DNA from: Dipteris shenzhenensis
Lineage: Eukaryota
Reading direction: 5' to 3' (one strand)
Length of the DNA: 64,000 nt
NCBI GenBank assembly: GCA_047967505.1
Contig: CM106538.1
Each line of letters starts with the position of its first letter. The first letter of the stretch is position 1. This document shows, one piece after another, positions 1 through 64,000 of this stretch. The notes beneath the pieces are model-generated. The model ran no database searches. It was not told where the DNA came from and worked only from the letters and a program-made list of their open reading frames with translations. The position numbers and the translations under genes were made by a program.

Positions 1-102
1 TCATTTCTCCCCTCCTTTCCAAAAGAGAACTCCTATCAAGAGGTTCTTGTTGGAAAGAGGGTAACTCTATTCGTGGATTATCATAATCAAGGTGTGTTTA
101 AG

Positions 103-250
103 TGTTGGGATAAAGGCCAATGGCCTAGTATATACCCCTTTGTACCATACATACATAATAAGAGCTTACCTTGATCTGGGTGAGTTAGCACCCACAATTT
201 CGGTGTTCTCCTTTTCTTTGTTGCTCTCCGATAAGACTTCCTCTCCATCA
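103..250 (+). repeat. 5' LTR of Copia-1 (148 bp, TG...CA)
   Basis: Begins TGTTGGGATAAAGGCCAATGGCCTAGTATATAC, which also occurs at 11753, and ends CCATCA 2 nt before the PBS. Confidence 0.75.
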
Positions 251-252
251 AC

Positions 253-264
253 TGGTATCAGAGC
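253..264 (+). promoter_or_regulatory. Primer-binding site (tRNA-iMet) of Copia-1
   Basis: TGGTATCAGAGC, the canonical plant tRNA-iMet PBS, directly after the LTR end. Confidence 0.9.
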
Positions 265-787
265 TTGGTTGAGCGAAGCCAACAAGGAGACTGTAGCATT
301 GTGGTGTTGCTGTGTCAAGAGCCCGAACTTGTTGCGTGGAGTCTCCTACTGCTCGTGGGTTGCCCCTGGGAGCTGTATTTTGACATATACTAGCTCGTTT
401 TTACTGTTTCAGCCATATATATCAGGTTGCCTCGATTGTTCCAGCAATCTATTGCCTTGTTTGAGCAGGGGAAAAGAAATATTATCCATCTATGGTCAAA
501 AACGACTTGCTGCTCTGCAATTCCAGCCACTGGAAGTTGCTTTTTTGGGACCTGAAAGCAAAAACGTCTTTTGCTTGTGGCGGACTCCAGTTGATCAAAG
601 GCAGCTGGTACATTCAGATTTTAGTTGGGTTTATGCCTTCAAGTTGATGCGTATTAAGCCAAAGGTTGGCTGAAAGTGATTGCTTACAATTGATGCATTT
701 TGAGCCTTTGTTTAGCTGAGAAAGTAAGCATAAGTGAATAGTGTTTTTCTGAAGCTGTCTTGTATCCCAGGAAGGGATTATTTTTTG

Positions 788-2571
788 ATGGCTTCGGCAT
801 CAGAGAATGCATTGTTTAACATTGAGAAGTTGGATGGCACAAACTTCTCCTATTGGAAGGAGCAAATCTACAATGTTCTGGTGCAGAAGAAGCAAGTAAA
901 GCCTATAAAATGCAAAGGCATAAAGCCAGAGGATTGGAAAGATGATGAAGAGTGCAAGGAATTAGATAAGCTTGCACGCTCTACGATCATGCTCACACTT
1001 TAAAAATCGGTATATTTCAATGTCAAAGATACTGCAGGTGGTACCTATGGTATGTGGACAAAGTTGCATGATCTTTATGAGAAGCAGAGTGCCGCTTGTC
1101 AAGTTTATTGGCTGAAGAAACTCATAGATCTTCGCATGGAAGAAGGGACTTCCATGTCTAGCCATTTAAATGAGTTAACACAATTTTCAGTCAACTTTCA
1201 GCTCAGAAAATTGCCTTTGATGACTCAGTTAAGGCAATGTTCTTATTGGTCACCCTTGCTGAAAGTTGGGACACTTTTAGGACTGCTATAAGCAATTCAG
1301 CCCGTGCAGGAGGCCTTACAAGTAATGATGTTGAGAGTAGCCTTCTCACTGAGGAGGTAAATAGAAAGAACACTACTGGAACTAAAAGTTCAAGTGCTCT
1401 CAATGTGAGAGGGAGGTCATATTTCAGAGGGAAATACCACGACAGAAATACAAGCAAGTCTAGAAGCAAATCTAGAGGAAAATCCCATGCCAAAAAGGAT
1501 TTGGAATGCTTCTATTGTGGGAAGAAAGGCCATTTCAAAAAGGATTGCTACAAATGGAAGAACAATAAAGGCAAAGGCAAAGGCAAAGCTAATGTGCAGC
1601 CCAAGAAGGAAGAGAAATCCACGGTCAATATAGAGGAAGTGAATGCCATAAGTAATAATACTGATGAGGGTGACATTCTTTATGCCTCTATGTTTGAGCA
1701 TGCTTTTCTTGTGACTAGTGATGATGCATTGTCACAGAATTGGATACTAGACTCAGGGGCATCTTTCCATGTCACTCCACATAGGGAGTGGTTTACCATT
1801 TATGATGCAGGAAGGAAAGGAACCGTGAGACTTGGAAATGATTATCCATGTGACATTGTTGGAGTGGGAGATATTCACTTGTCTCTTCCTAATGGTTCCA
1901 CATTTGTACTCAAGAAATTAGCAAAGGGTCACTTGTGATTGCTAGAGGTTTCAAGCATGGAACGTTGTACTCAATGCATGTGTTAGGCGTAAGAGATAAT
2001 GTAATCGCTGTGACCGAGCAGCCATTCGTCTCTTTGTGGCATCGTCGGTTGGGACACATGAGTATGACAGGAATGAAAATACTTTTTGGTTTGCAGTATG
2101 TTCATGTGTTTAATTTTTCAAATTTTAGCATATGTGAGTATTGCATCTATGGGAAGCAGAAACGGTCTTCACATAAAAAATCTTTGGGCAAGAAGAGGCT
2201 TGAACCATTGGAGTTGGTTCACAGTGATGTGTGTGGACCTATGCCTACTGTCTCATTGGGTGGTGCTTCTTACTTTGGTACTTTCATTGATGATGCTACA
2301 CGGAAAGTGTGGGTCTATCCTCTCCGGAAGAAGAGTGATGTCTTTGATGCATTTCAAAAGTTCTTAGCATTTGCTGAAAATCAGTCAGGCAAGAAGCTCA
2401 AATGCTTGCGCACTGATAATGGAGGAGAGTATATCTCATGCATTTAAGAATTTTTGTGAGCTACGTGGCATCAAGCGGGAGTTGACTACTCCTGAGAATC
2501 CTTCTCAGAATGGGGTTGCTGAGAAGATGAATAGAACTATTATATAAGCATGCTTTCTAATGCCGGTCTAC
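788..2571 (+). pseudogene. Copia-1 gag-protease-integrase (5' part), disrupted
   Basis: ORF fragments 734-1003, 1052-1291, 1237-1938 and 1935-2447 join across stops and frameshifts into a Copia polyprotein. There is an apparent short internal deletion after the protease (VLKK/LAKG, near 1915). Confidence 0.9.
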
Positions 2572-2980
2572 TATCACGATCTGTGACGTATTCCTTTCTC
2601 TATATCTAGACTTATGGATGGTTTGATGAATGGACACTTGTGGAAGGGTATGCCCTTTCGACGGGACACTTCCTATGAGGCATAACCCTTCACAAGAGAC
2701 ATTCTATTGAAGAGACACTCCTATTGTAATGTACCCTCTCATCAAGGGTCACACCCTTCACAAGGGGTACACACCTCTTCATGCACATACACTTTGGAGT
2801 ACACACCTTTTCATGTGTGACTTTTCACTCTCTATATAAGAGAGGCCCAACTGTGTGGATGACACACTACAGACACTACAGACACTCAAGCAATACAAAT
2901 ATTCCTTATTCTCTGCTATTTCAGTCTCCTTTCTGTTCCTTAGCACATTTCTAAATATAGTAAATCTAGGATTTCTTACA
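2572..2980 (+). repeat. Gypsy 5' LTR (409 bp; initial TG mutated to TA)
   Basis: Aligns with 9150-9561 with about 11 substitutions and 2 small indels by eye. Ends CA before the PBS and contains TATATAA. Confidence 0.95.
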
Positions 2981-2981
2981 G

Positions 2982-2993
2982 TGGTATCAGAGC
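2982..2993 (+). promoter_or_regulatory. Primer-binding site (tRNA-iMet) of the Gypsy element
   Basis: TGGTATCAGAGC 1 nt after the LTR end. Confidence 0.9.
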
Positions 2994-4367
2994 AAATTTC
3001 GCTCCTGTCTGTAGGAAATGCCCCCCACCTTCTAGCGCCTACCTGATACACCTCTTTCCGCTAGAAGGATATCCGGGCACATTGTGCATGGAAGAGATGG
3101 AGAGAATGAGCGTAAAAATTTTTTAGCGCCAACCCCACCTAAAGTCATCAATGGCCTCTCCATCTCCCCCATATCACGAGTTGATGTGAATGGACACGAC
3201 AAAAATTGTGTCTTTTGATGTGCTTGGGCTGTCCCAAAACCAAGGGACGCACCTTTTCCACCATCGGACACACCTTTTGATGAAGAGTTTTGACTCCACA
3301 CCCAAGGGACACATCCTATTGTGGAAAAAAGGACACATCTTTTCGTGTGGGGACACCCCTTTTTTAAAATAGGGTCACACCCCTTCATGAAAAGGTACAC
3401 CTATTCCAAGGGACACACCCCTTAGAATAGGCACACCTTTTGGCACCAAGCACCCTACAAAAGGGTACCTAAAAGGGCTAAAAAGAAAAACCAGCCCTAT
3501 ACCCAAGACCTAACCCTAGACTACCCAAGGGTTAATTAAACCCACATTTTAATTTTCTGGTAACCACCACCCAGCACTAGGTGCCCAAATCAAAAAATGC
3601 GAAATCCAGAATTCTGTTTCGCCTTTTTTGCCATACGTGTTTGCGCCATATCCTTGCAGCAAGCAGTGCCCCTCGTCAGGCCTCCATCTTGCATCGTTCT
3701 CGATGGCCTGCACTAGCCGGCTCTATTGCATACCTGCCTGCAAGACCTGGTGATCGAACAGACCCCCTTTGCAGCCTCTATCGTCAACTTGCTGCCTCGA
3801 TTTCTGCAAACAGCGCCAAGGTGCCAGAAATTCGCCATGATTACCTGCGATCAACAGCCTTTGCTGCCCGCAAATCAGCCAGGAAGCAAGAACAGCGCCA
3901 GATGCAACGATTTGTTTCAAGCCTCTGCCAGCGAATTTCTTCTAAGCCTCCCCTGCTTGTGATCAGCAGCCTCGATGCCCTTTTCATCTTGATTCAGACC
4001 AGCCTGGATCCTGCTGGCTCGTCTCGCCACCTTAGCCTGTGAACAGCGGCAGGCCAAGCCCTGCACTCCCATGGTACGCAGCAAATAGCACAGTTTCCAC
4101 GCAGAAGACAGCACCAGGTTCCGCGCAATCTGCCCTCTTCTGTAAATCGCCTCTGCCACGCCTCAGTCAGCCTTGAAAGTCTCGCCAGGCGCCTCTTAAT
4201 CGATGGACCTCCGGACAAGAGATTTTCAAGCCTTGCTATGCAACTAATTGGCAGATCTAATCTATGCCAGGTGGATTCTTTCCATTCTATTTCTAAGGAT
4301 TCTCTTTCATATTGTTATTTGACGCTCATTATCAAATTACAGCAAATGAAAGTCTCCTCCTTAAAGC

Positions 4368-7300
4368 ATGGAAACCCCTGGTAATTCCCCAGTCCCTTCA
4401 AGGACACCTCAGGCATCATCTACCACACAATATCGTGTTCAGATTGCACAACCAGCCCATTTCGGAGCTTTTGCATCGTGGGTCTTTTGTGTCACGTGCC
4501 CTTCCAGTGACTTGGACCACATCCTATACCTTCTGCGTGAGGCACCTCAGTTACATTACTTCCTCAGCACAGTCCAGGTTGTGTTCCACGAGACACGTAA
4601 CCCGATATTCCTCATGAGTTTGCTGTCCATCTTTGGAGATATTTTTACCCCTCAGCTTCAGCATCTCCAGGGTACTCTCCACCTCCTTCAGCTCCCAGAT
4701 ATCCTCCTGCACAGGTTGTACCTTCCCCAAGATAGTATTTACACTTTGAAGACACTCCTTCTCCTGGATATCCTCCACTCCCGACAGCAGCTCCTTATCC
4801 CTATGGTACAAACTAGAGTGCAGGTTCGTGCTTTTCTCTCAGGGATCTCAGATATGTCGCAACGCTCGCGTGCAAAGCGACTCAAGTCTAAAAAAGACCC
4901 CTGAAGTCAACTTACAAGGCGAAGCACTACTTCAACTTCAAATTTCCCAGCTTCAGGACAGCATCTCCGACTTGGTCCAGAAAGTCCAACAACTCCAAGA
5001 TTCTCGCAGTACCACACATACAGAGGATGACGTGACGCAACTAGACGACTATGTGGACTCATTTCCACCTGAGGTAGAAAACACTGAACTCCGTGCCCTC
5101 TACCGGTTACTCTAAGCTTCCAAAACTAAAAGACTTGACATTAAACTTTCGGAAGCCTACACTGGTCAACGAAATCACCGAACAGTTGACCAATGGCTCA
5201 CAAAACTGCGCATGTACTTTGATACTGTTGACCTGATCGAAGGCAAAAAAATTGCCTTGACAGCCTTCCTCCTCAAGGATACAGCTTTCCTATGGTGGCA
5301 ACGACGCTTAAAGGACGACAAAAGTGTGTTAACCTGGGAATGTTTTGAACACGTGCTCCATTAGCAGTTCATACCTGCCAATGCAGACTTCCAAGCACGA
5401 TCAAAACTCAGATAGTTGGAGCAAACAGGCTCCCTGTCTTCCTACATCTCTCAGTGCACCACATTGGTGCTGGAGATTGATGGTGTAACTGATGATGATC
5501 ACCTTCATGCTTTCATCTCAGGCCTAAATCCCTCGTTACGCATTGATATCCTCAAAGCAAACATCACCACCACAACTGGCGCTATTACTTACGCAGAGCG
5601 CATTACTGATTTTCCAAAACACAGGAAAGCAGAGTGCTAATAGAACACCGAACTCTACAATGGCCAAAGGTGCTCGCCCTCAAAATAACCTCAAGTTTAG
5701 AAAAAACTCGGGTAATCAAGGTCAGCGACAGTCTCAAGATCCCCACACAAGTCTCAGAAATCGTATGCTTGATTCCAACAGAAGCACTCCTCCAAGGATC
5801 GCGCCTCTTCTTCTTCACAAAGTCATCACCGTCATCCCCAACATAAAGGTGCGGCCACTGACAAGAAGAACAACTTGAGGACAAAAGGACTTTGTACCAT
5901 CTGTATAGGCAACCATAGATGGTTCGATTGTCCCAAGCGACCAAAGCAAAATTCCAATATGGAACCTAGCACTTCCTAAATAGAAGATGCTACCCCAACA
6001 CAAGACAAGAAAGGCAAAGCTGTTCGAATGGCAATACCATCCACATGAGCCTTGCCAGCAACCCTGAACCTTGCCTGGCCACTCAAGTACTTTGTCTAGG
6101 GACTCTCCTTAACCCCAGTTGCCTCTATCCTACAAGTAAAGAAGTGGGTTCGTAAACATCAAGTAAAGACTTCACTTCTGTTGGTTACGGCAGTAGAGGA
6201 GACACTAAAAAAGGATCCTCCTGAATACCTCAACCAACCTTTTTTCTAGCCCTACCTGGATATTTTTCCACAGGAATTGCCAAAGCAGTTACCACCTCGA
6301 CGACCAGTGGATCACCCAATCGAACTTATTCCTAGCAGTAATCCACCGTCGAAACCTCCATATCGGGTTTCTTACACTCAAAATGAAGAAATCCAAAGAC
6401 AGGTGACCGAACTACTCGACAAAGGTCACATTCGGCCCAGTCGCAGCCCTTTCGGATCTCCTGTACTACTTGTGGAAAAAAAGAATAAGTCAATGCGCCT
6501 CTGCATCGACTACTGAGCCCTCAACAAGCTCACTATAAAAAACAAGTATCCATTGCCTCGCATTGATGACCTCTTCGATCAACTTCTACACGCAACACAA
6601 TTCTCAAAGATTGATCTTCGTTCAGGTTGGTTATCATCAAATTCGCATACGATAAGGCGATGAGTACAAGACAGCTTTTCGAACAAAGTATGGACACTAT
6701 GAATGTTTGGTCATACCTTTTGGGTTAAACAATGCCCCGGCCACATTCATGACACTAATGAACGACATCTTCAGGCCTTTCCTCGATAAGTTCATCATCG
6801 TTTACCTCGATGACATCCTTGTTTTCAGCAGATCCCTACATGAGCACAAACAACATCTTCACAAAGTTTTTGAAGTTCTTTGCGCAAATTCTCTTTACAT
6901 CAACATTGAGAAGAGTGAGTTCTTCAAGACCCAACTCGAATATTTGGGACATGTTATTTCAGCTTAAGGCATCTCTATGGATCCCAAGAAGGTCGAGGTA
7001 ATCCGCAACTGGCCTACTCCTAAGAATGTTCATGATGTCCGCTCTTTTCTCGGATTGGCAAACTTCTACCATACAAAGGTCTATTAGTTTTCCGAAATCG
7101 CAGCTCCTATGTCTGAATTATTGAAAAGCATAGCAATTTTTCAATGGCTTCCCGAAACAGAGTATAGTTTCCAACAACTCAAGCAAGCACTCACTACCAT
7201 ACCAGTTATGGCTATTGTTGACCCAAACCTTCCATTTGAGGTCATGACCGACGCTTCCAACATCGCTACAGAAGCAGTCTTGATGCAAGAAGGCAGAGTG

Positions 7301-9093
7301 ATTGCTTTTGACAGCCATAAACATTCCGATATCCAAACCCGATACCCGGTTTATGATAAGGAGTTTCTTGCCGTTGTACATGGTTATCGCTCTTGGAAAC
7401 ATTATCTCATGGGAGCCGACTCGGTGGTCAAGACAGACCATCACTCTCTAAAGTATATCTTTACTCAGCCAGTCATGAACGCTCGACAAGCACACTGGGT
7501 TGAGTTTCTGGCCAACTTTCACATGACCATTGAGTACATTCCAGGACTACGCAATGTAGTTGCAGATGCTCTCAGCAGGTTAACTCGAGCATCAGCTATG
7601 GTAATCTCTACATTATCTGTGGATGTTCCGAATTCATTCAAAGGGAAGTATTTCAATGATAAAGACTTCGGCACATCAGTACAAGTTCTTTCAAAAGATC
7701 AACCTTCGACTTCCGAACAGAAGATTTTCTCATCCTATTCTTATACGGACGACCTTCTGTATTATCAAGATCGCGTCTGTGTACCACATGACAAGGATGT
7801 TCGACGTCTTTTGTTAAAAGAGCATCATGTAGTTCCTTATGCTGCCCATCCAGGCATCAACAAGACTTATAGGTCACTCAGTGCAACATACTATTGGCCT
7901 TAGATGAAAAGCGACGTCATCAAAATGGTTACATCTTGCTTATCTTGTCAACAAATGAAAGCAAGCCGACGACTTTCAACAGGACTTCTTCAGCCTCTTC
8001 CAGTTCCAACTGAAAGGTGGGAAAGTATTTCCATGGATTTCATTACGACACTACCACGATCCCTCCCGAGGTAATACTCAGATTATGGTAATTGTTGATC
8101 GATTGTCCAAAATGGCATACTTTGTTACTTGCAAAAGCAGTGCACAGGCTCCGGACATCTCCAAACTCTTCATACAACACATCTTCCGACACCATGGATT
8201 GCCCAAGAATATCATATCCGACAGAGATCCTAAGTTTACCAGTCACTTTTGGATTTCACTGTTCGAATCTTTGGGTACAACTCTACTGTTTAGTTCAGCC
8301 TACCACCCAGAATCAGATGGCCAGACTGAAAGAGTCAACCAAGTTCTGGAAGAAATGCTTCGATATTATATTCAGTCACGCCTAACAGCTTGGGAAGAGT
8401 ATCTACCATTCCTTGAGTTTGCTTATAATAACTCTTTCCATAGTGCCATCAGCATGACTCCGTTCCAAGCAGCTTATGGATACACTCCGATTGTACCAAC
8501 GAATTTTGTACTTCAACATCGAGTGGCCCTAGTTGATCAATTGGTTCAAGAAATGCAAGGCATTCTACTCTCAAGTCAGGGATCATATGCGAAAAGCGCA
8601 AGAGCGGTATCAACGGTCTGCCAACAAACATAGACGTCACCTAGAATTTGACACTAGTGACATGGTGCTATTATTTGTAGCCCCACATCGCTATAAGACG
8701 GTTAAGTTCGTGTTTCCTAAGTTGCGACCAAGATACTATGGACCTTTTTGGATCGTCAAGAAAAATTTACCTTTAAGTTACAAATTGAAATTACCACCAT
8801 CATGGGGTAAAATCCATCCGGCATTTCACATTTCTTGGCTAAAGACGTACATTCTAGGCGATGAAGCAGTTTCTCTTGCAGGTGATTATGTCCCAGAAAT
8901 CGAAGACGATTATGTTCTCCTTATTCCTGAGCGTATTCTGGACCATTGACAGCGAGAGACTCGACATTAACTTATCACGGAATTCCTTGTTCTTTGGCGA
9001 GATCTGGACGACTCCGACGCTACTTGGCAATCTGATGAAGACTTACAGCAGTACCCTGACATTTTACAGCAGTATTTTCAGAATTTACCGTGA
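4368..9093 (+). pseudogene. Gypsy gag-pol with C-terminal chromodomain, disrupted; aspartic protease not seen
   Basis: Gag-like capsid text (AFLWWQRR, LEQTGSLSSY, AFISGL) and zinc knuckle CTICIGNHRWFDC. RT (RLCIDY, PFGLNNAPATF, VYLDDIL), RNase H (MTDAS, YDKEFLAV, TDHHSL), integrase (SDRDPKF, SAYHPESDGQTER) and a chromodomain-like tail (PERILDH...EFLVLWRDLDDSDATWQ). Many stops and frameshifts; the 5' boundary is uncertain. Confidence 0.9.
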
Positions 9094-9149
9094 TATTTTC
9101 TACATTAGTTCATTATCTCCACCAGGGTCTTATTTTGAGTGGGAGGGGA

Positions 9150-9561
9150 TGTCACGATCCGTTACGTATTCCTTTCTCTATATCGAGACTTATGGATGGT
9201 TTGATGAATGGATACTTGTGGAAGGGTATGCCCTTTCGCGACGGGACACTTCCTATGAGGCACAACCCTTCACAAGAGACATTCTATTGAAGAGACACTC
9301 CTATTGTAATGTACCCTCTCATCAAGGGTCACATCCTTCACAAGGGGTACACACCTCTTCATGCACATACACTTTGGAGTTACACACCTTTTCATGTGTG
9401 ACTTTTCACTCTCTATATAAGAGAGGCCCAACTGTGTGGATGACACACTACAGATACTACAGACACTCAAGCAATACAAATATTCATTGTTCTCTACTAT
9501 TTCAGTCTCCTTTCTGTTCCTTAGCACATTTCTAAATATAGTAAATCTAGGATTTCTTACA
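9150..9561 (+). repeat. Gypsy 3' LTR (412 bp, TG...CA), preceded by a polypurine tract
   Basis: Direct repeat of 2572-2980; PPT GAGTGGGAGGGGA at 9137-9149. Confidence 0.95.
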
Positions 9562-11698
9562 TCTACCTCATGGTTTTTGGGCTGAGTCTATCAAGACAAC
9601 AGTACATCTTATCAATAGATCGCCTAGCAAGGCACTAGATGGGAAAGTGCCAGAAGAGATTTGGTCAAGCAAGCCACCATCTTATGGGCATCTTCGTGTA
9701 TTTGGTTGTGAAGCTTATGTTCATATCCCTAAGGAAAAATGCAGCAAGCTTGATCCAAAGTCAAGGAAGTGCATTTTTCTTGGATATGGTGATTTCAGAC
9801 GAGATGGGATACTGATTGTGGAATCTAGAGGCCAGGAAGATAGTACGCAGCCATGATATTATCTTTAATGAGGACAAGATGCACAAGAAGCCAGAAAAGA
9901 TTGTTGAGATACGCAGAGTGGTGTTTCAAGAGGATGGACAACCATCATATGAGAGGCATGCACAACCTGTTCCACATGATGCAGGGGATGAACAGCCCAT
10001 AGATCGTGAGGTGGGAGAGCCACATCTAGGTGGACAACCTCAGGTTATGCAAGGAAATCAGTTGGGACAGCAAGATGCTCATGGTGAGCAAGTGTTGAGA
10101 CGTTCCACTAGAGTCTCACGACCTCCACAGAGATATGCTCCATCTCTAGATTATGTCATGTTGATAGATTGTGGTGAGTCTTCATGCTTTGAGGATGCTA
10201 TGTCTAGCAATGACAAGCATAAGTGGGAGAAGGCTATGCAGTTAGAGATGGATTCTTTGATGAAGAATGCTACTTGGGATTTGGTTTATTTGCCCAAAGG
10301 AAAGCATGCATTGCCATGCAAATGGGTTTACAAGCTGAAGATGTCTCCAGCAGATGCATTGCCTAAGTATAAGGCAAGGTTGGTAGCCAAGGGTTTTAAG
10401 CAGGAGAAGGGGATTGACTTTGATGAGATCTTTTCCCTAGTGGTGAAGATGACTACCCTTCGTATAGTGCTTGCATTGGTTGCCAGAGAGGACATGGAGC
10501 TTGTCCAAATGGATGTCATGAGAACATCTATATGCAACAGCCAGAGGGATTTGTTGTGCAGGGAAAAGAACGGATGGTATGCAAGCTTTAGAAAAGTCTT
10601 TATGGACTAAAGCAAGCTCCCAGGGAGTGGTACCATAAGTTTGATGCATTTATGCGATCCCAAGGGTACACACAGAGTGAGACAGATCATTGCCTCTACA
10701 CAAAGAAGGCATCAGATGGCAGCCTTCTTATTTTGATTTTATATGTTGATGACATGCTTATTGTTGGGAAATCTACTTTGGATCTGGATGCCTTGAAGAA
10801 AAGGTTACATGAGACCTTTGACATGAAGGATTTGGGTGATGCTAGTCACATACTTGACATGAGGATTGTTCGGGATAGGAACAAGAAACTCCTTCATTTG
10901 TCACAGAAAGAGTACATTAGCAAGGTACTTGAGCGTTTCAATATGGAGAGGGGGAAGTCCATAAGTACTCCATTGCCCTTATATGTGAAACTCATGCAAG
11001 CGGACAGCCCTAAGTCAGACGAGGAGCGGGCTGAAATGGCAAAGATACCTTATGCATCCGCAGTAGGAAGCTTGATGTATGCCATGGTTGCTACACGTCC
11101 AGATATTGCTTTTGCAGTGGGAGCTATTAACAGGTATATGGCAAATCTTGGTAAGAAGCATTGGGAGGCAGTGAAAGGTATCATGAGATACTTGAATGGT
11201 ACAAAGAACATGTGCATTCTCTTTGGAAGGAAGGACACATCTGTTGTTGGATATGGAGATGCTGATTTTGTAGGGAATGTAGACACCAGGAGTTCTACTA
11301 CAGGATATGTTTTCTCATTCACTGGAGGTGCAGTTTCATGGGTCTCTGGTTTGCAGCCATGTACGGCTTTGTCTACCACTGAGGCAGAGTATGTTGCAGC
11401 CACTGAGGCATGCAAGGAAGCTATATGGCTTACTCGTCTAGTGGACTTGAGCATTGCAGGAAAGGTTCCAGTTTTGCATTGTGATAGTCAGAGTGCCATT
11501 CAGTTGGCACGGAATCATGTCTTCCATGCGAAGACAAAGCATATTGATGTGAAGTATCACTTCATTAGAGAGGTGATTGAGGACAAGCGCATCCAGCTTG
11601 TTAAGGTTCACATAGATGAGAACCGTGCAGATCTTCTTACAAAGAGTCTTTCCTCAGAGTGGTTTGCACATTGCAGAGTATTGATGGGTGTCAGATGA
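9562..11698 (+). pseudogene. Copia-1 integrase (3' part)-RT-RNase H, disrupted
   Basis: Resumes the integrase frame (..NAGL|PHGFWAE..). ORFs 9647-9856, 9816-10610 and 10652-11698 carry HLRVFGC, YKARLVAKG, YVDDML and KTKHIDVKYHFIRE. Confidence 0.93.
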
Positions 11699-11740
11699 CA
11701 TTAGGATGCTCATCTTCTCCCTTAAAGGCGCATTGGCCTT

Positions 11741-11784
11741 GAAGTGGGAGGTTGTTGGGTAAAGGCCAATGGCCTAGTATATAC
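11741..11784 (+). repeat. PPT and truncated or discordant 3' LTR of Copia-1
   Basis: GAAGTGGGAG, then TGTTGGGTAAAGGCCAATGGCCTAGTATATAC (11753-11784), matching only the first ~33 bp of the 5' LTR. Confidence 0.75.
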
Positions 11785-12385
11785 ATCTTTTTTCAAGGGT
11801 GTATCTAGCCATCTTTCTTAGGCACCTCTAGATCTTTTTTGTCCAAGGTGTAACGTGGACTATGTCTTTATCAATCTACTTTAGTAAACTGCATATTGCA
11901 TAAAATTTAATCAAATAAAAAATTCCTAAAAATAAGTGCAACGACTTAGGGATGCAAAACTGTCAAAATGGGTCAGGTTTAGATAGTGTGCACCCATCCT
12001 ATAAAAGCATGACCTAAGGTTAACACACAGAGTGCACATAAACACACAATTTAATGTGCAAAAAGGTGCACAGTCTCGGTGAGGTTGCCCTCAGTGGACC
12101 TATAACCTCGAGCTTTGCCATCTTATGGATTGTGTTGTTTTGATCCATTGGTTTCAGGGTACTGCCACACACCCCAAAACCCTTACCTTATTGGGGTGCA
12201 CCAGGTTAGGCTCTCTAGTGACCTCTGTGTTTTGGTGCTTGGAGAGGCATATAAGGGATATTGGTCGCACTCGGCAACTTTGTTGATTGCATCTCAGGTC
12301 TTGACACATATCAGCTTGAGCCTGCCTTAACCAAACGGGTTGTTTACTTCTGGGTTGGACCTTTGTAAATTTACTCCAGAGACTA

Positions 12386-15120
12386 TCATTCTTGGGTTGG
12401 GCCTTTGTTAACCAGCTCCAAAGACTTCACCCCATGGTTACAACAAGGTTGGCAAACAAGGCACTCATGCAACTCACCCCCAAACCTCTCTGGATAAAAC
12501 ACCAGGCCTGACCATGGGATCGAGTGCATTTGATGTACCCCCTTAAGATCCGTCCAAAGGAAACCTCCAAATAGTCTCTCCATGTTGTGCCAACGGCTTT
12601 TCTGCAGTGCCCAGACTGAACTTACATACACAGTAGTAGCAGTCAGCACATGTTTCAAGATTACTATTTTCCCTGCACAAGACAAATACTTAGTAGACTG
12701 ATACTTAAGTTTAGCCCTTTCGCTTGTCATGTATCAATTGGTCTTTACCTGCTATGTCTACAACCATGGGACAACCTAAGTGCTGAAAAACTTGGCCTTG
12801 AGCAATTCACTGCATTCTAAAAATCTATGTGCGATCACACGTTGCACTAGAATTTCTAACATTCTACTTGGCACTGGCATGGTAAAATTGTACAAACATA
12901 TATCAGGGCCTTCACTTTTACCTCTCCCCCAATGGAAAAGAACGAGTCATCATTAGCGAACAGCTGGCTTACTTGATGCTCTCAATCTCTCCTTTGTTAT
13001 ACGCTTCCTTGGGCCTGTAAGAAAGGCTTCAATGGTATTGGGTGTGGGTGTGGGGGTGGGGAGGGCAAGAGCAGTGGTGCACGCGAGCAGTGTGGCCAAC
13101 AGACCTGTAAAGAGCATAACTTTCAACTTTCCTTGTAGCTTTTGCTGACAGGGCTCTGACCAACTGTCTGTACTTCTTCCCAGATCCGAAATGGCACAAC
13201 ACTTGGTCAATACATGCTTAAATTCTGTAGTATGCTTTCTCCAAGGCAAAATGGAGGAGCATATATGGCTTCCTGCAATGCATGATATAGTCAATCCCAA
13301 CTGCCACATTCAAAATTAGTTATAATATTTCTCCTTGGCGATTATCTTGTAAGCAGTGCTCAGAATAGTAATGTTTCCCAGGCAGTTACGCTGTTTCTGG
13401 CTGGATTCTTGCTGGATGAGTTTCACCATTCAGTTTTGGTATTCGGATGAGGTCCTGAATGCTGCCATGCTTCATTGTCCATTGAACAAAGATCTTCACC
13501 TAGTAAGTTCCATTTATACAAGAATAGTAAATTTCCTGTCCATTATATTATCTTGATTCCACCTTCAGAGGCATCTGAGATAGCAGTTTCTGAGATACTT
13601 GCCTCTGTCCATGCATCTTGTTCGACTGCAATGCTCTTCAAATGTAAGATGAAGACCTTGGCCTCTGCTGCAGGCTCCACTATCCACAATCCATCTTTGG
13701 TCTGCAATGTTCTCCTTGAACCTTTATTCTTTAGTTGTGTTACAAAACAGCCTGGATGAGCAGTCCCCCTCTGTGATCCAATTCAAGCTGTCTGTGATCC
13801 AATTCAAGCCGGACGTTATCTTGGCAGCTTTCAATTTCCCACATTTTTGAGCTTGCATAAAGTCTCCAAGCTCCTGTAAAATCTGAATAGGAATCTTAGC
13901 TTTTGCGTTCTTGCTTTTTTTCTTTTAAACCTTCTGGCGTATCTGACCAGCTTCCTAAGATCGTTTTTCCATTTAGCTCTAGCAGAGAACTCTCTGGCCT
14001 TATCTCTTTCCCAAGACAGTCAATCCCTGTAAATTCAATTAAAATGCCACATTCCCATCATCCTTGCATTGGCCTTAAGGCTGCCCTTAAAACTAACAGG
14101 ACAGTGATCTGAGATAGAGAGGCAGTAATGATGTACCCCCCAAGAGGGGGCTTAATGCACCAGCCCCAGTACACAAATAAGTCGTATCTAGTCTGGTGGC
14201 TCTAAGTGAGCTCCCTCTGTCAGTCCATGTAAATCCTCCGAAGGAACCTTCAGGTCAAAGGTTTTTGGCATCCACCAAGTCAAGCTCTTATTCCAGCTTT
14301 CTCGTCCTTTTGCTGTCTCATGTACCTCTTGGGATGAGACCTGTGAGCAGCCATAGTTACCTCGTTAAATTCTCCTCCCATGAGGTAAATCTTGCCCCAA
14401 AGTGGCCGGGGAATGGCCCTATCTGTGGTACGACGAGGAGCCCTATCTGTGGTACGAGGAGGAGCATATATCCTGAATCCTAACACCAATGAATAAGAAC
14501 CAGCCCTCTGCATCCATCCTCACTCCAATGCCTCCCTTCACCAAGATGGCAACCACCCAATTCCTCTTGGGAGAATTCAGAAATACCTGGTACTCTTGCA
14601 TTGGGCAGTCCAACAGTTCACTATCTCCCTCTCCAAACTAAGGTTTTGCCGGGTGCATTCAGGCAAAAGGACCTTCTGACAGGGTGCCTCTCATATTCCA
14701 AGACACCACCAAAAGGTCTTCAGTCCCAGCCATCCCAGCTGGAGAAGCTGGCTTCTGTACACACCGATTCTCAGCATCATTAAACGGCATAAAATAATTT
14801 GACCAAACCAAGTCCTCTTCACTTCTAAGGTTTACATGCACTATACTGACACAGCCTTGCCTTGCAGCAAGGATATTTTGAATCAATTGTAACCAGGATG
14901 AAGATGAGGCAGGAATGGGATGTACTTCCTCCACCAGCCACGTCCCACTGTTCGGAACCCTTCTTCATTTACATGCAACAGATTACCCAGTAAGGTGTTT
15001 TGCTTGAGCCACTTTCCGTAAAGCCACATTTAAAAAGCCCTTATTAATGAACTTGATATTCTCCAAGGCACATACTGAGGATAACTCCTAAGGAAATCAT
15101 TTTTGCAGCTCTTCTCGACA
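12386..15120 (-). mobile_element. Highly degenerate L1-type LINE (endonuclease/RT remnants)
   Basis: Minus-strand fragments: LLVVSWNMRG (APE endonuclease N-terminal motif, ~14700); a LEKAYYRI-like RT motif (~13240); and LSCAGKIVILKHVLTATTVYVSSVW..MERLFGGFLW, typical of the plant L1 post-RT region (12386-12730). Boundaries are approximate. Confidence 0.65.
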
Positions 15121-15361
15121 GAACCTTGCCCCCTCCCCCCCCCTTCTGGGCCTCTTTTCCCTTTGCCCCTCATTTTAAAGGGAAAGGAGATGAAAGGTAA
15201 AAGGGAGTAGCGGGAGCAGCTGAGGTGTGTTTTTTGTGTTTGGGATTCTTTATTGCTTTCAGAGGAGGATTCAGTCTTATAGGGTTGTGTACAAAATTTA
15301 GATGGGTTGAACTTGACTTTGGCTTATTGCTTACTCTGGTCATTTTCTGAATGTCTTCCAG

Positions 15362-16941
15362 ACAAGAGGGCATACAAGCATTGAGCAAGGCAACTCATAT
15401 GATCATTACTATACCTCCTGTTGCTGACTTTGACAATGATCCGGTTTGTAGTCTGCACATGAACCTCATTGTTGGCCTCTTCTTGTTCTTAAATTCCTGA
15501 TTTCGGTTTTCCTGCAGCACTTTAGAATTCTCATACGTCATTGGTGACATTATGCTTCTCTGCTACATTGAGCATGTTCCCTGTTTGCATATATAAGCAT
15601 CTGTGGACATCGAGATCTTGTTGCTTACTTTATCTTCCATTGTAATACAGGTCTTGCTTATGTATAAGGAGCATCTTATCCATGCAATTACAAACATGAA
15701 CCTGGGTTGGATTGGCTATCTTTCATCTACTGGTATAAATTTGGCATAAATTTGTACTTGGATGTTTAAAATTTACTTGCCTTCACTGTGTGCCTTCTGT
15801 TGGATATATACATAATGAAAGAATTGAGGTCTACCTTTCACCAAATTTTGCAGGGGTGTATGGCGATTATCAAGGTGAGTGGGTGGATGAAAAGTGAGTT
15901 TATGGACAGTCCCTAAACTATTTAGTTTGTGTATCCTTCCAACTAGCAATATAGCTTATGCAAGGCACCTTTTTTTTCCTGTTAGCTCCCAAACAAAGCC
16001 AACAGAAAAGCGTGCAATTGCAAGGCTAGAGGCAGAGAGAGCATGGCTACAACTGGGTATGGATTTTGGAGCTTGCATTCAAGTTTTCCGCCTTGGAGGG
16101 ATTTATGGACCTGGGAGAAGGTGATAAGGAGCACCTTTCTGTTTAAGTTGATGTTTTTTTCCAGATCAAATGGGCTCTTAATTAATAAGTACATCCTGCT
16201 ATTGATATGATTTTGCTTATTTAAGATAGGCTTTTCATTAATAAGTACATCCTGCGTTCACATGCATTTTCCCCAAGATTTTGTAATAAGGCGTGCATCT
16301 TTGTGGTGATTGTAGTGCAATTGATACCCTACTTCGTTCAGACAAACTGTCTTTAAAACAACGGGCACGGCAAGGGCAGAAGTATACATCACGCATCCAT
16401 GTGTCTGATATATGTAGAGTGATCATGGCAAGCATTCAGTCGCCTTCTCCTGGGTATGAACTAGGATTTTCATACAAGATATAACTAAACTGAGACTTGA
16501 AGGCACTGTTAGTTTGCAATTCAATCTGTCCTGGGTGGTTGATGGTTTTCTTCAGTGGCTGTAAGATATAACTGCATATTGATTGATACTGGTACCTCTT
16601 GAAGCATGTGACTTGTTAATTGACTTAAGGTTGGCGTGCCTGTTCTCAGAAGGATATACAATGTGGTTGATGATGACCCAGCTCCTCGGGGAGAAGTATT
16701 TTCTTATGCTAGGGATTTAATAATTGAGAAATGGCCAGAAAAAATGAATAAAGAAAATGACAGATCCAGTCCTGGAGTTACACTTTGCCAAGAGCAGAAT
16801 GGGATACATCAAAGTCGTCCTGAGAAAAGAGTTCTCAACACACGCTTGAAGGATGAATTAAGGGTGGAGCTGCTGTACCCAAGTTACAAATCTGGATTGG
16901 AGGCTGTGATTGAGGGCTTAAATTATTCAGTTTTTCTTTGA
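15362..16941 (+). CDS. NAD(P)-dependent epimerase/dehydratase family protein (YeeZ/At1g19690-like), 5'-partial; exons 15362-15443, 15651-15732, 15854-15893, 15986-16120, 16316-16453, 16650-16941
   Basis: Six GT-AG-bounded exons splice in frame: ATHMIITIPP / WIGYLSSTG / VYGDYQGEWVDE / RLEAERAW..FRLGGIYGPGRS / TSRIHVSDIC / IYNVVDDDPAPR..EKRVLN..LLYPSYKSGL*. The N-terminal Rossmann GxGxxG exon is not in the window. Confidence 0.92.
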
Positions 16942-17266
16942 AAGGCAGGTCTGGTTGATTGAATTCTGTTTTAGCAATTGGAAATGTGAGTGAAAATTGT
17001 TTGAAAGATTGGATCCTTGATATGCAGCCTTAAATATCAGGTGCTTGAAGTAACAAAATTACAGTTATCAGAGGCAGGATAACTGAGCAGATTATCAAAA
17101 CACAATTCACAAGCTTCTATTGCCATGTGCCTGTTCTGGAGATTCGTTTTCCAAGCTTCCTAGTCGCAGTGAGACCTTCCCATCTATTCCATATATGCAC
17201 ATGGACATTATGGGAAAGTGGTTGATGCGTCAGCTCTTCCTTGCTCTCCTATCACATCCATAGGCG

Positions 17267-17270
<4 letters not shown>

Positions 17271-17300
<30 letters not shown>
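17271..17300 (+). repeat. (CT)n microsatellite
   Basis: 15 CT units. Confidence 0.95.
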
Positions 17301-17303
<3 letters not shown>

Positions 17304-17829
17304 GACCCTTTTGCATGACAACCTTTCATGACTCAAAGAAGGCCAAGGTCCCCCTCAAGGGAGATACTCTATAAATATAAATGTAACAAGCTTTTTAGTT
17401 TTTTGTGTTTCACTCTTTCCTATTTTAGACCAACTGGCTGGTTGCAAGAATGATATAAATAACTAGCCAATCAATTTCTTCTTTTTGATACATAGACTCG
17501 AAATAGTCTCATATTTCTTAATGTCCTAACAACATAACTTTGCATTGAAATGACTCATAGAGGATTGACATAGTAAACCAAATCACAACACATCAGGAAA
17601 GTAGATGATGTGACATTTTACATCATTATCACAAAGCCATACAAAACACTATGCTATCTCTTCTAATAGACACACCATAGAAGAACACTGCTTAGTCTCC
17701 AGACTTTACATTCAAGTCACTTGTGTGCTTATTTTAGGCTAGTTGGTTGGTCCAACAGATAGCCACCTCTCTCTACTCTATTTGGTGAAAACTCTCTCTA
17801 CACACTTTTTTTTGGGGGTGAAAACCAGT

Positions 17830-19120
17830 CGTCATTATATTACAAAAAATAGTCCCAAAGAAAGGGACACTCTGCCACAAGTATTAGAAGAGCTCATATA
17901 TGACAAGGAAATAGCGTAATCTAGGTCTCGCACATGTAGACAGCCAAAAATGATTGTCATAAAGATGCACGAAAGAACTAATATTTGTTGAGAGAAGGAT
18001 CACCAAAGACCCTATGTTGCGTCCTTCCCTGAGGTCCATAGTGCCCATTAACGAACTTAGTAAAAGAGAAGATCATATCCCTAATAGGATGGAAACCAAA
18101 CTAAAAATTATTTTCAAAGGAAGCATTGGGGAAACTAGCGTGAAGTTGTTATCGTAGCCATAGCAAGAAATCATGAGATTCTAGGCAATACCAAATCAGA
18201 GGATGCAGAGTCTCACAAAGACATGCATTGTCAATAAGTGGCAAGAGCTACATGATGAAGCTATCCAAAAGGGAGAACCCCAAGCATAACCTACCATAAA
18301 TAGAACTTTTGCCGAAGTGGAAGTTTAGAACTTTTGCCGAAGTGAAAACTCTCTCTCTCTCTCTCTTCACACACACGCACTACCATTGTGAGCGGTTGAA
18401 AAATAGGAAAACGGAAAAAGTAGGATCACCAAGGACTATGATTTCTATCCTTCCATAGAGTCCAGAGCGTCCCAATAATGAACCCAAGTGAAAAACAACT
18501 CAAATCCTTGTTTGTGTATGTGAATCCCAAAAAGCCAGAAATGCTTTCCAAAGGTAGCATTAGGAAATCTAGGTCTTAAATGTTGCATAAGGCAGCCCAA
18601 GAAATCATGGGTGTGTGGACAATGCCAAAGAAGATGAGGTTGCCTTATCTGAAGCCCAAGGTGTTGTAATGTTGGGTAGCCTCAAAGGATGGGCTGATGG
18701 CCATGGTGAAGAGTCCAATCTTAAAGCTCTAGTGGTGGCATCGGCAGAAAAGGTTGAAGCATTTGAGTAAGTTTGCCATAAAGGGTGATAATGCATCCCT
18801 AAACCATATTGTCTGGTATCCAAAGGAAAAGATATGGGGGTACCATCATCATGAATGACATGAGCCACTGAATGGATCTTTTTGAAAGTAAGAAAGTATG
18901 AACATCTGGGTTTCTGCAAAGCCAGCGGAGGGTCAAAAACCCTCAACCAATGTATGCTTTCAGCTCTTAAATGAATTTTCTATAATGAGTCATTGCCATG
19001 TCATTCCAAATGTGAAAGGATATGCTTCCAATCCATTAACATTTTGGAGACCAAAGGATAGCCTTTGATTCTGCCATCAATATGACCAAAAATAAAATCC
19101 CACTGAGTGGGTTGCCACTA
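17830..19120 (-). mobile_element. Probable degenerate LINE 3'-end fragments (two related pieces)
   Basis: Minus-strand translation gives Trp/His/Cys-containing text resembling LINE ORF2 C-termini. Segments ~17995-18190 and ~18420-18610 resemble each other (GGATCACCAA..., AGCATT.GG.AA, AAGAAATCATG). No strong diagnostic motif. Confidence 0.35.
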
Positions 19121-19807
19121 ACCCCCCCCCCCCAAGCACGCATGTGCATGCACGCTCGCACATAGGCACACGCACACACACGTCCTTTGAATTCTTTCAC
19201 TTTTCACTATACTAATGATTCTAATCAGTAAGTGTTTCAAATATATATTTTTTGTTTTTAGATTAAATTTTATTGGTGCGTTTTTTGGATTCATCTAGTA
19301 CAATGGTGTAATGCAATGCATTTTTGGTGTCTTTAAAGGACTATCTTGTCCTTCAGTAATAAATATTGTCGCATCTTTACCTTTTGCTTAAGTGGTTTCC
19401 AAGCGGGTTTTATATTTGTTAATTCTAACATTTTTTGGACCCTTGATTATCCTGATGTATTGCTAACACTCATCAACCTTGGATTTCATTGATTATCCTT
19501 AATTTTGTATCCTTTGTAACCTCCAACGAACGGTGCTACTTTGAAAGACCGAAAATACGTGTGCACATATGTGCACACACACATGCACGCACACACGCAC
19601 GTTGGCACACACTTATACAAAAACTTTTGTAATTAATATTCTTCTTTAGTCAATTTTAAAAAAATTAATTTACTCCTTTAAATGCAACTTTAGTCTATTG
19701 GTACATTTCCTTTTAAACTGAGTTAATTCATTATTTGTTAGTGCTTGCCTTTGTGAAATCATTGTACTTTTATATGCTAGAATCTAGAGGCATGTTCTTC
19801 TTCTTAG

Positions 19808-19950
19808 GTAAAGTGATAACAAGCCAAGGGAAACATGCATTACTTGTCTACCCAAATTAAGCTATATTGTTTTAACATATGGTTTATTTGGATCGTGGTA
19901 GGTAAGTGGACCCTAACCTTAGAGCCTGGACTACCTGATGGATTCGACAC
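19808..19950 (+). repeat. ~140-bp dispersed module, copy 1 (others at ~20381-20520 and ~24081-24222)
   Basis: GGTAAAGTGATAACAAGCCA...GTAGGTAAGTGGACCCT..TGGACTACC.GA.GGATT is shared by three loci. Confidence 0.85.
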
Positions 19951-20125
19951 TTATTTACTTATTTTTGGTAATCCTAGCAGGGTTTGGTTGTGATAATACA
20001 TTTGAAATTAAACTTAATTTGAGTTCTTCATATTCTCCATATCTAAATTATTTCTAGTTAATGTTGTTAAGCTATTCTATGGCTGAATCGATTGTATGGT
20101 TCATTCATTGATGGGGTTATTAAAT

Positions 20126-20126
<1 letters not shown>

Positions 20127-20158
<32 letters not shown>
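20127..20158 (+). repeat. (CA)n microsatellite
   Basis: Uninterrupted CA run. Confidence 0.95.
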
Positions 20159-20162
<4 letters not shown>

Positions 20163-21199
20163 TACTTTCCCAACTATGAATTATTCTTTTATGCACCCCT
20201 CGTGAAATCTCCCCTTTATACTCTATTTTTAACCACCCCACACACCAAGCACACTAATCCTCCCATACCTCCTTTAATTCCTTCTTAACCCATGCACTAG
20301 TTCACTCCTTACTCCATTTGTGACTTAAAGTTCACTTGTGACTTAATATTATCGAAGAATCCATACGTTTTATATTCCTAGGTAAAGCATAACAAGCCAA
20401 TGAAAACATGCAGTACCTGTCTATCCAAACGTAACTATAATGTTCTAACACCTAGTTTGTTTGGATGGTAGTAGGTAAGTGGACCTTGACCTTGGAACTT
20501 GGACTACCTGAGGATTCAATATCTTTTTTCAATATAATGTTTCTCTAACTCAATATTATTTAAAATTCTTAAATTTGGTGGAATTTTTTTGCAAACTCTA
20601 CTTACTGCAATTTTCTAACTTAGATGTCTCAAACATTTTTTCCTTATATGTTTCCCTTTTTTTACTTTTTATCAAATTGATGGAATTAATTGTATGGCTC
20701 AATTATTGATGGGACTTTTTAATCTAAACACATACAAAGAGACTCTTCTAGTATTTCCAATATACTGACTCTTACATCCCCCCTTTTCAAATTTCATTAC
20801 CCTCTCTTTTTTATGCTTACTAAACTAACCCCCTTTTTTTTCATTAGTAGCTTTACCCCCTTACCTATTCTAAGCTCTCCTTTATTAATACCATAAGTAG
20901 TAATAATTTTTTAAAATTATACTTTCTAGTAACACAATACTGCCTCCCCCCCTAGAATTTTAATAGCACTTGATGCACTTTTTCATAGTTAGTGATTAAC
21001 CCTAATTAATAATGTAGTTTCTTCCCCTCTGTATTTACACTATTTTGATTTTTTATGCTTATACATTTCCCCCCCCCCTCTGATTATTTAAAGTATTGTT
21101 TCTTTCACATACTATCTATTAATAGTTATTGGAACTATTTACATATATTAATAATAATAAAACTCCATCCTTCTTTTTATCTCTCTCTCTCTCTCACAT

Positions 21200-23930
21200 A
21201 GACACACACACGCATTTTTCTTACAAAGAAATTTATCAGACACACACACACACATTAAAGAAAGATATATTCTATATATTTGAGAACTTTTAATGATAAT
21301 TTCTAAATAATTAAGATTTAATTTTTTCGTACAACCAACTCCCTAGGTATGGGACTATCCCTCTTTAATTTCTCACTATAAAATGTTTCCCCCCCTCTCC
21401 CTCTCCTTTTTCTTTACCTAATAATCCCCTTTTTTTGAATGCATAAGATTTATCCTAAAACCCCCTAGTACCCATTTATAAATTCTTTATTTGACTCTTT
21501 TTATGATATATATATGTGTATTAACTTGTTTAGTTGCTTTTATTATTTACTTTTAAAACCCCCTTTTTTAACCCTCTTGTTCTACCCCTTCTCTTCCCCC
21601 AATTAATCACCCCTAACTATTCCCTCTTTGATTGTCTCCCCCTCTTTAATTTGTTCATTTTATTTATTAGGAAAAACCATCCTCAATTGGGCGAGCCCCT
21701 TTTTTTCCCCCTTCCCCCCAAAACCCTCATGAAACCCCCTTTATTCACCCCTTTAAACACCCCCTTATTTGTTACTTTTTAAGGAAAACCCTCTAATATA
21801 TTTAGCCTACCCCCTAGTAACTTAAACTTCCCACTTTTCTAAACTAATCCTAACCGTTCGAGTCCTACGTTACCTACCCCTATCCTTGCTTTACAAGCTT
21901 GCTCCCTACTTTAACTCCTACGTGAGCACCGCCTTGCACGTTCAATGCCTCTACGCTAAATGGCGTGTGTTCACTCCTTAGAGTTCTTGCACCGCCCACG
22001 ATTCTTGGTGGTTTCTACTTCTCCTTGTTCTGCCAGCTCTCACCTTATACAAAGCTCTCTGCGTGCATTACTCGCTGGTGTCCCTTACTCCTCTGCCTTA
22101 GCCCTACGTCTCATCGATAACATTCTTACTGCATGGCATCCTTGCTTCTAGCTCTTCTCGACAGTCCACGCTCCTTCTTTATCAAGCTCCTCTCGTTGCT
22201 GCCCTTCACTGGACGACCTCTTTCCCGGGCAAGCTACTCTTACTCAGCTCCTTGTCATAAACGAACCACTGGCAACTGTCTCTTTCTCACATCGTTTAAC
22301 CTCATGTATTGCATGCCACCCCTTTTATGTAGTTGTCAGTTGTGTTGGAGCTTTCTGGGTTGTCAGTTGCTTGAAGCTTCGAAACCATTCGTTGATGTTG
22401 TTGATTGATTGCCTCTACGCTCACAGTCGCCTTTTTCTTGTTCCCTACACAAGCTTTTCTCCCTTCTCAACTACTAGTTCGTTGATGAACGACCTTTGAG
22501 TCCCGCTTGCTAGCCTGTTATGACTCCCTTTTTCTGGCCTGCTCTTAGAAGCTCGCTGTGTTTTTCCACTGCACTTTAGTTGGATAGCTTCTCGGCCCCC
22601 CTGCTTCTCTGGTGCTTGGTGTGCTTTTTCATGTTCCTCTACTGGCATTCGGCTCACCACGCCTCTTTTGAGCAACCTCTCTTACGTACTCCCTTTTGCT
22701 TTCTTACTGATTCTTCCACGCGCTTAGTTTACTGTTAACACAATGTCTACTGTCTTGTAGTGCATTCTGTTGTGCCAGCCTTCGTTTATCCTTCTCTTCT
22801 TTCATGATCTTGCTGTGAAAAGGCCCTCTTTTAGCTCTTCTTTGCTCGCTTGCCATCCCGGCTGCTGGTCGTGGTACTTACTTGTTGCACCTCGGCTTCT
22901 TTTTCCTTCAGCGGATTGACTCCTTGCTGTACTTTCGAAGTGCTCTTTCTGCGACTTCTTGCATGGCTCTTATGTTTTTTAGCCGAGTCAACCGTATGGT
23001 TGACTATGGCTCTTCTTTTAAGTATAAGTACCTTGGTTAGTTTTAACTATGGTTGGTCACAAGGGCCTTAGTTTCCTTTGTCTTTTTGTGTCTTTTCTTT
23101 TTTATGTCTTTCTTCTTGTTAAGTTTGCTTATAGGTAATGTAGTGCCCTATTCCATGGAAATTGTTGCATAAGTATTTTGTTTCCTTAAAATTATAGTTG
23201 TGCTTTTAATTATTTCTTACTTTTTAAGGTCTTATTTTTAGTGACTTGTATATAATCATTGTCTTTAAAGTGTCCTCTTATGAGAACACTTATAATCCCC
23301 TTCTTTTTTTATGCAGTATAAATGTACATAAATAAATACCTCTGGTGGTCTTCAAAATTTTGTTTTTAGCCTTTCGCTTTTCATAGTTAAAAACTAAATT
23401 TACTTCCTTGTTTCTTTTAATGTGTCCATTAAATACTTATAAATAATTAATTGACTTAATGGAAGTTTTTCTTTTGTGCAAGGATTTGTGGCTTACATTT
23501 TAAAAGGATGACTTTATTTAATTTTTCTATTTAATTAACTAAGGATGTGGACTACCCTCCTTTGTTTTTTAGAGTTATGTACTCTCATTTGGGCTTGGAC
23601 TACTCCCAATACCTTTCATTTTTTTCATTAATAGTTTTCATTGATTTGTTCTTAAACAATTCTCTTTGCTCATTAATTCCTCATTTAATTCATGGTCAAA
23701 CTATATGTTCCTCATTTATTTCCATGACTAATTATAGTTTTTACAAAGTAAGTTAGGCATTTTTTAGTGGCCTCCCTTAAATAGTTGGGCACCTAGTTGT
23801 TTAAACTACTTTAAGTTTTTGATTCCCCCATTAACTAGTGGGGCACTTAGTTATATAACTACTGTAACAGGTACACTTTATTTCAAGTGAGTGGATTCCC
23901 CCATTAAATAGTTGGGCTCCTAAGTTATAT
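21200..23930 (+). repeat. Unclassified ~2.8-kb pyrimidine-rich repeat, copy 1 (homology probably extends to ~24445)
   Basis: Collinear high-identity match to 25130-28000, for example AATGATAATTTCTAAATAATTAAGATTTAATTTTTTCGTACAACC and CCCCATTAAATAGTTG.GCTCCTAAGTTATA. Confidence 0.9.
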
Positions 23931-25129
23931 AACTATTGAAGGTTTTTTTTGACTAACCCCCTTTGTCACCTTCACTTTTAAGCCTCTAGAACTATAATTT
24001 AAGTTCTTTTTGGTTGGAGACCCCCTCTATTTTCTTGCTTAATGTCCTTTAAACATCCAAAAGGTTTGTTCAAATTCTGTGGTAAAGTGATAACAAGCCA
24101 GGGGATACAGGCATTACCTGTTTACCCAAATTCAACTTCATTGTTCTAACAAATGGTTGGTTTGGATGGTGGTAGGTAAGTAGACCCTGACCTGGAGCTT
24201 GGACTACCGGATGGATTTGACACTATTGTACTGATTCTTTGCTTAAGTTTGCAAACTCAATATAATGAAAAATTCTATTGCCAATCCTCTTGTTTTTCGT
24301 ACCAATTTTTTGGCTTACAATTTTGTCAAAAGTTATTTCAATTTAGTTTTCTTAAAGAATTTCAATCCATTTCTCATATGCATCTTTTTATAATTATCCA
24401 AATGATTGAATTAATTGTATGGTTCATATATTGTAGTAGGGACTAGCTACTATGACATCCTCACTGACGCCATCAGCGCCCAATAGTGGGTGTAGACCAT
24501 AGTATAAAAATATGCTCTCACACATACAAATCCACACACCCACACATACTTGAGCATCCATTTATACAAAGTCTTCGTATTGAGTTTCTGTCGGCACTCC
24601 GGAGGTGAAGGGCAGACTCAGCCATGATGAAGGCTAGTACTAAAGGAGAACGCTAATCAAAAGGTAGTCCAAAATCTCTTCATTCAAGCTACAGAGTTCT
24701 TTGGTCTTGTTTTTTTTTGGAGGAGGTGACCCTCTTCAGGTCTAGCCAGAGGGGCTCTCATGGTAGCTCCCTCAACTCCGACTTCCACTTGGATTATCCT
24801 TCAATCTAAACACACACACTGATCTCCTAACTAGCCTTCTAGTACCATATAATTGATTCATGATATGATAATTTTAAACATGGTCAAATGTTTGCCATTT
24901 AAGTTATTTTATGTGCTTTTTCTTTAATTACTAATAATTACTTTTTATGTGCAGAGACATTGGCTCTGAAAACTGGATGATGCATCTACTAATGGCAGTG
25001 TGCTTTATATCACTTTTTACACTTATCATAGAAATCCATTTTTTTGATATTTACTATTAGGTGGGGAGTAAGTTCCACATGGTGGGCTTACTCCCCACCA
25101 TGTGGTCTTACCTCTGAGATGGGGGTGGG

Positions 25130-28000
25130 CCACACACACACACACACACATTTTTCTCACAAAGAAATTTCTCTCTCTCTCTCTCTCACACACACACATT
25201 AAAGATTTAATAAAAAATATATATATTCTAAATATTTGAGAATTTCTAATGATAATTTCTAAATAATTAAGATTTAATTTTTTCGTACAACCAACCCCCT
25301 AGGTATGGGACTATCCCTCCTTAATTTCTCAATATAAAATGTTTTCCCCCCTCTCCCTCTCCTTTTTCTTTACCTAATAATCCCCTTTTTTTGAATGCAT
25401 AAGATTTATCCTAAAACCCCCTAGTACCCATTTATAAATTCTTTATTTGACTCTTTTTATGATATATATATGTGTATTAACTTGTTTAGTTGCTTTTATT
25501 ATTTACTTTTAAAACCCCCTTTTTTTACCCTCTTGTTCTACTCCTTCTCTTCCCCGAATGAATCACCCCTAACTATTCCCTCTTTGATTGTCTCCCCCTC
25601 TTTAATTTGGTCATTTTATTTATTAGGAAAAGCCATCCTCAATTGGGTGAACCCCCTTTTTTTCCCCTTCACCCCAAAACCCTCATGAAACCCCCTTTAC
25701 TCGCCCCTTTAAACACCCCCTTATTTGTTACTTTTTAAGAAAAACCCTCTAATATATTTAGACTACCCCTAGTAACTTAAACTTCCCACTTTTCTAAACT
25801 AATCCTAACCGTTCGTGCCTAACTCCAACCTATCCCTACCCCTATTCCTACGTTACCTACCCCTATCCTTGCTTTACTAGCTTGCTCCCTACTTTAACTC
25901 CTATGTGAGCACCGCCTTGCATGTTCATGCCTCTACTCTAAATAGCGTGTGTTCACTCCTTTAGAGTTCTTGCACTGCCCATGATTCTTGGTGGTTTCTC
26001 CTTCCCCTTATTTAGCCAGCTCTCACCTTATACAAAGCTCTTTGGTTTTCTACTGGCTCGTGCATTACTCTCCTAGTGTCCCTTACTCCTTTGCCTTAGC
26101 CCTATGTCTCGTCGATAACACTCAGCTCCTTCCTACATGGCATCCTTGCTTCTAGCTCTTCTCGACAGTCCACGTTCCTTCTTTATCAACCTTCTCTCGT
26201 CGCTGCCCTTCATTGGACGACCTCTTTCTCGGGCAAGCTACTCTTACTGAACTTCTTGTAATAAACGAACCACTGGCAACTGTCTCTTTCTCACGTCATT
26301 TAACCTCATGTATTGTGTGCCACCCCTTTTATGTAGTTGTCAGTTGGTTGGAGCTTGGGGATTTCTGGGTTGTTAGTTGCTTGGAGCTTCGAAACCATTC
26401 ATTGATGCTGTTGATTGATTGCCTCTACGCTCACAATCGCCTTTGTCTTGTTCACTACAGAGGCTTTTCTCCCTTCTCAACTACTAGTGTGTTGATCAAT
26501 GACCTTTGAGTCCCGCTTGCTAGCTTGTTATGACTCCCTTTTTCTGGCCTTCTCTTAGAAGCTCGCTGTGTTTTTCCACTGCACTTTAGTTGGATAGCTT
26601 CTCAGCCCCCTGCTTCTCTGGTGCTTGGTGTGCTTTTGCATGTTCCTCTACTAGCATTCGGCTCACCATGCCTCTTCTGAGCAACCTCTCTTACGTACTC
26701 CCTTTTTCTTTCTTACTGATTCTTCCACGTGCTTAGTTTACTGTTAACACAATGTCTACGGTCTTGTAATGCATTCTGTTGCGCCAGCCTTCGCTTATCC
26801 TTCTCTTCTTTCATGTTCTTGCCATGAAAAGGCCCTCTTTTAGCTCTTCTTTGCTTGCTTGCCATCTCAGCTAGTCGTGGTTCCCTTTGCACTTACTTGT
26901 TGCACCTCGACGCCTCTATATGTAGTTGCGACCATCTTTTTTCCTTCACCAAATTGACTCCTTGCTGTACTTTCGAAGTGATCTTTCCGCGACTTCTATG
27001 GTTTGGAGGTGTTGTTGCATGGCTCTTACGTTTTTTAGCTGAGTCAACTGTATGGTTGACTATGGCTCTTGTTTTAAGTATAAGTACCTTGGTTAGTTTT
27101 TACTATGGTTGGTCATAAGGGCCTTAGTTTCCTTTGTCTTTTTATGTCTTTCTTCTTGTTAAGTTTGCTTATAGGTAATGTAGTGCCCTATTCCATTGTA
27201 GTGCCCTATTCCATGGAAATTGTTGCATAAGTATTTTGTTTCCTTAAGATTATAGCTGCGCTTGTAATTATTTCTTACTTTTTAAGGTCTTATTTTTAGT
27301 GACTTGTATATAATTATTGTCTTTAAACTGTGTTCTTATGAGAACACTTATAATCCCCCCCTTTTTTTTATGCATGTATAAATGTACATAAATAAATACC
27401 TTTGGTCGTCTTCAAAATTTTGTTTTTAGCCTTTCACTTTTCATAGTTAAAATTAAATTTACTTCCTTGTTTCTTTTAATGTGTCCATTAAATACTTACA
27501 AATAATTAATTGACTTAATGGAAGTTTTCCTTTTATGTAAGGATTTGTGGCTACATTTTAAAAGGATGACTTTATTTAATTTTTCTATTTAATTAACTAA
27601 GGATGTGGACTAGATGCTCCTTTGCTTTTTAGAGTTATGTCCTCTCATTTGGGCTTGTAGTACCCTCAATACCTTTCATTTTTTTTCATTAATAGTTTTC
27701 ATTAATTTGTAATAATTTGTTCTTAAACAATTCTCTTTGCTCATTAATTCCTCATTTAATTCATGGTCAAATTATATGTTTCTCATTTATTTTCGTGACT
27801 AATTATAGTTTTTACAAAGTAAGTTAGGCATTTTTTGGTGGCCCCCCTTAAATAGTTGGGCACCTAGTTGTTTAAACTACTTTAAGTTTTTTATTCCCCC
27901 ATTAACTAGTGGGGCACTTAGTTATATAACTATTGTAATAGGTACACTTTATTTCAAGTGAGTGGATCACCCCATTAAATAGTTGTGCTCCTAAGTTATA
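25130..28000 (+). repeat. Unclassified ~2.8-kb pyrimidine-rich repeat, copy 2, cut at 28000 by a DNA transposon insertion
   Basis: Matches copy 1 up to CTAAGTTATA. Copy 1 continues TAACTATTGAAGG, whereas copy 2 switches to GGGAAGTAGC. Confidence 0.9.
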
Positions 28001-29280
28001 GGGAAGTAGCAAGCTAAGGGTGTCCACTTTTTGTTCACTCCCCAATCCTTAGGAGGTGGAAAAACAAGCTTTTTAGCACACAAAAATGCAAATCTCACCT
28101 ACTTCCCTATGGATCTAGTCTTTGAAGTCTTCTGACACAACATCACACTTGCTATTGTGCACACAATCGTATAGTCTGATCGAAAATTCGATGCACACAC
28201 AAAAAATTTCTTTGTGTCACACGGCATGGTTCCAGGGTGGTCACACATTTGTCACGAACAGAGAGTATCATATTAAATTCTAAATTTCTCACTCATTTTA
28301 GATTAAATGTTATTGAAACTTTGTAAGTGGTCTCTTTACATTATGTAGAGATTAACTTGATTTATTGGTAATTTTTTGAATGATTTATCTAATTATAAAT
28401 AATTATTTATAATAAATAAAGTCATAAAATACATGCATTTTAGTAGCACACCACATTTTTTTCGTATTTTGAATAATTAAGCAAATCCAATTCGGTGGAA
28501 GGTTAGTAGGCACATAAGGGTGTGTGGTTGAATCATTAAATCCCAAATCCAACGGTTAGATTTAGGAAGATTGAAGTTTAATTTTTACTTTTACTCCTTA
28601 GAGGATCAATAAAGAATATTAAAAATAAATCTAGTAATTCTCAAACATGACCAAACATTTCAAAAATGTCAATATTTTTAGTCCTCTGCATGATGAATAA
28701 GAGGAAAAATTTTTGGTTAAATTTGAGTAAGGGAAACGTACGATATGGCCTCCAAGAGTGAAATCTCCCTTTTGTGGGGGAAAAAGGGCCACCCAAGCCT
28801 AATACCAAGACAAGGTAGGCTTGGTATTAGGCTTGGTGAGGTAGGCTAGGAGCATCACCGACCCTAGTGGCAAGCCTTTGGAGTGTGCATGCTGCCCATG
28901 TGGAAGGCTGAGTCATCTATTTTTGCCTTGCAACCATGCCACGTTATTAGACCACGTGGTGCCATGTCATCAAGGAGATGTGACATCACTCCTTGCCATG
29001 TCACCTTACATTGCCACACGTGCTGCCACATGTGCCACCTCATCATTCCACATCATGAGCCATGTCATCACACCTTGCCACCTTGGCATACCTCGTCAAC
29101 CTTGCCACATCACCAATCCCTCCACCTCAATTTGCCATGTCAATCTACCACCTCATGAATGCCAACTCATCATGCCACATCACCTTTCCACGTCATGGAA
29201 GAGACTATATTGCCACATCATGACCATGCATGGTGCCACATCAGCCACATGTATATACATCACGATGTGCGAGGCATAGA

Positions 29281-29458
29281 ATACCTCGATCGAGGTATAT
29301 GACCTGCGTGAGGCATAGAATACCTCGATCGAGGTATATGACCGAGGGGTATGTGCTATGACCGAGGGGTACCTCGATCGAGGTTTATATCTGCGTGAGG
29401 CATTGAATACCTCGATCGAGGTATATGACCTGGGCATAGCATACCTCGATCGAGATAT
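29281..29458. repeat. Array of five 18-bp palindromes ATACCTCGATCGAGGTAT
   Basis: Perfect copies at 29281, 29320 and 29407; near-perfect copies at ~29369 and 29441. Confidence 0.95.
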
Positions 29459-29703
29459 TTGTAGGTACAAAACTGGAATAAAATCAAACGATGCAAATAT
29501 TCGAAATTAACGTTGGATTCCAACCAATTAGTTTCAATCTTAGCACCTTCTCCACCAATAATAATGAAGAGCAATCTAAGAGCAATCTAGCGGATGAGTT
29601 GAGGCTCTTTATAAGACACCACGTTTTGGTTCATTTCACCCATTCTTAGCCATTCTTGCCTCCTCACCACTTTGTCACACCTTCCATCCTACTTTCATTG
29701 AGA

Positions 29704-32642
29704 ATGGGTTCTCAAAGCCGTAGAGCTAGTAGACGTGAAAGATGTAGGAACCCCCCCCCAAATCTCATTGACGAGGAGCGCAAGCGGAAGGCTCGTGAGC
29801 GCAAGAGAGCCTCTAGAGCTAGAGATCGTGCTGCCACCACCGATCCACCTCCACCTCTACCTCTACATCCCACCTCCACCTCCACCTCCACCCCCACCCC
29901 CACCCCCACCCCCACCTCCATTGCTCCCCTACCTCTAGCCTCCGCCCTTCCCCTAGCCACCTACATTTTGGCCTCCACCTCTACCTCTTCCCCCTCCACC
30001 CTCCCCACCCTCCCCCCTCCCCCTCCCCCTCCCCCTCCCCCCGTTCCCCTTGGCACCTCCCTTCCCCCGTCCACCCTACCATCTCCCATTGATCCCCTTG
30101 CCCCACCTTGCAGTAGCAGTGTTGCTTCACGACGTGACTTGCCGAAGTCCACTATCTGTCGTCGTACTAGCAAGATTGTGCAGTCTTTTTTTTGTGACCT
30201 CATGCCAGCTTCATAGTCTTCTCTTCTCATGTCCTTGATTGATCACCCTGACTTGGTAGAGTGTAGGAAGCTTGCTGGTCTTGGTGCACGTAGAGATAGG
30301 GTTGTATCTAGCGAGGTCCTTAGCAGTGTTCGACGTTCCTATGCTTCTATTAAGCATAGGAACTCCAGTGATGCCTTGGCAGCACGTCCTGCTATTGTGG
30401 CTGCCATTAGTAGACCTCATATGATAGGCCATGTGCGTACCGCTTCACATCTTCTTCAGATTGCACCGCGCACATTGCGAGCAGGCATGATTAGGAGGCA
30501 GAGTCTAGAGGATAGTGAGACTGATGCTCTTTGGGCTTCGAGTGGTCGTGCACCTCGCAACGATCGATTGTTGGATGATTCCACTAGGTCCTTCATACAA
30601 CAGATTTGGGAGGAGCATTGCAGAGCATCCCTAGTGTTCAAGAAGGCATTGCAGAAGAGGGTGTCATGCGGTGTGTACATTGAGCATGGTGCATGTTTTT
30701 TGGAGTGTACCCAGACTGAGTTGTATACTCAGTTTGTAGAGGCGCACCCGAAGTTTAGGATTGGGCAGAGGTCATTTGAGCGATGCAGGCCATGGTTTGT
30801 GCGATGCTCTCAGGAGCGTGACACATGCTGTTGTCGCTACCATGTGGATTTTGAATTGATGTATGATGTATTCCGTTCCCTTGATGGTCATAGGGGAGTG
30901 GTTCCTACTAGCCCTCGCGATTTCATTCATTCCATATTGTGTACACGAGATGGTGATGCTTTATTCCACTCCCTTGACTGTGTGGAAGGCAGGTGTACTT
31001 TGTGTGGTGACTTTGCTAGAGTGCCACGAGTTGCACTAGATACTTGTGATGTGCAGATGGTTCATTGGCAGCAGTATGAGTATAGTACCTTGACATTAGA
31101 TGGTGGTGCACAGTCGAGGAGGTTGCAGCTTGTGGGGAAGGAGACACCACGTGTTGTATTCATTGACAGTTTTTGAGGGAAGCTGTACCGCTACATACGC
31201 CACTCGCACACTGCGAAATGGGAGGATCGTCAGTTCCGTGCATGTTTGAGGACATTTCCTACAGGGGTGGTTGTCTCAGTGGTGGACTTTGCGGAGAATT
31301 ACACCTTTGCACCACAGCATGAGATCCAATCGGAGTATTATTTCTCCGAACAGGTGACGTGTGATTGAGTATTGATTTTTTCCCCGCCTCATTATATTGA
31401 ATTATTTCAATAGTCATATTTTTTTTCAATGCCATATTACAGGTTGCTATATTTGTGCACATTAGCTATCGTCATGCACAGGCTCATGTGGATGGCATTG
31501 ATAGCACCATGGACTCACGCGTCATTGTGCGAGAGTATCACTTCTACATTAGTGATGATCGATCACATGATGCCCATTTTGTGCAGCATTGCTTCACTTT
31601 GCATGATAGTTTCTTGAGAGATCATGGTGTCACATGGCAGCGGCGCTGGATCTGGTCAGACGGCTGTGGTGGTCAGTTCAAATTCGCTAGACAGTTTTAT
31701 TGGTTCTGCAGATGGCACCGTGAGACAGGCATTCCGATCACATGGAGCTACTTCGAGACAGGGCACGGTAAGGGAGAGCACGATGGTGCAGGTGCTTGCC
31801 TGAAGCGTGCTTTGCATCGATACTAGTTGCGTCACAGTGCCGATCGCTTCAAGGATGCACATGATGTGGTGCGGTGGTGCAGCCAGCACTTATCCACTAG
31901 TGCTATCTCCTCGTTTCAGTCGCGTGACGATAGGGTGGTGTGCCGGTATTTTTGGTGCGTGGACATTGGGAGTCTTGATCAGTCTAGGCCTTTTGATTGT
32001 CGTTCAGTGTCTGGCACTCTTGATTTCCATTCCATCAGGAGCATAGGTGAGTCTCACCCCGTGATCTTTTCTCGACGGTTTGCATGTTTTTGCTCTGCAT
32101 GCATTGATGATGATTGGGGAGGGTGCTCCATGATACCATGGGCCGATCCATGGGTACGGCGAGTGCTTTCTCCCTTCCAGCCTTGGGAGGAGGTACATGA
32201 TGATTAGGATGTGGGATTCAGTTCCTCTAGAGATTATGACCAGCTTACATATATTTTGTGTATTGGTGATATCTTCGCGGTTATTGCTTCGGAGGGCAAT
32301 GAGGAGGGTGTGGATTATTACTTGTTGCGATGCTCTATGCTGAAGAGTGTGCTGAATGAGGATACAGTGGATGGGCATGGGATGCACTTCAATGCTCATA
32401 GCATGATCGTAGGTGGCCACTATTTTCAACAGATACAGAAGCGTGGTCGCTATATTGAGTTCCAGGAGTACATGGCGGATCAGGAGGCATACATGTATTC
32501 TCATCTTGTTGTTGCGATCAAGATTACTTTGAGTCGTGTTCGCACTCGCAAGACAACGTCCACTCCATGATGGCGCCTTGCAGTGGCGGATCACGAGAGC
32601 ATACTTGCAACTATTGGCATGAGAGCTGATCCTGAGGAGTAG
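29704..32642 (+). pseudogene. Transposase (Sola2-like DDD type), ~949 aa, exons 29704-31353 and 31443-32642, five in-frame stops, no frameshifts
   Basis: ORFs 29656-30216 and 30229-31176 share a frame. After an 89-bp GT-AG intron (31354-31442), ORFs 31455-31826, 31827-32207 and 32211-32570 share a frame. Motifs: basic NLS-like stretch, Pro/Thr-rich linker, CCCRYH, DFAENY (31285), SDDRSHD, WSDGCGGQFK (31659), YFETGHGKGEHDGAG (31782), CFCSAC. Confidence 0.88.
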
Positions 32643-32974
32643 CACATTACATATCATATTTTTTGGGATCATGAGTTGATCAGATTGATTTTTATTGGGT
32701 ATCACTAGTTGATTACACATTTTTGTATTCGATATATATAGGCTCACTGTGTGATCGTACCATTGTAATTTTCATGGACTCATATTTTGTATTTCACTCT
32801 GATGGTTGTATACACGTTCATACACATCATTGTATTAGATTCTATTTTATACATGATGTCTGATGTCTTCTCAATGGGATTTGTTGTGTTTGTAAAACAA
32901 AAAATTATTTATTAGTAGTAATGTTGTAATTTGTTTTGTGCTTTAGGACATTTTAAAAACGTGACTAAGAAAAT

Positions 32975-33726
32975 TCGCGCACGTACTAACAAAATACGCG
33001 TGTGGACTTATCTGTTGGTCCCTACTAGCACGACTACGTATGAAAAATGGTGCACGTACTAACGAAATACGCATATGGACATTTCTGTTGGGGATGAAAC
33101 TTTGCACGACTCTTAGGTCACCATAGACATACATCCATGCAAGATTTGGTCTCCAACTGATTTGGTATGCGCCACGTAAAGGTATAATGCGTACATTTTT
33201 ACAATCCCTACTAGCACGACTGCGGCAAAGCTATGGTGCACGTACTAATGAAATACACATGTGGACTTATCTGTTGGGGATGAAACTTCGCACGACTCTT
33301 AGGCCACCCTAGACATACATCCATGCGAGATTTGGTCTCGAACTGATTTGGTATGCGCCACGTGGAAGGTACAATGCGTACATTTTTACAATCCCTACTA
33401 GCACGACTGCGGCAAAGCTATGGCGCACGTACTAACGAAATACACGTGTGGACTTATCTATTGGGGATGAAACTTCGCATGACTCTTAGGCCACCCTAGA
33501 CATACATCCACGCAAGATTTGGTCTCGAACTGATTTGGTATGCGCCACATGGAAGGTATAATGCATACATTTTTACAATCCCTACTAGCACGACTACGTA
33601 TGAAAAATGACGCACGTACTAACGAAATATGCATGTGGACTTATTTTTTGGAGATTAAACTTTGCACAGCTCTTAGGCTACCGTAGACGTACATCCATGC
33701 AAGATTTGGTGTCCAACTGATTTGGT
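32975..33726 (+). repeat. Tandem repeat, 186-187-bp unit, ~4 copies
   Basis: TCCCTACTAGCACGAC recurs at 33019, 33205, 33392 and 33579; the last unit is truncated. Confidence 0.95.
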
Positions 33727-34228
33727 CTGGGGTTCAGATACAGTTGCATAGATACACTGATGCTGATTGGGCTGGTAGTATTTCTGATAGATGATCTACC
33801 AGTGGATATGTGTTCTCTTTTGGGAGTGCTGCAGTCACTTGGAGCAGCAAGAAACAACCTACAATTGCCTTGTCGAGCACAGAGACTGAGTACAGGGGCG
33901 CAGCAATGGCTTTATGTGAGGTAGCTTGGTTGCATAAGCTACTTTATGATATGCATCACTCCACAGATGGGCCAGTTGTCATTTATTGTGACAAGATGAG
34001 CAGTATACACTTGGCAAATAACCCAGTCTATCATGCTAGAACAAAGCACATTGAGGTGCATTATCACCATGTGCAGGAAAAGGTTTTACTAGGTCTTATT
34101 GATCTAGTTTATGTCAGCATAGAAAATTAGGTAGCTGACATGTTTATGAAGGCATTGGGTGCAGAGAAGCTGCGCAAGTTCAAAGACCTGCTTGGTGTGC
34201 AGGAATTGGGATTGAGCTCGAGGGGGAG
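33727..34228 (+). mobile_element. 3' fragment (RNase H + PPT) of an upstream Copia-2 copy sharing the LTR at 34229
   Basis: Near-identical to 38890-39386 ([24 protein letters not shown]); ends in PPT GAGGGGGAG. Confidence 0.92.
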
Positions 34229-34581
34229 TGTTGAGATATCGAGCTCCACTCGTGATATGCCAGGGTGACCATTGTGCATTTATGTCACCGACTTGTTAGC
34301 TGCAGATGCGGTTGGTACACCGCTGATGAATAATAGCTGGATGACAGCTATCCTTATGTATTCTAGTTTGTGGCTCAGTTAGTATGCCACCTTAGTTAGC
34401 TGAGTTTGGTTTGAGACCCACATATAGGGTTCTTCTATTTCTTTGTACTAGAGTTCTTTTGGCTTTCACAACTAAGAAGAGGAAAACTAGTTTTCAGCCT
34501 CCACCTTTGTGTGTATTCCCCCATTGTGTATGTGAGAAAGCCACAAGTGAGACTCCTTCCTTCTCTCCCACTATCTTCACA
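34229..34581 (+). repeat. Copia-2 LTR, shared between two tandem copies
   Basis: TGTTGAGATATC...ATCTTCACA, preceded by a PPT and followed by a PBS. Confidence 0.95.
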
Positions 34582-35125
34582 TGGTATCAGAGCCTGGTTC
34601 ATGGTAAGGAGCTCAAGAAAGCAAACCAAGTTCGCGGTGTCCTGGTAAGAGGACCAGTGTTGCTTTCCTTTTTCGAGTTTGGGAGCAAATCTTTGCAGGT
34701 AGCACAGCCAGAAAGTGCAAGAGTGCATTGTCTCAGATTGAGACGCCCTTCGTGGTGTGGCGAGAGGGCAGTATATGCTAGGGGTCAGGGCAAGGCCCTA
34801 GGTGACTTTATTTTTCTGATTCGAGGCCATTTCGGGGCCCGTTTTGGAGGCAGAAGTTCTCCGCAACCACTAAGAAAAAGGCCCTATTTTTGCTGTGCGA
34901 CCACTGCTCTTCAGATCGATGAAAAGTTGCCGCAGAAATTGCATCGTATGCCTGTGCGCAGAGATATTGGGAGTTACAGAATCATCCTTATTGCCTGTTC
35001 ATGCAAAATCGTCACTAGGAAGTGACTGTGTGGTCAAATACCACTTTCGTCAGTTTTGCAGATTTGCCCTTGTGAGGCAGAAGCTGTTTTTTTTGTAGTG
35101 ATAGAATATTTTGCAGTGTTCTATA

Positions 35126-38100
35126 ATGGTGTCTGATTCTCTTTCACAGATTGTCACTGAAAAGCTTGACAAGAACAACTTCCAAGCATGGAAGTTTAGA
35201 ATGACGAATTTCCTTATGGGAAAAGGCTATTGGGAGTTCATTATAGGAAATGAAGAAGAACCAGTTCTTCCTAATGTTCCCAAACAATAGGAAATGCAGG
35301 CATTTAAAGGATGGCATGAGAGAGCCGGAAAAGTTATGTCCTGGCTGTCTATCAGTATTTCAGATTCTATGATTGTGCATATTCAGGATGCAAGTACACT
35401 AAAGGAGGCATGGGATACTTTGGCAAAAATGCACAGCACAAATACGCAAGCCAGGAAAATGCAGCTCAAGAGGAGTTGCACAATGTGCAGAGAGAAAATA
35501 TGAGCATCAATGACTACCACATGAAGGTGAAGAAAATTGCAGATGCACGTGCTTCCACTGGGTCGCCAGTGAAGATGATGATTTAGTTTCTGTGACCTTG
35601 AATGGTCTAGGAAAAAATTATGCACAGTTTCGGACATTCATTACCATCCATGAAAAATTTCCAAATTTTGGGGAGTTGTTTGCTCTTGTCATTTCTGAAG
35701 AGCAGAGAAATGGTGGTGCATCTTCTTCAGGAGGAACTTCAAAAGAAATTGTCTTCTACTCAAATGCTGGAAGAGGTAGAGGCAGAGGTAGAGTAGGCCG
35801 ATTTGGAGGCCATGGTAGAAATCAAAATATGCAACAAACTCAAGAAAACCAGTCCTATGGAGGAGGATGTGGTAACTCTAGAGGTAGGGGGAGCCAAAGA
35901 GGTTGTGGTGGATGGCAGAGAGGCCAAAATGCAAACAGCAATGTTGAATGCTACTACTATGGTAAAATGGGTCATATGGCTAAAGACTGCTATAAAAAGC
36001 AGAATGACATCATGAATGGAAAATTGCAGCAAGGGAATTATGTATCTTCTAGTAGACAGGGTGATGACAGAAATGAGCATCTTTTTATGGTGCAGCATAG
36101 GACCAATTCTGTAACAAGTGCAGAAGAAAGCAATGATGTGTGGTATGTTGACTCAGGTGCATCAAACCACATGACAGGTTATGCAGAATGGATGCAGAAT
36201 GCAAGGAAAATGGAAAGACCAGGATTTGTGGAGACTGGCGATGATACTGCACATCCTATTATGCAGATTGGTAAAATTCCTTTGTCTATGCAGGATGGGA
36301 AAAAGAAATACCTGTCTGATGTATTTCATGTCCCGAATATCACCAAGAACCTGATTTCTGTTGGTCAAATGGTTGAGCAGGGCTTGTAGGTCAGATTTAA
36401 TCCTCATGGATGCTTTGTTGAGGATATGAAAAATAACGGTCGCTTGATAGTAAAAGGAAAGGAGAAGGGTAGGATGTTTACATTGGATGCGGACATGCCT
36501 GAATTGAGTGCAGCAATGTTTGCACATGGGACCGAAAGATATGGATATCTGGCATAAACGCATTGGTCATGTTAATGTATAGCGACTTAAATCAATGCAG
36601 GCCCAAAATATTATTGCAGAACTGCCTAAATTCAAGGTTGCAGAAATGCATAAGGGTATGTGAAGCCTGTCAATTTGGAAAACAGGAAACGAAACCATTT
36701 CCTAGACATGTTCAAGAGAGTAAGAAGCCATTGGAATTAATCCACTCTGATGTGTGGACTACTAAAGTTGCATCTATTGGAGGCTGTCATTATTTTGTCA
36801 CTTTTATTGATGACTACAGTAGAAAAGTTTGGGTGTATTTTATGAAAAAGAAAAGTGAAGTGTTTGGGCATTTCAAAGCTTTTAAAGCTATGGTTGAAAA
36901 AGAAACAGGCATGCAAATAAAATGCCTAAGGTCAGATGGAGGGGGAGAGTACCTCTCAAATGAGTTTGCAAGGTTCCTGCAGGAGCATGGCATAAAGCAG
37001 CAATATTCATGCAGTCATACCCCACAGCAAAATGGACTTGCAGAAAGGAAAAACAGGCATATTGGAGAGGTATCTCGGGCCATCCTAAATGAAAAAGACC
37101 TACCAGATTATTATTGGACTGGAGCAGTTCCTACAGCAGTTTACATAATGAACAGGACTCCCACTGCAGCAATACATGGCATGATGCCAGAGGAGATGTA
37201 TACTGGTAGGAAACCACATATTTCTCATTTGAAATTTTTTGGTTGCATTGCCTATGTTCATGTGCCAGATGAGTTGAGGTCCAAGTTGGATCCAAAAGCT
37301 GAGAAGTGCATCTTTATTGGTTATTCTCTGCAGCAGAAAGGGTATAGATGCTATAACCCTTCTACTCGTAAGTTTACAAAGAGCAGAGATGTTGTTTTTG
37401 ATGAGATGAGTAGCTGCACAGAATTCACAACAGCAATCATAAAATATTCGTGGACTTGCAGTGTCCTCTAGCAGTGGTTCACATACTTCACCATGGATAG
37501 GTAGATTGAGATAAGGAGAATCTCCTCAAAGCAATGCAGATAGTGGTATGGAGGTATCACGAAAAGGAAAAGAGAAGGTAGATCAGCCCATGTTTGATGT
37601 GAATGCAGGTCACTCTTATGTGGATGGTGAATCCAGTGGCTCAGAACAGAGCATTGATGACGAGTTGGGTATTCCTTCTATTGTTACACCTGGAGTAAGG
37701 AAGACCAAGGATGTTTTGAGAGCACCTGGAAGTGAGCCTATTTTGCGCAAGTCTACCAGAGCTAGGTATCCTGTGGATAGGCTAAAATATGATGGATTTA
37801 CAACCATTCACTATGCCTATATGGTCAAAGTGATACAGGAACCAGAACCCACTTCTTTTGAGCAAGCCATGAGAAAAGAAATATGGGAGAAAGCCATGGA
37901 TGAAGAAATGGATGCCTTGGAAGCAAATGCTACATGGGAATTGGTGCCTTTGCCTAAAGACAAGAATGCAATTGGTTGTAAGTGGGTTTATAAGGTGAAG
38001 CACAATGCAGATGGTTCTGTGAACAGATACAAGGCAGGATTAGTTGTTAAAGGGTATGCACAAACATATGGCATTGATTATGAAGAAACATTCAATCCGG

Positions 38101-39426
38101 TTGCAAGGATGGCAACTGTAAGAGCAGTCATTGCTATGGCTGCATCAAAGGGATGGTCTTTACATCAGATGGATGTAAACAATGCCTTCTTGCATGGTGA
38201 TTTGCAAGAAGAGGTCTTTATGGAGCAGCCACCAAGTTATGTTCATGCTGTTCATCCTGAGTGTGCTTGCAAGTTGAAGAAAGCCTTGTATGGCTTGAAG
38301 CAAGCACCTAGAGCATGGTCTGACAAGATAGGACAATATCTTGTCACTATTGGCTTTCAGATTTCCAAGGCAGATTTCTCACTTTATGTGAGAAAAACAG
38401 AGAAAGGTATTATGCTGCTTGTCATTTATGTTGATGATTTGATCATCACAGGTGATAGTGATGAAGATATTCTTCATGTGAAAATGCTATTGAAGCAGAA
38501 GTTTGAGATGAAGGATTTGGGAGAGCTGCGTTATTTCTTGGGCATTGAGGTGATTAGATCACCAAGTGGGATACGGCTCTTGCAGAGGCAGTATGGATTG
38601 GACATGCTGTCCAAATATGGGATGATAGGCTATAAGCCTATTTCAGTTCCTTTGGAGCAGAATGTGAAGCTGAGCGCAGATGCAGGTGAGCTTCTGGAAG
38701 ACGTTACTATGTAGAGATGCATAGTAGGAAGTCTGATTTATATGACTATTACCAGGCCAGATTTGAGCTGCTATGCTATTGGATTGGTAAGTCAGTTTAT
38801 GCAGGCTCCAAGGAAATTGCATTTGGATGCGGCTAGATGCATACTCAGGTATGTGAAGTCCACATTGCAGTATGGACTATTTTATGAGACTAGGGTTCAG
38901 ATACAGTTGCATGGATACACTGATGCTAGCTGGTAGTATTTCTGATAGACGATCTACCAGTGGATATGTGTTCTCTTTTGGGAGTGCTGCAGTCACTTGG
39001 AGCAGCAAGAAACAACCTACAGTTGCCTTGTCGAGCACAGAGGCTGAGTACACGGGTGCAACAATGGCTACATGTGAGGTAGCTTGGTTGCATAAGCTAC
39101 TTTATGATATGCATCAGTCTACAGATGGGCCAATTGTCATTTATTGTGACAACATGAGCAGTATACACTTGGCAAATAACCCAGTCTATCATGCCAGAAT
39201 AAAGCACATTGAGGTGCATTATCACTATGTGTGGGAGAAGGTTTTACTAGGTCTTATTGATCTAGTTTATGTCAGCATAGAGGATTAGGTAGCTGACGTG
39301 TTTACGAAGGCATTGGGCGCAGAGAAGCTGCGCATGTTCAAAGACCTACTTGGTGTGCAGGAATTGGGATTGAGCTTGAGGGGGAGTGTTGAGATATCGA
39401 GCTCCACTCGTGATATGCCAGGGTGA
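35126..39426 (+). pseudogene. Copia-2 gag-pol polyprotein, disrupted
   Basis: MVSDSLSQIVTEKLDKNNFQAWK; RG-rich gag; [68 protein letters not shown]. Several stops and frameshifts. Confidence 0.93.
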
Positions 39427-39739
39427 CCGTCATGCATTTATGTCACTGACTTGTTAGCTATAGATGCGGTTGGTACACCGCCCATGAATAATAGCTGGAT
39501 GATAGCTATCCTTATGTACTCTAGTTCGTGGCTCAGTTAGTATGCCACCTTAGATAGCTGATTTTGGTTTGAGACCCACATATAGGGTTCTTCTATTTCT
39601 TTGTACTAGAGTTCTTTTGGCTTTCACAACTAAGAAGAGGAAAACTGTTTTTCAGCCTCCACCTTTGTGTGTATTCCCCCATTGTGTATGTGAGAAAGCC
39701 ACAAGTGAGACTCCTTCCTTCTCTCCCACTATCTTCACA
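39387..39739 (+). repeat. Copia-2 3' LTR
   Basis: Direct repeat of 34229-34581 with about 15 substitutions by eye. Confidence 0.95.
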
Positions 39740-39920
39740 ATACATACGTACATACACACACATACATACATACATACATACATGCATACATGCATGCATA
39801 CATACATACATACATACATACATATAGATACATCTGTATGTACGTATGTACACACATGCACGCACACACACATACACACATGTGCGCGTGTACATGCACG
39901 CATGCACGCACACACGCACA

Positions 39921-39973
<53 letters not shown>
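39740..39973 (+). repeat. Compound microsatellite (ATAC)n/(AC)n flanking the Copia-2 LTR
   Basis: Direct reading of the sequence. Confidence 0.95.
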
Positions 39974-39977
<4 letters not shown>

Positions 39978-41779
39978 TTAATTTACTACCAATTCTTTTG
40001 CTCATTCAGATATATGAGTTAATATCTATTTATACAATGTATATATTGGCACATGTGTACTCATACCTATTAACCCTTCTCCCTTATCACATTGATTGGA
40101 CTTATAGCTTAATTCCTATGTTTGGTCTAATTCAACCAAATGTAACTCCTTAGTATCACCTCACTCTTACCTTAGATGTAGTAAGTCTCTCAAGATTTAT
40201 CCTCAGTTAATGTCACCATATCTTGTTAATCTATTAAAATGATTGTTTTTACCTATCCTGCAAAAGAAATAATCTCCTACTTACGAAAAAAGAAACCAAG
40301 GGTAAGCATGCACTATCACGAAAGAGCACCTACTATCCCACCAAAACGAAAGTGCAGTAGCCAAAGAAGTCATGTCAAACACTACGACAAGCCATACACT
40401 TTTTGGCAAAGTTTATTGTTAGTCTGTTATTTCAAAGCACATAATGCACAAGGCAGCGATCAAGTGCTAAATCTTACTACTGATCCAGACACCATGAATC
40501 AAAAGTCAAGCTAGAAACTCGTAAGGATTCTAAAGGAATGAAGTGAAATCGTTAAGAAAATCAAAGTTGCGAAATCACAAGGCAGTGCGCAAACCGAAAG
40601 TTGCAGAATAAAGGAGAACCACCTTTACATGCAAGTCCACCCAATTTAGTGTGGCGAAGGTGTCGTAAGGGAACCAGGAAGATGATACACATGAGCCTCT
40701 CGTAGAAAAATCTGAGGTCACATAGTCACAGTTGCTGAAAATCGGTTCGCAAAGGTTGCCATGCAATGGAATAAGAGTTGGAAGCAGGTGAACCAAGCAA
40801 GAGAGTAAGAAGAACTGTTGGCAATACACGCAAGGAACACGCCATCACAATTTGTCGACAAGAAGGTGCAAGTGCTAAGCAAGGGCCACGAGCAAAGAAG
40901 AAGGCACTATGGGACATATGAGAGGTAAGCGAAGGGAAAGGTACATAGGACTGAGTGTAGAGGGTGGCCAAGAGGATCGAGAGGATTCGCTTGGTTGCTA
41001 GCAAGGGATTTCAAGGAAGGTCGGGAAGGGTGGAAGGATGGAGCAGCCACTGCAAGCACAAGCTAAGTAAGGAGAAGATAACATTATGCAAGAGAGGCGG
41101 TGATAATGCCATGCCTAGTGATGACGGGTATGCAGTGGGGGGTAGGTGGGAATGGATAGGGTTAGGTAGCATGAGGGAAGGGTTATGTTAAGGGTTGGTG
41201 TTGTTAGGGGGTTGGTCAGTTTAGAAAAGGGGTTATTTGTGATTAAGTACATAGTAGCATATTAAGTAGGAACATTTTAATTACTATAAAAGGTTAAAGC
41301 ATAAATGAGGGGATGGATAATTTTAATTATAATATAAAGGGTGAAAGCATAAAAAATCTATTATTCCTAGTCAATGCTAGGGAAAGTGGTTAGGGAATTT
41401 AAGTAGGTCTATATGTTAAGGATTTAGGGGGCTAGGGGGGTCATATACAAACAAGAAAGCAAATCAATAAATATACAATAGAGGTATTCCTAATTGTAAA
41501 CCATTTAGAAGGCATCATTTAGAAGGTATGTAAGACGACAAGGTGGAGTATATTTATTACTAGGGGCATTTATATAAATACATATACTATTAATAATTGG
41601 GAAGAGCTGTATAAATGTTCATTAAAGGGTCAGCAGGATTAGAGTGGAATCTAAATCATTACTATATATAAAAAGAGGGGGGGAAACAACTTTTATAGTG
41701 GAATTTAAGAGAGTGTGAAGAGTATAACCTTTGGTGCAGGGTATTCAAGGTTAACGTGAACAATTAATGTGAAAGTGGG

Positions 41780-41940
41780 TATATGTGTATGTGTATGTGA
41801 GTGTAAAGGTATAGAAAATGTGTGTGTGTGTGTGTGTGTTTCTCTCTCTCTCTCTCTAATTATGTATCTGTGTATCTGTGTATGTATGTATGTATGTATG
41901 TATGCATGTATGTCTGTATGTATATGTATATGTATATGTG
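41780..41940 (+). repeat. Compound microsatellite (GT)n/(CT)n/(ATGT)n
   Basis: Direct reading of the sequence. Confidence 0.9.
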
Positions 41941-42899
41941 GATGGCTATCGCGGTCTTTCCCCTTGAATGAAAATTGGTGATTGTTGTTGCTATCGTAAC
42001 CTTTTTTGAATATTTCATCAATGTTGTGTGTGATGTGCTTTTTTTGCCTATAGGCAACTACATTGAACACTTTCTTTGAGAATACAAAGGAACCTAATAG
42101 AAACACATACAATAGCAAGTGGGAATAGTGGTAAATAGTATGTTCTTACATGAGGCGAGAGCCTACATTTCATGGGGCAATCAATCAAGTTGTGCTGGGC
42201 TGACAAGAAAAAGAAGTTGCGTGCAACTAAAAGGTCATGCAAAGAGAAAAGCATCATGATTATTGATGATACCACAATTAGGAATATTCCTCGAAAAGCT
42301 GGTGGGTGCTTTCAAGAACAAAGGGACGGATCAAGCAAAAAAAAAAAGGCTTTGTGGCAAATCCTTTGAGTGGATAGAGAGGAGGAAGAGAGGGAGGAGG
42401 TGCGAGCAGAGATGGTGGCTGTAGGTGATGAGCATAGATGAGGCACAATGGAAGAGGGAAGAGGGAAGAGGTGACCTTCATAGATAGCTCTTAGAGAGAA
42501 TCTCGCCACAGATAGATGCTAAGTGGAGAGAAGAGTAGCCGTTATATTATGACGCATAAGGTGAGGAGTTTAGGGTTAGATATAGGCTAGGTATAAAGCC
42601 ACGAGGAGGCCATTACCATAAATGCTAGCTATGGCCTCTAGCTAACTATTGCCAGTTATCCGCCGCCATGTACCATATGTCCAAGCACACTTCCTGACTA
42701 GCAATTTAAAAGAGCCTTAGAGAACACTCTACTTAGTCTACCTAAGAGAGCAATGGGAATCCAAGGGGAGAAAAGACAAATAAGTGCTATACTCACTCAA
42801 AGGTTCTCAACGATATTATTCACGAGACATTACTGGCTAAAGTGTGCCCGTAGCGCTACTTCATTCACGTGATGACCCCTTGTATTTAGTCTTTAATTT

Positions 42900-42931
<32 letters not shown>

Positions 42932-43051
42932 AAACCATGAGGGGGACTGAGAGAGAGAGAGAGAGCGAGAGAGAGAGAGAGAGAGGGAGGGAAACCATGA
43001 GGGGGACTGAGAGAGAGAGAGAGAGCGAGAGAGAGAGAGAGAGAGAGAGAG
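42900..43051 (+). repeat. (GA)n microsatellite with a 60-bp tandem duplication
   Basis: GGGAGGGAAACCATGAGGGGGACT occurs twice, 60 bp apart, within GA runs. Confidence 0.95.
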
Positions 43052-44569
43052 GTACCAAGACAATAGAGCTATTAGGAGTCACACTATGTCAACATTTGTG
43101 TAGAAATTATATTTCACAAGAATCTCTATTCAGAGGTCGTGGAATTAGAGTACAAAGCCCAAACCGAGTAGTTTGAATGAATTAAATGGAGAGAAGGGAA
43201 AAGTGGGGGTGGTGGCTTAACTTCATGCATATGCAACTGGCCAATAGTCAATTACAAATTGTTTGAAAGCTGAATAAAATTCCACATTATTGATGGAATT
43301 TAAAAATACCATTCTTCACTCTTTCAAGCATTTAAAAAAAGCAGTGTTAAGGGCATGCCTTTTTGTCCTCCTCTTCTTACTTTCACCCATTTCTAAATTT
43401 GTGCAAATCTTGCCCTTTTTTTAATAACATATTAATAGCATTCTTATGCCTTTTTTTTTTTCACCATTATAAATTGGTGGTTAAATTAAGTATTTTAAGA
43501 CATTAGAGGTTTGTCTAAGTACCAGGGTTGCCACTCTTTTAAAAATCATACAATTGTGCGACTAAGCACACATTTAAAATACCCTTATACTTAAAACTTC
43601 ACTTTTTTTTTGGCATAATTGTTTAACCTTGTCTATATTTATACATGTTACATGTAATGTTGAATTTAAAAGTCCCCTCCATACATGTACATATGACAAT
43701 TATATCAGGTAAACATTTTAAAAACCCCCTCCTATCCCATAAATGGCCTTAGCCTTTCTCATTCTCACCTTATCATGAAATATTTTTCCAAAACATTTAA
43801 AGCAAAGCTTTATCTAGAGAGGAGAATAAAGTATCTAGTTTCGTGTTATTGTTAGAGGTCTGGGAACTCAAATTCATTGATGAGTACTTGATGAAGAAGC
43901 TATTGATGAAGAAACTCATAGTCAGCAAGAGTTGATGCCTTGAGACATACTAGAGAAGTTGTGCTTGAGGGAGGTTTGCCAACAATGGCAAGAGGCTACA
44001 TATAATTGTCATGGTGATTGGTCTCCTAGGTTAAACTCATGCAATTTGTTGATGAACATCTACAGCAGCAGATGTCTTCCCTTCAGGTTTTGCAATCTAT
44101 CACTCTAACATCAATGACACAAGACCAAAAAAATAAGGGCTTCTTTAAAGCTATATACCCAATCATGGGTTCTTGTATGAGCTTTGTTCTTAAATTCTAT
44201 GCCTATGTCCATCCCCCATGAGGTCTTCTCAAGGCCTGCTTTAAAGATGAACTCCCTCTAAACCTAGTGCCTTCAATTGGTACATCCCTTGGGTGGCATG
44301 TGTCCTTGAATTGAGTCTCCTTTAGAGCCTTTCATATGCACCCCTTTGTAATGCTAGGCTTGAAGATAACTCTTATACATGATGACATATCGACATCAGA
44401 TGGTCATATAGACAAACATCCCACCTTGGTAGATGCTATTGAGCCCTCATGGTTCCTCACCTTACCATAACTATACGACTCCATGATTACGATTGATGTA
44501 ACATTCATTCCCTCTATAGCTCCACATGTATGTACATTAGTGTTGTAATTATGGTTGATTAGCATAGTG

Positions 44570-45850
44570 CGTCTTCCATACCATTGATGCATGGGAAACA
44601 ACAATTGCTCTTGCCTTACCTTAAGCGTTTGTGGTTTGCATGGGATGATTGATTCATTTCCAAAGTCCTCATGGCACCCTCCATCAAGCTTCTTGTTGCA
44701 TATAAAGTGACAATTGGCTATTTCTCTCATTTTTGCACATTCCTTCTTGTAAGATGTGTGATGCAACTCATTGCTTGCCATGGGTATAATTAAATTTTTA
44801 TTATTCCCTACGCCCATAGATGATTGAAAATATGGTGTGCATGAAACAAGCTGAGAACAAGCTACCCTAATTTCTTCTATACTTCCATATGTATAAGAAG
44901 TTGTTTATTGTAGAAATAGTACATTGTGGAAATCGTATATTTGTTTATTGTAGAAATAATATATCGGCATAGTGCCTCCTTCCATATAGCAGAATATTGT
45001 TGAATTAAAAACAAAAATTGCTCATCTCTACCTAGTGTATTTGAGCATCCATTTTTGCATGATTGTTGTTTGGTTTCAATAGTCATCATGCCTCCTTCCA
45101 TTGAGCTTCTTGCTGCGTATAAAATGATAAGTGCTCATTTCTCTCTTGCATGTTTGCACATTCCTTTTCATAACATGTGTGATGTTGTTGCTTGCCATGG
45201 ATATATGTGAAGATTTGTATATATTAAGTTTCCGCATGGAAGTTAGAAAGAAAAGCTCACTATGAAATGATGATGGTTCCTTCTTTCTATAATTGCAACT
45301 TTATGAGCATTTGTTTGTTGTTGTAGAAATAGTTGATTGGCACAATTTTGCCTCCTTCCATATAGCACACCATTGATGGATTGGAAACGACAATTTCTCT
45401 TGTCTCTACCTTGTGTTTGATGGGATGATTTATTAGTTTCCAAAGTCATGCTAAATAATAAAGTTTCCTTATGTCGAGTTGTAAAAATTGTTGCAAGTAG
45501 CTATGTTTGTAGTTGATTTAAAATAGGGAGTGCATGCAACTAGTAGCCAAGCAAGCTAGAAAGCGCACTAGATAAAAGTAATGGCTCCTTCTACCTTTCC
45601 ACATCTATGAGCAATACTTGATTGATACAATGCCTCCTTCCATAGAGCATACCATTGCTGCATTGGAAGCAACAATTGCTCGTCTTTATCTTGTGTGTTG
45701 GAGCATCCCTATTTTGTGGGATGAGTGACTGGATTTTAAAGGCATCATGCCTTGTTCCATTGAGCTTCTTGTTGCATATAAAAGTGACAATTGCTCATTT
45801 TTCTCTTTTTAGAATGGTAGCACATTCCTTTTTGTCACATGCATTTGATG
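44570..45850 (+). repeat. Old diverged tandem repeat, ~4 units of roughly 280-385 bp
   Basis: The motif GCCTCCTTCCATA.AGCA..CCATTG..G.ATTGGAA.C.ACAATTGCTC recurs near 44588, 44973, 45350 and 45632. AGCTTCTTG.TGC.TATAAA.TGA recurs in three units. Confidence 0.7.
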
Positions 45851-45984
45851 ATTTGCAAAGCATAATGCCCCCTCTTATAGATCTAGTTATGGAGACACCC
45901 CTTTTCATTGTAAGATTGGCTCCTCTTTAATAATATTTATTTGGATTTTATTATTTAGAAGGAAAAACACCTTGAACCACAATT

Positions 45985-46110
45985 TTATATTATGTGGAGT
46001 TATATTCAAAATTTTCTTCCAAGTTTGAAAAGTGAGGTGGCCCACTCTTATATTATGTGGAGTTATATTCAAACTTTTCTTCTAGGTTTGAAAAGTGAGG
46101 TGGCCCACTC
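45985..46110 (+). repeat. 63-bp tandem duplication
   Basis: TTATATTATGTGGAGTTATATTCAAA...GAGGTGGCCCACTC occurs twice. Confidence 0.9.
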
Positions 46111-46266
46111 TGCTCATGTTAATAAAGTAGTATTTTTCTAAGAATTTGAGATGTCTTATCCTAGCTTGATAAGATAAGGTGGTTGTTGTGTCACATTGCA
46201 CATATTGATAATCTCTAGTATATTCCTTGGTTAGTAATAGTACCTAACTTTTGTCATAGTCTTGCG

Positions 46267-46435
46267 CATACAAATAATCTTTTTGATTTGTTTACTTGTT
46301 TGTACAAATGAAATGCATTGAGACGTCCTCTCTTGATGATGATGAATGATCATACAAATAATCTTTTTTATTTGTTTTCTTGTTTGTACAAATGAAATGC
46401 ATTGAGACATCCTCTCTTGATGATGATGAATGATC
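46267..46435 (+). repeat. 84-bp tandem duplication
   Basis: CATACAAATAATCTTTTT...TTGATGATGATGAATGAT occurs twice. Confidence 0.9.
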
Positions 46436-47483
46436 GATTCCTTTGTTGGATAAAATGGGTCAATTAGTGGCCTTTCCCTAGTGTTAAATTTTGGGTGAGT
46501 CGTGTATCTTACCAACATTAGATATAAAATTTTTAAAAGCGAAGAGGTTGTCAGATCCGGTACCGAAAGGGTACTGAAAATGGGGGAGGTTGTGGACAAG
46601 CTTGACAAGACAATGAGTAAGGTAGAAGGTACTGGTGTATGATTAAGATCATGGGTTGGTGGTAATTGATAGAGTTTTGTGGCCATTTTGGATGTTTGAA
46701 TGAGTTGTAGGTATGATAAAATAGCCTCCTTGAGTCATTGTGAGTGTGTTCCCTATTTGTGGTCAAGGAGACATATGAGGATTTGTGATGGGATGTGGGG
46801 CATGATGAGCGAGCCATGCACATCCATGATCAATGGGAGGGATGATATATAAGGCAAGAAGACATATGATATGAGAACGAACCCGATGATATGTCTCTAT
46901 GTGTGGCATTGACACCCACAAGACCTCTCAAAGAAAATGTGTTTCCCCTTGTATTGAGAATAAACTTAGGGAGTAGAGAAGATATGAAGGGGAAGGATGG
47001 TGGAGAGTCCATGATGGAGTGAAAGATATAAACGATAGGGGGAAGGAGAGCCGGGCACATGCGATGATCCATGGGGTAAAAAGGGATGATATATGGGCAG
47101 TGGGGATGCCACGTGCTGCCAGGGTGGCCACAAGCTTTTGTGTGGACTGAGAAATGGGTCCGTGGCAGGTGGAGATACCTTGAGAAAAAAAGCTGCTGAC
47201 TGGAGCCCACGTCGGACGGGATTCCAGATGTCCAGCAGAGTAAAAAGGTAGGACGCAGAGCCGATTCTGTACGTGGCGCACCACGTGGGTCCCGGCCGAC
47301 AAAGGGAATCTGGATTGGCGGTTTTGGGGTTTGTCGGGAACCAGGCCAATCCTTTATCCGGGCCCAGAAAACAATAGCCTGGTTTCAGCAGTGTCGGAAA
47401 ACCAGGCTATGGTTCGGTCCAAAACCACGGAAAACTCAGAGAGCAAATATTCTTGTATATCCCTTAGGAGTGAAGCAAGCAAG

Positions 47484-47550
47484 CTATCTATCTATCTATC
47501 TATCTATCTATATATATATATATATATATCGATATATATGTATATAATAT
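47484..47550 (+). repeat. (CTAT)n/(AT)n microsatellite
   Basis: Direct reading of the sequence. Confidence 0.9.
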
Positions 47551-48891
47551 AACAACTTTTTTATATATTTAACACTTTTTGTTAGAAATATATATCACAC
47601 ATGCACCTTTTTTTTTTTGAAAACGTCTCTCTCACCCATACACACTCACACACATGTATGTATGGATGTATGTATGTACGTACATCTATCTATATTGTTT
47701 TTTAGTACTTTATAGTCACACTCTATGTTGGAACTCCGGCTAAACTCTACTATGAGATTTGCATCTCATATCAGCTTTCCAGAATCTCACAAACCAAATA
47801 ACATATCCATGTTTTGAAATATGTTGTATATTTCGCCTTCCCTCACATCTTTGAATAGCTACAGACCATTCAAACCAAACCCAGCTCTCTACTTTCAGCC
47901 TTTCAGTGACGCCAAATGTATCCTGTGTCTTCATCTTCATCTATAGTTATCTCTTGACTTCAGCTAAATCTACTTATATAATTATGTCGAACATAGATGG
48001 TGATACGCAATTACTTATTTGCAGCAAATCACGACCTTATGTTCCCCTCGACGATCACTCAACAAAATGGCTCCTCTATCTGCAGCCTGCAGTATAACGA
48101 GCTAATCGGATAGCGCTCATACAATGCGAACGACGAACCATGCGGGAGACGAACAAAATACAACATTGTGACGATTTGTGCTCAAAACAAGCCTTAGGAC
48201 GAATTTCAATGTCATATTTGGCCAGGAAAAGAGGGTGGCGCATGCGTTGCAATCAAGCGATTCACGTACATCTTGACTCATGACTGCCCACAGTCACCGA
48301 CTCGTCACATGCAGAGCATCTGCGACGGTTGGATTGCTACTTGCAAACTTACAAGGTCACACTTTACGGCTCGAATTCGTCGTTGATCATCCAAATCGTT
48401 CGCACGTCAGACTGGATGGTACATGTAATTTAAGCTACACTCGTGTGACGTTCTCAGAAAACGATTACAACTCACGAGATCATACCAAACAAAGAAACAG
48501 AAACTCATTCCTATTCCAACCGCGAACTGGTACATCTACTTGCTTAACAATCCGTTGATTGTATTGATACAAGTGATCGACTTCCTTTATACAGTTGAAT
48601 TTAGTCCTGCTGATTCTTGCCAACACTCGACGACAGCCTTGGTATGTATATACTACAAAGTTGACGGAAGCTCAATACCAATATTGCTTCCAACAAGCTC
48701 ATCGGACTGCGCAGAGCACCCTTAGTTCACCGCGCTCTCTCTCTTCCACCTCCATGTGATCAACCCTCGAAGCATTTCCAAAGAGTTCTACGTAATCACA
48801 AATTTTGCAGATCAAGCATACACGTCTTGTGAGTTATGTTTTGATCGAGCGACTGCAGCTGAGGTTTAGTCATTACGGAACATTGCTCTTT

Positions 48892-50445
48892 CTACATGAC
48901 AGTGCACGCATTTGGGTTCTCGTCGCTGAAGAGCTGTGGCGGGTACACGTATTCTGCAACGCTTCTGTATGCAGCGTACTCATACTTCTTCATCTCCATT
49001 TTGGTTTCATCGTCTTCTTTCTTGTCTTCCGGTTTTTCTTCTTTCTTCTCCTCGGCCTTCTCATCTTTTTTCTCCTCGCCTCCTTCCTTCTTCTCTTCCG
49101 TGGCACCCTCCTTTTTCTCTTCGGCTGGCTTCTCCTCCCCTTCTTTCTTTTCCTCCGCTGGCTTCTCCTCCCCTTCTTTCTTTTCCTCGGCCGGCTTCTC
49201 CTCCTTCTTTTCTTCGGCCGGCTTCTCCTCTTTCTTCTCTTCCTTCTCCTCTTCCTTTTTGGGCGGTGGTACTATTTCAAAGTGCTTGCCACATTTCTTT
49301 ACTTTATCGCACACTTTCTTAGCATCGACGTTTTTCCCTTTCACGGTAACCTTCTCGTTTCCTGAATCCACCTCGACGTGCTCGACACCTGTACATCGCA
49401 GCAAACTCATTTTCGTAAATTCTGATTTCTCAACAAGGCATTAATACGAATTTCAACACGCATCCAGTAGGTGAAAACAGTGAATTAACACTAAAACGGC
49501 AATCCATACACCGCTACGCAACCAATGCACAAACACCAACCACCAAACAGCCCTTTAAATTGTCTACCTTCCATTTTCGAGAGGCTCCTATGAATCTGCT
49601 TGGCGCATCCTCCACAGTGCATTTTCACTTTCAACTCCAGAATCGTCTCGGGAGGCTGCAATGCCGGAATCCGCAGAATAAGAATTATGTTACACGTAAA
49701 ACAGATCTGCAAACTGATTTCCATAAATCAACCCATAAACACTAAAACAAAGAGAGGCATCTCGGATTCAAAACATCCCAGATCGAATGCGTATCTTGGA
49801 AATCCAATTGATTTTCACCTCTTCTGGCTTCTTGTCGTCCTTTTTCTTCTCTTCTTCCTTCTTCTTTTCTTCCTCCAGCTTTTTCTTTTCTTCCTCCAGC
49901 TTTTTTAGGTCTGGGGAGAGCAATATCGTCCGCTTCCCACTCTTTTTCTTGACCGTCTCATAAACCTTCCTTACATCAACTTTGCCTTTCACGGTCACTT
50001 TCTGCTCCTTCAAATCGATGTCTATTCTCTCCAAACCTAGATCGCATTTGAAGAAATAGATTATAAGAAGTAGGGAAGCATTTGTCAGACTGCTAATGAA
50101 CTCGAGTAAGTTTCGCTCGCAGCAATCTCGAAGTGAAGTGCCCAATTCTTTACCTGGCAAGCCCCTCAAGGCCTTCCTGACTTTCTCCTTGCATCCTTCA
50201 CAATGCATATCAACCTTCAAAATGACTTTGTCGTCATCTTTGTTTTCCTTCTTCTCCTCCTGAGAAACAATCCACGGTAAAAAGAGATCTTAGCCTGCGT
50301 TGCAAAGAAGCTAGAGTCGCAGGACAACTAGTGAACTAAACACTAGATGAAGCTCGCAAACTCAAACCCACAACGTAACCCAAAGATTGAGACAAGAACA
50401 GAAGAATCAAAGAGAGATTTGTGGGACAGCAAATACCTCCGGCAT
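48892..50445 (-). CDS. Heavy-metal-associated isoprenylated plant protein (HIPP, two HMA domains), 305 aa; exons 50445-50437, 50259-50154, 50036-49819, 49655-49568, 49388-48892
   Basis: GT-AG-bounded exons total 918 nt and splice in frame: MPE / EEKK..LKVDMHCEGC / ..QKVTVKG.. / LKVKMHCGGC / ..EKVTVKG..PPQLFSDENPNACTVM*. It has two MHCxxC motifs and a C-terminal CaaX isoprenylation box. Confidence 0.95.
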
Positions 50446-52088
50446 TGCAGTGGTTAAAGAAACAGCTGGTGAAAGGTGGGATTGTGGAGAGGGGAAAAGA
50501 ACAACGAAGTCGAAAGTTTGGAAGGGAAGAGAAGTAAGGATTGGGTGGATGGGAGGATGGAGCTCCCGAGGAGAGGAGTGGAAAGGAAAAAAGAGGTGTA
50601 GAAAGTCCTAGAACCTGTTTTTGAAGAGCGGGCAAGATCCTATAGTGCACAGATAAAGTGAAGAAATTACCTCACAATCCTTTTGATATACACATATGAA
50701 AAACATTATGAATCAATACATGTGGATCTAGTATTCTGCACACAAAACCTTTTGGTATTGGTATGGGAATCAATCTATGTGGCATCTACTATTCCTCATT
50801 TTTTGAAACCTCTATACTTTTTTTTCCCATAGCTATAACCCTTTGAAAATTCCTTCCCTGCCCTTTCTCAAAGCATTTCTTATTATAATATGTCCACATT
50901 GTGCACAGTCCCTCAGCTCCGTTCCTTAAAGGTTTATCTAGTGGGGCAACCTTTCTATAAAGCTTTTGATTTTTGTCCTTCTTCTTTTCACGGAAGGCAT
51001 TAGTACTACTTTATCTTCATTTCTCTAGTTTTGATAATATTCCTTCTTTTTTATTGGAGACATGTGTCATACGTGCTTTGCCAGAGTTTGATAAGATATC
51101 ATATTTCGGTGGTTGCAGAGTAATTTCAGAGTGTACGTTATCACATGAGAGAAAGATTGAAATGCATGGGCCTCTACCTCATTCTAAGATCTATTATTGA
51201 GAGGTAAAGAATTTTATAAGTAAAACCATCAAGAGAGTCTATGTATATCATGTTGAAAGTGAATAATTTGGTCAAGAAAACTATAGCATGTACCCATTGA
51301 TTCAAAGTAAGTGCCAAGATATAATAACAATTCCAAGGCTAGAAATACATTTCCTCCAACCAAATAGACACACCATTCATTTGATGCAAAGTCTCAAATG
51401 AGCACTATACTTGAATCTCATTCCAATGTGTCTCATTTCAAGTTGACTAGGTTTTTGTGTGGAGGAGAATTCTTGTAATGTCCCTCTTTCTTAACAAATG
51501 GTCTATCTTTTGTTTACATGGGCACCATATAAAAAAGATTAGTATAGATGATTGGACCATTTGAACTTACCTTTACATTAAACGTGAAGTGATCTCAACT
51601 TTAAACATTTCCTCGTGCACAACCCTCTAATTTATCGAATCTCTTAGATTTATACATATTAGGCTTAAAAGGCTTCCACTCTACAAATATATGTAGCCTG
51701 AGTCTAATAAAACAGAGAAGTAAGCAATTTGTATGGAAGTTCTACCACAACCATTTTTACATCTACATGAATAATACTTTACTCAGTGCATATTTGACAA
51801 AGTATTTCCAATAATTAACTTTAATGTAAAGATTAATTTTTCTTATTTGCACATTAATATATCTAGCCTAGGCTTTATATGGCCATACTTTAATCCTACA
51901 TTATGGATACTCCATCTTCTCCTTCTTGACATTGGTTTTTTAAGGTATCCTCCCCACCACCGTCTCCCTTTCTTACCTTGAAAAAGCGTTAATAAGGCAA
52001 TAATTCACATCTTTTGGAAAAGTAATGATGTGTAAAGTTATCGAAAAGAGAGAGTACAATATTGGAATTCTGAACCTACCAACTTTGG

Positions 52089-52542
52089 CCAAATTTTCAA
52101 TATCCATCATTTTTTTATGATTTCTTTTCTTTTTTCCCAAATAACCCCAAAGTCTTATTTAAGAGTACATAGGGAAGCCAAACTTACATATTTCATCACA
52201 TAGTTCTGCCAAAAGACTAGCTCTTAATTAAGCAAACAAACAATTGGAGGGGCTGGAGAATATGTAGCCCTAAGACATGTTTTCAAACAAGGGTTTCTTA
52301 AATCTAGAAAACTAGCATAGTCTTTCATATAGTTTTTTTATAATAAAAAAAGAGAAGGGGATATAATTGCTTATATGTATGTAGGGGTCTTATTAATATT
52401 ATTGCTTGAATGCTCATCTTTATAGGTTTTCTAGTAGTGCACCCTTTGCCAAATTTGCAATATCCATCAATTTTTTATGATTACCTTTCTTTTTTGCCAA
52501 ATAACCCCAAAGTCTTATTTAAGAGTACATAGGGAGGCCAAA
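52089..52542 (+). repeat. ~95-bp direct repeat pair (52089-52181 and 52449-52542)
   Basis: CCAAATAACCCCAAAGTCTTATTTAAGAGTACATAGGGA.GCCAAA and its upstream flank are shared. Confidence 0.85.
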
Positions 52543-55500
52543 ATTAAGCCTGATAATTCTGAGGATGATGGTGAAGCTATAGTAGTCCCTATTAGTCATT
52601 GTAAAAGTCATGTTGTTATTACATTTAACTCACGAGATTTAAGACTTAGGATCCATCACTCACAAATCTTCTTTTTATATAGTGTAACATTTGCTTTTGA
52701 GTAGCTTGATTTTTGTACCTTGCATAGGGTGTCTTACATACAATGAGCATCTTTGAACACTTTGCAATAATAATTGGGGACTAAAATCTCCCTGAAAGCT
52801 CTTGGATTCAATACTTTGTCAAAGAAGCATTCCTCCACATAGATTGATACCTACTATCTTTCAAACATCTCTCTTTTACCTTGATAGGATTTGAGACCCC
52901 CCACGATCATGTTAGGTTAAATTGGTTCAAGGACTAATTACAAGCCTTAAAACCTCCTAAGTAGATCTCATATTCTACAATGATGGTAATGATATTTTGT
53001 CAGTATTGATAAAGACATTAACTTATTTTGTTAACCTAGAAATACTTTTGACGTTTTAAACAAAGAATGCTCATGCTACTTGAGATTTTAAACAAAGAAT
53101 GCTCGTGCTACTTGGCATTACTTGATGGCCTCAACAAACCTATTGCTTGTAATGACACATTCAACATCAATAAATTCAATATACCATAGGTTAATCTAAT
53201 ATTACCCATGAAAATATTAAATTCATCTAATATTATACATTCCATAGGTTAATCTAATATTACCCATGGCAATCTTAAATTCATCAAAATTATTTGGTAT
53301 ATTATCGATGTTTCATGCCCATTCGGCATGATCTATTTGTTCTGATGATAATATTATTCCATTTTTTCATCTTAAAAATTTTGTATAAATTTGGCTAGAA
53401 ATTGTTATGACTAAATTAGTAGTTATTTCTAGTACATGCTATTTTGATCTAATTCAATATTGGATATACATATCACTATGTAACACGACCCGAGCATGAC
53501 TTTTCATTTCTAAAGCATGTAAGAATTCCCCCTAAGAAAGATGAAGTTATTGATTTTCACAATTGAATATTGAGGAGAGATTCTTGACCCTTTATCTTAA
53601 AGTGTAGTTAGATTGTGGATTTCATTGACCTATAAATCTTAAGCGATTAAGTTTGGAGAGATAGCCGCACAAGATATAAAATCAAATCTAATGAAATTGT
53701 GGTGATGGCTTTAGATAGTGAATTGAAAAATAATAATATTTTGAATATTTAACGACGTGTTCAAGGGATGTTATGAAATTCATTGGAGATATGATAACAA
53801 GACACCAGATACTAAAAACATGAATAAGCAACCATCATTCAAAAGTAATAGCATAAGAATAACTAGAAATGAACACAAAATAAATTACAATATAGATGTC
53901 GAGATTCTCTTGCTACATTAAGGAAGTTGAAATTTGGGCCACACTTTATGGGCACCATGTCCATTTGAATTATTGTTAAATGAGCAACATACCTTGAAGA
54001 AAACAAGTGTTATCAAAGTTACTAAGGTTTAAGTAGAGATGCTTCTTTTTCCTTTAGTTGTGTCACTTTGAAGGTTTCTAAGGAGTCTATTGTAGGTGTA
54101 GGGGTGGTTTTAGGTATAGAAAGCTTATTGCACACAATAGTTTAAAGTGAATATTTGTTGACCTGCTTGAATTATCGATGATGTGCCTCCAAAGATGTGA
54201 AGATAAATAGAGGAAGAAGCAAAATATTTTGGGGAGTCAAACATAGTAGAATCTTTAGCAAACATGTTTTCTCTAGTAGCAAACGTATCTACTCAATATT
54301 GGATTACATGCAAACTTGCTACATAAATTTGGTGTGGCTACATGCAAACCTTTGAGAATATTGGATAAATAGTGACTTAGTCTGATGTGTGAAGTCGCTA
54401 CATATCTTTAGTGTGGCTACATGCAAATCCTTGAGAAACATTAAGAATATTGGATAAGTAGTAACCTAGAAGTTGATTAGTAAAATGAGTAAGAGAACTA
54501 AAAGGCAAAAAGTAGAAACATTAGGCAAAATGTGAAAATGACACAATAGTGATCACAATATAGACATTAGGCATGTTTAAACTTTCATAAGTTTATGTGA
54601 AAGCTCATAAAAAATTCATGGGGGTATTTTGACATACTAGCTATTGCATATTTATTATATGATGTGACCAAATAAGGAATAAGCTACCTAGTAGGTCTTT
54701 TCCCTATCTATTAGCAAATTTCCACACTTGGATTGTTCATTGTCTTGAGAGCCATTCCCTTTTGCCAACCAAAAAATTGCAAAGCGAACCTTGCAAGATT
54801 ATAATGCTAAGCATTGGTATATAGATGCTAGGCCATGCATCATTTGGTAGTTCTAGTACTACTTGTATGAAAAATGCAGTTTATTTAAAGAGAAAATAAA
54901 TTTTAGTTGAATTTTCTTTACTTGTTGGGATTTAAAACAATGGGGAAAATCCATCTCTTATTTGTCCACCCAAGATCAAAAGGATATATAGCGTATAATG
55001 CTTCTTGAGCAATTTCATCAGGCATGAGATTTCATGAATCTAGAATGGTAGTCACCTAATGATGAAGAAGCAACTCAGAAGGAATGTGTGATTAGTACCT
55101 CCATAGTCTAATAAAGTTGTGCTTTGGCTCAAAGGATCATTGTAAAAAATTATAATACTAGCATGCGTTCAATATTAGGGTCTTTCTTAATGCTACTTTC
55201 ACAAAAAGTTTATGCGTTAGGGTTAACTTATTATAGTTGGAAAAATCTTATATACAAATACTTGGAAGAACATTTGTAAGTACTAGATGGTTTTAAAAGG
55301 TAACACCTTCAAGGCACTTGGTATAACATATTGAACCCACTAAGACCTTGATGCAAGACTTGTGTTGTTGAATCCTAGACTAACTTTACATCCCTAAGTT
55401 CTAATTGGTGTTTTCAAAAGTCACATACAAAGAACTAGCTACACTGTTAAGCAGTTCCCTGGAAGCTTCAATTCGTTTACTGACATCAGCGATGCACTCA

Positions 55501-58500
55501 ACTCATTAACTTGTAATTGGAACACTATGCCAAAAAAGAAATGAAGTGGCTAGTAAATCCATGCCATACTTACTACATACCAAGCAAAGCATTAATGGTA
55601 ACTTAGCAAGTGTTGAAATAAAAGAATATTTGATGACACCACAAATAACTTTAAGAAAGAGTGAGGAATGTTGAAATATTCATGTAGGATGAAGGAAAAA
55701 TATGTTATGCCTTTCCTTACAACTATGGAAGAGGTGTAATATCTCTAGCCCTAAGGGGTAGAGAATGGAGCTACCATGAAGAATGGGATGGCCAATCTTA
55801 TGTAGTATCCAAAACTAGTTGCATTTCTTAGACATGCATAAAATTGTATTGATGTTGTTTTATAACTTTACTAACATGGGTGGCTAAATTGTTTTTATAT
55901 TTAATTCCAAAAGTGTTGGTGTTGGCAAGACAATTCCCCTTTATAAGAGGAAAATTAAAGGTTATTTATTCCAAATTTTGGAATAGGTTTAAATTAGTTT
56001 TGGGAAGTGAGGGGCACACTTATTTATGTATTTGGCAAAATCCATAGAATGTAGCAGTTTATTATCCAAAATAAGTAAGATATTACAATGTGATAATAGG
56101 TTACACAAGATTCAAAGAGCTCGAGACATTAACTAATATATAGGCTTAGAAGTGCCTCTTTCCTAAATGTGATGTAGCCAACCAATATGTGGCTTTACTT
56201 AATATATTGTACTAATGTGTAATCAAACTGTGTAATCAAACTTTAAATAGTTATAAACTATTAGTTATCTGATTAGAAACAAAAGTAGTATGCATATGAA
56301 ACCGAATCTAAAGTAACAATATAGATAACAGGAAAAGGTTGCTCGAATGCCAAGTCAACCCATTTAGGATCCCAAGAGATCACTAAATGCATAACTTTTT
56401 TGACATATAATCCAAATACCCATCATAGAAGGGAAAATATGGAGATCTATAGTTAGGAAAGATGTAATATCACTATATGTAAACTTTTCACTAGTCCACA
56501 TATGCCATTGTGGAAAGTGAAATAGGGGAGGATGCACCTTCCATTTTGAAAGGTATCTTAGGAAAGTGGTAAAGGAGGCTACAAATGTAGATGCAATAAT
56601 TGAAATCAAGAAGGTATTGTGTAAATATTATAATCCTTGAAGGGAGCAATCCTAGGGCATCTTAACCTATTTTTTCTAGTATGAGGTAGTGTGACAAATC
56701 AACAAAATTGGGATGCTCCTTTGGGATTTGTGATGGCCCGTACATTTCTTTCCCATGTTCCCTCTTCTTTTCTATCCACCTTTTCTTTTAGCACGTATCA
56801 TGTTTTCTTAGCACTTATTCTTTTTCGTATAGGTGGATTTGCTTTTGCATAGGCATGTGACGTGAAGAAATTCAGGTGGAGTGAGTGGGAGGAAAATGCA
56901 TTGGACAAGGGGTTTGGGATACGTTGAGGAGGAGGATAAGGGGACAAAATAGATGGCAAGGGCATGATATAAGAGGGACAAATTTATGGGGAGAGGCAAA
57001 GAAATGTAAATAAATAGGGGGGAGGGGGATATATGTGATTAGGACAAGATGAAATGTGACCACATAATGGAAGAAGAGAGGATATGGGAGGGCCCAGGTA
57101 GGAGGCTATTCAATAAAGCAAATTGAATTGGAGAGGATACTCTAAGCTACCAGGTCAGGTGTCACATCCAATAGAAGTGCTCACATGCTCCTCATGCTTT
57201 CCCTATTATTTATTTCTCAGATATCCCTTGCTTATACCATAGATTGGGGCCTGATTTTTTGAAGTTCCCCCTCACACGTATGATAATGTGATTCCCTCGA
57301 ATTGTAGATATAGTCCTTAACCTTTTCAAGCCATTTCTTAATCTTTTTTGGCCATTGCTTACCAATTCTTGGGATTTGTTTTGTTTGGATTCTAGCACAA
57401 CGGGAGTGGTTTTAGCCGTTGCTTGCACTTTTGCTAGGCAATTCCTTCCCATTTTTTGGGCCTTTCCATACATATATGGGTTGCTTGCACCTGTGCTTTC
57501 ATTATCTATTGTTATCTCTTGCTTTGGATTTGGGACTATATATTGCTACTTAGCAGCTTTCTGCAACGACCCGCATGATTATATGTTTATTAATGTTACC
57601 CTTTGGCTTGGTTCTGATCATCGGCGACTGATTTGGACAGTTCAACGCATATCTTATGGTTTGTGCTGCATTATTTATTGATATCCCATGTTTTCGACAT
57701 GGCTGCTTCTGCAGTATTGATTGATATCCCATGCTAAGGTTTGAATCTTTAGCATCGGCGACTGAATTATGCAGAATTGATTGACTCTTGTTTTGTTATC
57801 CAACTGTCCAGTGCTTTGGACATTAGCATCGGAGACTGTTAACTTTGGCAGTTCAACGTATACCTCATGCTTGCTGCCTTGTTAAATCGCTATCGGCCCG
57901 GAGTAGTTCCATTTCGCTTAAACTTTTGTTGCTATGGCCGGCCCGAGTAATTCCATTTCGCTTAGAATTTTGTTGCTATGGAGCTTCCAGGACTGGTTTT
58001 GGGTATTCACCGCGTGTAGTGCTATTTCATAGCAATGGGGACTGCTCTTGGCAGTTGCCCACACCTGTTTCTCGTTCTATTTAAAATGCTATCCCTTGCT
58101 CTAGACCTTAGCATCGGCGTTTGGAATCTATAACGTACCGCAAAAAACTGCCCACAAAAGCATACGCGGAAAAGTAACGAGCGTTGGTTCATGACACCGA
58201 TGCTTGCCTACTCCTATTGCGTAATTTGCGTCTGGCAAGGCTCTTTTAAGAGTAAAATTTCTGAATTCCCCCCTGGCTGCGTGCGCGTGTGAAAAATAAG
58301 GGAATTTGCCCCGTACACGCCCACATGTGCTCGCTGTACAATGCTAGCCAAAGTTGCAATCATTCTCGCAAGAAAACCGACCTCTTCCTGCAAAATGCCA
58401 GCCTTCGCTTAATCATAGCTGATTCTTTAGTCGCCTGTCATGAGCCATCGTACGGTATTTTGGCTTCAGCAGTGACCTCTTATATCCCGTCTTCGGCTGT

Positions 58501-61500
58501 GTGAGGTTGAGCTTAAGCAAATAGATAATTGGCATCTTGGTTTCACTGAGATTCATTCGTCCTTGTTTATTGATTGTGCTTTGACGTTGTGCTGGCCTTG
58601 TAAATTGTGGTTTGACGTTGATTGGACTCCCAATCTGCCTTTTCGATGTCCTGTACCAACACGGGCTTATAATAAAGACTCGTGATAAGGGGGCATACAC
58701 TAATTAGCTGTGCACTCTTAATCGTGATTCGTGAATCGTCAGGTGTTTACCATCCCGCACTGGGCGCACTCCATTCGAAGCCCAAAACTACGATTATTGG
58801 GCTGCTGTGCTGTGCTGTGCTGTGCTGAGCACGTTGAAAGTTGAAACGCCGATGTTCTCAGTCTTCAGGATCAGTCTCTTTCATGGCATGTACATCATGA
58901 TGCCGTGTTCCTCCGTGGCACTCTACGAAAAACAGGCATTTAGCAGTGTCTTTGCTATGATCTTTTGCAGCTCTTTTCGACTGGCTTTGTGCTGGTCGAC
59001 CCTTCCAAGTCGAACTCCTAAGATTTTTCCGTCACCGCCTGAAGATTCGTTACAACTAACATGGTGCTAAACATTGTTTGTGCAGCAGTTTCGAGGAAAA
59101 CCCCAACGCCAGCAACTAAGAACATGAACATTTAAGGAAAATTGACTCCAAAGCATCCAACAACTAAGAGCATACCAACAAAGAAAACGAGGAAAATCCT
59201 TTGGAGATTATGTAAGGTCATTGGACTAAGGAGAGAACTCGTAGAACTTTGCTGTAACCTCTAGAATGGATACGCTCCCGAGAGCTATGAAGAATAAAAG
59301 CATGAAGCAGTTGAAAATAACTCCTTCCGAATCGGGTTTCTTTGGAAATCTTCATAGAAAGTCTACATAGCCTCTATGTGCATCTAAATCTAGTGTGACC
59401 ATTACTTAATAGATTCTCATCTTCTTTCGTTCATTTGTTGATCAAATTCAATATTTTTGTTTTTGTCACGGAGCACACATGTGTGACACAAAACACAATC
59501 TTAACCCTTTTATTTAAGATTTTTTTTAAAGAGAAAAAAGGGAAATTTTAGATTTATAAACATGAGAGATGAAATAGAAGAATCGAGATTTCTGTTTCTT
59601 GTACCAATGCTCAAGCACAAGATCAAGGCAACGACAAGAGTATGGTGAAGTCCAAATGGTGGAGTATTTTTCAATCAATACATTTTTGCCTTTCCTTATA
59701 CAATTCTTAGCATTATCTATGATGACCTTGATTAAATTATCAACCCATTGAGATTCCTTTATTTAAATCTATAGCAATGTATTCACCATCTTACTATATC
59801 TGCTCATGTTAATAAACTTATGAAAAGCCTCACCTTTGAAAGTGACAACCATGATGCATCTCTAGTTCCATCTTGTCATAATAACTATCCAACCTTTCAT
59901 TGTGAATAGCATTAGAAGATGGCATTGTCAGGCCAAGGTTGGCCCTTCAAAATGCCATGGATTAAATGGTCCATTATATGCTTTGTATCAAGCCTATAGG
60001 ACACTCAGATAGCCTCAAAATGTCTTGTTTTACCTACTCATTCTATCATAATTTGAAAATCTTACCTAGCAATTATTAGTCATCTCATGCTTGCGAGCAA
60101 GATGTAGTGTTGCATTCAACAGGCATATTAGTGGTTTGTTCAATAACGGGAGTGGCCACAAAGTTGCTCTACAATGCCAATGGTCAAAGGTCTTGCATTG
60201 ATTGTGTAGCTAGGTCCAAACACACTTCTACATCGCCCTGAGATTCTTGATGTAGTATTATATCATCAACAAAACTTTCCAAGGTCTATCTCTTATTAGC
60301 CAGGGCTTCGATATTACTACCTCCATTTTGGATCCCAACACCTTCAAAACTACTTGACAGGGTCATTTAAGAAATGTGAATAAATTATGACAATAGTAGC
60401 AAGTCCATGAGTTTGTCCACTTGAAGTAATGCATTTATGATTCAAGTTTGGATTATGACTATGTCCCTTTAGTGCCATGATGGGTCATTGTTTGCTTGAC
60501 TGTAGCCATTTTTGGTAAGGTTCAGGAACTTTTCTATATATAGCTACCTTGCATGACCCATAACTTATGCATTATTGCTCGACGAAATTCGGCAAACTTT
60601 GTCTTCAAGTTGTAGTACATACTCCAAACTTAAACATGAGAGAAGCATTACAAGTGCTATGTTGCATGTGAAGCAGGCATCCTGAAGACTATAGGATATA
60701 GCAATTTATTCAAAAACATCAAAATTTTGTTCTATAAATACATGCAACCAAGTAATCATTCTAAAGTGCATTACATGAGCTTCTCCTCAACTATACTTTT
60801 GCAACATCTGCGAAGGGAGAAATAACGAGAAGAAAAAAGACTCCTTGCAGAGCAGCAGCAAGAAGTAGTTGCAGATGCACGCATTCGATCATTGCCATCG
60901 GAGCGAAGAACACGAGCTGTGGTGTCACGATTGGTGGGAGCATTCGAGGCAGCAACTTCAGGCCATTTAGGTGATTACCAATCTCGAGTCTTCATAAGCT
61001 TTACCCTAAAGTTCATAGAGTAACAACCCTACCACCACCTTGGGAGATGCACACCCAAGAGGCGATGCTCTCTAACTTGAGAAATGGCCTACAGAAAGTG
61101 AAAGGGGTGCACAGCTTAGATCAACTAGCTGCAAAGAGGGCGACATTAGCTATGTTGGTGTCCCCTAAAACAATGGAGAAACGGCTTGGGTGCACAATGT
61201 CGAAGATGTTATCAATGAGAAGGCTCCAGCGGGGTTGAATGTAGAGCAGAAGCAATGCACGATCATCCCGATCTGAGAAGTCTATGGGCTTTAATAAAAC
61301 GCAAGAAAAGGAGAGACAGCCTAAGTGCAGAAGTCATTGCTACAGTGACGATGTTTTGGCACGAAAATATGAGAGTTTCTCTAAATAGGACATCTGTAAG
61401 AAGCAGATGGGACACAAGGTGTTTGAGGAGCACATCATACACATACTAGATACAATTGAGCTTTGGGATGGTATACTTGTTTCATTTCTTAAACTAGGCT

Positions 61501-61509
61501 TGGACTAAA

Positions 61510-62725
61510 TATGATTGTCCTAAACCAGCCTGGTGGTTGGAACATCATGCCACTGTAGGCTCAATCGCCAGTTATGTGATTGTCCTGAACCAACGTGGTT
61601 GAACAGACATTAGTTGTTGTCCAGCCCGATGGCATGGTTGAGCAAAAATTAACAGCAATATATTTCACAATATATTCTTATTTTACTAAACCAACCTGAT
61701 GGTTGGAACATCATGCGACTGTGGTTGCTTCAGCTCAATTACCAGTTATGTGATTGTCCTGAACAAGCATGGTTAAATAGACATTAGTTATTGACCAGCC
61801 CGATGGTTGAAATTATTGTGTTTCTTAGTACTTGAATTCATTAAATTTAATTTCCTACTATTCAGGTCATATATTACTTAAATTGTGGAATTCAAAAATG
61901 AAAAGAAATATATTGCTATTTTCTAATGGTGAAATTCATAAATGAAAAGCAATATACTTGTTATCGTCTAATATGTGAAGTTGAGACCGTCGGGCTAAAC
62001 CATCCCAATGGCTGAAACTATGACAGTGTCCTAAACCATCTCGGTGGTTGAAATTGTGACTGTTCTAAACATGTCCTAAACTAGCTCGATGGTTGGACAT
62101 GCAACCATGGCTGCTTCAACTCAATCACTAGTTATGTGATTGTCATGAACCAGTGTGGTTGAATAGACATTAGTTTATTGACCAGCCCGATGGTTGAAAT
62201 TATTATGTTTCTTAGTACTTAAATTTGTTAAATTTAATTTCATGATATTCAGGTTATATACCACTGTTAAATTGTGGAATTCAGAAATGAAAAGCAATAT
62301 ATTGTTATTTTCTAATGGTGAAATTCAAAAATGAAAAGCAATATACTTGTTATTGTCTAATATGTGAAGTTGAGACCGTCAGGCTAAACCATCCCAGTGG
62401 TTGAAATTGTGACAGTGTCCTAAACCATCTCGGGGGTGGAAATTGTGATTGTCCTAAACGTGTCCTAAACCAACCCAGTGGTTGATTGTCCTAAACATGT
62501 CCTATGTATTGCAAGGGAGGGCAGGTTTTGTAGCTTGAGGTCTCTATGGGAGCCAATGGTTTGCCCAAAGGGAGACCGTGAGTGGCATAGGATCTCGGGG
62601 GTGGAAATTGTGACTATCCTAAATGTGCCCTAAACCAACCCGGTGGTTGATTATCCTAAACATGTCCTAAACCAGCCCGGTGATTGAAATTGTGACTGTC
62701 CTAAACCAGTGTGGTGGTTGAAAAT
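61510..62725 (+). repeat. Intronic minisatellite (~34-bp unit GTCCTAAACCANNNNGGTGGTTGAAATTGTGACT) plus a ~386-bp duplication
   Basis: Many variants of AACCA-N5/6-TGGTT; blocks starting at ~61745 and ~62131 are near-identical. Confidence 0.85.
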
Positions 62726-63100
62726 TTTTTCTTCATTATATACTTTAATTAGAGTGTGTTTTGTATTCTTTTAGTAGTAGAAAAAAGGGGGCTTAATGTT
62801 CTCTTGTTCCTGCATGTTGGGTCAACAGATGGAGTTGTATCTCAAGTTTGTGAATCAGAATCTAGACAAATCAATTGGGCAGAGGAGCTTTGAGCATTGT
62901 AAGCCCTAGTACGTCAGGAAACTCAAAGACATGAATGTTTATTGTTGTAAAACACACATAGACTTTGACCTGGTCCGACAAGCTATGAATGACTTGAGAT
63001 CTGATCGTGTTAGAGCATTGAACCATGGGGATCGATGCCCATGCCTCCCCAATGAATGCGCAGTTTGTAGGCCACCTGGATCCTCATCATGTATTGCAAG

Positions 63101-63546
63101 CCCGGGGGATTCACAAGAGGAAACTTATGATATCACATGAGTGTACAATAGGGGGTTTTTTTTAAATGAGGCATAAGCTTATACATTAGGGGTGGGGGGC
63201 CTTTTATTTTTTCCCAATATTGAATTTAAGTTAGGGGGGCCATGCCATATTTAAGAGGGGGGGACATAGTATAGGCTACCTTGGGTGACTAGTCCAAACA
63301 AGTTTGGTTTTGTGTATGGTTTTAAATCGTCATAGGGAAAGTAATCTAAATTTGCTTATTGTGTGATCTAAATGCTTGAGAAAGAACGTAGATTTAAGGA
63401 AAGGGTGGACATAATAGAATTTTGGTGGTATCTTATAAGCTTAAATAGGCTGTTTTATCATCCTACATGGATCTTAAATAGGGGGTTTTCTTGAAGTTCA
63501 TGCACGCAGGTGACGTCCCCCTTTCATGAAGAGTGAATCCCCTGGG
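63101..63546. mobile_element. 446-bp MITE, 14-bp TIR CCC(A/G)GGGGATTCAC, 8-bp TSD ATTGCAAG
   Basis: TIRs at 63101-63114 and 63533-63546 (13/14 match); ATTGCAAG at 63093-63100 and 63547-63554; uninterrupted paralogous site at 62508-62515. Confidence 0.92.
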
Positions 63547-64000
63547 ATTGCAAGGGAGGGCAGGTTTTGTAGCTTGAGGTCTCTATGGGAGCCAATGGTT
63601 TGTCGAAAGGGAGACCGTGAGTGGCATAGGATCTCAGGGGTGGAAATTGTGACTATCCTAAACGTGCCCTAAACCAACCCGGTGATTGAAATTGTGACTG
63701 TGCACAGCATATGGGGATTTTCAAACAACCAACTGATTAAAACAAGAAAACGTTATTATTTCTGCAGTGCGTGCATCATAGGGGATCATGACGATTGTGA
63801 GAATATTGCAATTGCAAAGACATGGGAGTGAGTTCAAGTTTTCCCTCTACGTCCAGATGGAGTGACAAACAATGGAGAGACAAATGACTCACCACAATTT
63901 GGGGAGAGTTTCGATGACCTCTCTGACTATCTGGAAGAGGGAGATAACTTTGCAGTTGTCGCAGATTCTTGAGAGAACGAGGAAGATGACCCATACTTTC

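Follow-up and report, generated by a model that had tools for sequence, protein, structure and literature searches.

A mutationally dead DNA transposon copy, probably of the Sola2 type, in the genome of Dipteris shenzhenensis

Sola2 transposons have 5'-GRG termini. Bao et al. are said to have described a DDD triad in their transposases in 2009. Sola2-type elements include DFa-2 and PPa from dictyostelids. The sections of PMC3627910 on these elements give a length of 888 aa for the DFa-2 transposase, and short TIRs of 12–21 bp with 4-bp AT-rich TSDs for DFa and PPa. Sola RNase H domains are listed without a Pfam match in PMC5751038. In plants, 56.7 Mb (0.6%) of Cryptomeria japonica is assigned to DNA/Sola-2 by a RepeatModeler-based conifer annotation that, in its table, shows abundant Sola-2 and does not list Zator (PMC11539532). 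A second report ranks Sola-2 first in abundance among the class II superfamilies of Cupressus sempervirens (bioRxiv 10.64898/2026.07.23.736688). An initial annotation of the locus analyzed here had proposed an undescribed system, a claim that these two existing plant annotations do not support.

The locus lies within a 64,000-nt stretch of Dipteris shenzhenensis contig CM106538.1 (assembly GCA_047967505.1), which is referred to as the window. The region at 28001–33726 is probably a cut-and-paste DNA transposon copy that mutations have inactivated, with Sola2 the most probable family and the true ends of the element not established. The features of the region and its flanks are collected in Table 1.

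Table 1. Features of the transposon-derived region and its flanks (window coordinates)
Feature	Coordinates	Strand	Remarks
Left flank, outside element	25211–28000	+	2.7-kb direct repeat, second of two copies; the first at 21256–23929
Possible 5' terminal block	28001–28297	+	starts GGGAAGTAG; inverted CTACTTCCC at 28100–28108
Perfect hairpin	28793–28836	.	17-nt arms, 10-nt loop, 100% complementary
GCCAYRTSA array upstream of gene	28961–29243	+	8 direct copies; the 64-kb window has 9 matches in all
Palindrome array	29271–29459	.	ATACCTCGATCGAGGTAT in 29281–29459; core CCTCGATCGAGG at 29284, 29323, 29372 and 29410, plus one imperfect copy
Exon 1, transposase pseudogene	29704–31353	+	basic N-terminus, Pro/Thr-rich linker, helical region, Cys cluster, first catalytic D (31285)
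CCCRYH	30826–30843		exon 1 motif
CVEGRCTLCGD (Cys cluster)	30979–31011		exon 1 motif
DFAENY	31285–31302		exon 1; D codon at 31285
Intron	31354–31442	+	GT..AG, 89 nt
Exon 2	31443–32642	+	remaining RNase H-like core (D 31659, 31782), CxCxxC..C cluster at 32085–32126, C-terminal domain
SDGCGGQFK	31656–31682		exon 2; D codon at 31659
HGKGEHDG	31764–31787		exon 2; D codon at 31782
CFCSAC	32085–32102		exon 2 motif
C-terminal beta-rich domain, BAH-like fold (predicted)	32223–32612	+	residues 261–390 of exon 2
187-bp tandem repeat	33019–33726	+	3.8 copies; ends where the copia fragment starts
Right flank, outside element	33727–34581	+	5'-truncated copia pol tail plus LTR, again at 38890–39739

The two joined exons translate to 550 + 400 positions, which agrees with the frame of ~949 codons first annotated, and all of the motifs and the three D codons quoted with that frame were recovered. 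The MGSQSRR N-terminus of exon 1 is also present in the relatives P0003 and P0005, and the closest relative is 57% identical to exon 1 residues 172–550 (96% covered). Alignment with P0004 places the natural stop of exon 2 at 32640. The four closest relatives (P0003–P0006) end at the intron site or read through an insert there. More distant relatives (proteins P0008–P0010 and locus L001) are continuous across the site, which together with the GT..AG borders upholds the gene as intron-containing.

Five premature in-frame stops interrupt the frame, two in exon 1 (TAG at 30214 and TGA at 31174) and three in exon 2 (TAG at 31824, TAG at 32205, and TGA at 32568). In relatives, four of these positions are occupied by R, R, Q, and R, and at least three of the five nonsense mutations are C-to-T changes in CGA or CAG codons. 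Stops of this kind are the expectation for a methylated, silenced plant transposon. The window copy is a dead pseudogene that is unable to make protein, and the description "full-length" applies to its span but not to its coding capacity.

The putative catalytic residues D479, D574, and D615 (P0008 numbering) are nearly invariant across the family. Residues occupied all three columns in 53 of 60 aligned sequences, and 49 of these 53 have the DDD triad. The D2–D3 spacing is 41 in 35/53, and the median D1–D2 spacing is 94. In an AlphaFold2 model (P0008 numbering; pLDDT 80.6), strand 1 carries D479, D574 closes strand 4, and D615 sits where the next helix begins. The model is a five-strand mixed sheet with helices in which the three acidic residues occupy the canonical RNase H-like positions. 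The near-invariant triad and the modeled fold bear out the annotation of a DDD transposase with an RNase H-like core, for which an AlphaFold check had been proposed.

PFV integrase (3oyk) and Mos1 (4mdb) share this fold, their acidic residues lying on strand 1, beyond strand 4, and in the next helix. Identity to the family is only 9–16%, the family matches no PDB chain at the sequence level, and the flanking domains differ. Foldseek alone gave E = 1.1e-3 (prob 0.99) to IstA and integrases. Retroviral integrases scored equal to mariner in the structure comparison, so the fold does not discriminate among superfamilies. A PDB sequence search with profiles A1 and A2 returned no match at E ≤ 0.001; A1 gave just RING-finger chains at E = 0.65–1.1, and A2 gave none at E ≤ 10.

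Pfam searches of the window pieces and of 60 family members (E ≤ 1 for the relatives) returned no match, the hAT, MULE, CACTA, PIF, and Tc1/mariner models included (0/60). The lone exception was a sub-threshold Transpos_assoc match in one member (E = 0.0068). The family therefore does stand apart from those common plant superfamilies for which Pfam models exist, as first annotated. Its label is most likely Sola2, an assignment made by setting the family beside the described features of Sola2 rather than by comparison with a reference sequence. The pointers to Sola2 are the DDD triad on an RNase H-like fold; full-length members of 850–973 aa compared with 888; the lack of a Pfam match; nearest Atlas clusters from Cnidaria, Rotifera, Mollusca, and Arthropoda; and the abundance of Sola-2 in two conifer genomes.

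The resemblance to Sola2 (DFa-2, PPa) is that of a cut-and-paste DDD transposase of ~900 residues that belongs to no Pfam family. Cnidarians, molluscs, and arthropods often carry relatives, and an AT-rich TATA precedes the candidate 5' GGG end. In contrast to the described DFa and PPa elements, the window copy is plant-borne, intron-containing, and dead, and their short TIRs and 4-bp AT-rich TSDs were not found in it. Conifer DNA/Sola-2 repeats share with the locus a plant host, several copies (here in a relative), and a position outside the usual plant superfamilies. They are likened here by label, not by comparison of sequences, and their published coverage figures come from automatic classification.

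A less likely alternative to the Sola2 label is that the protein represents another superfamily lacking a Pfam model, either Zator-related, DUF7869-related, or an unnamed DDD superfamily. Among the nearest Atlas clusters that have names, 29/30 hits carry DUF7869, which counts against Sola2, at scores of 0.90–0.93 that by the tool's calibration are leads only. In one nearest cluster, 11% of members have PF07592, the TP36 family, which is presumably tied to Zator rather than Sola. Against this reading, neither DUF7869 nor PF07592 matches any of the 60 members at E ≤ 1 (0/60 for PF07592), the non-discriminating fold lends it nothing, and the conifer annotation table has abundant Sola-2 and no Zator (PMC11539532). 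PF30714 and PF30715 were the Atlas accessions encountered in naming the family, and the source names of the relatives were not informative on family. Sola2 remains the preferred label.

The initial annotation also took 28001–33726 as one complete element with both termini, starting at GGG after a TATA target. The window does read TATA up to 28000 and GGG from 28001, but an element start at that position is an interpretation and not an observation. The completeness of the element is improbable. In its favor, a 2048-nt contig (record 25) from run X6 of a related organism matches 28003–28297 only, at its positions 719–1015 with 4 gaps and a different letter at 37 positions, and the 718 bases before the match are unlike the window. 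X6 record 25, X2 record 9, X3 record 17, and X2 record 10 with X3 record 18 tile 28003–29837, leaving one uncovered gap (29249–29523) over the palindrome array. The 5' block also begins with a sequence that recurs inverted (Table 1). Against completeness, the X6 match stops at 28297, and the only inverted 9-mer of the 5' end is the internal one; no inverted 5' end occurs near 33726 or in the rest of the window, where a search for the first 20 nt allowed ≤3 mismatches. Just two 10-mers of the upstream region, AT-rich or trivial, also occur in the downstream region once the latter is reverse-complemented, and the bases just before 33727 are not CYC.

Neither a TIR, a 4-bp duplication, nor an empty site for 28001/33726 was found in the window, and the 3' end is possibly truncated. 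For the empty site, the sequence from 23930, which lies just beyond the first copy of the 2.7-kb repeat, was aligned to that after 28000, 28108, 28297, and 33726; scores were 20–22 compared with shuffle means of 21–23, and BLAST gave no match. Seeds of 12 nt across 80 metagenome loci returned mostly noise, with no recurrent terminus or 4-bp duplication. Pairs of loci that are 85–93% similar (L002/L003, L016/L019, L018/L027, and L066/L067) have no inverted ends at their boundaries.

Both proposed ends are the ends of other repeats. The two copies of the direct repeat that abuts 28001 are 89.6% identical over 2799 columns. On the right, 33727–34581 is 94% identical to 38890–39739 over 855 nt, and 35514–38711 carries Pol_BBD, rve, SH3_retrovirus, and RVT_2. 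Position 33727 falls inside the copia pol gene, and the upstream half of that gene is missing from the window; just a different copia, 50% identical, is present at 824–2541 and 9563–11203. Because the left flank is something other than copia, the flanks cannot be two halves of one target site. These borders count against the complete element as annotated. At 33726 the region meets a truncated copia fragment, and this position may mark a truncation of the element; 28001 as the left end has weak support from outside the window.

The transposase family is large and widely distributed among eukaryotes, with 2627 related clusters at E ≤ 1e-3, 489 at E ≤ 1e-10, and 19 at E ≤ 1e-30. Metagenome contigs contributed 112 stretches encoding relatives, 80 of which were kept as the locus set. 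Three overlapping, mutually different contigs of run X6 (records 27, 28, and 29) fall on 30562–30844 and support the presence of several copies in the related organism. That the copy descends, as a pseudogene, from a transposase gene recruited and domesticated by the host is very improbable: the intron position conserved in the closest lineage (P0003–P0006), the chromatin-reader-like C-terminal domain, and relatives with long intact ORFs (L016, 1106 codons; L021, 943) would fit such a history, but the different copies in the X6 run, nine distinct loci (L057–L079) within one metagenome contig set, family clusters in the thousands over many phyla, and a window copy with five stops amid nested retrotransposons all speak against it. 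The decayed transposon copy is the reading that is followed below.

Two observations were made on sequencing runs. A run search found no run with at least half of the words, and RNA runs were absent among the listed holders. The depth of run X1 was 3–4 in bins 27739–28806 and 20–119 beyond, a contig depth that cannot rank parts of the stretch.

The cis-architecture attributed to the element was seen in the palindrome array, the hairpin, and the 187-bp tandem, the tandem being a possible part of the element. Just two 12-nt palindromes are repeated in the window, one of them CCTCGATCGAGG, and palindrome arrays recur in 16/80 loci compared with 0–2/80 in five shuffles. The array was rejected as a conserved position-specific feature, being upstream, intronic, or downstream according to lineage. 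The motif arrays upstream do not recur in inverted form on the downstream side, and no inverted GCCAYRTSA occurs in 32640–33800. The short lineage-specific repeat arrays adjoining the gene are candidate transposase-binding sites.

The CxCxxC..C zinc cluster and BAH-like barrel are present in 48/58 aligned relatives, from plants to animals. This conserved C-terminal module appears, with modest support from structure comparison, to fold like a zinc finger followed by a BAH-type chromatin reader. A limited literature search found no description of such a module for Sola2 or any transposase. Chromodomain-bearing integrases and other transposable elements with captured chromatin readers are described in bioRxiv 10.1101/2021.11.30.470311. 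Like the chromodomain integrases as presented there, the family pairs a mobile-element enzyme with a C-terminal reader-like domain and thus a possible chromatin tether. It differs in that the domain is BAH-like rather than chromo or PHD, is carried on a DDD DNA transposase, and is recognized by structure comparison at modest scores.

The original gene would have encoded a transposase of ~949 residues, with a basic N-terminus, a helical region that probably binds DNA, a cysteine cluster, and an RNase H/integrase-like core. The core would hold the triad as D-94-D-41-D and be followed by the CxCxxC..C zinc cluster and the BAH-like beta domain. To judge from the fold and triad, a functional copy would bind to repeats close to its ends, excise, and reinsert. 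It is possible, though unlikely, that the C-terminal module is a true chromatin reader that tethers the transposase to marked nucleosomes and steers insertion. If so, this would be a cut-and-paste DNA transposon with built-in BAH-type targeting, a parallel to the chromodomains found in chromoviral integrases, and the domain could account for target choice. The locus itself is a modest addition, a single decayed copy of a family that pipelines already label in some plant genomes. The wider family, with its DD41D core, two cysteine clusters, and conserved C-terminal domain, is a large transposase family outside the searched Pfam models, which plant annotators may therefore leave unclassified.

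The transposase gene proposed by the initial annotation was confirmed, with its frames and every quoted motif where that annotation had placed them and the three catalytic aspartate codons at 31285, 31659 and 31782. Stop-to-stop open reading frames span 29650-31368 in one frame and 31401-32570 in the second. Conceptual translation with stops as X gives 550 positions for exon 1 (29704-31353) and 400 for exon 2 (31443-32642), and the intervening 89 nt start with GT and end with AG. The junction is uninterrupted in the protein relatives P0008-P0010 (34-37% identity to the window protein) and likewise in the metagenome locus L001. Three of the four closest relatives (P0003-P0006, 51-57% identity) end exactly at the junction and the fourth reads through a short insert, so the intron position is common to the closest lineage. 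The frame has its natural stop codon at 32640, contains premature stops (table) and shows no frameshift. At four of the five premature-stop sites relatives encode Arg, Arg, Gln and Arg, so three or more of the stops reflect a simple C-to-T change in a CGA or CAG codon. The transposase gene in the window is dead. The relative L016 has a 1106-codon open frame (1016-4333), including two stretches that resemble read-through small in-frame introns, and thus intact or nearly intact family copies exist in other organisms.

Searching all 1.84 billion cluster representatives with exon 2 as the query gave 2627 proteins at E ≤ 1e-3, of which 489 reached ≤ 1e-10 and 19 reached ≤ 1e-30. Members of full length have 850-973 residues, and a metagenome scan gave 112 relative-encoding stretches, 80 of which were kept (35-69% identity). 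Neither the window protein pieces nor ten full-length relatives had a Pfam match. Transposase models of any superfamily were absent at E ≤ 1 from the 60 aligned family members, except for a sub-threshold Transpos_assoc match in one. Near-invariant alignment columns (P0008 numbering) are D479, Q493, D574, K581, H609, D615 and K622. The DDD triad is present in 49 of the 53 sequences (60 aligned) with residues at all three columns, with a median D1-D2 spacing of 94 and a D2-D3 spacing of 41 in 35/53. The AlphaFold2 model of P0008 (mean pLDDT 80.6, >90 across the core) bore out the predicted RNase H-like fold, with a strand-strand-strand-helix-strand-helix-strand-helix core that places D479 on strand 1, D574 at the end of strand 4 and D615 where the following helix begins. 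With Foldseek alone, nothing matched the P0008 structure at E ≤ 1e-3; the best matches were IstA and retroviral integrases (E about 1e-3, probability 0.99-1.00). The sequence triad and the structure comparison therefore identify the window protein as a DDD member of the RNase H-like transposase/integrase superfamily, the fold comparison being silent on which transposase superfamily it belongs to.

Assignment of the family to Sola2 is moderately likely, on pointers that are features rather than comparison with reference Sola2 sequences. Bao and colleagues reportedly gave the DDD triad as a Sola feature in 2009. The nearest ESM Atlas clusters are from Rotifera, Cnidaria, Mollusca and Arthropoda. 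None of the database records had an informative name. Published work describes Sola2-type transposases from dictyostelids, 888 aa long, whose elements have 4-bp AT-rich TSDs and 12-21-bp TIRs (PMC3627910), and Sola RNase H domains without a Pfam match (PMC5751038), as in the window family. Another superfamily, or an unnamed one, without a Pfam model is a less likely identity. The lead towards it is that DUF7869 is carried by 29 of 30 matches among named Atlas clusters, and that one Atlas cluster has 11% PF07592, the TP36 family. TP36 is tied to Zator in published work (PMC7386202). However, the DUF7869 and PF07592 models matched none of the 60 aligned members. For Sola2, the view that it is mainly non-plant agrees with a 2015 survey whose Table 3 has it as an animal-only superfamily (PMC4438587), but later papers on plants list it. 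In Cryptomeria japonica DNA/Sola-2 ranks second of the DNA transposon classes, with 56,686,823 bp or 0.6% of contigs (PMC11539532), in Cupressus sempervirens Sola2 is described as more abundant than any other class II superfamily (2026 preprint, bioRxiv 10.64898/2026.07.23.736688) and single matches are listed in Brassica (PMC6482515). These entries are automatic classifications without description and need not be the same family as that of the window.

The proposal of a complete element at 28001-33726 was unsupported. No inverted copy of the first 20 nt (≤3 mismatches) occurs anywhere in the window, and a repeat search found no convincing arm pair joining the two ends. A 2.7-kb direct repeat (21256-23929 vs 25211-28000, 89.6% identity) has the end of its second copy at position 28000, and the sequence 3' of its first copy is not taken up again after 28000, 28108, 28297 or 33726. 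Position 33727 begins an 855-nt repeat (33727-34581 vs 38890-39739, 94% identity) of copia pol tail and LTR. As only the right flank is copia, the flanks do not represent a single target split in two. The missing upstream half of that truncated copia copy occurs nowhere in the window, and the right end resembles a breakpoint. A 2048-nt contig from X6, a sequencing run of a related organism, aligns to 28003-28297 through its positions 719-1015, with sequence dissimilar to the window on either side; overlapping contigs of three runs cover most of 28003-29837 but not 29249-29523, where the palindrome array lies. A left end at 28001 is possible because the match begins at 28003 and the contigs overlap. 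Three different X6 contigs overlap 30562-30844 and contigs of 97% identity cover 31776-33012; the X6 organism has several family copies.

Features of the window and of relative loci
Feature	Position	Detail
Perfect hairpin	28793-28836	
GCCAYRTSA	28961-29243	eight direct copies; one other match in 64 kb
CCTCGATCGAGG palindromes	29271-29459	four perfect, one imperfect
Premature in-frame stops	TAG 30214, TGA 31174, TAG 31824, TAG 32205, TGA 32568	n = 5
187-bp tandem	33019-33726	
Full copia pol	35514-38711	Pol_BBD, rve, SH3_retrovirus, RVT_2
Second copia	824-2541 + 9563-11203	
Direct repeats in second copia	2574-2980 / 9152-9561	410 nt, 97% identical
GA/TC microsatellite blocks	39740-39975, 41813-41950, 42888-43080	long, dinucleotide
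Short palindrome arrays upstream of ORF	L007 10-125, L008 665-763, L018 19-51, L027 619-721	57-61% identity
Regions with separate N-terminal exon, intron repeats and motifs 3' of the stop	L039 1778-1955; L048 912-1740; L043 1137-2100, 4592-4867; L037 69-480, 2615-2680	

The palindrome array, hairpin and 187-bp tandem noted initially are real; palindrome arrays are not read as a fixed architecture, since their positions vary by lineage. No inverted counterpart of GCCAYRTSA, CCTCGATCGAGG, the hairpin or the tandem was found on the far side of the gene. Repeated palindromes of their own occur in 16/80 relative loci vs 0-2/80 in five shuffles, lying upstream, in introns or downstream according to lineage. 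Those in L007, L008, L018 and L027 (TTTCGGCCGAAA; TCGCATATGCGA / GCGATATATCGC) echo the window array and are unrelated to it in sequence. Where relatives have 44-50% identity, the N-terminal 260-300 codons lie on an exon of their own, and the long intron after it is packed with short repeats specific to the lineage, including as many as 15 copies of a 12-nt palindrome; L037 and L043 have the intron motifs again, inverted, just 3' of the stop codon.

The region holds a genuine copy, now dead, of a DDD cut-and-paste transposon; its ends are uncertain, it lies within a retrotransposon nest and it probably belongs to Sola2. Nearby, a ~4-kb unit that includes the 2.7-kb direct repeat occurs twice in tandem over 19793-28000, with 19793-19966 matching 24067-24240. 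It has no long ORF (one of 115 codons lacks a Pfam match) and is missing from X6 contigs; 24001-25068 is very high-copy in X6. At 33727-39739 a Ty1/copia element has, upstream of it, a further copy of its pol tail and LTR that is truncated at the 5' end, which suggests two copia elements with a common LTR. A second, divergent copia (~50% protein identity to the first) is seemingly split by a ~7-kb insertion, probably a nested LTR retrotransposon, that lies between direct repeats. The GA/TC blocks form an inverted pair ~2 kb apart, and a GA-rich array with a 60-nt period lies close by.

The structure model of window exon 2 is confident (mean pLDDT 90.1). A CxCxxC..C cluster follows the catalytic core (C215, C217, C220 and C228, each kept in 42/48 relatives), and then a beta-rich domain at exon 2 residues 261-390 (window 32223-32612), which 48 of the 58 aligned relatives share. 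Transposable elements that acquired chromo or PHD readers have been described (bioRxiv 10.1101/2021.11.30.470311); a brief literature search found no report of a BAH domain on a transposase. The conserved, reader-like C-terminal domain would be the only part deserving follow-up.
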